Under the pieces are notes generated by a model that did no database searches, had not been told where the DNA came from, and worked only from the letters and a program-made list of their open reading frames with translations. Positions 1 through 64,000 of a stretch of DNA of 64,000 nucleotides are shown one piece after another. This DNA comes from Macrostomum lignano (taxonomy: Eukaryota). The DNA is taken from NCBI GenBank assembly GCA_002269645.1, contig NIVC01003909.1:1-64000 (forward strand), in the 5' to 3' direction. The position numbers and the translations under genes are program-made. The first letter of the stretch is position 1. Each line of letters opens with the position of its first letter.

Positions 1-315
1 TGGCACCCCTGGTGCTGGCGCCCCTGGTGCTGGCACCCCTGGTGCTGGCACCCCTGGTGCTGGCACCCCTGGTGCTGGCACCCCCGGGCTGCGCCGCCCC
101 TGGTGCTGGCCCCCTGGTGCTGGCCCCCTGGTGCTGGCACCCTGGTGCTGGCGCCCCTGGTGCTGGCTCCCCTGGGCTGGCTCCCCTGGTGCTGGCTCCC
201 CTGGTGCTGGCTCCCCTGGTGCTGGCTTCCCTGGTGCTAAAGCCCTGGTGCTAAAACCCTGGTGCTGGCTCCCCTGGTGCTAAAGCCCCTGGTGCTAAAA
301 CCCCTGGTGCTGGCG
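1..315. repeat. 15-bp minisatellite (ccccTGGTGCTGGCa), runs off the window start
   Basis: About 20 tandem copies of cccctggtgctggc(a/g/t); explains the (LAPLV)n ORF at 12..254. Confidence 0.95.
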
Positions 316-1714
316 CTGGTTGTTATTTTTTATTTTAATTGCGGGGGTCGCAATACTAATGGGCGCCACTACCTGTCTCATGGGGGGGGGGGGGCGGGGC
401 GCTCTACCCTGCTATCTTAGACCGGTAAAGGCCACCTTCAAGACTTGGCAAAAGTTGTTGAGCTCTTGTCATTCGTCAAGCTTCGTTGCCTCTCTCATTT
501 GAGGGGGTGGCAGGCCCCCTGCCCTTCCTCCCCTTTCCCTTTTGCGTTAGCTACTGGCCCCACCATGCTTCAATATGTACGACAGCTCAGAAATACATGG
601 ATATGGATGGTCTTTAAGTCAAGGGCCTTTTGAGTAGAAGTGTCTGGTCTTTTTATGTTGCTTCAGCTTTTTTGTGAAGCTCGCTCTGAGAAAAAGTTTT
701 TATAAAAGCTCCTGCAATTCATTTTGAGTGTTTTATGAGTGTTTATCTATTTGCACAGCTCTCCTGAGCCTGCAAGTTTGAAACTTGGATCACGGTTGAT
801 TTTTTAAATAGCTATTAATTTGTATTTTAGACTACTGTGACTAGTAGAGGCTATTGCGAGTTTTTATTATTTTTGTGTAGAAAATGCAGCGCAACGATTG
901 ACGCTGAGTATCGATTGGGAGGCTGGTGTGCAGCGCTGGAGAGCATGAGAGCTGAGAGAAGAGCTGGAGAGAAGCCGCATCTCATCACAAGTCGGTGCTT
1001 CGAAGCTCCCCTCCTGGCAGTGTCTGCTTCAGACTCCCGAAGCCACTCCTGAGAGCAGCATTTTCTACTGTAGAAGTTCATGGCTGGTACATTCACAAAA
1101 CTCTCATTGCTAGCGGAATTTGCTACTGAACGAAAACTGCTTAAAGTCACAGAAAATGCTCGCTAAAAGCAAATAAACAAAGCAGAAGACAAGCTCATTT
1201 TTCCTGATGGTACCAACACTTACTTGGGTTGTTAAACTTCATTGTCCAATTTTACTATTGTTGTTTCGGTGTTAAAACAGACGCTATGATGTCAGGCTTT
1301 CACAATATATAGTAAATAATTTTTAGTATATAGGATGTTTTGTGGCTTTAATTTGGAAATTTGCCATCAAGGCCTCCAAGTAAAGCTGACATTGCAGACA
1401 TTTGACGGCTTCAATGGATAGTGGCGTGACGAACCTTTAAGATATCAAAATATCACTGTGCAGGGTTAAAAATTTACCTTATAGAATAGACTTATGAAGC
1501 CTAGGGCAGTAAGTGACTCAAGGCTGGAATAAATATATATAAGCGTGTATAGAAGCGGAATGAGGCAACCAAGACAACCGAATCCACACTGGAAGGCAGC
1601 GCATGACAAAACTACAGCAGCCATCATTCATTCCAGATATCAAAGGTTAGCAGGTGGTAAACAAGCGGAGGCAGCCAGCCGTAAAAAATTAAATGAGCCC
1701 TCGCACATGGAGGC

Positions 1715-2887
1715 GGGTACCTCTCATTTCGCCGATTCTCGTTTCGCCGATTCTCGTTTCGCCGATTCTCGTTTCGCCGATTCTCGGTTCGCCGACATTC
1801 TCATTTCGCCGATTCTCGGTTCGCCGAAATTAGTTTCACAACCATCTGGACATTAGACCATAGACAACTACACTAATGCAAGTGTGATTTAGATGTCTAT
1901 GGCTTGAAAAATAAAGTATTGTATTGGTAATATAGCATTTTGCAGCCCATTTGGGCTTACGGGCATTTAATTTAATCCGAGATATGTTTGTCAAAGTAAC
2001 GGAGCTTTTGTCTATGGTAGCAAGGCTGGCACAGCAGCATTTAATTTGGTCCAACAAGCATCAATTTGGTCCATAGCTTCATTAGCAACTGCTGCGGAGG
2101 AGCTAGATCAGCCACAGAATTGTGGACCATATGCTAGGCTGTCAAACGAATGCCATTAGGCTTGTGATCGAAGCGCTCGACAGAGGTGAACACCCAAAGG
2201 CTGCTGAATGTAAAAGAAAAGATGGTTTTCAGCATCCATCAGCGCGTTGAAAATCTGCCGGCAGATATCGCCTGCGAATGGGTGGCAATCGCCAGGGCAA
2301 GTTGCTCGAGAGCTTCAGGTCCAACTGCTACTCGATACAATTGAGACGAGCCATTTGTTGATGCTGCAGAAAATGCAGCAGAAGTTGAAGGAAAGAAGTT
2401 GAGGGAACAGTTCCAGTTGGTTATCAGAGTTCGACTATCAGCAGAGCTCTGGAAAAGCGACAGAAAATTGTCGGTAGAGACTCTGACATTCCAGCGGTAC
2501 GCAACAACCCGCAGACGGTTGCGAGAAGGCAGGAGTTTGCCGAATGGCTCACGAGCGTTTGGACCAAATTGATGCTTGTTGGACCAAATTAAATGCTGCT
2601 GTGCCAGACTTGCTACCATAGACAAAAGCTCCGTTACACTGGCAAACGTATCTCGGATTAAATTAAATGCCCGTAAGCCGAATGGGCTGCAAAAAGCTAT
2701 ATTACCAATACAATACTTTATTTTTCAAGCCATAGACATCTAAATCACACTTGCATTAGTGTAGTTGTCTATGGTCTAATGTCCAGATGGTTGTGAAACT
2801 AATTTCGGCGAACCGAGAATCGGCGAAATGAGAATGTCGGCGAAACGAGAATCGGCGAAACGAGAATCGGCAAAATGAGAGGTACCC
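1715..2887. mobile_element. Foldback/Mutator-like non-autonomous DNA transposon
   Basis: Termini GGGTACCTCTCATTT...AAATGAGAGGTACCC. Perfect 9-bp TSD CATGGAGGC at 1706-1714 and 2888-2896. Long inverted arms (1715-1930 and 2702-2887) contain 15-bp subterminal tandem repeats (ttcgccgattctcgt). A 9-bp TSD with long modular TIRs is the Mutator/Foldback signature. Confidence 0.85.
1931..2701 (+). mobile_element. Tc1/IS630-like non-autonomous element nested at the centre of the foldback element
   Basis: About 140-bp TIRs (TATAGCATTTTGCAGCCC...GGGCTGCAAAAAGCTATA) flanked by TA. The interior is a frameshifted transposase N-terminus (HTH region, then DIPAVRNNPQTVARRQEFAEWL) with no DDE domain. A free-standing copy lies at 35307-36061. 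Confidence 0.7.
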
Positions 2888-3629
2888 CATGGAGGCCGCC
2901 CCAGCCTCACCCAAAACCGACACTCAGGAGAGAGCACTAAGGACTGACCCCCCCCCTCCAACACTCCAACTCAACCGCCCTGGCCCCGTAGCAACAGCGG
3001 AATTAATTTTAATTGCATGCGCTGTTTACGTAAACCTTGGCGTCGTTAACCGGAGCTGAAATTGTGGGAAGTTTTAAACTAGAGGGAATTTCAGATCCAT
3101 GTACAGTTGCCTGAGTGAAAGACTATTTCTAGATTGTTGTTGTACAGGTTCTCATGACCTCAAACGTTCGAGAATTTCTATTGAGGATTGAGGTTTGGGG
3201 AATATAACAGGATTTAGTACCTTGGATATATACTGAATTGAAGTAGTGTACCTCAGTGACAGAGGGTTAAATATGCGTCAAATGTAGCATGAAGGGCTGA
3301 ACTGCAAGAGGAAAATAAATAGGTAAATAAATAAATAGCATAGCGGCACAACACGGTACTATGGCTGTGAAATTGTTAGGCTGTCAGATTGACAGTAAAA
3401 CAACCAGAAAGAAACGCTAACAAACAAACAAACAAGCAGACAGACAGACTGGCCGACACTAAGACTGAAAACAACAAAAGCAAGGTGCCGCATCTGTATG
3501 TACTGGAGGGGGTTATGAAACAATTGGTCGGAGTTGAAGGTGAGCTCAGGGCTCGATCAGTTCGCCATCAAATTGAAAAATGTTTCTCAACCAAAGCAAT
3601 TCAACGTTGACAAAGTTCCAGTCAGCTGT

Positions 3630-4560
3630 CTACAAGAAAAGTACTTCCATCTCGTGCAGAGAGTAGTAGGAACCGAACGGGTCTCTCCAGATCAGGCCCT
3701 CGCCAAGGGACCGCCAATAGCCGAAGGAAATTCTCTGTATTTTTGCCCGGAGAACCACCAGGCGCCTATGTGTATTACTGCGCAGTGACCTTCCAGGTAG
3801 GTGTCGTGATCGGCGTCCCGCGTGCTGAATGGTCTGCCGTCGTTGCGAAGCATCGAGTCGCCAATGCCGGCGCTGCCGGAGAAGCCGGACACGCTCAGCC
3901 GGTAGCTGTCCGACTCGGGACCCACGGAGAAGCTGGAGTACTCAGCCCAGTGCTCAGAGTCGTTCCACACCTTCATCAGGATCCTCAGCTTCCGAGGACC
4001 AGAAGCAGTGAGAGCGTGGAGAGAGTTCAGGCCTGGGAAGATGCGGACGTCATGGCGGTGTTTGTAATTGAAATCCGAGTTGGAAAAGGAAGCGAATGGA
4101 GCAGATCTGGGATGCACTCACCGATCCAGTAGTTTCCGTCGGGTCCCTCGCCGAAATCGCTCTGATACTGAGTCCAGTTGCGGTAAAAGTCCACTGAGCC
4201 GGACACCCTGTGCTGCACGGTGGTCCAGCAGTCACTGCCGGCTGTCTGCAAGGTGACACACAGGTGTGCCAGGTTACCACGCGTTAAATTGTGGTAGTGA
4301 TGCTACACATCTAACGGAGTGACTCACCCACACTCGCTGAGCTCCCTTGTTCGCATTGCGGCACTTCCTGCAGTGGCTCAGGCCCAGGCGACACCTGAAG
4401 AGAGCGCACAGACCAGAGATGGCGCTGAACGCCACCAGCTGCACAGCGGAGTCGCTGCTGGCAGCAGCTGAGCACTGGATTTCGGACTTCAGCGGAGACC
4501 GACCATCACGGCCTCGTAGTCGGAGAGGCTCTCGCGGCTCAACCGCCAGGTACGCTCGGA
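3630..4560 (-). pseudogene. Fibrinogen-related (FReD) gene, probably degenerate
   Basis: Phase-compatible GT-AG exons: one ending at 4328, then 4245-4122, then 4032 to about 3630. They give [67 protein letters not shown] and HCAVIHIGAWWF. The C-terminal GLIWRDPFGSYYSLHEMEVLFL* is in a different frame and the usual C..SNLNG motif is missing. The 5' end is unresolved and abuts a LINE fragment. Confidence 0.75.
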
Positions 4561-4699
4561 TGAAGCGGCTTCAGTCGCGGTGAGCTGAACGCGGTGAGAC
4601 AGTAGTGGAGAAGGCTGGACTGCTGTTGGAAGAAACCAGAAAGCCTGCTGGAGTCGGCTGCATGAATGTAAGAAATGCAGGGAACCTTTTCAACCTTTT

Positions 4700-5200
4700 C
4701 AAGGCTGAAAAGGTACTTATTACGAGTATTAAGGCCCTTGGAGTGAATGACAATTGAAGTGGTAGTGTGACCGAGGAGCCCGTGATGAAAAGGCCAACCT
4801 ATTTCAAACAATGGAAAGGCTCTGGGCTGTTGAAGAAAGAGCTGTCGAGATGACCAAGTTATCCAGTAGGGAAAGTCTCGCAACCATGGGAGGTTCAGCA
4901 TTCCACATTCAGCACAGTATGTGGAAAAGAAAGGAAGCAAAAGTGTGCTGTTTGCTGTTAGAGCGGAGACCTGATGGTGCGACTGTGGAGCAAAAGAAGG
5001 GAGGAGCTGCTGAAGTTGACCCCGCAGAAGTCTATGGACACAAGCCAGTCCAGCAACAGTTCTGCGAGTGCTAAGGCTGTATGGAGCCTTGAAGGAGTCA
5101 CCAAGGATCCTGGCAGCCTTCTGCTCGACACGGTCCAATACGAGGGTACATACAGAAGTACCGGCCCACTGAATATTCATGCAGATAAAATTGATCACCT
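4700..5200 (-). mobile_element. Non-LTR retrotransposon (LINE) 3' ORF2 remnant
   Basis: ORF 4539..5198 contains LDRVEQKAARIL...LSTRRTVAGLACVHRL, resembling the post-RT region (LE.VQ.KA.R / L..RR...L) of CR1/L2/Jockey-type ORF2. Confidence 0.55.
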
Positions 5201-5594
5201 ACCTTTTGCTAAAATATTTGCAGTGAAGAAAAACTGCGTTATTATGTCAGCTGATTCAAAAGCCCTAAAAGTCCTGTCTGATTGTTGACGTTTTGATAGC
5301 CTGAGCAGCTTTATTTTGCAGAATATGTTTTTGTCATTAAAGTAATGGGGATGCTGGCTTCCACTCAGTCCCCCCTCATTGGCTAACAGGTCTCAATAAA
5401 CACCAACCTTTTGAAAGTTCATTCCGAGGGGGGTGGCGGTTGTCAACTCTGTACGAGCTATGAAGGAACAGCTAACGGAAGGATTAAATTGCATTTGTTA
5501 AACCCTGGCTAATAAATTTTTGCCAGTTAGTTTCAGACAACTACGACTATCTTCTATCAGGATTTCTCTGGGAGAGTCAGACTAGCGCCTTATT

Positions 5595-5998
5595 CACACC
5601 TCCCTCTCAACCCGCCCTCTACCTCCGCTCTCTTCCTCCGCCCTCTTCCTCCGCCCTCTCCACCCGCCCTCTACCTCCACCCTCTTCCTCCACCCTCTCC
5701 ACCCGCCCTCTTCCTCCGCCCTCTCCACCCGCCCTCTACCTCCACCCTCTCCACCCGCCCTCTTCCTCCGCCCTCTCCACCCGCCCTCTCCACCCGCCCT
5801 CTTCCTCCACCCTCTTCCTCCACCCTCTTCCTCCGCCCTCTTCCTCCACCCTCTCCACCCGCCCTCTTCCTCCACCCTCTTCCTCCACCCTCTTCCTCCA
5901 CCCTCTTCCTCCGTCCTCTCCACCCGCCCTCTCCACCCGCCCTCTTCCTCCACCCTCTCCACCCGCCCTCTTCCTCCGCCCTCTCCACCCGCCTTCTC
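5595..5998. repeat. CT-rich simple tandem repeat, continued at 10597-10668 beyond the LTR element
   Basis: Degenerate units such as ccctctccacccgccctcttcctcc; pure pyrimidine strand; split by the retrotransposon. Confidence 0.9.
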
Positions 5999-6239
5999 TG
6001 TGGTGAGCGAGAGACAAGTCAGTCAGGTTTAGTCCAACAAACAAAATTCAAACCCTCACCCAAAGGGTGGAGCTATTCTTATATTTACTCGAGAACGCAT
6101 GTACATATACAAACAGAGCGCGCATGTACATCGGATCCCTTGACCCCCAAACACCGACTAGCAAAACAACCCAGTGAGTAAACTCACTTTACAACATTCA
6201 CCCTCCTTAACAGTCACTAATTCCCTTCACAGCTGGCAA

Positions 6240-7511
6240 TCAATGCGTCACGACCTGGCCGTACCACAACGGTGGTGCCCGCAGTCGCGTACTGCGCCGC
6301 AGCTCCGCGTCGGCCTCAACGGTCGCCGGCGGCGGGTCCGTCGGGCCTTCTGGCGCTGCCGGCTCTGCAGCCACTGGCGGCTGTGGCGGCATTGCCGTTG
6401 CCGAAGTCGTGCTGGCACCCTCGGGCTCCGCATGAGGCATACAGAGGCTGGTGTGCCACCTTGAGCCGTCCTCTAACCTGACGATCGTCGGGCTGATGAT
6501 GTCGCTGACCCGTAGAGGTGGTGACACGTGGCTCTGCAGCTTGCCTCGCATCCGCGGAGATCGCACTCGCACCAGGTCGCCGACCCGGAATTGGCGCGGC
6601 GGCTGCCGGGATCTGTTGAGCCGCTTGAACTGCCGTCTTTGCCGCTCCTGGATCTGATCGGCCAGTGGGTGCTCTCGAGTCGCTCGCTTCGGCTGCAGCG
6701 TCCACAGCGGCGTGGTGATCTTGCGGCCGAGCATCAGCTCCGCTGGCGTCACGCCGGTCAGCGCATGCGGTGTCGATCGGTACGCCCACAGGATGGACTG
6801 CACCGCTTCCAGGAACGAGTAGCCGTCTTGAAGGTGGCTCTTCAAGCCCTCTTTGACTACGCGGTTCAGGCGCTCCACTCCGGAATTTCCTTGAGGGTGG
6901 TAGAACGGAGTCTGACGATGATTGATGCCGTACGCCTTTAGGAAGTCGTTGAACTCCTGGGAGATGAACTGGGGTCCTCCATCGGTGGTGATTACGCGCG
7001 GAATGCCCCAGCGACAAAACAGCGCCGTGAGACTCTTGATGATAGTCGCAGACGTCGCTGAAGAGAGGCAGACCAGTTCGGGCCACTTTGAATGCAGGTC
7101 ATGTACACCGAGTATGAAACGGCAGTTCTGTGGTGCACCCTCGTGCAGCTCTCCGAACAAGTCGATCTGCAGCTCTGTCCACGGTTCCTTCGGCCACTTG
7201 GTCGGGGTCAGCACTGTCCGATGCGGCTTGAAGCTCTTCTCACTGATGATGCACGCAGAGCAGCTGCTGACGAACCTCTCGATGTCGCTGTCCATTTTGG
7301 GCCACCAGGCGGTGTCTCGGCAGTGATGCTTGGTCCTGCTGACTCCCTTGTGACCTTGATGCGCTAAGTCGAGCACTCGCTGGCGCAGTTCTTCCGGTAT
7401 GACGGCACGAGTTCCCATGGCCAAGCACCTGCCGTTGCTCCAAACAGTCAGCTCGTTCCTAACACTCCAGTAGGGCAGCAGGCGCTCATCGAGCTTTTTC
7501 TTTCTGGCCAA
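6240..7511 (-). CDS. Ty3/gypsy integrase (out of frame with upstream pol by one base)
   Basis: HHCC zinc finger (HQGHKG...CSAC) and catalytic core QIDLFG / TDGGPQF / VERLNR. The ORF-track start is not an ATG, so this is the frameshifted continuation of pol. Confidence 0.9.
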   Translation of the reverse strand: MARKKKLDERLLPYWSVRNELTVWSNGRCLAMGTRAVIPEELRQRVLDLAHQGHKGVSRTKHHCRDTAWWPKMDSDIERFVSSCSACIISEKSFKPHRTVLTPTKWPKEPWTELQIDLFGELHEGAPQNCRFILGVHDLHSKWPELVCLSSATSATIIKSLTALFCRWGIPRVITTDGGPQFISQEFNDFLKAYGINHRQTPFYHPQGNSGVERLNRVVKEGLKSHLQDGYSFLEAVQSILWAYRSTPHALTGVTPAELMLGRKITTPLWTLQPKRATREHPLADQIQERQRRQFKRLNRSRQPPRQFRVGDLVRVRSPRMRGKLQSHVSPPLRVSDIISPTIVRLEDGSRWHTSLCMPHAEPEGASTTSATAMPPQPPVAAEPAAPEGPTDPPPATVEADAELRRSTRLRAPPLWYGQVVTH

Positions 7512-10318
7512 CCGGAAACTGTGAACTCTGCGACTCGTGCCAGGAGCTCGTCCTTTGACGTTGCCTCCGCCAGCTCGTCCTCGGTGACCACGGTCAGCGC
7601 CTCGGCCAGGAGCACTCTTTGGACTTCCAGACCGTCTGTTTCATCGCCTTCCGTCGGCTCGGCCGTGTCCTGGCAGCGCGACAGAAAGTCGGGCACGATG
7701 TTCTTGGCACCCGGGACGTACTTGACGGTGAAGGAGTAGTTTAACAAACGATCAGCCCAGCGATGCAGTCTGAGTGGCCGGTGTCCGCTCCCAGATGATG
7801 ACAGCAGCGTGGTGAGAGCCTGGTGATCGGTGTGGAGCTCGAACCGTCGGCCGTAAAGGAAGAAGTTCCAGCGCTCACAGGCGAAGATGCAGGCCAGGGC
7901 TTCCCTCTCGCTCGCCGAGTAGCGGCGCTCCGTAGCACTCAGAGTTCGGCTCGCAAAGGCAACCGGGCGCCACTGGCCGTCGGAGTCTTGCTGGAGGAGC
8001 ATCGCACCGAGAGCTGATGCTGAGCTGTCGCAGCTGACGATGATCGGCTGATCTGCGTCGAAAAACTTGAGGCAAGGTGGCTTGCACACTCCTGTCGTCA
8101 GCTGCTCAAAAGCCTGCTGGCACTCACTGGTCCACTTCCACGACTCGTCCTTCCTCAGCAGTTTCATGAGGGGCTCCGCCGTGCTGGAGAGGCTGGGAAT
8201 GAAGTTGCCGAAGTACTTCACGACGCCTAGAAACGCAGCCACTTCCTTGGTGTTCGTTGGCGGCTGTACCTTCTCGATAGCTTCGACGTGTGACTGCAAC
8301 GGGCGGACTCCAGAAGCGCTCAGCTCATAGCCTAGGAAGTTGACCTTGTCCTGGCGCCAGGTGCACTTGGCCGTATTGATAGTCACGTTGTGCGTCATCA
8401 GAGCTTGCAGCACCTTGAACAGGCGCTTGTCGTGCTCTTCTCTTGATGCCGCGTGCACTACGATGTCGTCAATAAAGTGCACTGCGCCTTTGATGCCACT
8501 GAGGATCTTAGCCATCACCTTCTGGAACGCAGCCGGTGCACTACTCAGGCCGAAGCACACCCTCCGATATCGATATAGGCCTCGCTCCGTCACGAACGTG
8601 GTCAGATTTCTGCAGTCCTCAGACAACTCCAGTTGCAGGTAAGACGAATTCAGGTCCAACTTGGAGAAGCATCGCGACCCGGCAAACTCGGCGGAGAGCT
8701 CCTCAAAGGTCGGAAGTGGGTATCTGTCCGGTATGATGCTCTTGTTTGGGCCTCTCAGGTCGTTGCAGATCCGGATCGAGCCGTTCGCCTTTGGCACCAC
8801 GACTAGGTTTGACACCCAGTCTGAGGCGTCGATGATGCCTTGCTGCAGCAGCTGGTCGATCTCCTTTTGAACCGAATCTCTTAGGCTGAGCGGCACTCTG
8901 CGCAACGGTTGAGCAGTCGGTTGCACCGCGGGGTTGACTCGCGGCCTGTGCTGAAATCCTTTGATGTGTCCGAGTCCCTGAGTCAACTGGTCGAACCGGC
9001 CTGGGATCCAGTCAGGCAGGGCTCTGGTGCCGACTGTCTGCACTCGCTCACCGTCTGCAGTGACGATCCACAGTCCCAGCTGATCCATGAGGTCGCACCC
9101 CAGGATGTCAGATCCGGTATTGACCACGCTAAGGTTGACGTAAGGCACTACTTTGTCCTTGAGCTGCACCGAGGTCAGGATGTCACCAAGCACGCCGATC
9201 TTGCTGCCGTTGAAAGCGACCAGCTTCCGTGATGACGCCTGCAGGGGCACGTTGGACAGAAGTCTATTGTACGTCGTCTTGGTGATGATGGAGACTCGCG
9301 AACCGGAGTCAACGAGCAGCTTGACAGGCCTCCCGTTTAGCAGCACTTCGCAGTGCTTGCTTGCTGCCGCAGCTGTCGACACAGTGCAGATGGAGTACTC
9401 ATCCTGAAGCTGTCGCACTCGGTTGCCGCTCCTGCAGACTCTGGCGAAGTGCCCGCGCTTGCCGCAGGACTTGCACTTCTGCCCCTTTGCTGGGCAGGTC
9501 TGTCCACCGACATGCGCCGCTGAGCCACAGTAGCCGCAGCTCCGGCCGTCGGTTGTCGACTTCAGTGCCTCATGCTGTCTTGCCACTGCTCCACTGTTCT
9601 TGGCCTTGCTGATCTGCTGGACTCCACACGAGCTGTTTGGGTCTGTGTGGCTGCCTCCCTTGATGGCCTGGGCCTCCAGCAGTCCAGTTTCCAGTCGCTC
9701 CGCCAACTGCACAGCTGTCGCCAAGGTCAGCTCCGGCTCCATAAGCAGTCGCTCCCTGATGTGGTTGCTGAGCACTTTCTCGACGAGCTGGTCACGCAGC
9801 ATCTCTTCCTGGAAGGTCTTGAAGTCGCAGTTCGAAGCCAGGTTTCGCAGCGCGGCAACGAAGTCGCTGATCTTTTCGCTCGGTCGCTGAGCTCTCTGTC
9901 GGAATCTGTGCCTCTCAGCAACTACGTTGACTTTGGGTCCGAAGTGCATGTCCAGGAGCTTCAGCGTGTCATCAACTGTTGATGGCGGTTGCTCTCCTTC
10001 CTCCTGATCGCTGCTGGCCTGTAGAGACATGTAGATGTTTTGTCCCTCTGCACCCAAACAGTGGATGAGCAACGCTTGTTTTCTTTGCTCCGGCAGATCG
10101 ATGGCTCCCGATGCTAGCAGGTAATTGCTGAACATTGCTTTCCATCGGTTCCATTCAATCAGCGGTGCTCCAGCGGCTGGCAGAAACGGCTGCGGTGGCG
10201 AAATGTTGACACTCATTCTGTTGGCTGCATCTCTGCTTGACTGTTGGGCTGCTGCTTGTTGGGATCCTCGCTGTGGGTCGCCCATTGCACTTGCATTTGC
10301 GCCTTCTGTGCTGCTCAT
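7448..10318 (-). CDS. Ty3/gypsy Gag-protease-RT-RNase H polyprotein (first part)
   Basis: 956-aa ORF with Gag zinc knuckle CKSCGKRGHFARVC, protease LVDSGS, RT KLDLNSSYLQL / FGLSSAP / FIDD, and RNase H CDSSASALGA / ELHTDH. Confidence 0.93.
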   Translation of the reverse strand: MSSTEGANASAMGDPQRGSQQAAAQQSSRDAANRMSVNISPPQPFLPAAGAPLIEWNRWKAMFSNYLLASGAIDLPEQRKQALLIHCLGAEGQNIYMSLQASSDQEEGEQPPSTVDDTLKLLDMHFGPKVNVVAERHRFRQRAQRPSEKISDFVAALRNLASNCDFKTFQEEMLRDQLVEKVLSNHIRERLLMEPELTLATAVQLAERLETGLLEAQAIKGGSHTDPNSSCGVQQISKAKNSGAVARQHEALKSTTDGRSCGYCGSAAHVGGQTCPAKGQKCKSCGKRGHFARVCRSGNRVRQLQDEYSICTVSTAAAASKHCEVLLNGRPVKLLVDSGSRVSIITKTTYNRLLSNVPLQASSRKLVAFNGSKIGVLGDILTSVQLKDKVVPYVNLSVVNTGSDILGCDLMDQLGLWIVTADGERVQTVGTRALPDWIPGRFDQLTQGLGHIKGFQHRPRVNPAVQPTAQPLRRVPLSLRDSVQKEIDQLLQQGIIDASDWVSNLVVVPKANGSIRICNDLRGPNKSIIPDRYPLPTFEELSAEFAGSRCFSKLDLNSSYLQLELSEDCRNLTTFVTERGLYRYRRVCFGLSSAPAAFQKVMAKILSGIKGAVHFIDDIVVHAASREEHDKRLFKVLQALMTHNVTINTAKCTWRQDKVNFLGYELSASGVRPLQSHVEAIEKVQPPTNTKEVAAFLGVVKYFGNFIPSLSSTAEPLMKLLRKDESWKWTSECQQAFEQLTTGVCKPPCLKFFDADQPIIVSCDSSASALGAMLLQQDSDGQWRPVAFASRTLSATERRYSASEREALACIFACERWNFFLYGRRFELHTDHQALTTLLSSSGSGHRPLRLHRWADRLLNYSFTVKYVPGAKNIVPDFLSRCQDTAEPTEGDETDGLEVQRVLLAEALTVVTEDELAEATSKDELLARVAEFTVSGWPERKSSMSACCPTGVLGTS

Positions 10319-10814
10319 GACTTGGCAGATTTTAGAGTTCGCGCTTGTGCTGAATCACGCTGGCCCAAATCAATTGATTTCTCCGCGCGACGCCAAAATG
10401 TGGTGAGCGAGAGACAAGTCAGTCAGGTTTAGTCCAACAAACAAAATTCAAACCCTCACCCAAAGGGTGGAGCTATTCTTATATTTACTCGAGAACGCAT
10501 GTACATATACAAACAGAGCGCGCATGTACATCGGATCCCTTGACCCCCAAACACCGACTAGCAAAACAACCCAGTGAGTAAACTCACTTTACAACATTCT
10601 CCACCCGCCCTCTTCCTCCGCCCTCTTCCTCCACCCTCTTCTTCCACCCTCTTCCTCCGCCCTCTTCCTGATTCGGTCAGCGGCGGGGCCTTTTTGCACG
10701 ACCTGGCCCGCGATCTGCGACGCTGTTTTCTCAAGACACATGCACCAAATGTTGTTGTTGGCAGTCATTTTTGTTGTTGGCAGTCATTAAAAGGTCTTCC
10801 TTTAGTTCGGATAT

Positions 10815-12368
10815 TGAAACGACAATTTATATGGGTTTTTCCCATATTATCGTTTCCTTCTGCCAACAGTTCAGGAAGACAACGAACAATGGACCTGATG
10901 GTAACTTTCTCTGTGTGATCTCTAGAGTCACATTCTCAAACTTCAGGCGAGGATCTTTCCTCTTCAATCAGTATATTTTATAAGCTAGCACACTGTACGC
11001 GAGCAACGAGGAATAGGAGCAGTAGGGAGAGAGAGTGGGATTTCGAGGCCCAATAGGCAGTGTCGGTCAGAGGTTGTGCATGCATCACGCGAGGGTCGCA
11101 TGGCTGGGCTTCTTGCTCGCCGATCATCAGGACTATTTTTAGGCATGCAGATCTTGTGCATCTGGGGAGTTGCTGCCAAGGCTGGATGCTTGTTCACGCA
11201 TCACGCGCGTGTCGGCTGATTTCTCCCATCCTCTTGCTAACGGCGCCTTCGTTTCACTTCAGTCGCTCTTTTTTCAGGGAAGCGAGGCCCTCCGAGCTCT
11301 GTTGAAAATAAGCTTGGAGCAATGATGACATGGCGTACAGTTGTGCATTTGCTTGCGATACGCAGTCCCACTTAGTAACTTGCAGTTGAGTTGATGTTGT
11401 TGAAACACGAAACTTGGTCAAGGGGCAAAGTGAACTTGTGACAACAGTGGATGAATTGTACCAGCATATCCTCTTGACTATTTAATCAGATCTGAGAGGG
11501 GGATTCACGTGAACTCGGAAACTCGACAAATTGAATGGGCTTTTCATGCCCTAAACAGTGACGCAAATAGGACTGGACACAGAGACTCGACAAATTGAAA
11601 CAGCGTCTGGTAGACAGTCAGATCAGGATGCTGGCTGAAGGTACATTGCAGTTAAATAGGACGTTGGAAAAATACCGTCTTGACCAAATTGATTGTGTAG
11701 ATCTCTCAACGAAAGTTTCTTCTTGGAAGGTTAAACTGCGTCGCTTCTTGATCTTCGTCCATCGGTCTTGTTTAGTTCGAAGTTTTCCTTTACTGAAGGC
11801 AGGAAAGTCTCAGTTCTCGATTTACTCGGATGGCTGTGGAAGACATGCAGCAGAGCGATAACTGCATGGTGTCTGAGACTTCTGTCTAGCGACGACTCAC
11901 GCGGTCAGTGGAACCAATTGAAACGAAAAATTATATTGGTTTTTCCCATATTATAATCGTTTCCTTCTGCCAACAGTTCAGGAAGACAACGAACAATGGA
12001 CTTGATGGTAACTTTCTCTGTGTGATCTCTAGAGTCACATTCTCAAACTTCAGGCGAGGATCTTTCCTCTTCAATCAGTATATTTTATAAGCTAGCACAC
12101 TGTACGCGAGCAACGAGGAATAGGAGCAGTAGGGAGAGAGAGTGGGATTTCGAGGCCCAATAGGCAGTGTCGGTCAGAGGTTGTGCATGCATCACGCGAG
12201 GGTCGCATGGCTGGGCTTCTTGCTCGCCGATCATCAGGACTATTTTTAGGCATGCAGATCTTGTGCATCTGGGGAGTTGCTGCCAAGGCTGGATGCTTGT
12301 TCACGCATCACGCGCGTGTCGGCTGATTTCTCCCATCCTCTTGCTAACGGCGCCTTCGTTTCACTTCA
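10815..12368 (-). mobile_element. Non-autonomous TRIM-like LTR element
   Basis: Direct repeats at 10815-11261 and 11919-12368 (about 450 bp, about 99% identical, TGAA...TTCA ends). 4-bp TSD ATAT (10811-10814 and 12369-12372). Minus-strand PBS TGGTTCCACTGACCG, close to the complement of a tRNA-Glu 3' end, and PPT GAAAAAAGAG. The 657-bp interior has no recognisable retroelement ORF. Confidence 0.8.
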
Positions 12369-12894
12369 ATATGAAAGTACCTTGACAGTTGCTGGGTTGG
12401 CTTAATGAAAATTCCCGCGCAACTTCTTTGTAGAAAGCGTGAAATTTAGGGAGCCTGAAAGTAGTTCATGACCGAAACATTTCAACTGCGTACAAACAGT
12501 TTCTAATGGACTTACAGCAATTATCTTTAAATGAATGCGTGCGGATTGTCAGAACTTTGTGATTGATGCCAGCCAACTAAAAAGCAACTGAGTGCTTCTA
12601 AAAAAAGCAGACGAGTGTTCCCTGTTTGAACCCAGTATCCAGGGGCCGAGACAATTAGATGTATCTTGTACCCACGGATGAATAGTATTAATCTAATAGG
12701 ATTTTTGAATAGGATTATTCACCCATGCTTGTACCATGATTTCTTTGATCCCTTTACTTATTTAGTCCAATCGCTCTGATTCCTTTGAAATAAAGAACCT
12801 GTACTCGTAGGCCACCTGTTGGTGAGTAACTATTTGAACAAAAACCGGTGAGAGCTTGAAGTCCTGGTCCTTTCCCGCACGCTGCAGCTGCTCC

Positions 12895-13286
12895 TTGCAG
12901 CAGCCGTGACGTATCCCGCTTTGATGCCGACTCTCGCCAGCAGAGCTCGACCTTCATCCCATCGTTGGCAACACTAAGCAGCGTTGGCGCTCCGGCAGCT
13001 GCTCAGCTACCAGCGTCTCAAGACCCGGCAGCCTGGTGGCAGGCCGAGCTCGGCTCCCCAGCTCGAGTCGACTTCGTCACACTGTGGAATCGAGCCGACT
13101 GCTGCCCGGAGAGGCTGGCGAACTTCCAGCTGCTGATGGACGGAGTTCAGTGCGCCAGCTACTCCACAGAGACTCCCGAGTCCGTCTTCAATGTGAGCTG
13201 CGGCCTCACTGGCAGAGTGCTGCGGGTTCAGACCCGGACTGGATCCGTCCTGACCATCTGCGAGATTCGATTCTTCCAGCTGATGG
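12895..13286 (+). pseudogene. F-type lectin (fucolectin/FTP domain) copy 1, decayed
   Basis: The 3' half is nearly identical to copies 2 and 3 (WWQAELG...NRADCCPERL...LTICEI). The 5' half has a deletion and a +1 insertion (tcaagacccg versus tcagacccg) that breaks the frame. No intact signal-peptide exon was found. Confidence 0.75.
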
Positions 13287-13984
13287 GTGAGTCGCGCTAG
13301 TTGCAGATTATCAAGCTTTTCATTTTAACTTTGAATAAGAAACACGGTGATCATTAAACAAAGAATCTCAGCTGTTCAATTCTCTTTAAGAAACTGGTTA
13401 AAACACAGCTGAGTCCACCAGCTTAAATCGCACAAATCGAAGGTATAGCAGTGACGTCACCTGTGTACTCCTGGTGTTCGCCTAAAAGACTACTTAAGCC
13501 ACTCCCTGCGAACTCAGACTGATGGTGAGTTTATGGAGGTTCATCTGCTTGCATTTCATTTGGCTCCAGAACCTCTTGACGGGTAAGGTTCAGGTGAGCA
13601 GTCGTTTTGGGTGCTGTTAGAAGTGCATCAAAGCTTTCATGTACGTCAGCATGACATGCATGCCAGCAGCTTATGTATTTTAGCATATTCATAGGTGTAT
13701 TAATTCTGATTTACTATTCTTTATCGACACGATAATAGTTATTAATGTGAGTCTTGAACTTTTTTAATTCGTGCAGTGATTAGGCTTCACCTTCCAAAGA
13801 CAACTTGTTATTAGAATGGCGTAAATTCATCAGTCACTGGAAAATACTTTTTACTTGTCACTCTATTTGAGTCCATGACACTCATTTTGACACTTATTTT
13901 GAGTAGATCAAACTAATTTTCTGAAAGCGATTGTATCCCACAATCGTATCGTCTGTGGCTGACAAAAATTAGGTCGTAAAATAA

Positions 13985-15768
13985 TGGATTCACGATTTCA
14001 CATGATTACATGATTTTAATCACGATTTTATATGAACACATGATTTCAATCACGATTTCACATGATTACATGATTTTAATCACGATTTTATATGAACACA
14101 TGATTTCAATCACGATTTCACATGATTACATGATTTCAATCACGATTTTACATGATTACATGATTTTAATCACGATTTTACATATGATTACATGATTTTA
14201 TTCACGATTTTACATGATTGCATGATTTTAATCACGATTTCACATATGATTACATGATTTTAATCACGATTTTAAATGATTACACGATTTTAATCACGAT
14301 TTTACATGATTACATGATTTTAATCACGATTTTAAATGATTACACGATTTTAATCATGATTTCACATGATTACATGATTTTAATCACGATTTTACATGAT
14401 TGCATGATTTTAATCACGATTTCACATATGATTACATGATTTTAATCATGATTTTACATGATTACATGATTTTAATCACGATTTCACATATGATTACATG
14501 ATTTTAATCACGATTTTACATATGATTACATGATTTTAATCACGATTTCACATATGATTACATGATTTTATTCACGATTTTACATGATTGCATGATTTTA
14601 ATCACGATTTCACATATAATTACATGATTTTAATCACGATTTTAAATGATTGCACGATTTTAATCATGATTTCACATGATTACATGATTTTAAACACGAT
14701 TTTAAATGATTAGACGATTTTAATCACGATTTTACATGATTACATAATTTTAATCACGATTTCACATATGATTACATGATTTTAATCACGATTTTACATA
14801 TGATTACATGATTTTAATCACGATTTCACATATGATTACATGATTTTATTCACGATTTTACATGATTGCATGATTTTAATCACGATTTTACATGATTGCC
14901 TGATTTTAATCACGATTTCACATTTGATTACACGATTTTAATCACGATTTTACATGAATACATTATTTTAATCACGATTTTACATTATTACATGATTTTA
15001 ATCACGATTTTACAATATTACATAATTTTAATCACGATTTTGACATGATTACATGATTTTATTCACGATTTCACATATGATTACATGATTTTAATCACGA
15101 TTTTACATGATTACATGATTTTAATCACGATTTTTGAATGATTACACGATTTTACTCACGATTTTAAATGATTACATGATTCTAATCATGATTTCACATG
15201 ATTACATGATTTTAATCACGATTTCACATGATTACATGATTTTAATCACGATTTTGACATGATTACATGATTTTAATCACGATTATAAATGATTACATGA
15301 TTTTAATCACGATTTTACATTATTACATGATTTTAATCACGATTTTACATTATTACCCGATTTTAATCATGATTTCACATGATAACACGATTTTAATCAC
15401 GATTTCACATGATTACATGATTTTAATGACGATTTCACATGAATACATTATTTTAATCACGATTTTAAATGATTACATGATTTTAATCACGATTTTACAT
15501 GATTACATGATTTTAATCACGATTTTACATGATTACATGATTTTAATCACGATTTCACATATGAAAACATGATTTTATTCACGATTTCACACATGATTAC
15601 ATGATTTTAATCACGATTTTACATTATAACATGATTTTAATCACGATTTTACATGATTACATGATTTTAATCACGATTTCACATTATTACATGATTTTAA
15701 TCACGATTTTAAATGATTACACGACTTTAATCACGATTTTACATGATTACATGATTTTAATCACGATT
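13985..15768. repeat. 30-bp AT-rich satellite (catgattacatgattttaatcacgatttta), about 1.8 kb
   Basis: About 58 tandem copies with 32-bp variants; source of the (HDYMILITIL)n ORFs. Confidence 0.95.
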
Positions 15769-15824
15769 TGGTATCATTGCTGAAAGTATTCGGTTGCTAC
15801 TCATGGGTAGCAAAGCGAACTTCA

Positions 15825-15945
15825 AACTACAAGCTGTTTTACAGGACTTACCGCACCCCGAACCAATCAGCACCAGCGAAGAGAGCTGAGCTGCAAGTGG
15901 CTCATGTTCTCAATCGAACGGATATATATACATATATATTCACTG
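15825..15945 (+). promoter_or_regulatory. Putative promoter of lectin copy 2
   Basis: CCAAT box at 15863 and a TA-rich element at 15922-15940. The blocks AAACTACAAGCT, ACCAATCAGCACC and AAGTGGCTCAT are conserved with 22543-22640 upstream of copy 3. Confidence 0.55.
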
Positions 15946-16022
15946 CACTGCTCAGTGTGATAATGGATTTCTCGTGAGATTGAGTTTAGATTTTTAATCT
16001 TGCTTAGGTAATTTCAAATCAA

Positions 16023-16922
16023 ATGAAGTTTACATTGATTGCTTTAATACTACCAGCTGTTTGGTGAGTGCCACAGGTGTGCGATCTGTGCATGCCAACT
16101 GTTTGCTGAGATATAAAATCTGCATTAGTAGGGTTGTTCTGGCCGCTTTTCATGGGGTTTATTCACGTAGTAACAAATTTAAAAGTGGTACAGGTTGCAA
16201 CTTCTGGTGACAGTCAGACAACTGCTGGTTAGGCTATTTCCTATTTAGGCACGTCATTCGGCTGCCCCCTGAGCACCCATACTTACAATTCCTTCGTGCA
16301 CAGGCGCAAATTTTGCATCTTTCATGTACATACTCTGTTTTTTATCTCAGTTATCCGTTTGTCTTTATCAAAGCAATTCTGTGCGTCAAACGTCATGTGG
16401 CCAAAGCGACGCGGGTTCGAATCTGTGACCTTTTGTTTCCGAGATCTCAAATGCAAACCCTGCCAGTCAGAAGAAGCCAATTGTCAATTGTCGATTTCAG
16501 GCCGCAACTGATGACGCAGCCAGTTGTGCAGCCGCTGATGCCAGACTCCTGCCAGCAGAGCTCTGAACATTCGCTTGTCGCCCCCTGCGGCAGGGCCATC
16601 GACGGCAGCACAGCGCAGTACTGGGGCTCCGGCAGCTGCTCAGCTACCAACAGGTCAGACCCGGCAGCCTGGTGGCAGGCCGAGTTCGGCTCCCCAGCTC
16701 GAGTCGACTTCGTCACCCTGTGGAATCGAGCCGACTGCTGCCCGGAGAGGCTGGCGAACTTCCAGCTGCTGATGGACGGAGTTCAGTGCGCCAGCTACTT
16801 CACGGAGACTCCCGAGTCCGTCTTCAATGTGAGCTGCGGTCTCAGCGGCAGGGTGCTGCGGGTTCAGACCCGGACTGGATCGGTCCTGACCATCTGCGAG
16901 ATTCGCTTCTTCCAGCTGATGG
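16023..16922 (+). CDS. Secreted F-type lectin (fucolectin/FTP domain) copy 2
   Basis: Exon 16023-16063 (MKFTLIALILPAV, GT donor) splices in phase 2 to exon 16501-16922 (W-PQLMTQ...CGRAIDG...CSAT...WWQAEF...NRADCCPERL...LTICEI). A GTGAG donor follows; the 3' exon(s) are unresolved. Confidence 0.85.
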
Positions 16923-17835
16923 GTGAGCTCACAGTGATTCAGTTTGCTTCGGAAATTCTCAAGCATCGAAAACTTTCAAGGAGATGTGGATATCAGGTAG
17001 GAGTTTGGGTAAGATGTCAGCATGTACTTTATTCTTTCATTATATATTTGATTCGCTTGTCATAACTGTTGTAATGCGGTTTCTTTTGTGTTTGACTTGA
17101 ATTTGCGCTGGTACAAGTATGTTGGCTATGGCTATGGCTATGGCTATGGCTATGACTACTAGCATTTCGTTCTGCCTTCTTACTTACTTCATTATTTTTA
17201 TTGGGTTCGCAAATTTTTATTCCCACTTACGATGGTTTTTGTTCTGTATATCTGCCATAGGCAACTCAATTATGCTGCATTGTGCGTGCCCGTCAGTGGA
17301 GTCAGCAGCTCAAATGCTTCTTTCTCAGTCTCCCCTAGTGGCTGCTACACTTGTAGTTCCGGTCTAAGGGCAGATCGGCAAGTGAATTCGGTCTGTCAAA
17401 CACTGTTTTTTGTCTTGACTTTGATCTGTTTCTCTCACTTTTATGAGGATCATTGCTTTTGTTTTTTACCACTGTCTGCGTTAGCCTACGATACTCTACA
17501 TCCTCCGCGTGCTGATGGGTGCAGATCAGAAGTGTAGGACTTTGAGTCCTCTCTCACAGTCTAGCAATTCCCTATCCTCTATATCCCTCCACCCCACGGC
17601 GCTGTGTCTATTTAGGTGAATGCCGCGTACAATCTCGGTTGCAATTGACGAGTAAAATACAAAGAGACTACCGCGACACTGTAGAAAATATAAATTTGCA
17701 TAGCCTTCTAGTAAGCTTTCTAAGTAGTACGCTCGTACGCGTGAAATTTACGAGAATTCTCAATTCTCTGCATTAATAAGTATGAGACATAAGAACATGC
17801 TCATGAGTTTAGGAACGGGGATAGGCTAGGGCACC

Positions 17836-18161
17836 TGGACGTGTCACCTGGACGTGTCACCTGGTCGTGTCACCTGGACCTGTCACCTGGACGTGTCACC
17901 TGGTCGTGTCACCTGGACGTGTCACCTGGTCGTGTCACCTGGACGTGTCACCTGGTCGTGTCACCTGGTCGTGTCACCTGGTCGTGTCACCTGGATGTGT
18001 CACCTGGTCGTGTCACCTGGTCGTGTCACCTGGTCGTGTCACCTGGTCGTGTCACCTGGTCGTGTCACCTAGTCGTGTCACCTGGTCGTGACACCTGGTC
18101 GTGTCACCTGGTCGTGTTACCTGGTCGTGTCACCTGGTCGTGTCACCTGGTCGTGTCACCT
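17836..18161. repeat. 13-bp minisatellite (gtcacctggtcgt)
   Basis: About 25 tandem copies, with gga/ggt variants. Confidence 0.95.
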
Positions 18162-18980
18162 AGCCGAGGCTGGACGGCAACGAGAGGATCCAATGTGAGC
18201 CTGGAGCGAGGGGACCAAAGTTAAGAAGCAGGCCCCAACGTTGCGGACGCTAGCCTTTGTCTAAGACACCCAACCTTGCTCGGCTCGCACCATCAGCAGC
18301 AGCAGCATCAACGATCTCAGCAGTACGCACATCAGCAATCAGCCGATCAGCCCAGGACAGCAAGACCAGTTTAACAGGAGTTCATTGTGCTTCCCACGCT
18401 CAATTGTTTGCACAAGTGAAAGTTAGAAAAGTTCAACCGGCTGAACTTGGTTTGCACTAAGAACTTCGGGTTCCCACGAAAACTGCTGAGATCAGCTCCC
18501 AAGATCTGCGACAGCGATACAGCTGCAACACTGGTGGAGCTGCCGAAGGATGCACGACAGCCGGGTCCGATCATGAAACTGGCTTGCAGGCGTCCAAACT
18601 TTCTCATCAAATATAATTCCCATACTTTCTAGCCATTCGAACTCTTTTGCTACGATTGCTATTGGTTACTGAGGCAGTTTTATGATAAATTTAAAAGAAG
18701 GCTGCGGAGTTGAGGCTTGGCGACTTGCGATCGAAACTTGCAGTTGAACAGAAGAGCCATTGAAATTATAAGACTTTTTCTGCACATATTGAAATTTAAA
18801 AAATTCAAACTACAAATAGACGCCCATAGGCTCGCATAGTAATGAAAAAAGCATTTCAAGGAGCGCTGGTAGAAGTCAATGTAGTGGAAATATGCAATGA
18901 AAATGGCCAAAAAACAAAACAAACTTGTAGTCACCCGAGTAGGTTCGGTTGCCCAGCCTAAGTACTCTAAGTGGTACCAG

Positions 18981-19999
18981 CAGGCATTGTGACGCTCTGC
19001 CAATGCGATACTGCTACTGACAGGCATTGTGACGCTCTGCCAATGCGATACTGCTACTGACAGGCATTGTGACGCTCTGCCAATGCGATACTGCTACTGA
19101 CAGGCATTGTGACGCTCTGCCAATGCGATACTGCTACTGACAGGCGTTGTGACGCTCTGCCAATGCGATACTGCTACTGGCAGGCATTGTGACGCTCTGC
19201 CAATGCGATACTGCTACTGGCAGGCATTGTGACGCTCTGCCAATGCGATACTGCTACTGGCAGGCATTGTGACGCTCTGCCAATGCGATACTGCTACTGA
19301 CAGGCATTGTGACGCTCTGCCAATGCGATACTGCTACTGACAGGCATTGTGACGCTCTGCCAATGCGATACTGCTACTGACAGGCATTGTGACGCTCTGC
19401 CAATGCGATACTGCTACTGACAGGCGTTGTGACGCTCTGCCAATGCTATACTGCTACTGGCAGGCATTGTGACGCTCTGCCAATGCGATACTGCTACTGG
19501 CAGGCATTGTGACGCTCTGCCAATGCGATACTGCTACTGACAGGCATTGTGACGCTCTGCCAATGCGATACTGCTACTGACAGGCATTGTGACGCTCTGC
19601 CAATGCGATACTGCTACTGACAGGCATTGTGACGCTCTGCCAATGCTATACTGCTACTGACAGGCATTGTGACGCTCTGCCAATGCGATACTGCTACTGA
19701 CAGGCATTGTGACGCTCTGCCAATGCGATACTGCTACTGACAGGCATTGTGACGCTCTGCCAATGCTATACTGCTACTGACAGGCATTGTGACGCTCTGC
19801 CAATGCGATACTGCTACTGACAGGCATTGTGACGCTCTGCCAATGCGATACTGCTACTGACAGGCGTTGTGACGCTCTGCCAATGCTATACTGCTACTGA
19901 CAGGCATTGTGACGCTCTGCCAATGCTATACTGCTACTGACAGGCATTGTGACGCTCTGCCAATGCGATACTGCTACTGACAGGCATTGTGACGCTCTG
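18981..19999. repeat. 40-bp satellite (caggcattgtgacgctctgccaatgcgatactgctactga)
   Basis: About 25 highly homogeneous copies with few substitutions. Confidence 0.97.
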
Positions 20000-20929
20000 G
20001 GTACGAGTAAGCTTGTTTTGGCGTGATGATGCTCAGAACTCGCGTTGCTCCCAGAGGTGCTGCGACACTCTCTGGTGCTTATACAGTGGTAGTACAGTAC
20101 AATAAGTACAATAAAAGTACATATGCTCTCCCGCGATATGACGCTCTGGAAAGAAGTTACTGTAAGAGCGTAGCCTATCAAACTTCCCAGAAAAGAGTGA
20201 ATACTCAAAGCAGGCGGCTACCAGTGGCTGAGTTACCGAACGCGCTTTTATTTGAGTTCTCACCGGTGGCAATAACTTACCAGGACACGGGGCGGTCTTG
20301 CTCGCTGGTGGATTTAGCGGTCTACAATTTACTTCTCTGGCCCGGTCTCGGGGTTAAATTTTAAAGCTTTTCGGCTGCTTACTCTTAACCGAATCTGTCT
20401 CTGAGACTTGTCAGACCGCTGTGAGTCGTGCGGCGTCACAAAAAGGCGGGCGCAAGAAGGAACATGCAACAAGGGGTCGTGCAAAAAAGTATAAATATCA
20501 AGTCAGGCCTGAGGGCAGACGGCCCGGCCCCACCGGCTAAGCCGACAAAAATAGAGACCCGCACCGGCCAGCCAATCAAAACCCCGCCTGGGGGAGGGGT
20601 GCAGCGCCCGCGCCAAAGCCGGCCCGGCCGCAGCCAACCAACTCAGAGCATGGGGCAGGGCGCACGGTTGGGGAGGGGTGCGCACAAAGCCCAGCGGCCA
20701 AGCGAACCTTGCCACGAACGCCAACCCCCCCCCCTCAGCGAGTCCTAAAGTGCATCGCGCCCTGCCAAAAAGACAAGGGCACATGCACTACAAACATCCT
20801 GCTGCTTTGAGCAATTCTCTTTTGACTCTTGCACTAATGATGCAATCGCGGTCGAATAAAAAGCCTAAATGTGCGACTTCAACTCGAGCGAAGTCACGAG
20901 TGAGAACTGAGAGTGCAAATGTTACTCAG

Positions 20930-21235
20930 CCTCCACCTTATCCCCACTGCGCATCTCCTCTTGTGTCTCATCAGTGTGAGCGACTGCAGCACTAACTTCA
21001 CTTAGCAAAAGATTAGCCTCTTCAGCAGAAAAAGTAAGCTTGCAAGCAGCAGGCAACTCAAGGACAGACTGAAGCAGATTTTTACCATTGTCAGCAGCGC
21101 AGTTCTTACGGCTGAAGCTACTGCCAAGAAGCTGGTTGACAATTATCGATCTAAAAGCTGCAGCTGCCTGCCTGTACTCAGGACAATTGTTGAAGCCGCC
21201 TCTTCTCCTCATGCAATTTTCCTCCTTATGCAGGA
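20930..21235 (-). mobile_element. P-element/THAP9-like transposase C-terminal remnant
   Basis: ORF 20922..21212 has MRRRGGFNNCPEYRQAAAAFRSIIVNQLL...NCAAD, resembling the R..GG.N.NP...QF..A...LL...NC..D motif of P-element transposases. No TIRs identified. Confidence 0.5.
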
Positions 21236-21991
21236 AATGCTGTTCTCTACAGGACCTGGGGTGAAATTTCTGTTTCAGTCGCTTGCTCCGGTTTCACGTC
21301 ACGCCTCAGCAGTGCTCATACACCCTGCCTCCTACCGGCTTTCTACTTTCTACCGGCTTGCCCGTGTTTTAATCTATAACCACATACCGGGTGGCGCATA
21401 AGTATTAAGTAACTATATAGATTTAAACCTTGTCTATGTCGAGGTATATGGTCACTTGCTCGCTAACGAGCCGCTGCTTACCATAGGTATGTATTTTAGC
21501 AGAGCATGCCACTCCCTGTTCTTCTTCGGGCACACTGGAAAGGACCCTTCGTCTGCCCTTCGGTTTTGCATATGAAGCCATCTCTTTTAGTGCTTGAATG
21601 TTGAGCACTGCTGACCAGAGACAAATAGACATCCGAAAGTCTCGACTCGCCACCATAGCCGTCAGGGAGGGACAAGCCGGAAAAAATTGCAAAAAAATTG
21701 TTAAGTGCCATCCAGCCTACTTAATTTTTCACAATTAGCTAGCGTAGAAAGTAGTTCATTCTTGTGGCTAGAAAATTTCTCAAAATGCGTAATGGAGCAT
21801 TCTGCTTTTATTCTGTGGGACGCAATAGTCACATTGTATTGACAATTTATTTGATTGTCCGATTTCAGTTAAAATTGAATAAGCTCTTAGGGAGCGCCGT
21901 GACGCAGAATCACCAACATGAGCAGCGGGTCCGCCACCGTCACCGCGTTGATCGCTGCCAGGGCTGCCATCTCCGCTCACTTGAAGGTGTC

Positions 21992-22510
21992 GCAAGTGAT
22001 ACTCATTGTGAGCCAGTGACACTCATTGTGAGCTAGTGACACTCATTTTGAGCCAGTGACACTCATTTTGAGCCAGTGACACTCATTTCAAGCAAGTGAT
22101 ACTCATTGTGAGCCAGTGACACTCATTTCAAGCAAGTGATACTCATTGCGAGCCAGTGACACTCATTTCAAGCAAGTGATACTCATTGCGAGCCAGTGAC
22201 ACTCATTTCAAGCAAGTGATACTCATTGCGAGCCAGTGACACTCATTTCAAGCAAGTGATACTCATTGCGAGCCAGTGACACTCATTTCAAGCAAGTGAT
22301 ACTCATTGCGAGCCAGTGACACTCATTTCAAGCAAGTGATACTCATTGCGAGCCAGTGACACTCATTTTTAGTCAGTGACACTCATTTGTAGCCAGTGAT
22401 ACTCATTTTTAGTCAGTGACATTCAGTTTGAGCCAGTGACATTCAGTTTGAGCCGGTGACACTCATTTTTAACCAGTGACACTCAACACCAGTGACCAGT
22501 GACACTCTGA
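21992..22510. repeat. 20-bp minisatellite with 40-bp dimeric higher-order structure
   Basis: Alternating units gagccagtgacactcatttc / aagcaagtgatactcattgc in the centre, more degenerate at the edges. Confidence 0.93.
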
Positions 22511-22542
22511 TACTATTACTACTCATTAGTAGCAAAGCAAAA

Positions 22543-22640
22543 TTCAAAACTACAAGCTCTTTCCCTTGACTTTCCGAACCTCGAGCGCCCGGACCAATCA
22601 GCACCGGCGAAGTGGCTCATCTCCTGCATTATAGGGGATC
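22543..22640 (+). promoter_or_regulatory. Putative promoter of lectin copy 3
   Basis: CCAAT at 22594 and TATA-like TATAGG at 22630; paralogous to 15825-15945. Confidence 0.55.
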
Positions 22641-22714
22641 ATTTACTCACTGCACAGCTCATTTGGCTGTATGCTGTCTCGCAGGATTTTTTAGATCAGA
22701 TCATCTAAAATCGC

Positions 22715-23778
22715 ATGAATTCAATGTTGATAGCCCTATTATTCGCGGCTGTTTGGTGAGTTCCGAAGGAGTGCGGGCCAGAGTTGCTTGCTGAGTTGTA
22801 GCCGTGCGTCGATGGTGGAATATCAAGCATCCTCGTTTTCACAGAGCCCTCAGGATGCACATAAACTCCATAAAAAGCGTCATCTCGAAAATGCGTTATG
22901 TCAAACATAGATGAAACATCATGTCAAACATAGATGAAACATCATGTCAAACATAGATGAAACATCATGTCAAACATAGATGAAACATCATGTCAAACAT
23001 AGATGAAACATCATGTCAAACATAGATGAAACATCATGTCAAACATAGATGAAACATCATGTCAAACATAGATGAAACATCATGTCAAACATAGATGAAA
23101 CATCATGTCAAACATAAATGAAACATCATGTCAAACATAAATGAAGCACCATGTCAAGCATAAAAGCGTCATGTCGAAAAGAAGCGTCATGTCCAGCAAA
23201 AGATTCTTTTGAGAAATTGTTGAGAAGTCAAAGCTTTCGGGGGGGGTTGCTGAGATGTAGTTTGTTCATAAGCTTATATTCAATTCTTTGTTGCAGGGGG
23301 GGGGGGGGAGGGCGCTGCTTGCTAGTACTAGCTAAAAACACAAATTTCTCATATTTCAGGATGCAGCCGATGACCCAGGCTCCCGTGAGGCTGCTGACGC
23401 CTGTCTCCTGCAATCAGAGTTCCACCTTTCACTTCACCAGCTGCGACAGGGCCATCGACGGCAGCACAGCGCAGTACTGGAACTCTGACAGCTGCTCAGC
23501 TACCAACAGCTCAGACACGGCAGCCTGGTGGCAGGCCGAGCTCGGCTCCCCAGCTCGAGTCGACTTCGTCACCCTGTGGAATCGAGCCGACTGCTGCCCG
23601 GAGAGGCTGGCGAACTTCCAGCTGCTGATGGATGGAGTTCAGTGCGCCAGCTACTCCACAGAGACTCCCGAGTCCGTCTTCAATGTGAGCTGCGGTCTCA
23701 GCGGCAGGGTGCTGCGGGTTCAGACCCTGACAGGAGTGGTCCTGACCATCTGCGAGATTCGCTTCTTCCAGCTGATGG
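22715..23778 (+). CDS. Secreted F-type lectin (fucolectin/FTP domain) copy 3
   Basis: Exon 22715-22755 (MNSMLIALLFAAV) splices in phase 2 to exon 23360-23778 (W-MQPMTQ...CDRAIDG...CSAT...WWQAELG...NRADCCPERL...LTICEI). A GTGAG donor follows; read-through would stop after MGERS. Confidence 0.85.
22898..23160. repeat. 23-bp intronic minisatellite (atgtcaaacatagatgaaacatc)
   Basis: About 11 near-perfect copies inside intron 1 of lectin copy 3. Confidence 0.95.
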
Positions 23779-25565
23779 GTGAGCGCTCTTAGTGGTTTCA
23801 TTTCGCTTCAGAAATTCCCAAGATGATGTGGCTATCAGGTAGAGCTAAGGTAAGATTTCATAATTCTTGATATTTTTTAATAAGTTGGCTGGTTTGTCAG
23901 AACTGCTGTATCAGTAAGTGCGCCGCTTATTCCGTGTTTGATTTGAATTTGCATTTGCTGTTCAAGCAATATGGCTCTGACCAATGGCTACTGCTACTGC
24001 TCCTACTGACTCCGTTGCTGGGCTCAGTGCTGCGTACATTTACAGAATATAATTGAGACGCTCATAAAATGCTGCGAGAAAATTGACAACTTATCGATGT
24101 CAAGCAAGTGTGGGAAAGGTAGCATCTGGCAGTGCATGATTACAGTGCAAGCCTTGTGTCAGGGTGCTGCACCAGAGACAGATTCCACTGGATAATTTAT
24201 GTTTTTTGCCAAGTCAATCAAGATCACGAGAATGTTTTGATTGGAATTCTTGATTTGAATCGGGCTTAGATGCAGCTCTACTCCTGCAAGTCTATATACT
24301 AGTTTTGCGCTGTTTTTCTGTCTGTCATTGATTTTTTGACAACCGTCCTGCCGATTTTCTTAAAATTAGCTTTAAAAAACAATTTTTTTAATATATTAGA
24401 AAAACGATGTTTAGTAAAGCTTTCGTGTTTTTTGCTAAGGTCAAGCAGTTCGTACACTCGAAGGTTGATAAGCCAATTGTTAAAAATAGTCGACTTTAAA
24501 TACATGAAGATCTCTGAAATTTGTGCGTGAGGTTTGCCACAGCGCATACATGCTAGACGATTCAATGGTCCTCGGCCCAGTAAGCAAAGAAAAACTGTGA
24601 ATTGGGTCATTAGATTTGACTTTTGCTGTCTTGTGAGACCTGGTGCAACGTACAACGCCCTCATACGAACTTCACACGCTCTCACAGGTTGTAATGCAGC
24701 CCAGATCTTGTTATTAACATAGGCATGCACACTCGATCTGTGCCTTGGGGCTTGGCCCCCTTATGGCCGCCAATCGCCCGGCCAATTTCCGTGCCCACCA
24801 GCCCCAAATGAATGTCGCCGCAAACCGAATCGAAACTGACGGTTGTGACGCGAGAGTCACACGCGTTTATCGCTGAGTTGCTTGGTTCCAACCTTGAGTG
24901 TGGCTTCTCAAAGTCCCACCGCCCTCCATAGCTCACATCCGACTTCTATTCTCTCTCACACCAGGGGTTGTGCCAGAAGTTCCGTTTCTTCTGCTCCAAT
25001 ATTGACACCAAGGATGTCGCATTCAGACTTACGCACGTACGAGGCATTGCTAGACATTCTGACTTTAATTTCAACAGAAGCCCTCTTTGGGCTGCCTCGA
25101 AGTCGCTTTGACGCTCCTGCAGTTCCGAAGCTCACTTAGTCACGACTTCCGACTAAATTACGGCTATGTTTCTACCGTTTCTAGCACCGTGGAAAGCGAG
25201 AGACAGACTGCTCTTCAGCTCTCTCAGGGAGTTTAATTAATCTAAAATATGACATTCGAAAAAACATTCGTTATATAATAACAATAGAAGCATTAAGCTG
25301 AGCTTTAGATGGAGGACAGCCATCCTGAAATATTAAACCATCTGTTCTGAGCAGTTCAAATTCTGTGAAACAACTAAAAGGCGCCTGAAACAACACCAGC
25401 TGCGAACATCTCAACTGTCTGGAATGTGAACTCACTGAAAAGGTCCGGAACAATATCAGGACAGGCTTCCCCGTTCAAGTCAACTTTGTCAGCCCTTCAT
25501 CAGTGGATTAAAACTTAGTGGATTAAATCAGTGGATTATACATGTAATAATAATTGATGATCAGA

Positions 25566-25823
25566 TTGGCAACCGACAGCTCAGCCGCAGCTATTGCGTG
25601 CCGCATCTGAAGGCTGCGTACGGCTGTTCGGTCCAAGGACTGGGGGGTCGCCACACACCCTCTCAATTACCCCAGCTAATGCTGGCACCCATTTTACAGC
25701 TGCGTGGACTGAAGCAATGCAGAGTTAAGTGTCTTGTTTAAGGACACAAATTGTTCCGAATAGGTCGAGAATCGAACTCCCGACCTTTCAGTCGCGAGTC
25801 CGACGCTCTGACCACTGGGCTAC
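25566..25823 (-). mobile_element. tRNA-derived SINE
   Basis: tRNA-like head with A box (GTAGCCCAGTGGTCAGAGC) and B box (GGGAGTTCGATTCTC), then a CORE-like block (CCTTAAACAAGACACTT...CCACGCAGCTGTAAAATGGGTGCCAGC). Homologous to 48819-49098. Confidence 0.8.
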
Positions 25824-25925
25824 AACCCCTTCAATCGGCGATGATTGATCGAAAGTTATTACAAGAGACTAAAAGAAATGCCGTGAAAGTCGAGAAGATA
25901 CTGTCGAGGGCTTCATATAAAAAGT

Positions 25926-25931
25926 TTTATT
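25926..25931 (-). terminator. Polyadenylation signal of the candidate peptide gene
   Basis: AATAAA, overlapping ATTAAA, on the minus strand downstream of the TGA at 26014-26016. Confidence 0.6.
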
Positions 25932-26013
25932 TAATGGCAGCATGAAGAAGCTGCTGTAAACGCAGCGGGGAGTTTCATCCAGAAGCCAATAGTCTCTATC
26001 GATTCGACAACCT

Positions 26014-26250
26014 TCAGCCGCGGAAGAAGCGAAACCTCCACCTCCTCCTGCGCCAGCGGACGAACCATTTCTGCTGGGCGGCGAGCTCCTCCTCGAGCTC
26101 CGAGCTGCTCGGCTCCTCCAGGTCGGCCAGCGGCCCGTCGGCCTCATCATCGTCCGGTCGCTCGGCCTCGCCGTTGGCGCCCGCCGGCAGCAGCGCCAGC
26201 AGCAGCAAAGCCGAGGCAGTCAGCATTGCGAGACAAAACCGGAGCTTCAT
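26014..26250 (-). CDS. Candidate cationic antimicrobial peptide precursor (signal peptide + acidic propiece + Arg/Trp/Phe-rich peptide + amidation Gly), 78 aa
   Basis: MKLRFCLAMLTASALLLLALLPAGANG-EAERPDDDEADGPLADLEEPSSSELEEELAAQQ-KWFVRWRRRRWRFRFFRG*. GC3-rich codons like the other host exons. TATAAATA about 60 nt upstream and AATAAA about 83 nt downstream of the stop. Confidence 0.8.
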   Translation of the reverse strand: MKLRFCLAMLTASALLLLALLPAGANGEAERPDDDEADGPLADLEEPSSSELEEELAAQQKWFVRWRRRRWRFRFFRG

Positions 26251-26309
26251 TGTGACTCGTGTAGTGCAGCTGGTTGCGATCTCCAACACTCGAGCTGTTC
26301 ACGCCAGCT

Positions 26310-26317
26310 TATTTATA
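26310..26317 (-). promoter_or_regulatory. TATA box of the candidate peptide gene
   Basis: TATAAATA on the minus strand, 60 nt 5' of the ATG at 26250. Confidence 0.65.
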
Positions 26318-26814
26318 GATATACGCCCGATCCGCTCCGCACATTGCCTTTGCCAAGGTCGGAAACACGTGAGAGACGGCTTGAGAAGAAGCCCTCGAGC
26401 CTCTTACTGTTCGGTTTAATTTATCAAATTAATTTCGCGAGAAAATAAGTTTCATTGCACACGAATACGAGTACTGCGACATCAACAGTGTGAGTCTGGG
26501 AAATTCTCTGCTTTCATTTAGCCTTGGCAGTGATGCAGTGTTGGCAGTGGGAGTCCTGCCAGGCCCCAGACAAGCCCTTTGTCTCCGAGACAAAATGCTA
26601 AATCTAGTTTTCTACCTTGCACACAGCAGTTGTAATAAATTTACCTGAGAACAAACTAATTCCGACTGAGAACGAGTACCCACACCAGCACAATGAGCAC
26701 CTTTTATCTTGGTTCTCATTCAGTTTAGTAGACTCAAAGAATAAGATATTCAATTAGGCACGCTTGCTAAAATTAGCAAAAAAATTGCCATTTAAATCGG
26801 TTAAAACTTGCGGC

Positions 26815-28224
26815 CCCGATCTCTAACAGGCCGCTAGTTCACTGAGTGTCTAACACATTCACAGCTCCGATCTCTAACAGGCCGCAAGTTCACTGAGTGT
26901 CTAACACATTCACAGCCCCGATCTCTAACAGGCCGCTAGTTCACGGAGTGTCTAACACATTAACAGCTCCGATCTCTAACAGGCCGCTAGTTCACTGAGT
27001 GTCTAACACATTCAGAGCTCCGATCTCTAACAGTTCACACTGAGTGTCTAACACATTCACAGCTCCGATCTCTAACAGGCCGCAAGTTCACTGAGTGTCT
27101 AACACATTCACAGCCCCGATCTCTAACAGGCCGCTAGTTCACGGAGTGTCTAACACATTAACAGCTCCGATCTCTTACAGGCCGCTAGTTCACGGAGTGT
27201 CTAACACATTCAGAGCTCCGATCTCTAACAGTTCACACTGAGTGTCTAACACATTCACAGCTCCGATCTCTAACAGGCCGCAAGTTCACTGAGCGTCTAA
27301 CACATTCACAGCTCCGATCTCTAACAGGCTGCTAGTTCACTGAGTGTCTAACACATTCACAGCTCCGATCTCTAACAGGCCGCAAGTTCACTGAGCGTCT
27401 AACACATTCACAGCTCCGATCTCTAACAGGCCGCAAGTTCACTGAGCGTCTAACACATTCACAGCCCCGATCTCTAACAGGCCGCAAGTTCACTGAGCGT
27501 CTAACACATTAACAGCTCCGATCTCTAACAGGCCACTAGTTCACGGAGTGTCTAACACATTCAGAGCTCCGATCTCTAACAGTTCACACTGAGTGTCTAA
27601 CACATTCAGAGCTCCGATCTCTAACAGGCCGCAAGTTCACTGAGTGTCTAACACATTCACAGCTCCGATCTCTTACAGGCCGCTAGTTCACTGAGTGTCT
27701 AACACATTCAGAGCTCCGATCTCTAACAGTTCACACTGAGTGTCTAACACATTCAGAGCTCCGATCTCTAACAGTTCACTGAGTGTCTAACACATTCAGA
27801 GCTCCGATCTCTAACAGGCCGCAAGTTCACTGAGTGTCTAACACATTCACAGCTCCGATCTCTTACAGGCCGCTAGTTCACTGAGTGTCTAACACATTCA
27901 GAGCTCCGATCTCTAACAGTTCACTGAGTGTCTAACACATTCACAGCTCCGATCTCTTACAGGCCGCTAGTTCACGGAGTGTCTAACACATTCAGAGCTC
28001 CGATCTCTAACAGTTCACACTGAGTGTCTAACACATTCAGAGCTCCGATCTCTAACAGTTCACACTGAGTGTCTAACACATTCAGAGCTCCGATCTCTAA
28101 CAGTTCACTGAGTGTCTAACACATTCAGAGCTCCGATCTCTAACAGTTCACACTGAGTGTCTAACACATTCAGAGCTCCGATCTCTAACAGTTCACGGAG
28201 TGTCTAACACATTTACAGCTCCGA
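26815..28224. repeat. About 51-bp satellite with 43-45-bp deletion variants
   Basis: Unit ccgatctctaacaggccgctagttcactgagtgtctaacacattcacagct; short variants lacking ggccgcta become dominant towards the 3' end. Confidence 0.95.
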
Positions 28225-28799
28225 TAAAAATAAATTAATAATGGAAGATTCACAAGTATCCAATTTGAGATTCAGAAGCCGTTGGTATTAATTATATCCC
28301 TAGCTTTAACAAATTTAATTTGTAAAATGTGTTTTTAATTAAGCCTTTTCATTTTACACATTGCAGCACAAGATGAACTAATAATTGATCAATTAAGCAA
28401 TCGATTGAATTCGCCGTGCAATTAAAATGCATTAAATGCTACAAATCAGGGGAAAATTGGGATAAAAATCGAACTGATAAGAACGCGATCGGTGCAAGAT
28501 AAACACTGGTGTAAAGTGTGCAAAGTACACGAATAAACACCCGCATTTGGTGCACAACATTTTGCTAGCAATTTCCAATCGATACTTTAGCAAATAAAAG
28601 CAAAGAACAAAGTCGCTTTGACTAGAATGAACTGGAGTGGAATAACAACTGCATGTCTGCGGCTGGTGTTCAGCTGATACTACTGATATTTTGCTCACTT
28701 GTTAAGTAGTATAAGGAGGATATGTTGAAAAAATTGGCGTAAATAGCAGAAATTAAAATCTTTTTGTTGAAGTGAAAACCTTAAGTATCTATCATGCGA

Positions 28800-29346
28800 T
28801 TCTCAGTGACACACAGCATCTCAGTGAGACACACAGCATCTCAGTGAGACACACAGCATCTCAGTGAGACACACAGCATCTCAGTGAGACACACAGCATC
28901 TCAGTGAGACACACAGCATCTCAGTGAGACACACAGCATCTCAGTGAGACACACAGCATCTCAGTGAGACACACAGCATCTCAGTGAGACACAGCATCTC
29001 AGGGAGACACAGCATCTCAGTGAGACACACAGCATCTCAGGGACACACAGCATCTCAGTGAGACACAGCATCTCAGGGAGACACAGCATCTCAGTGAGAC
29101 ACACAGCATCTCAGTGAGACACACAGCATCTCAGTGAGACACACAGCATCTCAGTGAGACACAGAATCTCAGTGAGACACACAGCATCTCAGTGAGACAC
29201 ACAGCATCTCAGTGAGACACACAGCATCTCAGTGAGACACACAGCATCTCAGTGAGACACAGCATCTCAGTGAGACACAGCATCTCAGTGAGACACACAG
29301 CATCTCAGTGAGACACACAGCATCTCAGTGAGACACAGCATCTCAG
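28800..29346. repeat. 20-bp minisatellite (tctcagtgagacacacagca)
   Basis: About 27 copies with 18-bp variants, immediately 3' of the LARGE stop codon; each unit has the palindrome TCTCA-G-TGAGA. Confidence 0.95.
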
Positions 29347-29394
29347 CAGCCAGTGACGCAAGATCCAGCTACCCAAGAGTCCCAGGGAATGCTG

Positions 29395-32300
29395 CTAGGA
29401 CGATCCCACAGACCCACTCGCGTCCCTACGAAATGACAAATACTTGAGCGCGCGGACTCCATGCCTCTTAGCCAAGTACTTGATGTACTCCACCTTCAGC
29501 GTGTTGATGCAGTGTCGGTACTCCGGTATGAACCTGAACCTCGCCACGTCCAGACTCGGCGCGTGCGGCAGGTGCACGATGAAGGCATTGGGCAGCACTC
29601 GGAAAGCGAATCCCAGAATGTCCAGCTGCATGATGAAGGACACCTTGTTCCAGCCGAACCCCACGAATCTGGTGTCAAACCTGGCGGCGTCCCGGCCGAT
29701 GACCACGTAGGGCTCGAAGTCAGCCTGCCAGGTCACCGGGTACGACTGGGTGGCCGACTTCCACCGGGTGAAGTCCGTGGCCCGGTGGCCCTCCCGGAAC
29801 ACCTTGTAGGGTTGAGAGAGAACACAATGGGTGCACGAGAGACAAGACTGGTTAAGCACAGGGCCTCGGTCTGGGACTGGGGCCACGACATACTCGTAAT
29901 TCAAATAGGCGCCAGACGCTAACAAAGACACCAAAAACCAGCAAGGGCAACACGTCACATAAAAGTTGGCGCCAGGCAGTGGCGTCATATACTAACAGTG
30001 GCGCCAGACACTAACAATGGCGCCAGACACTAACAGTGGCGCCAGATAATATCAGTGGCGCCAGACACTAACAGTGGCGCCAGACACTAACAGTGGCGCC
30101 AGATAATATCAGTGGCGCCAGACACTAACAGTGGCGCCAGATAAAAAACCTAGTCGACAATAGCCGACATGTAGCGAAAAATACTTTATAAGGCAGGATT
30201 TGACACAGGCTGCCTAATCGGCCCACGCACTACTAACCTCCTGCCTGAAGGGAACAATCTCCCCCAGGTTGAGGCGGCTCAGCAACTCGGCCTTGCTGGC
30301 GGGGAATTGCAGCTTGTACTGGAATGTCTCGAATGCGGGCACAATCAGGGCCACCCTCTGCTGCCGTTGCTGGGCGGAGAATCTGGCAATCTCGGACCTG
30401 AGATGCTCGTAGAGCCCCAGACTGGGCAGGAAGTCGAAGTCCAGCAGGAACACAAAGTCGGTCACGGCGTTCTCCATGGCTACATTGCGGAGCCGGTTCA
30501 CAGGATAGAACTGGCCCTCCTTCATCAGCAGGTGGTAGGCAATGTTGCGGCGGTGACGCAGCACCTGGAAAGGTTGCGGATTGGGATCTCATTGGTTAGG
30601 GATGTGAGATCTCATTGGTTAGGGATGTGGATCTCATTGGTTAGGGATTTGGGATCTCATTGGTTAGGGATGTGGATCTCATTGATTAGGGATGTGAGAT
30701 CTCATTGGTTAGGGATGTGGGATCTCATTGGTTAGGGATGTGGATCTCATTGATTAGGGATGTGAGATCTCATTGGTTAGGGATGTGGGATCTCATTGGT
30801 TAGGGATGTGGGATCTCATTGGTTAGGGATGTGGGATCTCATTGGTTAGGGATGTGAGATCTCATTGGTTAGGGATTTGGGATCTCATTGGTTAGGGATG
30901 TGGGATCTCATTGGTTAGGGATGTGGGATCTCATTGGTTAGGGATGTGGGATCTCATTGGTTAGGGATGTGGGATCTCATTGGTTAGGGATGTGGATCTC
31001 ATTGATTAGGGATGTGAGATCTCATTGGTTAGGGATGTGGGATCTCATTGGTTAGGGATGTGGGGTCTCATTGATTAGAGATGTGGGATCTCATTGGTTA
31101 GGGATGTGATATCTCATTGGTTAGGGATGTGGGATCTCATTGGTTAGGGATGTGGGATCTCATTGGTTAGGGATGTGGGATCGCACAAACCTGAGAAGAC
31201 TCAACAAAGGTGGCCAACTGGTGGGCCTCAGCATCCGTGACGTAGATGCAAAGGCTGATGGGGCCGGCCCAGTGTCGCGACAGGCTCTCCAGCAGCTGTA
31301 CCCGATCCAGACTGAGCTGGCTGACCAGGGTGACATCGTGAGGCCCCTGGGCGGTGTAGTTGTACTCCAAGTAGTACAGGTGCGTCCTCCGGACCAGCCG
31401 CTGCTCCGCCCGCATCTCGTAGCACTCGTCCCCGGCGCTGACGCCAGCGGCAGCCGGGCCGGCGAGCGAGTTGGCACCGGAGGCGTCCTCTGCCAGCAGC
31501 TGGTCCTGGTCGTCCTCCGCGCCATCGTCCGGACAGGCGAACAGCCGCCTGCGCAACAGGCCGCCATCATAGTCCAAGTAGGTCATGTACAGCGTATGGA
31601 AGTGCTGCGCGAATCGATGCCTGCGGGCGCCCCAAACCTTCAGTGGCGAGTTCCAGTGCAGGATGCGAACGCTGGGCAGGTTGGCGGGGGAGCGGTAGCA
31701 CAGCTCCGGCTGGGTGTGGTCGCCGAGCTGCACGTTCCAGTAGCATGGGATTCGGTACAGCAGGCCCGGGTGCCGTCGCACCAGGGCGTTAATGACGTCC
31801 TGCGGGCGGGCGGAGTTGGTGCCGAGGGATTCCGGGATTCAGTCGCCAAAATCCCAAATAAAAGAAATATCCCAACTCTTTCTGTTATCACATTAAAGAT
31901 TTAAAATATCCCTAATCCTCAGTAACTATAAAATATCCCTAATCCTCGGTAACTATAAAATATCCCTAATCCTCGGTAACTATAAAATATCCCTAATTCT
32001 CCAGAAACTATAAAATATCCCTAATCCTCAGCAACTATAAAATATGCCTAATCCTCAGCAACTATAAAATATCCCTAATTCTCAGAAACTATAAAATATC
32101 CCAAATCCCCACCAACTATAAAATATCCCAAAACCCCACCAACTATAAAAATATCCCAAAACCCCACCAACTATAAAAACATCCTAAATCCCCACCAACT
32201 ATAAAATATCCCAAATCCCCATCAGGTGAAGCACCGCCACACCTGGTCAGCCAGCTGGGCGGGTCCGTGCTTGGCCGCGCACTCCCTGGCCACGGCAGGC

Positions 32301-33439
32301 CAGCGCCTGTCCCAGCCCCAGGCCCGCAGCCTGGCAAGGTGCATGAGCATCACCCCGGTGTTGAAGCCGCGCCCCAGAGCTGGCCAGACCCCGGCCTTGC
32401 CAGACAGGTACCAATCGGACAGGTTGTCCGCCAGCCCGATAGCGAGGCCGGGCCGCTCGGCCAGCTGGCCGAACAGCTGCCACAGCTGGAGGGGGTCGGC
32501 CGTCACCGCCACGTCAGTGTCCAGTACAATGACCCGCTCGAGAGACCGGGGCAGCACGGAGGGCAGCGTCAGCTTTAGCAGGCCGTACACGCCTGAGTAG
32601 TGCGTGTTGGACAGCCAGCTCACCTGCCGCAGAGGGGAGTTCAGGAATGCGGATATAAAAATTGGGACCGCTTTTTCGCTTTGGCATCCTGGTAATTGCA
32701 AAAAGGTACCGTATTAGTAAAATTATAAAGAGGCTCTGACAAGTTCTTATGGTGATTTCTAACATTCACAGGGAAATTCTAACATTAACAGGGGAATCCA
32801 ACCATTCACAGGGGAATTCTAACATTCATAAGGGAATTCTAACATTCCCAAGGAAATTATAGCATTCACAAGGGAATTCTGGCATTCACAGGGGAATCCT
32901 ACCATTCACAGTGGAATCCTACCATTCACAGTAAGGTTCAATCTCGGACACACCTACACAAAGAAACAGTACATTAGACCTACCTGATCAGTGGCTGTAT
33001 CATAATAATCCACTCTGAGGTGAGGAATTCTCCAAGTTCGAAACAAAGTCTTGAGCACCCGCTTTGCTCGGCCTGCAGTGACCAGATGCAGGTGGATGGG
33101 GGTTGACCGGTGAAACAGGACACTCTTGACCACCGTCACAGCGTAGCGAGTGGCGGTCTGGCCGCCAACAATGAGCGCCACATGGATGGCCTGGCAGTCC
33201 AGTTGCTGACGCCCTGGGGTCAAGCTGGGCCCAGCAGCCAGTGAAGCATTTGCGCCGGAGCCAGCCGCCGATGCCACCCCGAGGCTGCCCACGATTTCAC
33301 ACTGGCAATCTGGGCTGCTGCTGGCAGCTCTGCCGGCAGAGCCATCACGTGCGATGGACAGCAGGCAGAGCAGGGAGCAGCCAGCCAGCAGAGCTGACAA
33401 CAGGCGGCCACGGCGGCGTACAGAGAATGGCAATCTCAT
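29395..33439 (-). CDS. LARGE: LARGE-type bifunctional xylosyl-/glucuronyltransferase (GT8 + GT49), about 726 aa
   Basis: Five phase-0 GT-AG exons: 33439-32984, 32623-32243, 31799-31191, 30564-30238, 29802-29395. Type II TM anchor. Motifs IHVALIVGG, HYSGVYGLLKLTLP, VIVLDTD, GRGFNTGV, LADQDVIN, WNVQL, DVTLVSQLSLDR, YPVNRLRNVA, LDFDF, FEPYVV, GFGWNKVS and FIVHLPHAPS match vertebrate LARGE1/2. Confidence 0.95.
29970..30142. repeat. 19-bp minisatellite in LARGE intron 4
   Basis: Tandem ggcgccagacactaacagt / ggcgccagataatatcagt. Confidence 0.9.
30580..31180. repeat. 22-23-bp G-rich minisatellite filling LARGE intron 3
   Basis: Tandem gatctcattggttagggatgtgg, each unit containing TTAGGG. Confidence 0.95.
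31905..32220. repeat. 27-bp minisatellite in LARGE intron 2
   Basis: Tandem aactataaaatatccctaatcctcggt drifting to aactataaaatatcccaaaccccacc. Confidence 0.9.
32755..32932. repeat. 20-bp minisatellite in LARGE intron 1
   Basis: Degenerate tandem aacattcacaggggaattct. Confidence 0.85.
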
Positions 33440-35306
33440 GGCAATGCTGGCAGCTCCAGTGGCAATACTGGGGCATCTCACAGCACTGAGGCACGAGTTT
33501 CTTGCTGCAGTGTTTTGTCAATAAATTATCACAAAACAGGATTGTAAATAAATCTCAGAAAACCCTATGTTTTAAAAAAAAGTTATTATTTATATACCTC
33601 ATGGCAAAAAGCATGAGGCAAAAAGCAAAAAGCATGGTAAAGCACAAATATGAAGAATATAATGCATACAAAGTATCAAACTATATAGTTCATTTAAACT
33701 ATCATATGTCTCTAAGCCAAAGTGCAATAGGCCTAGAATGTGAGAGAGATATAACTAAAAAACAAGATATGAATAGTCATTGAATTTTAAAAAAATTATA
33801 TCAGCATACTATATTAAAAATTGTACCAATCATTGTTGTTTTAATAGTCTTCTAATAAGTAAATAATATTTAAGGTTTGCTCAACTATGCTAATACTTAA
33901 TAATAATATTCAACTTCAATTTCTTTCAATATTATTTAAATTGTATTTTTATCAGATACAGTATAGAGTTAGTTCTCAAATATTAAATGTTATTACTGAA
34001 ATTTTACTACTTTGTTACCTCTACATGTACCCCTACATGTGATGCATGTGTTAGGACTTAGGTGGATTGTGGATGTCTGTAGGTCTAAATTGAAATGTTA
34101 CAACATTGGTTTGTTAACTTCGTTAGCAAGTTTAAATAAACAGCAGACAGCTATATAAGAATTTTGAGACTGCTTGGTATATAGTAAAGATTTGGTATTT
34201 TACTAATTATAAGCTAATAAGTAAGAAGAATACTATTAGTAAGCATAACAAGTAAGAAATACTTAGACTTATTCTTAGACTTTTGCTTAGACATTATATA
34301 TAGAAATCAGTCAAAAATCAATAATTGGTCTATATTACATCTGTTAAAAATTTTATGATAGCTATAAGATAGGAAAGCTTTAGAGCCACTTTGGTAACAG
34401 CAGTAACACAAATATAACCATATAAGCAAATCTATGAAAAAATTAAATCATAAAATAGAGGCTATTAACTCTGTTAGCTACTATCTATAGCTATCAAGCC
34501 CCATTTTAATCAGTATGCCTTAGCTTCTTAGGTATAGGTAGGTATAGTATAGACCTAACACTAATACTGAGTACAAAAATTAAATGTATATAAGAATATG
34601 TTATTGAGCCCAAAAAATGAAAATAATTATGCTTTTGCATTGACAATCAATAAAAGTGTTAACTGTTAATACTGTTTAATGTGGACTTTATATATTAGAG
34701 CTATTTGCAATAATTAAATGTAATTACTGAAATTTTACTACTTTGTTACCCCTACATTTACCCCTACATGTGATGCATGTGTTAGGACTTAGGTGGATCG
34801 TGGATGTCTGTAGGTCTAAATTGAAATGTTACAACATTGGTTCGTTAACTTCGTTAGCAAGTTTACTAAGTAGGCGGTTGGCTCTACTAGGACTAGGTGT
34901 AAATTTATCTTTAAAGATTTTAACTTATCGAAATCAACTTCAGTGGATTACTGGATTAGTTCCCTAACCTAAATTATATATTTCTAAAAAAGATGTTGGC
35001 GATAACTTTGAAGAAATATTTAAGGTAAATAAACATACAAAAATAACACTACTTAAATCACTAAATTTAAGATGTTTTTATTAAAATTTATTCTGAGAAA
35101 TAAATATGTTCTAACTCGCCGGCGCACATTTTGGCAACAAAAGATTTTGTTATAAACCTGCTCATTTTTAATTATTGTATGTCAGGTTGCTGAGAGCTCT
35201 AAGGAGCGCTAATCCGCTACAACAAACAAAGCTTTTCGACCGTGAAGCAAATGAGCTGAGAAGATTGGACTTTGTTGTATCTTTGGGAATGAACAGAGAC
35301 TTGAAA

Positions 35307-36061
35307 TATAGCATTTTGCAGCCCATTTGGGCTTACGCGCATTTAATTTAATCCAAGATACGTTTGCCAATGTAACGGAGCTTTTGTCTATGGTAGCAAA
35401 GCTGGCGCAGCGGCATTTAATTTGGTCCAACAAGCATCCATTTGGTCCAAACACTCGTGAGCCATTGGACAAACTCTTGCCTTCTCTCAACCGTCTGCAG
35501 GTTGTTGCGCACCGCTAGCTGGAATGTCAGCGTCTCTACCAAAAATTTTCAGTCGCTTTTCCAGAGCTCTGCTGATAGTCGCAATCTGATAATCGACTAG
35601 AGCTGTTCCCTCAACTTCTGCTGCATTTTCTGAAACGTCAACAAAGGGTTCGTCTCCACAGCATCGAGTAGCAGTTGGACCTGAGGCTCTCGAGCAACTT
35701 TCCTTGGCGATTGCCAACCTTTCGCAGGCAATCTCTGCCGGCAGAGTTTCAAGGCGCTGCTGGATGCTATAAACCACCTTTTCTTTTACATTCAGCAACC
35801 TTGCAATGTCCTTTGGGTGTTCACCTCCGTCGAGTGCTTTGATCACAAGCCGATGACATTCGTTCAACAGCCCAGCATATGGTCCACAATTCTGGGATTG
35901 AGCTGCAAATGAACTAAATGGACCAAATTAATGCTTGTTGGACCAAATTAAATGCCGCTGTGCCAGCCTTGCTACCATAGACAAAAGCTCCATTACTTTG
36001 ACAAACATATCTTGGATTAAATTCAATGCGCGTAAGCCCAAATGGGCTGCAAAAAGCTATA
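35307..36061 (-). mobile_element. Tc1/IS630-like non-autonomous element (free-standing copy)
   Basis: Same about 140-bp TIRs as 1931-2701, flanked by TA. ORF 35487..35867 gives an HTH-like RLVIKALDGGEHPKDIARLLNVKEKVVYSIQQR and TISRAL. No foldback arms. Confidence 0.75.
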
Positions 36062-38762
36062 TTCAATATTAACCAAACCGACTAATTGCGATCGGCAGAG
36101 GAGAGCGTATATTATAGCAGTATTAGTTATCAGCGCAGTAGTGATTAGTCTTTGGTTATGGTAACAGTAGGGGTGTTTCTATTTATAGACTCAGGATGTA
36201 GACTCAGGATATAGACTCAGGTGACATAACGGCCACCACAAACTCCCATAGACCAACCTTATCCCGTCTTAACTCACGTCCCAGATAAAGAATAAACTCC
36301 AAACCTCCTCATCTAATACTCACACGAATATATTTTACGATCCTTTCCGAATTGCCCCGTGGATCGCCATCAAGCAATTCACTGCCCTGCTTCACCGTCC
36401 GAGCTCTGCCTAACCAGGAGGTGCGTGAATTAAGTCGATGTTAAGGAGCTGAAGGGGGACAGTGGCCTGTACAATCTGCATGTATCTGTACAAGCCAGCA
36501 TCTACTAGCTGTACCATCAGCGGGATAGTAACACGTACATGGCCCTTCGCTCGCTCACTCCGGTTGACAACGAACCAAAGCACCTGTCAACTCTAGACCA
36601 GGCCCTACGCTGGCACATCCCTACTTCGTCTCTTCCATTCACCACTGAGGAAGACGAGACTATGAAGCCAGCCGGTAGAAGGAAACGTCGCCTGCAGCCC
36701 GCAGCCCGTGGGCACTCCAGTCAAACGAGCCTCAAAGACAGCAGCTCACGTCAAGAAGCTGGTAAGATCCAGGGGAACTACTGCTTCCTCAGACAAGGTA
36801 TACTCGGAGGTTGAAACTTTGGTTCGAGGAGGGTTCAGTTTCGGAACTCGACATCTTACTACAGCAAACAATGCTATCGTAGAAGAATGTCGTCGTCAGC
36901 TGGACCTGACGATTCGGATTTCAGAGGACCACGACAGAATACAACGTATAGCAACCACTTGGAAAATCTTGATGCTACTTCTCTATATGCCATTCGTATG
37001 GTACAAGCCTTGTCGCATAAAGCATATCGTTGGTTACGTCGTCGAGTGGCTGAAAATATACCAGTTGATGTTGAGGAGTTTAAAAATCCGAGTAAGCCGA
37101 GTCAGTTTTTGGATTGGTTGTCTAGCTATTGCGCTAATGGACGAGGGGCGCTTAATAAATGTTGATTCGTTCTACCTGAAGCTTTTGCATTACTCCACTG
37201 CCGATCTACCTATCTACTGCCGATAGAACTTTGGATGCCTGTGATGATACGTCCATCATATCGACAGGCCTTTGCCTTTTCCTGCCGCCTGGAACGTTAA
37301 TCGGATTAGTAGCCTACCGAGTTAGTAGACTCAAATCGGCTTTTTTATTAGGACGAAGACTATGCGGGTAGCAAAAAAACTCATTTTGGAGGAAGCATCC
37401 AATAAAAATGAACCCTCAGCCACAATTACTACTTTGAAGGTTCAAGAGTCACCCGGAATAGGCAGCGCCAAAATCTGGAACTAGGCCCAACCGGCTGTCT
37501 CGTGATGATAAGGAAACAAATATTTTGGTTGGTAAAGTTGGATTTTAAAAATATATATCTAGCTCGAGAGCCTTTCTGATTGAATGTGTATAAGCAATTG
37601 TTTCTTTTAGTCAGATCAAGTTAAATGGGAACACGACGTCGTCAGAAGAAGAAACAAGGGAGTTCAGTAACAAATTCTGATCGAGGTAAGAAATCTCGTC
37701 GAAGTCAAGCGGGGTTTGGCGTCGTTAATTGGGTGATAGATCATCTCCCCGGTAGCTTATTTGTCTGGGGCAAGGAGTTTTAAAATTAGCAATCTGGATT
37801 GGCAATTGTTAAGATTAGGAGCCAGCACTGAATGTCTATGGCTCTGTCTGACTCTGTCTGTGCTAGTCTGGCCTCGTGAGGTAAAAGTGAACAACTCGTT
37901 TCCACTCCAGGTTGCTAAGTCGTAGGAGTGCGTTTGGGGCTTGGTTCGAATAGTGCCAAAGCGTCTATATAGGAGAAAGCTATTCGTAGCAGGCTATAGT
38001 GACCTCGAGTTGCTAAATTAATATTGCGCTCGTAATTGCATTTCAGAGGCGATTTCGAAAGACCAAGTACAATTCAGCACGAAGGAGGTGGAGGAGCGCA
38101 TTGCGAACTTCATCTCGGATGCCCCAGTCGTACGATCTGGCCTGCGCACTCCCCAGCGAAAGAGCTCCGTGGTCCTGCCGCCACGCAGAGTGACTGAGAG
38201 TTGCAATTAACGCGTGACTTCTGTCTGTCTTTTATTTGATCGCGGACTATTAAATTTTTGCGAAAATATTAGTCATTTAATTAGCGTAGTTTAATAGGAG
38301 CGTGTATAAGGAATATATTAGTTCATTCTCATCTCGAGTATAATGCTTCATAGATTCGTTTTTTCGTCACAATAAATATCTTTTATAACATACAATCTTT
38401 TAACACTTTGTCTGAAACCTTATGTCCTTGTGAAAGCAGTGGTCGAATATTCGTCGAAATTTCGATGATCAAATTTCCAAAATTTCTGAGTGCACATTCG
38501 ACACCGAATCGACACAGAACATTCTGGGTCGATTCTGGGTCGAATTTTTCACCACGGGAGCTAGGGTGTATCGGATTCATCGTGGTGCATTTTTTTGCGG
38601 GATCTTTTGGCAAGAATGATTAGTCGGTAGTTAAACGAGCTATGCGAATTTGTTTAATAGCTGCTATGAGCGTTTGCGTTCTTTCGCAATGAACGTTCTA
38701 AAGTATTAAAATAGTGAAAATTTACATTACTTACTCGCTATTATAATTGTGTGTGGAGTTGC

Positions 38763-41700
38763 TGAAACAACTTGACTTACGATGGCACTAGCCGAAAAAC
38801 CCTTGCGTGAAAACTCCAACTGCAGCGACTTATATATTTTGACACGATATTATAAAAGGGACTAAAAAGCGCGAAGTAGCAATTGTGTGAGTGTGAATGA
38901 GTACGTGACAGTTTACGCACAAACGAAAGTACAGAGAGGAGGTAAAATAGCCAGAGCAGCGCAACCCCAAAACACAAACCAACCCAGCCCCAAAATCCCA
39001 AACACACGACACCCGCCACACGCCACCACACCTCTCCCAACCAAGAGCGGAACCCAACTCAGTTACAGTTCAGTCTTTGTCTCAGCCTCAGCCTTTAGTC
39101 ACTTGTACATCAGCCGGTCGGGAGGTGCCCGGGTGCGTCCAGACCGGCGGAGCTCGGATTCCGCCGCGGGCTTCAACGGCGGTTTGGACTCGGCCATCGG
39201 CGCCGAACCGGCCTTCGGCACGGGCAGTTCTTGTGGCGTTGCCGTAGCGACCTCCGGTGACTCCGATGTGTCCGACATTGGATCGGCTGGACGTTCTCGC
39301 AGGTGATCCGCGTGTCGCCGGATATCTCGGCTGTCCGGCAGGCTGCACTCGTACCACAGTGCGTTCTCCTTCCGGGTGACGACCGCGGGAGACCAATTGG
39401 CCGCTTGTCCGAAGTTCCCAGCGTACACCGCTTCTCTCTCTTCAAAGAATCGAGGCTTTGCCGTCAAATCGTGATGAAGCTTCTGGCTTTCCTGACGCTC
39501 CAGGACCCGCCGGGAGATGCTGGGACGCGGGTGATCCAGTAATGACCGCAGGGTTTGCCCCATCAGAAGCTCACAAGGCGCTGCTCCCGTCGTTGAGTGC
39601 GGAGTGATCCGGTAGCTCATCAGGAAGCGGGCGACCTGCGTTTCGAGCGTGCCACCAGTCTGCTTTTCCAGCGAGCGCTTCAAACTTTGCACGGCCCTCT
39701 CAGCCAACCCGTTGGACGCAGGGTGGTACGGCGGGGTACGCACATGTCGAATGCCGTTTTGGCGACAGAGTTCGCCGAATTCACCGCTCACAAAGCAGGG
39801 CCCATTGTCCGTCACCACGACTTCTGGCAGGCCATGCGTACAGAAGCTCTGCCGCAGCTTCTCTGCTGTTGTCGCCGCTGTCGCCGACGATGTCACGTGG
39901 ACGTCAAGCCACTTCGAGTAGGCGTCCACGACGACTAGCAGCATCTTGCCACGAACAGGCCCTGCATAGTCGACATGAATCCGCGTCCACAGTTGCGTAG
40001 GCAGAGGCCAGGGCTGCAGCAGTACCGGAGATGCTTCCCGTTGATTTTGCTGACATTTAGAACAAGACGCCACCATCAACTCGATTTCCTGATCAATGCC
40101 TGGCCACCAAACATAGCTTCGGGGCAGCGACTTCATACGAGAAGAACCCGGATGACTCTGGTGGAGACACTGAAGCAACTGAACGCGACCTGCGGGTGGA
40201 ATAATGATGCGGCTATCCTAGAACAGGCAGCCATCTGCACAGAGAGTTTCTTGGATCGGCGACTGTATTGCAACAGCTCCGGTGGCGCGGTCTCCAGCCA
40301 ACCAGTAAGGCAGAAGCGAACGACCTGCGACATCAGGGGATCCCGCCGTGTCCAAATGCAGATGTCCTTGGAACTGACGGGACCAGAATCCAGACTGTCC
40401 ATTAGCAGGACGATCTCCGCGGGCACTGGGGTCGGTCGGTCCGCAGTCGGCGCTGGAAGACGACTAAAAGCATCCGCTCTGAGAAGCGAAGAGCCGCTGC
40501 GATGCACCAGCTTGTACCGATATGCTGACAGCAGCAGTGTCCATCGCTGCACTCGGCCAGATGCCAACGGCGGGATTTGCTTGCCTTCACCAAGAAGCCT
40601 AAGAAGAGGTCGATGATCCGTTAACAGACTGAACTCGCGGCCTAGGAGGTACTGGTTGAACTTCTTGACGCCGTAAACCAGCGCGAGCGCCTCCTTCTCC
40701 AGCTGACAATAGTTCCGCTCGGCCGAACTCAGGGTACTTGACGCATAGGCAACCGGCTTGTCCAGACCGCCGACCCGATGAAAGATTACGGCTCCAATTC
40801 CGTGATCCGAAGCGTCGCACTCCAAGAACAGCTCCGCTGCTGCATCATAGTGAGCCAGGACGTTCGGTTGGACAAGAAGACGCTTGCAGGTCTCGAAAGC
40901 CTTCTTTTGCGACTGTCCCTAGTGCCATCGGATCTCCTTGTTGAGCAGCTGGTGTAGCGGACTCAAGACAGTCGACAAGTTAGGCAGAAACTTCCCATAG
41001 TAACTCACGAGACCCAGGAAACTCCGCAGCTGCGTCAGGTCCATAGGCTCAGGTGCGTCCACTATGGCTTGGAGCTTGTCCTTCAGTGGATGAAGGCCTT
41101 CCGAGTCGATGCGGTGTCCCAGGTACACCACTGAATCCTGCATGAACGCGCACTTCTCACGGCTGTAGGTCAAGCCAGCGTCCTTAAAAACGGAGAGCAC
41201 CGCCCTGAGGTTGCTGCAGTGGCTCTCATCGTCCTGGCCAGTGACGATGACATCGTCCATAAATGCCGCGCAGTGAGCAATGCCTTGTAGCAGGCCGTCC
41301 ATGACTCTCTGGAACATGCTCGGCGCTGTCGATACACCAAATGGAAGCCTCGAGTACCGAAGAAGCCCCAACGGCGTGTTCACCGTGCAGAGCTCCTGAG
41401 CTGCAGCATCGAGGGGCATCTGAGAGAAGGCCTGACTCAGGTCCAGCTTGGTAAACTTCTTACCTCCGGCGAGTCTCGAGAACAATTCGTCAATGTTCGG
41501 CAGCGGGTACGTATCCGAATTAATAGAAACGTTGACGGTCTGTTTAAAATGGGCGCATACCCCGAATGCTGCCATCCGATTTCATTACAGGAACGATCGG
41601 CGACGCCCATTCTGAGAACTCCCTGCTGCACCTCCTTGTTCGCTTTTGCTCGACTTTGGCCTTCAGCGAGAACGGAATCGGGCGAGCCTTGCAGAACCGA

Positions 41701-43264
41701 GGCTTGGCGTCCGGCTTCAGCTGTATCGACAGTGGGGTGCCTTTGAATGTACCAAGATCACCAAACACCTCAGCGAATTCTTCCAGTAGTCCTTGCACTT
41801 GGGTACAAATTGTGGACTTCAGCTGTTTGATGGACTGCCAGTCGAGTTGCAGCTGCCGCAACCAGTCGCGGCCGAGCAGACTTGGGCCGCTGCCCTCCAC
41901 GACGAGCAGGGGAAGGCGGATGGACTCTTCTGAAAGCGACTTGCTGACAGGCAAATCCAACTTACCGAGCACATTAACGGAGTGTCCGGAGTATGTGGTT
42001 AGCTGAGCAGAAGAGCAGTTGATGGGCTTAACTTGGGGCCGCTGTGGAGGACATCCTTGTAGGTGCGCACCGATATCAGCGACACGGAAGCTCCAGTGTC
42101 CACCTCCATCAGACACGGGCGACCGTCAATGAAAACAGTTGTGATGATCGGGGGCACAGTTTCTCTGCGTGTGGTGCCGGAACCAAATTGGTGCAGAGAG
42201 TACGGCTCGTCTTGATCCTTCTCGATGGTTGTCGCCTCAAAAACTTGGTTGGCCGCCTACTGAGGCCGATTTCTGCAAGCCCTGGCCGCGTGTCCATTTT
42301 TCTGGCACCGGAAACACTGCTTGTCGATGAACGGACACTTTTGGGACATGTGCCTTGTCGACAGGCACCTGCCGCATCGCCTCTGATCTGGTGCTTGCTG
42401 AACTTTGAGAACTGCATCCTCCGTCTTGCTGCTCTCGCTGATCCCAGTGGCTGATTCCAAGACTTTGCAGTTCTTTGTTGCCGACTCATGGGCCTGAGCA
42501 ATTTCAGTGGCGGATTTTAGATTCAACTCGGGCTCCGCCAACAATCGCCGCTGGATCTCCAGATTGTTGATGCCGCACACCAGTCGATCTCGCAACATCT
42601 CGTCCAGATTGCTGTAGTTGCAGTGCTCACTCAGCTTCCGCAGCTCCGCCAGATATGTTGATACGGACTCGTCAGGCTTACTGACGCGGTTGTTGAAGTC
42701 GAAGCGCTGAACGATCTCTGATGGCGTAGGACAGTGATACTCTTTGAGAAGCTTGCAGATATACTCGTATGAATAGCTCTTGTCTCCGACTTTGGCTGGC
42801 GAGCAAAGGTTGCGAGCAATTTGAAAAGACTGGCGGCCGCAAACGCTTAGCAGGACGGCTCTTTTCTTTGCATCTTCTCTGATGCCATGCGCTTCAAAGT
42901 ACTGCTCCAGTCGCTCCTGGTATTCCGTCCAGGACTCTTCTCTGTCATTAAAGTTCTCAAACGCGTGGGTAGACGTACACTGACATCTCGTCGCCCGTGA
43001 AACAACTTGACTTACGATGGCACTAGCCGAAAAACCCTTGCATGAAAACTCCAACTGCAGCGACTTATATATTTTGACACGATATTATAAAAGGGACTAA
43101 AAAACGCAAAGTAGCAATTGTGTGAGTGTGAATGAGTATGCGACGGTGTACGCACAAACGAAAGTACAGAGAGGAGGTAAAATAGCCACAGAATCGCAAC
43201 CCCAAAACACAAACCAACCCAGCCCCAACACTCCAAACACACGACACCGCCACACGCCACCACA
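38763..43264 (-). mobile_element. Decayed full-length Ty3/gypsy LTR retrotransposon
   Basis: LTRs at 38763-39030 and 42998-43264 (TG...CA, roughly 5% diverged by eye). PBS-like GGGCGACGAG and PPT GGTTGGGAGAGG. Gag (ESWTEYQERL, CFRCQKNGHAARAC), PR remnant, RT (KLDLSQAF, FMDD), RH (ECDASDHG) and IN (HVDYAGP, TDNG, AER) are split by several frameshifts and an in-frame stop near 40919. Confidence 0.93.
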
Positions 43265-44187
43265 ATTACTACTTGAGGAAATAAATTGACTTGGTGGAAC
43301 TTTTATTGATTTTTAACCGTAAAAATAGAAGTTGTGGAATTTTTGTATCTACTTACATGTACTTGTATGTAATGATCAATAAGTACAACCGAAAAATACT
43401 AAGTTTTCGTCATACATGTATAAATTATATACAGAATAGTTCAACTAATTTGAGCTAGTTAATGTTACTATGAAAAACACCGAAATCGATAATTTTAGTA
43501 TTATTAAGGTTATGCAACACAAAAAGTTTCATTTAATGGAAAAATAAAGATCATTTATTTACTTAGGCCAACTACAAGGCTGCTGGTCTCCGGAATCTTT
43601 TGTCTAAATTAAACAAAGTTTAAATTAAAGTCTAAATTAACCAAACATGGATGGGTCTTGTAAATTTAGGAGCATAGTCGATGAGTGATATAGTGATGGC
43701 TAAGCAGTTTACTGAATGATTTTTTTGCAAAGATTCAGGGAGCTGGCTCGTTGCTGTTGACTCAAATTTGAAGTCGAATTTGAAATTTTTAACTCGCTAT
43801 TTGAATTTGGTCCATTTTAGATCATCATATAAATGAGCTTTAGAATTAGAAGAAGCCCTTACTCTTTAAAAGCTTGCCGCTGCTAGTCAATGCCACAGTT
43901 CGCTCTGTGTAGGGTAGAAGTAATCTGATTATTTATTTATAATCGGGTAGTTTAACCCAATAAATAATTAATGGTACTCGTTGCGTAAGGGAGAAGTGGG
44001 CGGTGAGGTATGTGAGATGCAGCGCAGCAGCCATACTTGTGGAACAAGTATATTAAATATACAAGTATTACACAGTTTTTTATTTTTGGATGTGGCATAT
44101 ACTTTTATAAAAAGCGTAATTTTTATAAAAGAACTATAAAAGATATGAATTTACTGCCTGTTTAGTTCAGTTCCGAATTCTCATTCT

Positions 44188-46250
44188 TGTCAATGAAACA
44201 AATGTAGCTGGTGAGTAAGTATTTAGTATGTACAAAGTAGTTGGAGGTTGATAGTCCGTATAGGGCGGGGCGAAGACCAATATATGGGCAGAAAACAAAA
44301 TATAATGGAATGAGCACTGCAGTTAAAACATGGTCAGTGCTCTCTCACTCAGAATACACGGAGAACATGGCCTGCACCACCTACCTACGTTGCAGAGTTG
44401 CGTATTAAGGGTGGGCGACTGGTTTTTTATGTACAAGGCTTCTACGATCTTGAGCTTGTGATCAGATGGGCATTGGTCGATGATATTTTAAAGCGTTATT
44501 CAGGTGTACAGTTGGAGCAGCTGTTACATTTCAAAAGGTGGGTTTGGATGGCCGACGGTTTGAGCCAGTGCTCCCTGGTTCTAGTGTGCTAGTGTCTTTT
44601 GGTCTTCCCACGTAGGAGACGCTCTGGTCAACAGAGCAGTTGAAACAATATACAACACCTGCACGCAGAGCACGGGGTACACGTGACTTTAACCGACCGA
44701 CAAAACTGCCAACTTTGGAAGAGCGGAAAAAAACTCGAATTTGGCTGTTGAAAGAGTTGTGGAACAATTTGCAAATCCTGTTTTTGAAGGTGAGAGAAGG
44801 ATGGCCAAAGAAAGGGAGAATGAGTGTTGGTTCACTCAGGTCAATGTGATCATGTTTGGAAACTTTTTGATGATTCACTCTTTCAGAAATGAATTTTTGG
44901 ATGTTGTGGTGGATGAAGGCTGATGGTCGGTAACCGTTTTGTTGGAGCATTTTGGTCAGAAACCTGATTTCTTGGTCAAAGTTAATCTAGGAGTTGCAGA
45001 CGGTGTAGGCTCTGTGAAGCAAGCATCTGATCAGACCAGATTTCTACTGTCTGGGGCACACGGCATGAAAGTTGAGAATGAAATTGGTGAAGGTTTTTTG
45101 CAGAAAACTTTGGTGGAAAGGTTCCCACCGCTGAGATCGATGTCAAGGTCAAGGAACGGAAGTTTATGGTCAGTAGCAATCTCATTGGTTAACTTAATTA
45201 ACTGAACTTAACTGGATGTCCCCTTAAGTCAAGGGGACATCCAGTTGTTGGTTTTCCAATGAGTCAAGCAGACTTCAGCCAGAGTAGGGGCCAGCGGACT
45301 TCCCATGGCGCAGTCCTCAATTTTCCAGTAGTATTTACTGTTGAACATGAAGATTCCAGAGGTCGCAAAGCCAAGAAGTTTTTAAAAATAGTCCTTAGAC
45401 AAAGAAATGGAGGTAGGATTACATGTACGTTTAAACACTAATTCAGTGCCGAGGTTAATAGCAAGTTTTAGGGGTATGTTAGTAAAGAGTGAAACAACAT
45501 CGAAGCTGCAGAGAATTTCAGACTTCTTGTGTCAGAGCACGAATTTTGAAGATCTTTCAGAAAAGTGCTGTTGGATTTCGAGGTGAATTCAGTAGAAATG
45601 CAAGGTTTGATGAGCGAGTCTAGGTAGCTACTTAGCAAGCTCGTATTCGGCAGTGTTGACCATGAAAACGATTGGTCTGAGGGGTTTTTCTGGTTTGTGC
45701 ACCTTGTAGACCCCGTAGAGCTGACCAGGTTGGCTGCCGCAGGGTAAGATACGCTAATACGTGCAAAGGTCAATGTGTTGTTTGACATGGGTGCGTAGGT
45801 AGTTTTGCAGAGAACGCTCAGTTTTTAGGATTGGGTGGGCATTGTACACCTGAAGAACGCTTTAAAATCATCGACCAATGCCCATCTGATCACAAGCTCA
45901 AGATCGTAGAAGCCTTTGTACATAAAAACCAGTCGCCCACCCTTAATACGCAACTCCAACATAGTAGGTAGGTGGTGCAGGCCATGTTCTCCGTGTATTC
46001 TGAGTGAGAGAGCACTGACCATGTTTTAACTGCAGTGCTCATTCCATTATATTTTGTTTTCTGCCCATATTGGTCTTCGCCCCGCCCTATACGGACTATC
46101 AACCTCCAACTACTTTGTACATACAAAATACTTACTCACCAGCTACATTTGTTTCATTGACAAAATTTATAAATTCGCTTTACTCACACCTTTCGTTTCA
46201 AACAATATACCTGACGATGCAAATTGGGGTGCGAAACGCGTCGTATTCAT
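44188..46250 (-). mobile_element. Penelope-like element with inverted pseudo-LTRs, internally deleted and frameshifted
   Basis: RT motifs KVHKPEKPLRPIV...VNTAEYELAK, YLDSLIKP, SFDVVSLFTNIP (about 45470-45730) and LPFLD (about 45160). QNGY..FI and the GIY-YIG-type GVVY.F.C...SYVG (44531-44950). About 320-bp inverted repeats at 44188-44509 and 45843-46163. Confidence 0.88.
46207..46246 (+). ncRNA. Minimal type I hammerhead ribozyme
   Basis: ATAC-CTGACGA-T-GCA(AATTGGGG)TGC-GAAA-CGCGT-C-GTAT: catalytic core CUGANGA/GAAA, stem I ATAC/GTAT, stem II GCA/TGC, palindromic stem III ACGCGT and GUC cleavage triplet. It lies in the sense continuation of the inverted Penelope pLTR. Confidence 0.75.
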
Positions 46251-48818
46251 GTTGATTTTCGGCTTTCTCTTTAAACTCATTCTGCTTTAAACTGCAGGTA
46301 TCAAATTTTAGTGAAAAGTATGTCATTTGATTTATCAATAAATTTTTATTTATATATTAAAATTATATTAAGAATTAAATTAAGCACAAATATATTGTCA
46401 TTTATTGATTTTCCAAATGTTCAGTCTGTGTCTGTCACAAAAAAATCTCTTCTAATACTCATTTTTTCAGCTACTTTTCTGGATCTGGACTGCTGTTCTG
46501 CAGCAATTATGCAGACGATAAAAGCTTGATCATGGCAAAAGTACCAGTTAAAACATCAATTAAATTAAATAGCTAGCATTATCTTGTAATTATAGCTATG
46601 ACGACAACCTAATATAGCAAATCTGACAGCTGTGGATACATCTAATTTGTTCCCAGCACGACAAAGAAACACTATTATCAAGACTATACTTAGCATGACA
46701 CATTGCTTAAGTAGGCTATATTAATATTAATTAATATTATATTTTACTGGCGCACAAAAAGCTGTTTCTGCTACATTTTTTTACTATTCGAATTCATCAT
46801 TTATTGCTAATTTTTTTTGTCCAGTAGCAGTCAGCCATAAATATTTCCTTGCTTGCTGATTGATTCCTGCTCTGTAATGTGCAATGCACTCATGCACTGT
46901 TTATTAGGGTTTCAAGTTTGTTGTCTTAATTTTTTTCTTTTTACTTGTGCACTGCTGTCATGCATTTAATTCTGCTATTTACTTCTATTAATTTTTTACT
47001 CCGATTGCTTTTAGTAAATAAAAACTTCTTGGCCTGGTTTTTAAAAGTATAGCAATTATATTTCCTTTTGATTTCTTAAAATTTCAAATCAAATAATGCA
47101 TCTGGAAACTTTAGTAGTCTTTTTCATAGTATTTAGTACTCAGTGTTCTTTTTTTAAAGTAGGCCTCCTTTATGGCCTACAAATAGCTAGATTATTACAG
47201 TGATAGTGGTTGGCCTGTAGTTAAATTGTTATTTTCAACTTCTTCGAAGGCTGGTTTAGACAAGATTTGGGTTCGAAACGCACGTGTTTGGCTTCCGATT
47301 TAAATTTAAATTCACTTCAAGTTTGATTAACTTTATTTTTAACTTTAATTCACTTTCAATTTTAATCTTTGTTGAAAAGTTTGAACAAAAATTGAATCAT
47401 TATAATTTACCATCTAACGAGATGCAGTTTTATTAACGCGCAATCAGCTTGTCAAATTCGCCAGCCCCTAAGAAATTAGCGAATGTCACGTTATTGGCGT
47501 AGTGACTAGGACCCTTAAAAGGGCCGTTTAACGAGAATTGTCGTAAGTCGTTGTAGTCCCAAAATGAATCGAAGTCAATTCTTGCAAAATGGATTGTGTA
47601 GCGGAGCACTTGGCGTATAAGGGCAGGAAACTGCCGTAGTTAATTTATTGTTGAGATCAATATTAGAACTGGTTAATGTCAATACAAAACTTATTGCGCT
47701 TTGGGACACTGGCGGCTGCAACAATGGTTTTGAAGGTAATTTAGAATGATGAAGTCGAGTAGCAGACGAAGGATTTAATGGTGACGTAACGTGGTGGGTG
47801 ATGGCGATGAGCACAGTGGAAGCAGTGAGTAGCAAGTAGACGGGCAGATAAGTAGCGGCGAGAATGGCGTTAGCCGTGGCAGTACACAGTGGAGTAACGG
47901 TGTGTAAACAGGCGGGCCTAGACAGAGGAGCCATGGCGTGAGATAAGGAGGCTCGAGGCAGCCAGGCGAGAGAAGGAAAAAACGAGACGAAAACACAAGG
48001 GCCGCAAGGGAGCAAAGAGAAAGCAAAGGAGGCGCAAAGGAGGTGCAAAGAGCGAGAGAAAGTGAAGATCCCCCAGCCCGCCGCCAGGCGGGGGTTAATA
48101 AAGAGCGCAGAGGGCTAGCAATATACACGCGGAGAATTTTCATTGGCTGGCGGGAGAACTTGAAATTATCGATCGTGCTAAATTTTTGCAGACGAACGCA
48201 AGGTCTATCAAATACACAGTGACTTAGCAATTGATACAGATTAGTTGCACGCTACTATAAGTAAACGTTAAAATAATCTATTGGAGAAATTTAAGTGAGA
48301 AATTGCAAGGGAAACTACAGTCCAACGGCCCTTTTGCGGGACCACTTATACTAGCAACGTCACACGAAGCTGTTGGCTGCTGCTTCAAAGACCTCTTCCT
48401 ACTCGTGAAGACTTTCAAATCTTCAAACCTCATCAAAGGTCAACGTCATAGTTTTACCTGTCATGTTGTTGGCATGCAATGAAACATGTAAGTCAAGTGG
48501 CGCTTGCTGACTGAATCAAAACTCCAAAGGATTTTTCGGTGGACTCAATATATGTTCTCTCCTTTGGCTAATTTCAAGTTGTCGGTAAGTAACCACTGTA
48601 AAAGGAAATACAAAGAGTGAATTCGAGAGTGAACTTTTGCCATTAGAGCTTAACGTTCTAACAAAATATTTAACTGCGATTAACCATGCAACTAACGACG
48701 TATCTGATACATTCATTTATTCATAAAAATAATTCAATGACTTTTAACGAGGTTTTTCAAAACTTTACCAAGTTACATGTACGTAACTATAAATTTTACC
48801 TGTCTTAATAGGAGGTTT

Positions 48819-49098
48819 GCAGCCTTGGTTAGAGGCTATAGAGCCTCGGACTCACGACTTGAAGGTCGGGGGGGCGGGGGGGGTTCGATTCCCGATTCCA
48901 TTGGAACAATCATTATATCCTTGAGCAAGACACTACTCTGCATTACTTGTAAAATCTTGGTTCACCCAGATGTAAAATAGGTGCCAGCATTAGCTGGGGC
49001 AATCGAGGGTGCGTGGCGACCCCCCACTCCTTGGACTGAACAGCCGTACGCAGCTATCAGATGCACCGTGCAATAGCTGCGGCTGAGCTGTCGTTTGC
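48819..49098 (+). mobile_element. tRNA-derived SINE (second copy)
   Basis: Degenerate tRNA head (GGTTCGATTCCC B box), TCCTTGAGCAAGACACT...CACCCAGATGTAAAATAGGTGCCAGC core, and tail shared with 25566-25823. Confidence 0.8.
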
Positions 49099-49519
49099 TT
49101 ATCTGGTCCAGTATGGCAGGTGTATTAATTAATTATTAATATATTATTAATAGCTAACATCCAGTTCTAAATTAACATGGAAATGGCACTTTTGAATCGT
49201 TATGGCAATTTTAAAATAAAGGGATGAAATTAACATAGGGTGATTAGCTTGATAATTGGGCCATTATGGCCATTATGGGCCATTATCTCCAGGATCACCA
49301 TTGTAGTTTAAACATTATCCAAATTCCGGGCGCCCAATAAGCAAGGAGCAAAAATTATTCATGAAAATTCATTAAAAGCACATTTTCTTAAGAACCAATT
49401 CCTTCTTCACTTTTATCAATCATCATATTCGAATAAAACTGTCATGGACAAAGATGTTTGCTATGAATCTATTTTTTCTCAAAGTAAAAAGGCAACGAAT
49501 AAAGCCTTCACAAAGATAA

Positions 49520-50220
49520 CAGGCATTCCCCTAAATACCCTAAATAGAAAACATCCCCAAGACAGCAAGCACCCCTCCCCCTGATAGCAAGCATCCCCAG
49601 ATAGCAAGCATCCCCCGATAGCAAGCATCCCCCGACAGCAAGCATCCCCCGATAGCTAGCATCCCCCGATAGCAAGCCTCCCCAGATAGCTAGCATCCCC
49701 CGATAGCAAGTATCCACAGATAGCAAACATCCCCCGACAGCAAGCATCCCCCGATAGCAGGCATCCTCCCAGATAGCAAGCATCCCCAGATAGCAAGCAT
49801 CCTCCCAGATAGCAAGCCTCCCCAGATAGCAAGCATCCCCCGATAGCAAGCCTCCCCAGATAGCAAGCATCCCCCGATAGCAAGCCTCCCCAGATAGCAA
49901 GCATCCCCAGATAGCAAGCATCCCCAGATAGCAAGCATCCTCCCAGATAGCAAGCATCCCCAGATAGCAAGCATCCTCCCAGATAGCAAGCATCCTTAGA
50001 TAGCAAGCATCCTCTCAAATAGCAAGCATCCCCCCGATAGCAAGCATCACCAGACAGCAAGTATATTCTCCCAGATAGCAAGCATCCCCCGATAGCAAGC
50101 ATCCCCCCCGATAGCAAGCATCCCCAGATAGCAAGCATCCCCAGACAGCAAGCATCCCCAGACAGCAAGCATCCCCAGATAGCAAGCATCCCCAGATAGC
50201 AAGCATCCCCAGATAGCTAG
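49520..50220. repeat. 17-bp satellite (ccccagatagcaagcat), left part
   Basis: Tandem 17/18/20-bp variants; continues at 53098-53340 after the BEL/Pao insertion. Confidence 0.95.
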
Positions 50221-53097
50221 TGTCGGATTTCCATCCTCCAAATATTTGTACTTTCTATTTTGCAATTCAGACTCGTACTTTTCAGTTAGCCGTCTCCCTT
50301 CATCTACCATGCTCTTCCCCACAGACAATATCAACCGTTAATTCACCATAGATAATTATTCAGCCAACCTGTTCATTGTTGTTAGTATAAATAGAAGTTC
50401 AACTCGCGGCTACGGCCGGTGTTCTCGTCCTCTGCTCCTCCTTCCTTTCTGCACCACTTAAATCTCGTTCTATTAGTTTATTGTCTATTCGACAATTTTG
50501 GTAGCAGAGCGTGGTTACCATGGTCATCACACGATCGACAACTGACCAATCTGGCGACCATCAGCAGTCCCAGAACGACCACCTCTCAACCTCTACTGAA
50601 GCGACCACTGCCGCGGAGCAGCCGCCCGTCGAAGCCAGTGACCCGCCGCCAGCTGCTTCATCCGCCACGACATCCGCTCCTCTCGCTGCTACTTCCACAA
50701 CTCTGATCCCTGCAACAGCTCCCGCTGCCTCCGTCGACGTAAACGCCCTCATCGCCTCAATGACCGCGATGATGCAGCAGAACCAGCAGCTCATTCAGCA
50801 GCTCGCCGCCACTGTCCATCCAGCCTCGACACCAGTTGCCTCAACGCCCGCATCAGATGCTCACGATCCGGCCGGGCTCATCCGCTCCACCATTCTCAAG
50901 AACGTACATCTCCCGACCTTCGACGGTACGGACCCTGCTGCATTTCCGGGCTTCTGGGACGCCTTCGTCTACCGCGTTGACCGCTCCAGCCTCAACGACG
51001 TCGACAAATTCGAGGCGCTTCGCGGTCTGCTCTCCGGCTCCGCTCTCAAGAAGCTCGGTGCCCTCAATGCCTACCAACCCAACGCCTACGCCGAGGCCTG
51101 CCGTGTCCTCCAGGCCAACTACACCGACACACAGGAGCAAAAGAACGCCTCCTTCCAGCGTCTCCTCGCCCTTCACTGCAACTCTGCCTCCGACATAGAC
51201 GAGCTCGAGACCTACACCGACGCCCTCCGACTCGCTACCGGCCAGCTCCTCCGCCTTGGCGAGCCCGCCAGCACCATCGACGGCTACGTCTACGCCCTGT
51301 GGAGCCGCCTCCCGATCGAGCTGCAGAGTGAGATCCGCAACCTTCGTGCTGCCAACGGGCAGCCTCTCATGCCAACTATGACACAGCTCCAGTGCCACCT
51401 CGATTACAAGCTGAAGACGCTCAGAGCCGCTTCCGCTACCCCGCCGGCTGCGACCTTCGCTTCCGCCATCCTGGACAACGCCAGTTCCCAGCCGCCACAA
51501 GCCCGCAGCATCGGCAATCGCTTATCGTCGGACGCCTATCGACCTGACCCCGCTCCTTGCGCCGACATTAAATCTCGCCCAGCCGCGAAGTTAAGTTCCA
51601 CTGCCAGCCAAGAGCCCAAGACTTCTTGTCCCTGCAGCGACGCCAGTCAGCCTATCAGCCCTAACGTACCCGCCCAAGCGCTTCGACCGACTCTCAAAGC
51701 CTGCCCGACACCCTTCGGGGCCATCCTCGACGGCTCCCTTGATACCACAGCCTCTCGTCTCAACGGCTTCCTCGGCTCCTCGCAAGTGGTCATTGCGAAC
51801 ACTTTCCCTAACAACGATGGGCTCCACCTCGACCGACTTATGGACAGCATGTCCAACCTCGAAGCTCTCGGAACGGCAAAGGATGCTGAAAGGCCCGACG
51901 CCAGGAACGACAGACCCCAGGAACGCCTGCCCGACTCCATCATGCGCGATACCGACGTTCGAATCTCCGTCGACCTGCCATTCGAACCTGGAGCCGAGCT
52001 CCTACCTTCCAACTTTGGCCAGGCCTTCGGTCGTGCTCAAGCCACCCACCGCCGCCTCAGCCTTCCCGAGCGCGAGGCCTACTACGCCGAGTTCGAGAAG
52101 CGCAAGCAAGGTGTCCTGGAACGAGTCAGCCCTGGCCAGGTAGCTGGCCCAGTCATCCAGACTCTGCCGCACTTCCCAGTCATAAAGGGGAGCTCCAACA
52201 CGACGAAGATCCGCCCCGTCGTCGACGCTTCTACCAAGACCTCGCTCGCTGGCGCCACACTCAACGACCTCCTAGAGCCTGGGCCCAACCTGCTGACGTC
52301 AATGCTTCAAGTCCTTCTAGTTCACCGCGCTCACCAGTTCGGCATCTCATCTGACCTCAAGGCCGCCTTCTACCAGAAAGGCGTTCACGAACCTCACCGC
52401 GACGTCCTCTGCATAATCCTCCCGAAGTACATCACCAAGCCGCTAGTACAGGGCAGCTTCGAGCTCTGGCGCTTCACTCGCATCGTCATGGGCGCCTCTC
52501 CCAGAGCGTGGATTCTCCTGGCAGTCCTCCACAAGATATGCTTAGACGCAATTAACTCGGGAGATTCCGACCTCACCCAATCCGAGCTCGAGCGCATCAT
52601 TGGCAGCCTCTATGTCGACAACCTCGTCATCGGCGCTGACACCAAGGAAGATGCTGGCTGCCTGCCGGCTCGGCTTCCGGCCCGGCATTGTTACAACCTG
52701 ACTAAACAGTTGACCGCTTTCACGAACTAAACTCAATGCGCAAATACTCACTATTTAATCATTCTACTGTTTTTGCCGTTCAAAATCCCCTCTATCTATC
52801 GTTACCCGTTGGCCCCCCGAGCCTGTCGGATTTCCATCCTCCAAATATTTGTACTTTCTGTTTTGCAATTCAGACTCGTACTTTTCAGTTAGCCGTCTCC
52901 CTTCATCTACCATGCTCTTCCCCACAGACAATATCAACCGTTAATTCACCATAGATAATTATTCAGCCAACCTGTTCATTGTTGTTAGTATAAATAGAAG
53001 TTCAACTCGCGGCTACGGCCGGTGTTCTCGTCCTCTGCTCCTCCTTCCTTTCTGCACCACTTAAATCTCGTTCTATTAGTTTATTGTCTATTCGACA
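50221..53097 (+). mobile_element. Young internally deleted BEL/Pao LTR retrotransposon
   Basis: 274-bp LTRs at 50221-50494 and 52824-53097, with one difference seen and TG...CA ends. 5-bp TSD GCTAG. PBS TGGTAGCAGAGCGTGGTT (initiator tRNA-Met type). Single ORF with BEL-type Gag and partial RT. Confidence 0.92.
50520..52730 (+). CDS. BEL/Pao Gag + truncated RT fusion ORF
   Basis: LPTFDG...FPGFWDAF...DVDKFEALRGLLSGSA (DUF1759-type Gag). LPHFPVIK..NTTKIRPVVDAS, LNDLLEPGPNL, SDLKAAFYQ and LYVDN (Pao RT). No Gag zinc knuckles, RNase H or integrase core. Confidence 0.8.
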   Translation: MVITRSTTDQSGDHQQSQNDHLSTSTEATTAAEQPPVEASDPPPAASSATTSAPLAATSTTLIPATAPAASVDVNALIASMTAMMQQNQQLIQQLAATVHPASTPVASTPASDAHDPAGLIRSTILKNVHLPTFDGTDPAAFPGFWDAFVYRVDRSSLNDVDKFEALRGLLSGSALKKLGALNAYQPNAYAEACRVLQANYTDTQEQKNASFQRLLALHCNSASDIDELETYTDALRLATGQLLRLGEPASTIDGYVYALWSRLPIELQSEIRNLRAANGQPLMPTMTQLQCHLDYKLKTLRAASATPPAATFASAILDNASSQPPQARSIGNRLSSDAYRPDPAPCADIKSRPAAKLSSTASQEPKTSCPCSDASQPISPNVPAQALRPTLKACPTPFGAILDGSLDTTASRLNGFLGSSQVVIANTFPNNDGLHLDRLMDSMSNLEALGTAKDAERPDARNDRPQERLPDSIMRDTDVRISVDLPFEPGAELLPSNFGQAFGRAQATHRRLSLPEREAYYAEFEKRKQGVLERVSPGQVAGPVIQTLPHFPVIKGSSNTTKIRPVVDASTKTSLAGATLNDLLEPGPNLLTSMLQVLLVHRAHQFGISSDLKAAFYQKGVHEPHRDVLCIILPKYITKPLVQGSFELWRFTRIVMGASPRAWILLAVLHKICLDAINSGDSDLTQSELERIIGSLYVDNLVIGADTKEDAGCLPARLPARHCYNLTKQLTAFTN

Positions 53098-53340
53098 GCT
53101 AGCATCCCCAGATAGCAAGCATCCCCAGATAGCAAGCATCCCCAGATAGCAAGCATCCCCAGATAGCAAGCATCCCCCGATAGCAAGCATCCCCCGACAG
53201 CAAGCATCCCCAGATAGCAAGCATCCCCAGATAGCAAGCATCCCCAGATAGCAAGCATCCCCAGATAGCAAGCATCCCCAGATAGCAAGCATCCCCAGAT
53301 AGCAAGCATCCCCAGATAGCAAGCATGCACCCCCAGCAAG
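53098..53340. repeat. 17-bp satellite, right part
   Basis: Same unit as 49520-50220. Confidence 0.95.
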
Positions 53341-53761
53341 CTAGTGCAACAATTTCTTCAGCCAGTGCCATCATTATATTCTTATCTGCATGGTGAAAAA
53401 ATCTTTTTCTAAGCTAGTGCAACAATCATTTTCTTACATGTATCATGAAATGCAATAATCATGTTCAAATTTCAAATTTCAATAAATTTTCAATTTTAAT
53501 TTTCGAATTAACTACATGTAGCTTCTGACCTTAGCCGTGAAATTTCAGAAATTCCCCTCCCCGAGTCTTGACATTTCCCCAAGAGTCACAGCAAAGTTTC
53601 AATTGACGCTTCATTTGTTTTTCAAGACGCTTCTTTTTTATATGACGCTTCCTTTTCGTCTGACAAGACGCTTCTATTCTTTTTGCATGACCCTTCTGCT
53701 ATTTTTAAATGACGCTTCTTTTAGTCTTTTCGGCAATTCCACATGAGTCTTATGGTTGAAC

Positions 53762-53814
53762 CCCTAACCCTAACCCTAACCCTAACCCTAACCCTAACCC
53801 CTAACCCTAACCCT
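53762..53814. repeat. Interstitial telomeric repeat (CCCTAA)n
   Basis: About 9 units of CCCTAA with two CCCCTAA variants. Confidence 0.9.
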
Positions 53815-54985
53815 GCCAAGTCACAGCATTTCAGCAATTCCCTCCATAAACCACAGCATTTCAACAATTACCCAACGAACCTTGACAGTTCGTGAATTTC
53901 AGCTATTCTCTTATGAGCCTTTGAAATCGCAGCCATTCCCCCGTGAGCCTTAGCATCTCAGCAGTTCCCCCCTTAAGCATTTTTTCTCTCCTTGCACACT
54001 GCAGCCAGTATTGGGGCCTACACAGTGGCGCAAAGTTGTGGCGCAATCACTTTTGAAATTGGAATTCAGCCAGTCAAGAATTCAACCTGGTTTGGCCTCC
54101 CATTAAAAGCATTAGGAAAAGTCTTTTTTCGAATAGTTAATACATTTAGCATTGAAGCAGATTAAATAAATTTTTAACCATACAATACTTGGCTGATTTT
54201 TTTGGTGAAAACGCGATACCAATTGGTTGAGGCGTTCAGCCTGTGGAGCATTTTACACGGACAAACATGGGTTAGAGATTTAGTATATAGGTGCAGAATA
54301 CTTCAGAAAAATTAACACACGTATGTAAAAGGCTCTAAGAAAGGCAAACATATCAAAAGATGAGCGATGAGTCTGCCTCCTATTAAAGAAATAACAATTT
54401 TTGTGCTGAAAAAATGAAAACCTCCATTCTCCGCAGTGTATTTTTTCGGTAAAACCTGCCTCCTGAAAATCTCCAAGAAACATAGTTTCCGGTCCTTCTA
54501 CTTGAGCAGTCATTGGTTTTTAGATAGGCGAGCATGTAGACAGGTTTGATCTATGGTTTTGCTTCATAACTTTGAGCATACAGCCTGCACTACTATGAAT
54601 CAGCTGGACACTGAGACTTGGCTTTTGGTTTTTGGTGTACACTAATTCAAGCAATGTTGAGTCTAAATTCAGTCTTGCAAAACGATCACTTGATGATCGA
54701 AGTTTTCAAGCAAGAGTTTGCTCACTGTCACAGCAGCTGTTGCAGCAGAGATGGCCAGTGGTCTTGGATAGCTGACCTGTGATAATCGTTCTGGATACGT
54801 ACATGTATTTTCGAACAAAAATGAATTTGGAACGCGTAAAAATATTCTATTTGATTCACGCACTACTGTTGTAACATTGCAGTCTCATACTGGACTGGGC
54901 GATAGCGGAAGTATAAACAAACGCTTTGATTTTTTCCGCTTCGAGAAAGTTGCTCAAAACATCCAACTCGAGTTCTTTTTCAAGC

Positions 54986-56879
54986 ATGTCAGCAAAGAGC
55001 ATCATAGCCGCAGCAATCGCTGAGAGCAGTGCTCACGGCATCAGCAGGGCTGCGGGCCCCCGGTCGCTCGCACTGAAGGTCATGTGGACAATCTTGTTTA
55101 TGGTATTCCTGGCTCTGTGCTGCCGAAGTTCCTTTAGTATGTTTGAGAAGATCACTAAAATCTCAATTGATCAGACTTACGAAGCAGAGAAGGTACCGTT
55201 CGAGTTCCCGGACCTCTACCTGTGTCCGAGCCTGATCTACTCTGGCAGCATTCCCTACACTTTGAAGGAAAATGAGACCAAGATCGTAAATGAAGAGGTT
55301 GAGAGGCTGAACCGGCTCTACGACAGACTCTACTGCGCAAAGGAATCTACATTTTGTAAGGGATTTTACAGCACACTTCCCAGGGTGTCGCAGATACAGA
55401 TGTCGATGCCTGTGCAGATTCTTCAGAAGTACTTACTGCAGAGTAATCAGCAGGCGTTTCTTATTCATCCTGCCGTGATGCACTCCTCGCTGTCTCAGAG
55501 CAAGTTCGAATCTGCTATAGCGAAATTTCTCCATCCGAACAACAAGATTTGCTTCAAGGTGAACGTGCCGGAGGAGGAATACGATAACCTGAACTACAGG
55601 CGGTCGGTTGTGCTTGCCTGGCCGTTCGTAGACCCTCACAATTTCGATTTCAACTACGGAGGCGCGAGCATCAATCCGATTACCAATCCGTTCAACAACG
55701 AGAGCGTGCCGTTCGAGGACTGGCAGACAACAGACGGGTATTACGGCCTGTCCAGCCTGGGCTACAATCTGCAGGTGGTGCCCAGAGGCGCCTATCCTTC
55801 ACCGCTGCACGAGACCAAAGTGAGCCTGGCGGCAGGCAGGCAGTACGAGATCTCACTCGAAATGGAAGACAAAGAGTTTGGCTCAGAACTTCACGGAACG
55901 TACTGCAACCCGAGCCAAGCCAAGCCGGAGTTCCAGGACCAGCTGACCGGTGCACGGAAGGAGTACACGAACAGCCGAGGCGCCTGTTTCTTCATCCACA
56001 TGAGCACCCTGTTGGAAAACCGGTTCAAGGTTCTCTTCTCCCAGTACCCAAAGCCCTGGAAATGGAAGGACGTGCCCAGGATTGAAAACATGACGGAGAT
56101 CGCCATGAGCAACATATCAAAATTGAACGCGTCAACTGAAGAGGAGATGAAAGCTTTCATTGACAAGCACACTCAGCAGGTGATTGACCACTGCACGAAG
56201 CACCAGCCCTGCGAGTACAAGAAGTACATCGTGCAGGCCACTTCAATGAAATGGCCGAGATCGAGTAAGGGATTGGCCAGATTTTTACTGAAGTTTTTCG
56301 GTTCCCAAAGCGAGGCACTTGAAAAATGCTGCCCTGGGACAGTGCGCTTGATCGAACTGGCTGAGAATTTCTCATCAGGTGAGCTGCCCCGCATCTGCAC
56401 TTTGTGCTCGAAGAGCATTGTGAGATTTAATGTTTTAGGGAGGGCTTAGTGCTTGCAAGTTCAGGTGTCGCTAGGTCATCTTGTGATTCAATCTCGCCAA
56501 ATTTATTGACCAGAGCAAGCAGAGATAGCAGATATAACACCACAGAAAATCTACGGCACTTGCAGGCAGTCATTCGGGCCACACTGAGGCGGTCTTCCGC
56601 CACTATGTCTCCCAGTCCATGATCCAAGTGGAGATCTCGGTGAAGAGTCCCATGTCGCCGAAGATCACCATGGCCTACTCATACTCGTGGTCGGCCTTCC
56701 TGGCTGACATTGGCGGACTCCTCGGCCTGTACATCGGCTGCAGCCTGCTGACCCTGTGCGAGCTGCTGGAGCTGGCCTACCACCTTGTAATGGGCGCGGT
56801 GGCGTCTCCAGCCAAGCCCTACAGCTCCGCAGACAAGGATGCTGATGGAGAAGAGGAAATCGCTATGACGGCGGGGTGA
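54986..56879 (+). CDS. DEG/ENaC family ion channel, about 568 aa
   Basis: Exon 54986-56378 and exon 56566-56879 (phase-1 GT-AG intron). Pre-TM1 SAHGI motif, TM1 KVMWTILFMVFLAL, EFPDLYLCP, and pre-TM2/TM2 FLADIGGLLGLYIGCSLLTLCELLE with the G-x-S selectivity filter. Confidence 0.92.
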
Positions 56880-56949
56880 ATTCTGAGCGGACCGGCGACG
56901 AGCTGGCGGCTTGATGGGGGGCTGGACTTACTGAGCGGGGTTGCGGACT

Positions 56950-57545
56950 TGACTGGGTGACAGTGGACACAGTGGAATGGGTGACAGTGGACTGGGTGAC
57001 AGTGGACTGCGTGACAGTGGACTGGGTGACAGTGGACTGGGTGACATTGGACTGGGTGACAGTGGACTGGGTGACATTGGACTGGGTGACAGTGGACTGG
57101 GTGACAGTGGACTGGGTGACAGTGGACTGGGTGACATTGGACTGGGTGACAGTGGACTGGGTGACAGTGGACTGGGTGACAGTGGACTGGGTGACAGTGG
57201 ACTGGGTGACATTGGACTGGGTGACAGTGGACTGGGTGACAGTGGACTGGGTGACAGTGGACTGGGTGACAGTGGACTGGGTGACAGTTGAACTGGGTGG
57301 CAGTGGACACAGTGGAATGGGTGACAGTGGACTGGGTGATAATTGACTGGGTGACAATGGACAGTGGACTTGGTGACAGTGGACTGGGTGACAGTGGACT
57401 CGGTGATAATGGACTGGGTGACAATGGACAGTGGACTTGGTGACAGTGGACTGGGTGACAGTGGACTGGGCGGGTGACAATGGACTGGGAGACAATGGAC
57501 TGGGTGACAATGGACTGGGTGACAATGGACTGGGTGACAGTGGAC
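56950..57545. repeat. 15-bp minisatellite (gtgacagtggactgg)
   Basis: About 38 copies just downstream of the ENaC stop; explains the long low-complexity ORFs on both strands. Confidence 0.95.
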
Positions 57546-57549
57546 TGAC

Positions 57550-58626
57550 AGAACTCGATCACCGCCTCGCCTCGCCTTGCTTCAGAATCGCACCGACTCC
57601 GCTGCCGCTGGCATCCGTGAAGACTGAGAACTCCTTGGTGAAATCCGGGGTCACCAGGATCGGAGGACTAATTAGGCACCTTTTGAGCTTGTCGAAGGCT
57701 GCAGCCGTACGGCGATGGCAGCAAAGTTGGTTACGTGGCGTCGATATTGGTTACACAGGCCGATGAACTGATGCACCTCCTTGGCTGACCTCAGCTCTTT
57801 CCACTGCTGAATTGCCTCCAGCTTCTCTTGGCTGGGCTGGGCACCATCCTTTGTATATCGTGTGCCGAGAAAGGTCACTTCGGGTACCGTGATCTTGCAC
57901 TTGGAGCCTAAGGCCGGAGATGTTGCCGGAGATGATCCGACTTGGTCTTTGAGAAGCGCAGGCTGTCATCGAAGAACGTGAAGACAAATCGCAGCCGTTT
58001 AAAACTTTGATGGAACAGCAGAGCCTCTTGAGCATCTTTGTTGTCCACGGAGAAGCTTTTGAGCATCTTCTTTAACTCGTATGGATACATGCGTGGAGTG
58101 TCAGTCGACAAAATTTTCCTTGCTTTGAACGCCTCCTTGACGGCGAAGTGCTCGCGGTTCGGATGGAATGCATTATCCAATGCCTGGACTACTTTGTGGT
58201 AGTCTGCCTGATCTCCTGCCGACAGCTCCAAATATACGACGAGAGCCTCGCCGTCCAGAAATGTGGCCAGTCGCTCCGCTTTGCATGTGTCCCACTTGTT
58301 GACTTTTGCGCACACATTGAAACGCGCAGCCATTTCTTAAAGTTGCCGGTACTGAACACTCTGGGCAGCGCTGCACTGTCGGTCAAACCTTTCTCAGCCA
58401 TTCTAGAATAACCACGCTCTGCTACCAGTTGTAGACTAAGGCAGAGAGATGCGACTGAGAGTTGACGAAGCCTTTTGGCATTTATCAGATCGATACGCAG
58501 GTTAAATACGATACAACGATTGTTACATAACTGGGTATAAAAGATAGAGACAGAGGGTGAGTGGAAAGCACGTACATGCTGTACAATAGCAGCCCCCAAA
58601 CCCCGCTCTAGCGACTAGGGCATACA
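57550..58626 (-). mobile_element. Truncated Ty3/gypsy remnant (5' LTR, PBS, gag, RT/RH-junction fragment)
   Basis: Single 197-bp LTR candidate at 58430-58626 (TGTA...TACA). PBS TGGTAGCAGAGCGTGGTT at 58427-58410. Gag MAEKG...NFKKWL / RFNVCAKVNKW...LATFLDGEAL, and RT end TFLG...EKLEAIQQW..LRSAKEVHQFIGLCNQYRR. Large internal deletion and no 3' LTR. Confidence 0.8.
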
Positions 58627-61523
58627 AGTACACTTGCAACTCACTACACTACTCACTACAATAAGCAGCTCATATCGCCATATTCGCCATATTCGTTGCC
58701 TTCTATTGATAATCAAACGTGCATGTTGAAGGTGTTATAGCTATTTTTAGTAGTGCTCATTATTGCCAATCTATACTTTTGCCTTCCTTTTTAGTAATTG
58801 ACGCTTATTAAATAATGTCAAATAAAAACCGCATAGATTACTCATAAAAAACTTAGATTACTCTTTTTCTAATAAAATCTTACTTAAAAGTTTTGCTGAA
58901 AATCGTCCGCCATCGAAAATATACCTTGAAGAGACAACTCGCTCTCCAACTTCTTCGCCCGCTTATTCAGCCTTGCTGACTGGTGCCTGCAGCATTGAGG
59001 CCTTGATGAACGTTTTGTTCTAAAAATAGACTTGAGTCAGTGTTCGGTCTTCCTTTTCTATCCCAAGAACACGTTGTTCAATAAGGCGCCTATTTCCCGC
59101 GAACATTCCATTCGTTAGAAACGCGCTTCCTTCATTTCCCAGGACGTACAGCCCAACCTTGAGACTTCCTGCCAGCCCCTTTCTCCAGATGCACACTGGC
59201 TTATCAAGCTTTGCCTATCCCTGAACCCCCCTTTTTTGTTATTAAGCGCCCTGCCTCTTTACCCAATTCCCTATTAGACGTCCTACCCTCTATGCTACTC
59301 GTAGCATTCCCTATTAGCTATTAGAATTCCCCATTAGTGCGCCTCCGTTTCCCAGGCAACTTTGATCCACCGTGTAGCCCTTCTTCCTCCTTCCCCCGGA
59401 CTGAAGTTAGCTGCATAAATTTAGACAGTGTCTTGCCGCTCGGACACTTACACTCGGACACTACCCGGAGTAACTCCCCTGTTCTAAGAAACTCCCAAGT
59501 CCCGAGCAATATTTATTCCCTAAAACCCAATTGACCCTGCAACAAAATTAATAGTATCAATTGAGACCATCCCCCAGAACCGAAAGGACCGTAACAAAGG
59601 CAAATCCCAAAATTATCAGGCAAATCCACTGCTCACGGTTGCAGCAGTCACAAAACGCTGACTAAGCAAAAAGCTGAGAGTCTGCTTCACGCTGAAATCT
59701 CTCGAATCGATCAGGTTCGCTAATGGTAAAGCAGCTCATTTGCCATGCCATGTTGTTATTTTGTTTGTCCTCTCGAAGTTGCCATCTTTTTATGTTTGTG
59801 TTCTTAGTAGTTTAAGGCAATCTACTGTTAATAAAACAATCATTAGAAGAAAATATAATAGAAACACCATCTGCCCTGGCTTACCTCAGCAAAGTGTGCC
59901 ACTTTTTTGGTTGAATTATATTTTACCATGAAATCCGAAATCGACTGACCAAAAAAGGTCTTGGTCAGGAGAACGCTCTTAGTTTAGAATGGTAACACGA
60001 CTCAGAATGCAGCTTAAATTCAGCTGCATTGTACTCATATTTGTCACGAAAACGGTGGCACTAACTACTCGTAACTGGGGATGCAGCACACTCGGAATGC
60101 ACTGCTCATTGCACCATTTTGTCTACCAAGGCTGCAGTTCGTGAGGCTCACTCTCAGGTTACTGCCAAGCTGTTATTTCAGCAGGAAGACGTTTCTAGAT
60201 AAATGTTAGTAAAAATCCTATGTACTCAAGATACGAAAGTACATGTATAACGACGGTGCTGCAAAAGGACCGTAGCCCAGTAGTCTAGCGCGGCGCTCTG
60301 ATGTGCCAGCAGCCCAGGCTCGATTCGAAGTGCATTCAAATTAATTTGGGGCTGTGAAATTAATGCCCTTGAGGGCCAACCCCCCCCCAATGCACAGTGC
60401 AGTGTACATGCAGTCAGGGCCGCTGCACACTCCTGTGTGTGACTGTGCATACGGCTGCGTACGCATCCGCGCGCTTGTGTGCCTGCTCAGGGGAGTCGGC
60501 GGAATGGGCAGTAATGCCCCTCGCCGGTTGTAAGACAACGTCGCTTAAAGTGCGCCAGAGTGAACACAGCCCCTGTCTTTAATAGAAGATAAAAGAATAG
60601 CAAGTAAGAACGCTACATAAATCTCACAAATCTGATGGCCTGTCAAAAATGATGAGAAAAAAGCTACCGCCCGCATCCACTCAGACCATCTGGCGCGAGC
60701 CCTAACACTGAGTAAGGCGCAGGTGGCTGTCAGACCAGCTCACAAGCAATGATTTATGACCCCAAAAGTAGCGAAAACCGCGCCTATGTTATAATGACTA
60801 CAATTAAGTAGGCCAAAACCATATAGCTACAAAAATTCTACTAGTATGAATTCTAGGAAATTACATAAAAAGAAGAAAAATGCCCGTAGCCTGCTGTTAG
60901 TAGGCTAACAAGTTTGGAATCCATGTGCGAGTGTGAGATTTGAAAAAAAGTGCGCCCTCACCACAATTCTATTATGCTTAAATAAACTGCAGACTACTTG
61001 AATCAGTCAGTAGTGTGAAGCGCAAATATCCACGAAAGGGATGATGCGCGTCAATTTTCAATACAAACTTTATCGTTGAAGTCCCAAACTTTAACCCAAA
61101 GGCAGCGAGTGGTCCAAGTTTTTATTATTAAAGCTATAGTCCTTTATGGCTTTTAATCCCACTAATTATAGTTACACATGTGGCGCCTGTCTCCGCTGTC
61201 TGCGCTGGGCCACCACAGTTCTAATAATTGAGCAATTGCTGCCTGTTAAAACAATGCTTTGTGGGGCTCCCTACGATGCTTCAAATAGCGTCGCCGGCTG
61301 TGGCAGTCTGACTAGACGGAGATGAGGAGGGCAGCTTCCAAGCCTCATCCAACAGTTGCAGTTCACCACCACCCTCCCTCCGGACCCATAAAACTGTCAC
61401 AATGGCTCATAATCCATGTGCCTTTAGCTGCACGGGCTTGACGGGTTTGAATGTCTTCCAATGATTAATTAAAGCAATTTTTCGTTTCAATTTTTATACC
61501 CAGTTCTTTTGTCCGCACAGAAG

Positions 61524-61793
61524 TTATCCAATTAGTAGGATACATTTTTCTGCCTCCCAGCTGCCTCCCAGCGAGGTCGCAATGGACGTGAGCACCAATG
61601 CGCTTATGAACCGGTCGAACAGGCTGTAGGTGCCCAGCAGGAAGGTGAGCCAGATGACGCGACCCAAGGTGCCGGACTGGGAAGAGAACCGGTCGAGTCC
61701 GTGAGCGGAGGTGTAGCCGCAGAAATCGGACACACACTTGGTTACCTTCTGGGGCGGTGAACTTTTCTTGTTGTTCGCCTTGTTGCTTCTCAT
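61524..61793 (-). pseudogene. N-terminal fragment of a second DEG/ENaC channel
   Basis: VSDFCGYTSAHGLDRF...GRVIWLTFLLG: the conserved F...T..HG pre-TM1 motif followed by TM1. No further channel exons were recognised to its left. Confidence 0.6.
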
Positions 61794-64000
61794 CAGCCTG
61801 AAGGCCTTCCTCGGTCTGCCGCTCGGAGTCCATCAGTTAGGAGCGAGACTGAGCTAGGATGCAGACAGTTTTTTCTAATTAGAATTAGAAATAGCGTAAC
61901 TTAAAATGTATGGCGTTGAGTAAAGGCCGCCAATGCGTTCAGAATTTATAAGAGTTATAGTTAAATGGAAAGAAGGTATTTATTGGAATTTATTTGGCTT
62001 GGAATTTATAATGCAGATAGAAGTATGCCTGGGCGTCATTTATTTGTTATTTTTCTTCAGAATGCGCAGTTTTTAATTCTTAAGAAACGACAGACAAAAC
62101 TGCTAATAGAGTGAGGTTTTGAGTATTCTAGGCTACGGTGTTGCTCTCAGAGCGGGTTGAACTGAAAATTTGTTTGCTTCTATAGTTATCCGGGCCATTT
62201 GCTAGATAAATTTCTGCCTGAACCTTTTAAGCGTTTAACCTGAAGCGTTTAACTGGGCCTCTCTAGCGGCCTGGAGCCACCATTCCTGCCGTCTCATGAT
62301 CGACCACCTTAGCAAAGTACTCGTATAAATCGATCTCTAATTGGTACTTTTAGTAGCTTAGGTGCTCTTTTTAGGACTAATTTGTTTGAAGAAAATATCA
62401 TCACAGACAACTGAAGTAAAGGGTTTACACCGTAAAAAGTTCTTTTAAAAGAACTGCTTGCAACTCTCTTTCGATCGTTGTATCACGTGACTGAATTCAG
62501 TTCTGACTTATATGGTCAAAGGGGGTCATGCTGCAATGGTGCAATAAAGTTTTCCACGCAAAATGGTTTTCTTGTTCTCATCTGCGATTCCATGAAGAAT
62601 AATCCTGGTGAAAGCTTCACGTGATTGTTAATAACTCCGGCATCTGACGGCCAGAAAACGTCTAAAGAAAAGGCGCTACACCGGTCAGGTTGCTCCCAGG
62701 GACTACTAATCTGTTTTAGTAGTCCCTGGTTGGGCGTAGGAGACTAGCCAGCATTTGTTTTGGGGGGGCGTTTTATGGGTCGTGTTCCCTGTTTGCCGCT
62801 GTTTACCGAACCGAGAACATCCTACGGCTCATGCAGTTCCTCCGAGGGAATATTATAATGAAAGCATGCACATTGTAGAATGAAAGGCTTAGAAGAGAGA
62901 AGTGAGATAAGGTTAAATACAGTAAACAATTTTCCCCATGTTGCTATGGCTGCAACAGCCGCAGAGCCTTGCTATGAGCGGCTGTTGTCGAGCTGGGCTA
63001 GGCTGCGCTGTACTCTCCCATGGGTCCGGACTTACAACCCATCTCTGCGGTTAAACTGCATCACTGCAAAAGTAACAACCTGTTGTGTCTCGTGCGTGGG
63101 AGTTGGAGTTGTTTTCATTCATTCGGTTTCGTTTGTCATTTTAACTCCATGCGTGCGTGTAACTTTAATGTACACCGTGGCTGTTTTAGCCATGGGGTGG
63201 CCGATATTGTTGCTCGATAACAATACATTGTATCGTTCGGCAAGTGCGCTGGCACTGTCGTCTTCGCCTCGCAATCTATCTCATCTTATTAACACAACCC
63301 TAGCTTAAACATTTCCAGCCACTCATAGAATGCTATTGTTAGTAGCAATGCAAGAAAATAACTTTAGTAGAAGCTTGCTAAGTCTAAAAATTGTGCTACT
63401 CAAATTCTACTTATGACAGGCACATGCGATTAAATAGAGGAAAACCTCAACTTTATTCAAGAGTTCCATACTTTATATTGGTGGTTTCCAGTGCTTACTT
63501 GCTATTGGAGGGCAGTAAGCTACGGCTCGTTGTAAGGCCATTCCTGCGAGAGTAAAGGCGAGCAGCGGCGATCAACGATGCAGTTGCGTGCATGTAAATG
63601 AATTTGGGTTAAACAGTGTCAACTTTAAAGGAAGGTAGTAGCTATTTCAAGCTGAGTATTAACAAGGTTTGTTGGGTAGCTTTAGCTTAAAATTCCCTCT
63701 CCCCACGGTTATAGTGACTCCGCCAGTGGCTGAGCTGCCCCCCTCTGAGCAACTGTTGCATTATAAAAAATTGAATAACATTGAGTCCTCTTGAATGCTT
63801 GAATAATATTGACTGCTGTGGCAGTCAATATCCAGGCCCGATTCCACAGTTGCAGTTATCCCCCCAACCTCTACAGACCCCTCTCCCTGCCAGAATGGTT
63901 CATAATCCACAGTTGGCTTGATGGATTTGAATATTCTTCAATTAGGGATTCAAGCAACTTTTAGCTTTTTACGAGCTAATATCCAGCTCCAATTTTTCAT

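Follow-up and report, generated by a model that had tools for sequence, protein, structure and literature searches.

An orphan gene of the flatworm Macrostomum lignano encodes a charge-segregated prepropeptide that may release an amidated, Arg/Trp/Phe-rich host-defence peptide

In a 64-kb window of the Macrostomum lignano contig NIVC01003909.1 (the window being the whole stretch of DNA analysed) we find a compact gene on the minus strand that encodes a 78-residue precursor. Judged by composition and architecture, the likeliest function, to which we give a probability of roughly 40%, is that of a genuine transcribed orphan gene for a secreted, charge-neutralised, C-terminally amidated and membrane-active host-defence peptide. 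The mature part looks like an antimicrobial peptide, and it is purely from its composition that we infer an antimicrobial or toxin function. In the databases the gene product is currently a mere hypothetical protein. The features of the gene, all on the minus strand, are the following.

26317-26310, minus: TATA box TATAAATA, read from the sequence, 26-28 nt ahead of the transcript model's 5' end
26289-26291, minus: 5' end of the transcript model, the inferred transcription start, from the 5'-partial GenBank CDS
26251-26288, minus: 5' UTR without upstream ATG, with an A at -3 of the start codon
26014-26250, minus: single-exon CDS, 78 codons and TGA (ATG at 26250, TGA at 26016-26014), ORF read and translated
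26170-26250, minus: predicted signal peptide, residues 1-27, by a heuristic; alternative cleavage after A25, at 26176
26071-26169, minus: anionic propiece, residues 28-60 (33 residues), net charge -13
26020-26070, minus: cationic aromatic tail KWFVRWRRRRWRFRFFR, residues 61-77, net charge +9
26041-26052, minus: RRRR, residues 67-70, candidate furin/prohormone-convertase site within the tail
26014-26019, minus: C-terminal Gly78, candidate amide donor, and the TGA stop
25931-25926, minus: AATAAA polyadenylation signal, 82 nt past the stop, the sole one in the 3' region
25995-26478, minus: block of 484 nt identical across three genomic copies, from a three-way alignment

A preliminary description of this DNA had placed the TATA box, ATG, stop and AATAAA on the minus strand, and all these coordinates were reproduced when we re-read the sequence. 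Its view of a compact gene with its own TATA promoter and poly(A) signal and a single-exon CDS is likewise supported. No ATG is found between the TATA box and the start codon, and translation of the ORF gives the 78-aa sequence MKLRFCLAMLTASALLLLALLPAGANGEAERPDDDEADGPLADLEEPSSSELEEELAAQQKWFVRWRRRRWRFRFFRG. GC content is strongly periodic over the codon positions of the ORF (GC1/2/3 of 0.68/0.49/0.87), and its GC3 resembles that of genuine exons nearby (0.77-0.83). The octamer TATAAATA is enriched in the window, with 8 copies observed against 1.16 expected, and another of these copies lies immediately upstream of the neighbouring LARGE-like gene.

According to the preliminary description a gene this short would easily be missed by annotation. 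This was mistaken, as the exact 78-aa protein is already in NCBI nr and UniRef (UniProt/GenBank). It is annotated on contigs NIVC01003697 and NIVC01003350, where the gene has a 237-nt span and a 78-aa product, and a 5'-partial version is annotated on NIVC01003909. The latter is a GenBank CDS with a 91-aa product whose first residue is V (GTG at 26289). An in-frame TGA is located upstream of it, at 26301-26299, so the start of the partial ORF at 26289 puts the 5' end of the model at 26289-26291. That the 91-aa product is a mechanical GTG-start call was considered and rejected because the same contig bears eukaryotic multi-exon models; it is thus a 5'-partial CDS. RNA-seq transcript models, filtered by expression, are the sole source of the GenBank annotation of the M. 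lignano assembly; the public data behind it include RNA-seq, trans-splice-leader and poly(A)-site (CEL-seq/T-fill) sets (SRP082513, SRR2682326). The peptide gene thus has indirect transcript support and is probably transcribed.

The gene model is present on three contigs that are about 95% identical (94-97% outside the invariant block). The three copies are collinear across tens of kb and are therefore homeologues or haplotypes, not dispersed insertions. The 484-nt block covers the proximal promoter, the 5' UTR, the whole ORF and the first 19 nt of the 3' UTR. It is the longest invariant run in the alignment, the next one being 175 nt, and every one of the 49 variable columns among the 1,566 aligned is found outside it, with about one variable column per 22 in its flanks. 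None of 20,000 random placements gave an invariant run as long. The AATAAA is unchanged in the three copies, and the 3' UTR stretch 25994-25946 varies. The ORF has zero substitutions, so the constraint is seen at the DNA level only, equally over the promoter, and dN/dS is not computable. The invariant block also carries one TGATAA and one CACGTG, which are too short for interpretation.

The layout proposed for the product, a signal peptide, an anionic propiece, a cationic aromatic tail and a terminal Gly, is supported, and the composition counts given for it are right: 14 D/E and 1 R in the spacer, and 8 R, 1 K, 3 W and 4 F in the tail, followed by Gly and the stop. In the heuristically predicted signal peptide K2 and R4 make up the n-region, the most hydrophobic stretch of 12 residues scores 2.54 on the Kyte-Doolittle scale, and the c-region PAGANG has small residues at -3/-1. 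The N-terminus is signal-like, as proposed, but its cleavage site is ambiguous by the -3/-1 rule, either AGA/NG after residue 25 or ANG/EA after residue 27. The tail (residues 61-77) contains one V alongside R/K/W/F and neither Cys nor Pro. In the last 18 residues R/K/W/F make up 89%, versus at most 33% in every other ORF of the window.

For comparison we took the window's 115 ATG-initiated ORFs of 60 aa or longer and 2,932 ORFs found in 30 windows simulated with a Markov model. Among the former the peptide ORF alone unites an N-terminus resembling a signal peptide with an acidic middle and a basic end; among the latter no ORF does. The charge segregation score is 22 for the peptide ORF, 11 for the next window ORF and at most 9 in the simulations. 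The prepropeptide layout is more than chance.

The consensus of furin and prohormone convertases is R-X-K/R-R, and RRRR fits it. The preliminary description had set the boundary of a mature 17-mer at Q60/K61 (...LAAQQ/KWFV...), but there is no protease motif at this junction of propiece and tail, and the sole strong convertase (polybasic) site, RRRR, is six residues inside the supposed mature peptide. A melittin-type stepwise dipeptidyl removal of the propiece was rejected, since the propiece does not have Ala/Pro at every second position. The helical hydrophobic moment of the tail is 0.06, lower than in 98% of shuffles, and an amphipathic-helix mechanism was rejected on this ground; at 160 degrees the moment is 0.76 (p about 0.05). 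An alignment-free AlphaFold model has low confidence (pLDDT 64.6) and is uninformative. It has helices at residues 3-20 and 49-76 and no regular structure in the acidic region, residues 21-48, at low to moderate confidence. For flatworm peptides, MS has documented that PAM carries out amidation directed by Gly.

We propose the following mechanism. The TATA-box promoter would give an mRNA of about 385 nt (about 26290 to about 25905), whose single-exon CDS would be translated into the 78-aa prepropeptide. The signal peptide would send the precursor into the secretory pathway, where the 33-residue acidic propiece (-13) may neutralise the Arg/Trp/Phe-rich C-terminal segment (+9) in transit and storage. 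The terminal Gly would be converted to a C-terminal amide, and proteolysis would release either the 17-mer KWFVRWRRRRWRFRFFR-NH2 or, if the cut is at RRRR, WRFRFFR-NH2 and KWFVRW. Flatworms have PC2 and MS-verified amidated peptides. The freed peptide would bind anionic surfaces, its aromatic side chains would insert into membranes, and it may be a host-defence or cytolytic agent of a non-helical kind, like indolicidin or (RW)n peptides.

A word-indexed search of 5.8 billion (clustered) proteins matched only the protein itself, as did an exhaustive phmmer search of 1.84 billion representative proteins, and no Pfam family matched at E-values up to 10. The earlier remark that no family could be recognised is thus borne out by both the protein searches and Pfam. 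The 90% identity cluster holds the 78-aa and 91-aa forms only. Paralogues with a conserved signal and propiece and variable tails had been expected; among annotated proteins, in the window and at the two other loci there are none, and tblastn of the precursor, of the signal with the propiece and of the tail against the window and these loci returned low-complexity noise only. The candidate peptide strings were not found in the searchable literature. Two other genes served as controls for how well close relatives and transcript assemblies are covered by the databases. For a LARGE-like exon the best matches were at most 69% identical and did not include the species' own protein, and an exact-sequence look-up of a DEG/ENaC ORF gave nothing on record. 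In view of these controls, orphan here means without a detectable homologue in deposited data, and absence from other Macrostomum is not proven. Among deposited sequences the peptide gene is an orphan and appears lineage-restricted.

Several other readings of the gene have to be weighed. The RRRR upstream and the Gly-stop downstream are the only canonical processing signals of the precursor, and they exactly bracket WRFRFFR. This would fit a neuropeptide or peptide-hormone precursor, a reading that we find possible but unlikely, in which a convertase cuts RRRR, a carboxypeptidase trims the Arg and PAM uses Gly78 to give WRFRFFR-NH2. KWFVRW would then end the spacer, the acidic region would be an ordinary spacer, and the heptapeptide would act via a receptor or a peptide-gated channel. 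Flatworm prohormones are also short and signal-bearing, cut by PC2 at basic sites and often amidated, lineage-specific neuropeptides are common, and some neuropeptides are antibacterial too. A gene for a DEG/ENaC channel, a family with peptide-gated members, is found 29 kb away, probably by coincidence. However, the protein and Pfam searches gave no similarity to known neuropeptide families, and the C-terminus would be -FFRamide, unlike the -RFamide in which flatworm FLP/NPF peptides typically end. The near-matching charges (-13/+9) and the 89% of R/K/W/F also point to a biophysical and not a receptor-specific role. The same near balance of opposite charges, together with the missing cleavage motif at the block junction, could instead speak for a secreted diblock polyampholyte of 49-51 residues that stays uncut between its acidic and basic blocks. 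It might serve for dense packing or coacervation, be it in secretory granules, in mucus or in rhabdites, or as a polyanion-binding adhesive, release or seminal-fluid component. Arg and aromatics are the classic cation-pi "stickers", from which coacervation may be guessed, and AlphaFold draws one unbroken helix over the junction (residues 49-76, at low to moderate confidence). We regard this reading, which is entirely speculative, as improbable; the RRRR within the product is likely to be cleaved during secretion, and no likeness to known adhesive or seminal proteins came up in the protein searches.

Two further readings deny the peptide a selected function or the gene its identity. The ORF may be young, having arisen on a real transcript by frameshift or de novo, and its peptide may have no selected function; the charge polarity would then result incidentally from purine- and GC-rich DNA being read in two frames. 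The failure to find a homologue in the protein searches would agree with this. One motif, AGGAGGAG, is read in different frames, as EEE in the propiece and as RRR in the tail. Shifted to +1, the DNA of the acidic part encodes an Arg/Trp-rich sequence, and shifted to +2 the DNA of the tail encodes an acidic one. With zero substitutions among the copies, selection at the protein level cannot be demonstrated. Against it, a signal peptide, a first-ATG start in good context, a charge-balanced propiece, the Gly-stop and strong GC3 periodicity co-occur, the layout is absent from all 2,932 simulated ORFs, and the intact ORF and promoter are invariant in three copies despite diverged flanks. A function-free young ORF seems to us quite improbable. 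That the ORF belongs to a transposable element or repeat is hardly conceivable, although the genome is repeat-rich and the gene is flanked by a 51-bp minisatellite at 26816-28225 and by a SINE-like element of tRNA origin at 25603-25830. In the window the unit 25810-26800 is single-copy; a repeat is seen for the adjacent SINE-like piece alone, at 48840-49064 with 76% identity. Pfam detects no TE domain, and the three genomic copies are collinear homeologous regions. The origin from a transposon that the preliminary description had named as a refutation is thus contradicted by the single-copy state in the window and the lack of a TE domain. The tRNA-like stretch downstream of the peptide gene was considered as a tRNA gene and rejected; the tRNA and Rfam scans of the window were negative, and the stretch is a degenerate SINE-type repeat.

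In favour of host defence are the -13/+9 charge balance and the segregated blocks, which suit AMP prepropeptides of the arminin, myticalin and amphibian type, and the likeness of the tail to short Arg/Trp-rich peptides. What counts against it is that the AAQQ/KW junction has no recognisable motif and that RRRR is inside the mature peptide. Genes for AMPs mostly occur as multigene families in clusters, and the absence of a paralogue in the 64 kb, at the two other loci and in the protein databases also counts against an AMP. To our knowledge nearly any Arg/Trp-rich peptide kills bacteria in vitro, and composition can therefore not establish the physiological function. It is conceivable, if somewhat doubtful, that this is the first gene-encoded classical cationic host-defence peptide of a free-living flatworm, a singleton orphan whose two halves derive from the same purine-rich DNA in different frames. 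As an amidated, non-helical Arg/Trp/Phe peptide it might control epidermal or gut microbes and perhaps also signal, as in Hydra.

Flatworms are well able to resist bacterial infection. In reviews of planarian immunity one finds receptors and signalling genes but no endogenous gene-encoded antimicrobial peptide, and according to a 2026 paper the effector mechanisms of flatworm antibacterial defence are still incompletely defined. If validated, the Arg/Trp/Phe-rich amidated peptide of M. lignano would be the first classical effector of the phylum. It would also extend the Trp/Arg peptide class by a very short natural scaffold and offer a clear example of a taxon-restricted singleton gene that may have arisen de novo or by frameshift. 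If it is a neuropeptide, the gene would define a new -FFRamide peptide in flatworms. In M. lignano, RNAi can be done by soaking. Transgenesis is available as well, and for other genes an upstream region of up to 2 kb was enough for it, which makes the cell type, regulation and loss of function of the gene quickly testable.

Among known systems, the planarian npp, spp and npy prohormones are alike in being short signal-bearing precursors with cleavage at basic sites and Gly-directed amidation. The Hydra neuropeptides NDA-1, Hym-357 and RFamide III are antibacterial too, which blurs the categories of AMP and neuropeptide. The flatworm precursor differs from both groups in its extreme charge and aromatic content and matches no known neuropeptide family. 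The arminins and other AMPs of Hydra share with it a signal peptide, a bipartite negative/positive charge and the lack of homologues beyond the lineage. However, they form clustered multigene families, many with Cys patterns, whereas the flatworm gene occurs once per haploid locus, encodes a mature part free of Cys and shows no sequence similarity to them. Myticalins, the linear cationic AMPs of mussels, are also taxon-restricted and combine a signal, a cationic peptide, an anionic extension and a predicted Gly amidation. Their parts stand in the opposite order, the cationic peptide preceding a C-terminal anionic extension from which a conserved Lys-Arg site separates it, and their genes have introns and form a large variable family. 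In the flatworm gene the anionic part comes first, the junction has no site, the CDS is a single exon and no paralogues were found.

Like the flatworm tail, indolicidin and tritrpticin are short linear peptides without Cys in which Arg and aromatic residues predominate, and none of the three is an amphipathic helix. Indolicidin carries a C-terminal amide (ILPWKWPWWPWRR-NH2), and the flatworm tail is followed by a candidate Gly amide donor. The indolicidin precursor also ends in Gly. Both peptides are mammalian and Pro-rich and come with a conserved cathelin prodomain, whereas the flatworm precursor has neither a cathelin domain nor homology to them, and its tail has no Pro, more Phe and a higher charge (+9) behind a short acidic propiece. 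Arg/Trp-rich peptides are active even as hexapeptides; indolicidin and Combi-1 bind membranes with the help of cation-pi interactions and have an extended, non-helical structure. Combi-1 (Ac-RRWWRF-NH2), the lactoferricin core (RRWQWR-NH2) and KCM21 (KWWWRW-NH2) are laboratory or fragment peptides, and their flatworm counterpart is a gene-encoded candidate. Hexapeptides of this kind are antimicrobial, and they are of the same length class and show the same alternation of R and aromatic residues as the candidate products WRFRFFR-NH2 and KWFVRW.

The elements of the preliminary description, namely the TATA box, the ATG, the 78-codon ORF and the AATAAA, all lie on the minus strand of the window where they had been placed, and the translated ORF matches the three-part product described there.

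Elements of the peptide gene and parts of its precursor, as read in the sequence.
26317-26310, minus strand: TATA box TATAAATA
26250, minus strand: start codon ATG
26016-26014, minus strand: stop codon TGA of the 78-codon ORF
25931-25926, minus strand: AATAAA
First part of the precursor, minus strand: signal-like N-terminal part, MKLRFCLAMLTASALLLLALLPAGANG
Second part, minus strand: acidic part (propiece), EAERPDDDEADGPLADLEEPSSSELEEELAAQQ, net charge -13 (14 D/E, 1 R)
Third part, minus strand: cationic tail, KWFVRWRRRRWRFRFFR, net charge +9 (8 R, 1 K, 3 W, 4 F, 1 V), followed by Gly and the stop

The start codon, with an A at -3, is the first ATG after the TATA box. In the annotation of two other contigs carrying the gene, L001 (NIVC01003697) and L002 (NIVC01003350), it spans 237 nt for 78 residues, and the CDS is therefore a single exon. 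An exact-sequence look-up finds the 78-aa protein on both contigs, in assembly GCA_002269645.1, and a 91-aa version on NIVC01003909 with the coordinates of the window; the accession NIVC00000000 stands for Mlig_3_7, the assembly for Macrostomum lignano, a free-living flatworm. The gene had been thought easily missed by annotation. However, both NCBI nr and UniRef hold the 78-aa protein, so it is an already annotated, unnamed gene model. The sole source of the GenBank annotation of this assembly is RNA-seq-derived transcript models (StringTie/TACO/TBONE, then TransDecoder), with novel transcripts below an RPKM of 0.5 dropped. Given this procedure, the existence of the model would imply a transcript. 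Since genes on the window's contig are called as eukaryotic models with several exons, e.g. a 510-aa protein with Glyco_transf_8 and Glyco_transf_49, the most likely reading of the 91-aa product, whose first residue is V (GTG at 26289), is a 5'-partial CDS. Together with the in-frame TGA upstream, at 26301-26299, this would mean that the transcript model starts at 26289-26291. Counted from the first T of the TATA box, this is 26-28 nt downstream, the position expected for a TATA-directed start. The peptide gene is very probably real.

Its architecture exceeds chance. The window holds 115 ORFs of at least 60 aa that begin with ATG; this one alone has a signal-like N-terminus together with an acidic middle and a basic end, and its charge-segregation score is 22 versus 11 for the runner-up. 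In 30 first-order Markov simulations of the window, none of the 2,932 ORFs had all three features, and the top score was 9. R, K, W and F make up 89% of the last 18 residues, versus at most 33% in any other ORF of the window. The reading frame shows coding periodicity (GC1/2/3 = 0.68/0.49/0.87), with a GC3 similar to that in exons of the neighbouring glycosyltransferase gene (0.77-0.83). This LARGE-like bifunctional gene (~29395-33481, minus strand; Glyco_transf_8 and Glyco_transf_49) lies next to the peptide gene on its upstream side, in the same orientation, and is annotated as models of 212, 449 and 510 aa across the three genomic copies. The octamer TATAAATA occurs eight times in the window (1.16 expected), and besides the copy at the peptide gene there is one just upstream of the LARGE-like gene (33587-33594), which suggests a commonly used core-promoter element in this region.

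Over tens of kb the three copies (window, L001 and L002) run collinear with 94-97% identity, which fits the known redundancy of Mlig_3_7, arising from duplicated chromosomes. Around the peptide gene 49 of 1,566 alignment columns vary, none of them within an invariant run of 484 nt (26478-25995). This run starts 161 nt before the TATA box, takes in the box itself, the 5'UTR and the complete ORF, and ends 19 nt into the 3'UTR. The second-longest run measures 175 nt, and random placement of the variable columns gave none as long as 484 nt in 20,000 trials. This is evidence of constraint on the promoter-plus-ORF unit, or of gene conversion. The constraint is seen at the DNA level; since the ORF carries no substitution among the copies, selection on the protein cannot be shown. 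The promoter block also contains an E-box (CACGTG, palindromic) and one GATA-type TGATAA (26371 and 26426, minus strand), both too short to interpret.

A transposon or repeat origin, which would have contradicted the preliminary description, was rejected, as the unit 25810-26800 is present only once in the window. What does recur is a tRNA-like stretch (25603-25809), part of a tRNA-derived SINE-like element (25603-25830, minus strand) that follows closely on the poly(A) site and has sequence resembling tRNA A and B boxes; its second copy is at 48840-49064 (76% identity), and neither ARAGORN nor Rfam calls the first. Minisatellites are unusually dense (45 TRF rows; 26816-28225, 28808-29346, 13990-15769, 18981-19999 and others) and the three genomic copies differ in their repeat numbers. 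One array, with 29 copies of a 51-bp unit, directly precedes the conserved promoter block; another, with 58 copies of a 30-bp AT-rich unit, brings GC down to 26%. Three LTR-retrotransposon remnants are present (6240-10318, minus; 39099-43054, minus; 50511-52730, plus): a Ty3/gypsy remnant with a long open gag-protease-RT-RNaseH ORF (956 aa) and an integrase ORF (423 aa), a second gypsy remnant split into several ORFs, and one with a 739-aa ORF containing DUF1759 (Bel/Pao-like gag). An interstitial telomere-type repeat (CCCTAA, 8.7 copies) lies at 53762-53814.

Directly downstream of the peptide gene, in opposite orientation, three paralogous exon copies encode a lectin-like, galactose-binding domain of the F5/8 type C / NedA-like kind (16313-17065, plus; 23151-23792, plus; 12959-13291). 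They could encode secreted carbohydrate-binding proteins and are absent from the called genes of the homologous loci. An apparently intronless DEG/ENaC-family ORF of 487-507 aa (54926-56449, plus; Pfam ASC, E 1e-12) has no gene with its exact product on record in the collection. The family includes peptide-gated channels; that the ORF lies 29 kb from the peptide gene is probably coincidence.

We favour a secreted, propiece-neutralised, C-terminally amidated and membrane-active host-defence or cytolytic peptide, with a probability of about 40%, the function being read from composition. The signal peptide would direct secretion, the anionic propiece would neutralise the cationic tail, the terminal Gly would become a C-terminal amide, and the released peptide would act on membranes. 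This reading is favoured by a layout like that of antimicrobial peptides (AMPs), by the Trp/Arg-class composition, by a tail that is not amphipathic as a helix and by the processing machinery of flatworms. In composition the tail matches the class of indolicidin (ILPWKWPWWPWRR-NH2), tritrpticin and Combi-1 (Ac-RRWWRF-NH2), in which even hexapeptides are active, cation-pi interactions assist membrane insertion and the peptides are extended, not helical. Its helical hydrophobic moment (0.06) is below 98% of shuffles and its strand-like moment is mild (0.76 at 160 degrees, p about 0.05); the near-absent helical amphipathicity is consistent with the extended class. Peptide-processing machinery exists in the phylum, since flatworms have PC2 and amidated peptides verified by MS. 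In vitro, however, nearly every Arg/Trp peptide shows antimicrobial activity.

The composition of the proposed mature peptide with its Gly stands, but its chosen boundary is not supported: no protease motif can be recognised at the propiece/tail junction, LAAQQ|KWFV, and the sole strong candidate cleavage site, RRRR (26052-26041, minus strand), lies inside the tail. Melittin-type processing was rejected, as the propiece has no X-Ala/X-Pro periodicity. Cleavage at RRRR would yield WRFRFFR-NH2 and a spacer ending KWFVRW. RRRR and the Gly-stop are exactly the bracketing that a neuropeptide would have, which makes a neuropeptide precursor a serious rival, if an unlikely one, and Hydra shows that the AMP and neuropeptide categories overlap. 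It is rather improbable that the acidic and basic blocks stay joined as an unprocessed diblock polyampholyte, serving granule packing, mucus, adhesion or reproduction. AlphaFold, run without an alignment, gave confidence too low to help.

The motif AGGAGGAG reads EEE in the propiece (26086-26094, minus strand) and RRR in the tail (26041-26052, minus strand) in different frames, and the acidic DNA, if read in its +1 frame, also gives an Arg/Trp-rich sequence, which hints at a frameshift or de novo origin; a frameshift in GA/GC-rich DNA could have created the charge polarity. Alternative frames of the two segments encode the opposite charge type. A young ORF whose peptide has no selected function would account for this, but is quite improbable: against a meaningless ORF speak the combination of features and an ORF that is intact and unchanged in all three copies.

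The statement that no family is recognised holds well. Pfam gives no match, and both a word-indexed search of 5.8 billion clustered proteins and an exhaustive phmmer search of 1.84 billion representative proteins return only the precursor itself; its 90% cluster consists of the 78-aa and 91-aa forms. By the deposited proteins the gene is an orphan, with no detectable homologue. The expected paralogues did not appear in these searches, nor did tblastn with the full precursor, or with segments of it, detect any in the window, L001 or L002. In the searchable literature we found neither the peptide strings nor a paper on Macrostomum AMPs. The gene would matter because no endogenous AMP encoded by a gene is listed in reviews of flatworm immunity, whose effector mechanisms are still described as incompletely defined. 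As M. lignano has transgenesis, the decisive experiments are straightforward. The observation itself is solid and the candidate attractive.

Typical AMP families are clustered multigene families, whereas no paralogue family was found for this gene. Its predicted layout of signal peptide, anionic pro-region, cationic peptide and Gly amide donor is that of many host-defence peptide precursors. It can be likened to the AMPs of Hydra, which are signal-bearing, taxon-restricted and bipartite in charge, and to the myticalins, whose precursors join an Arg-rich cationic peptide to an anionic extension, likewise have a signal peptide, and are predicted to undergo CPE/PAM amidation. By architecture it is thus not a new kind of system, but a new familyless cationic, putatively amidated peptide with an anionic propiece.
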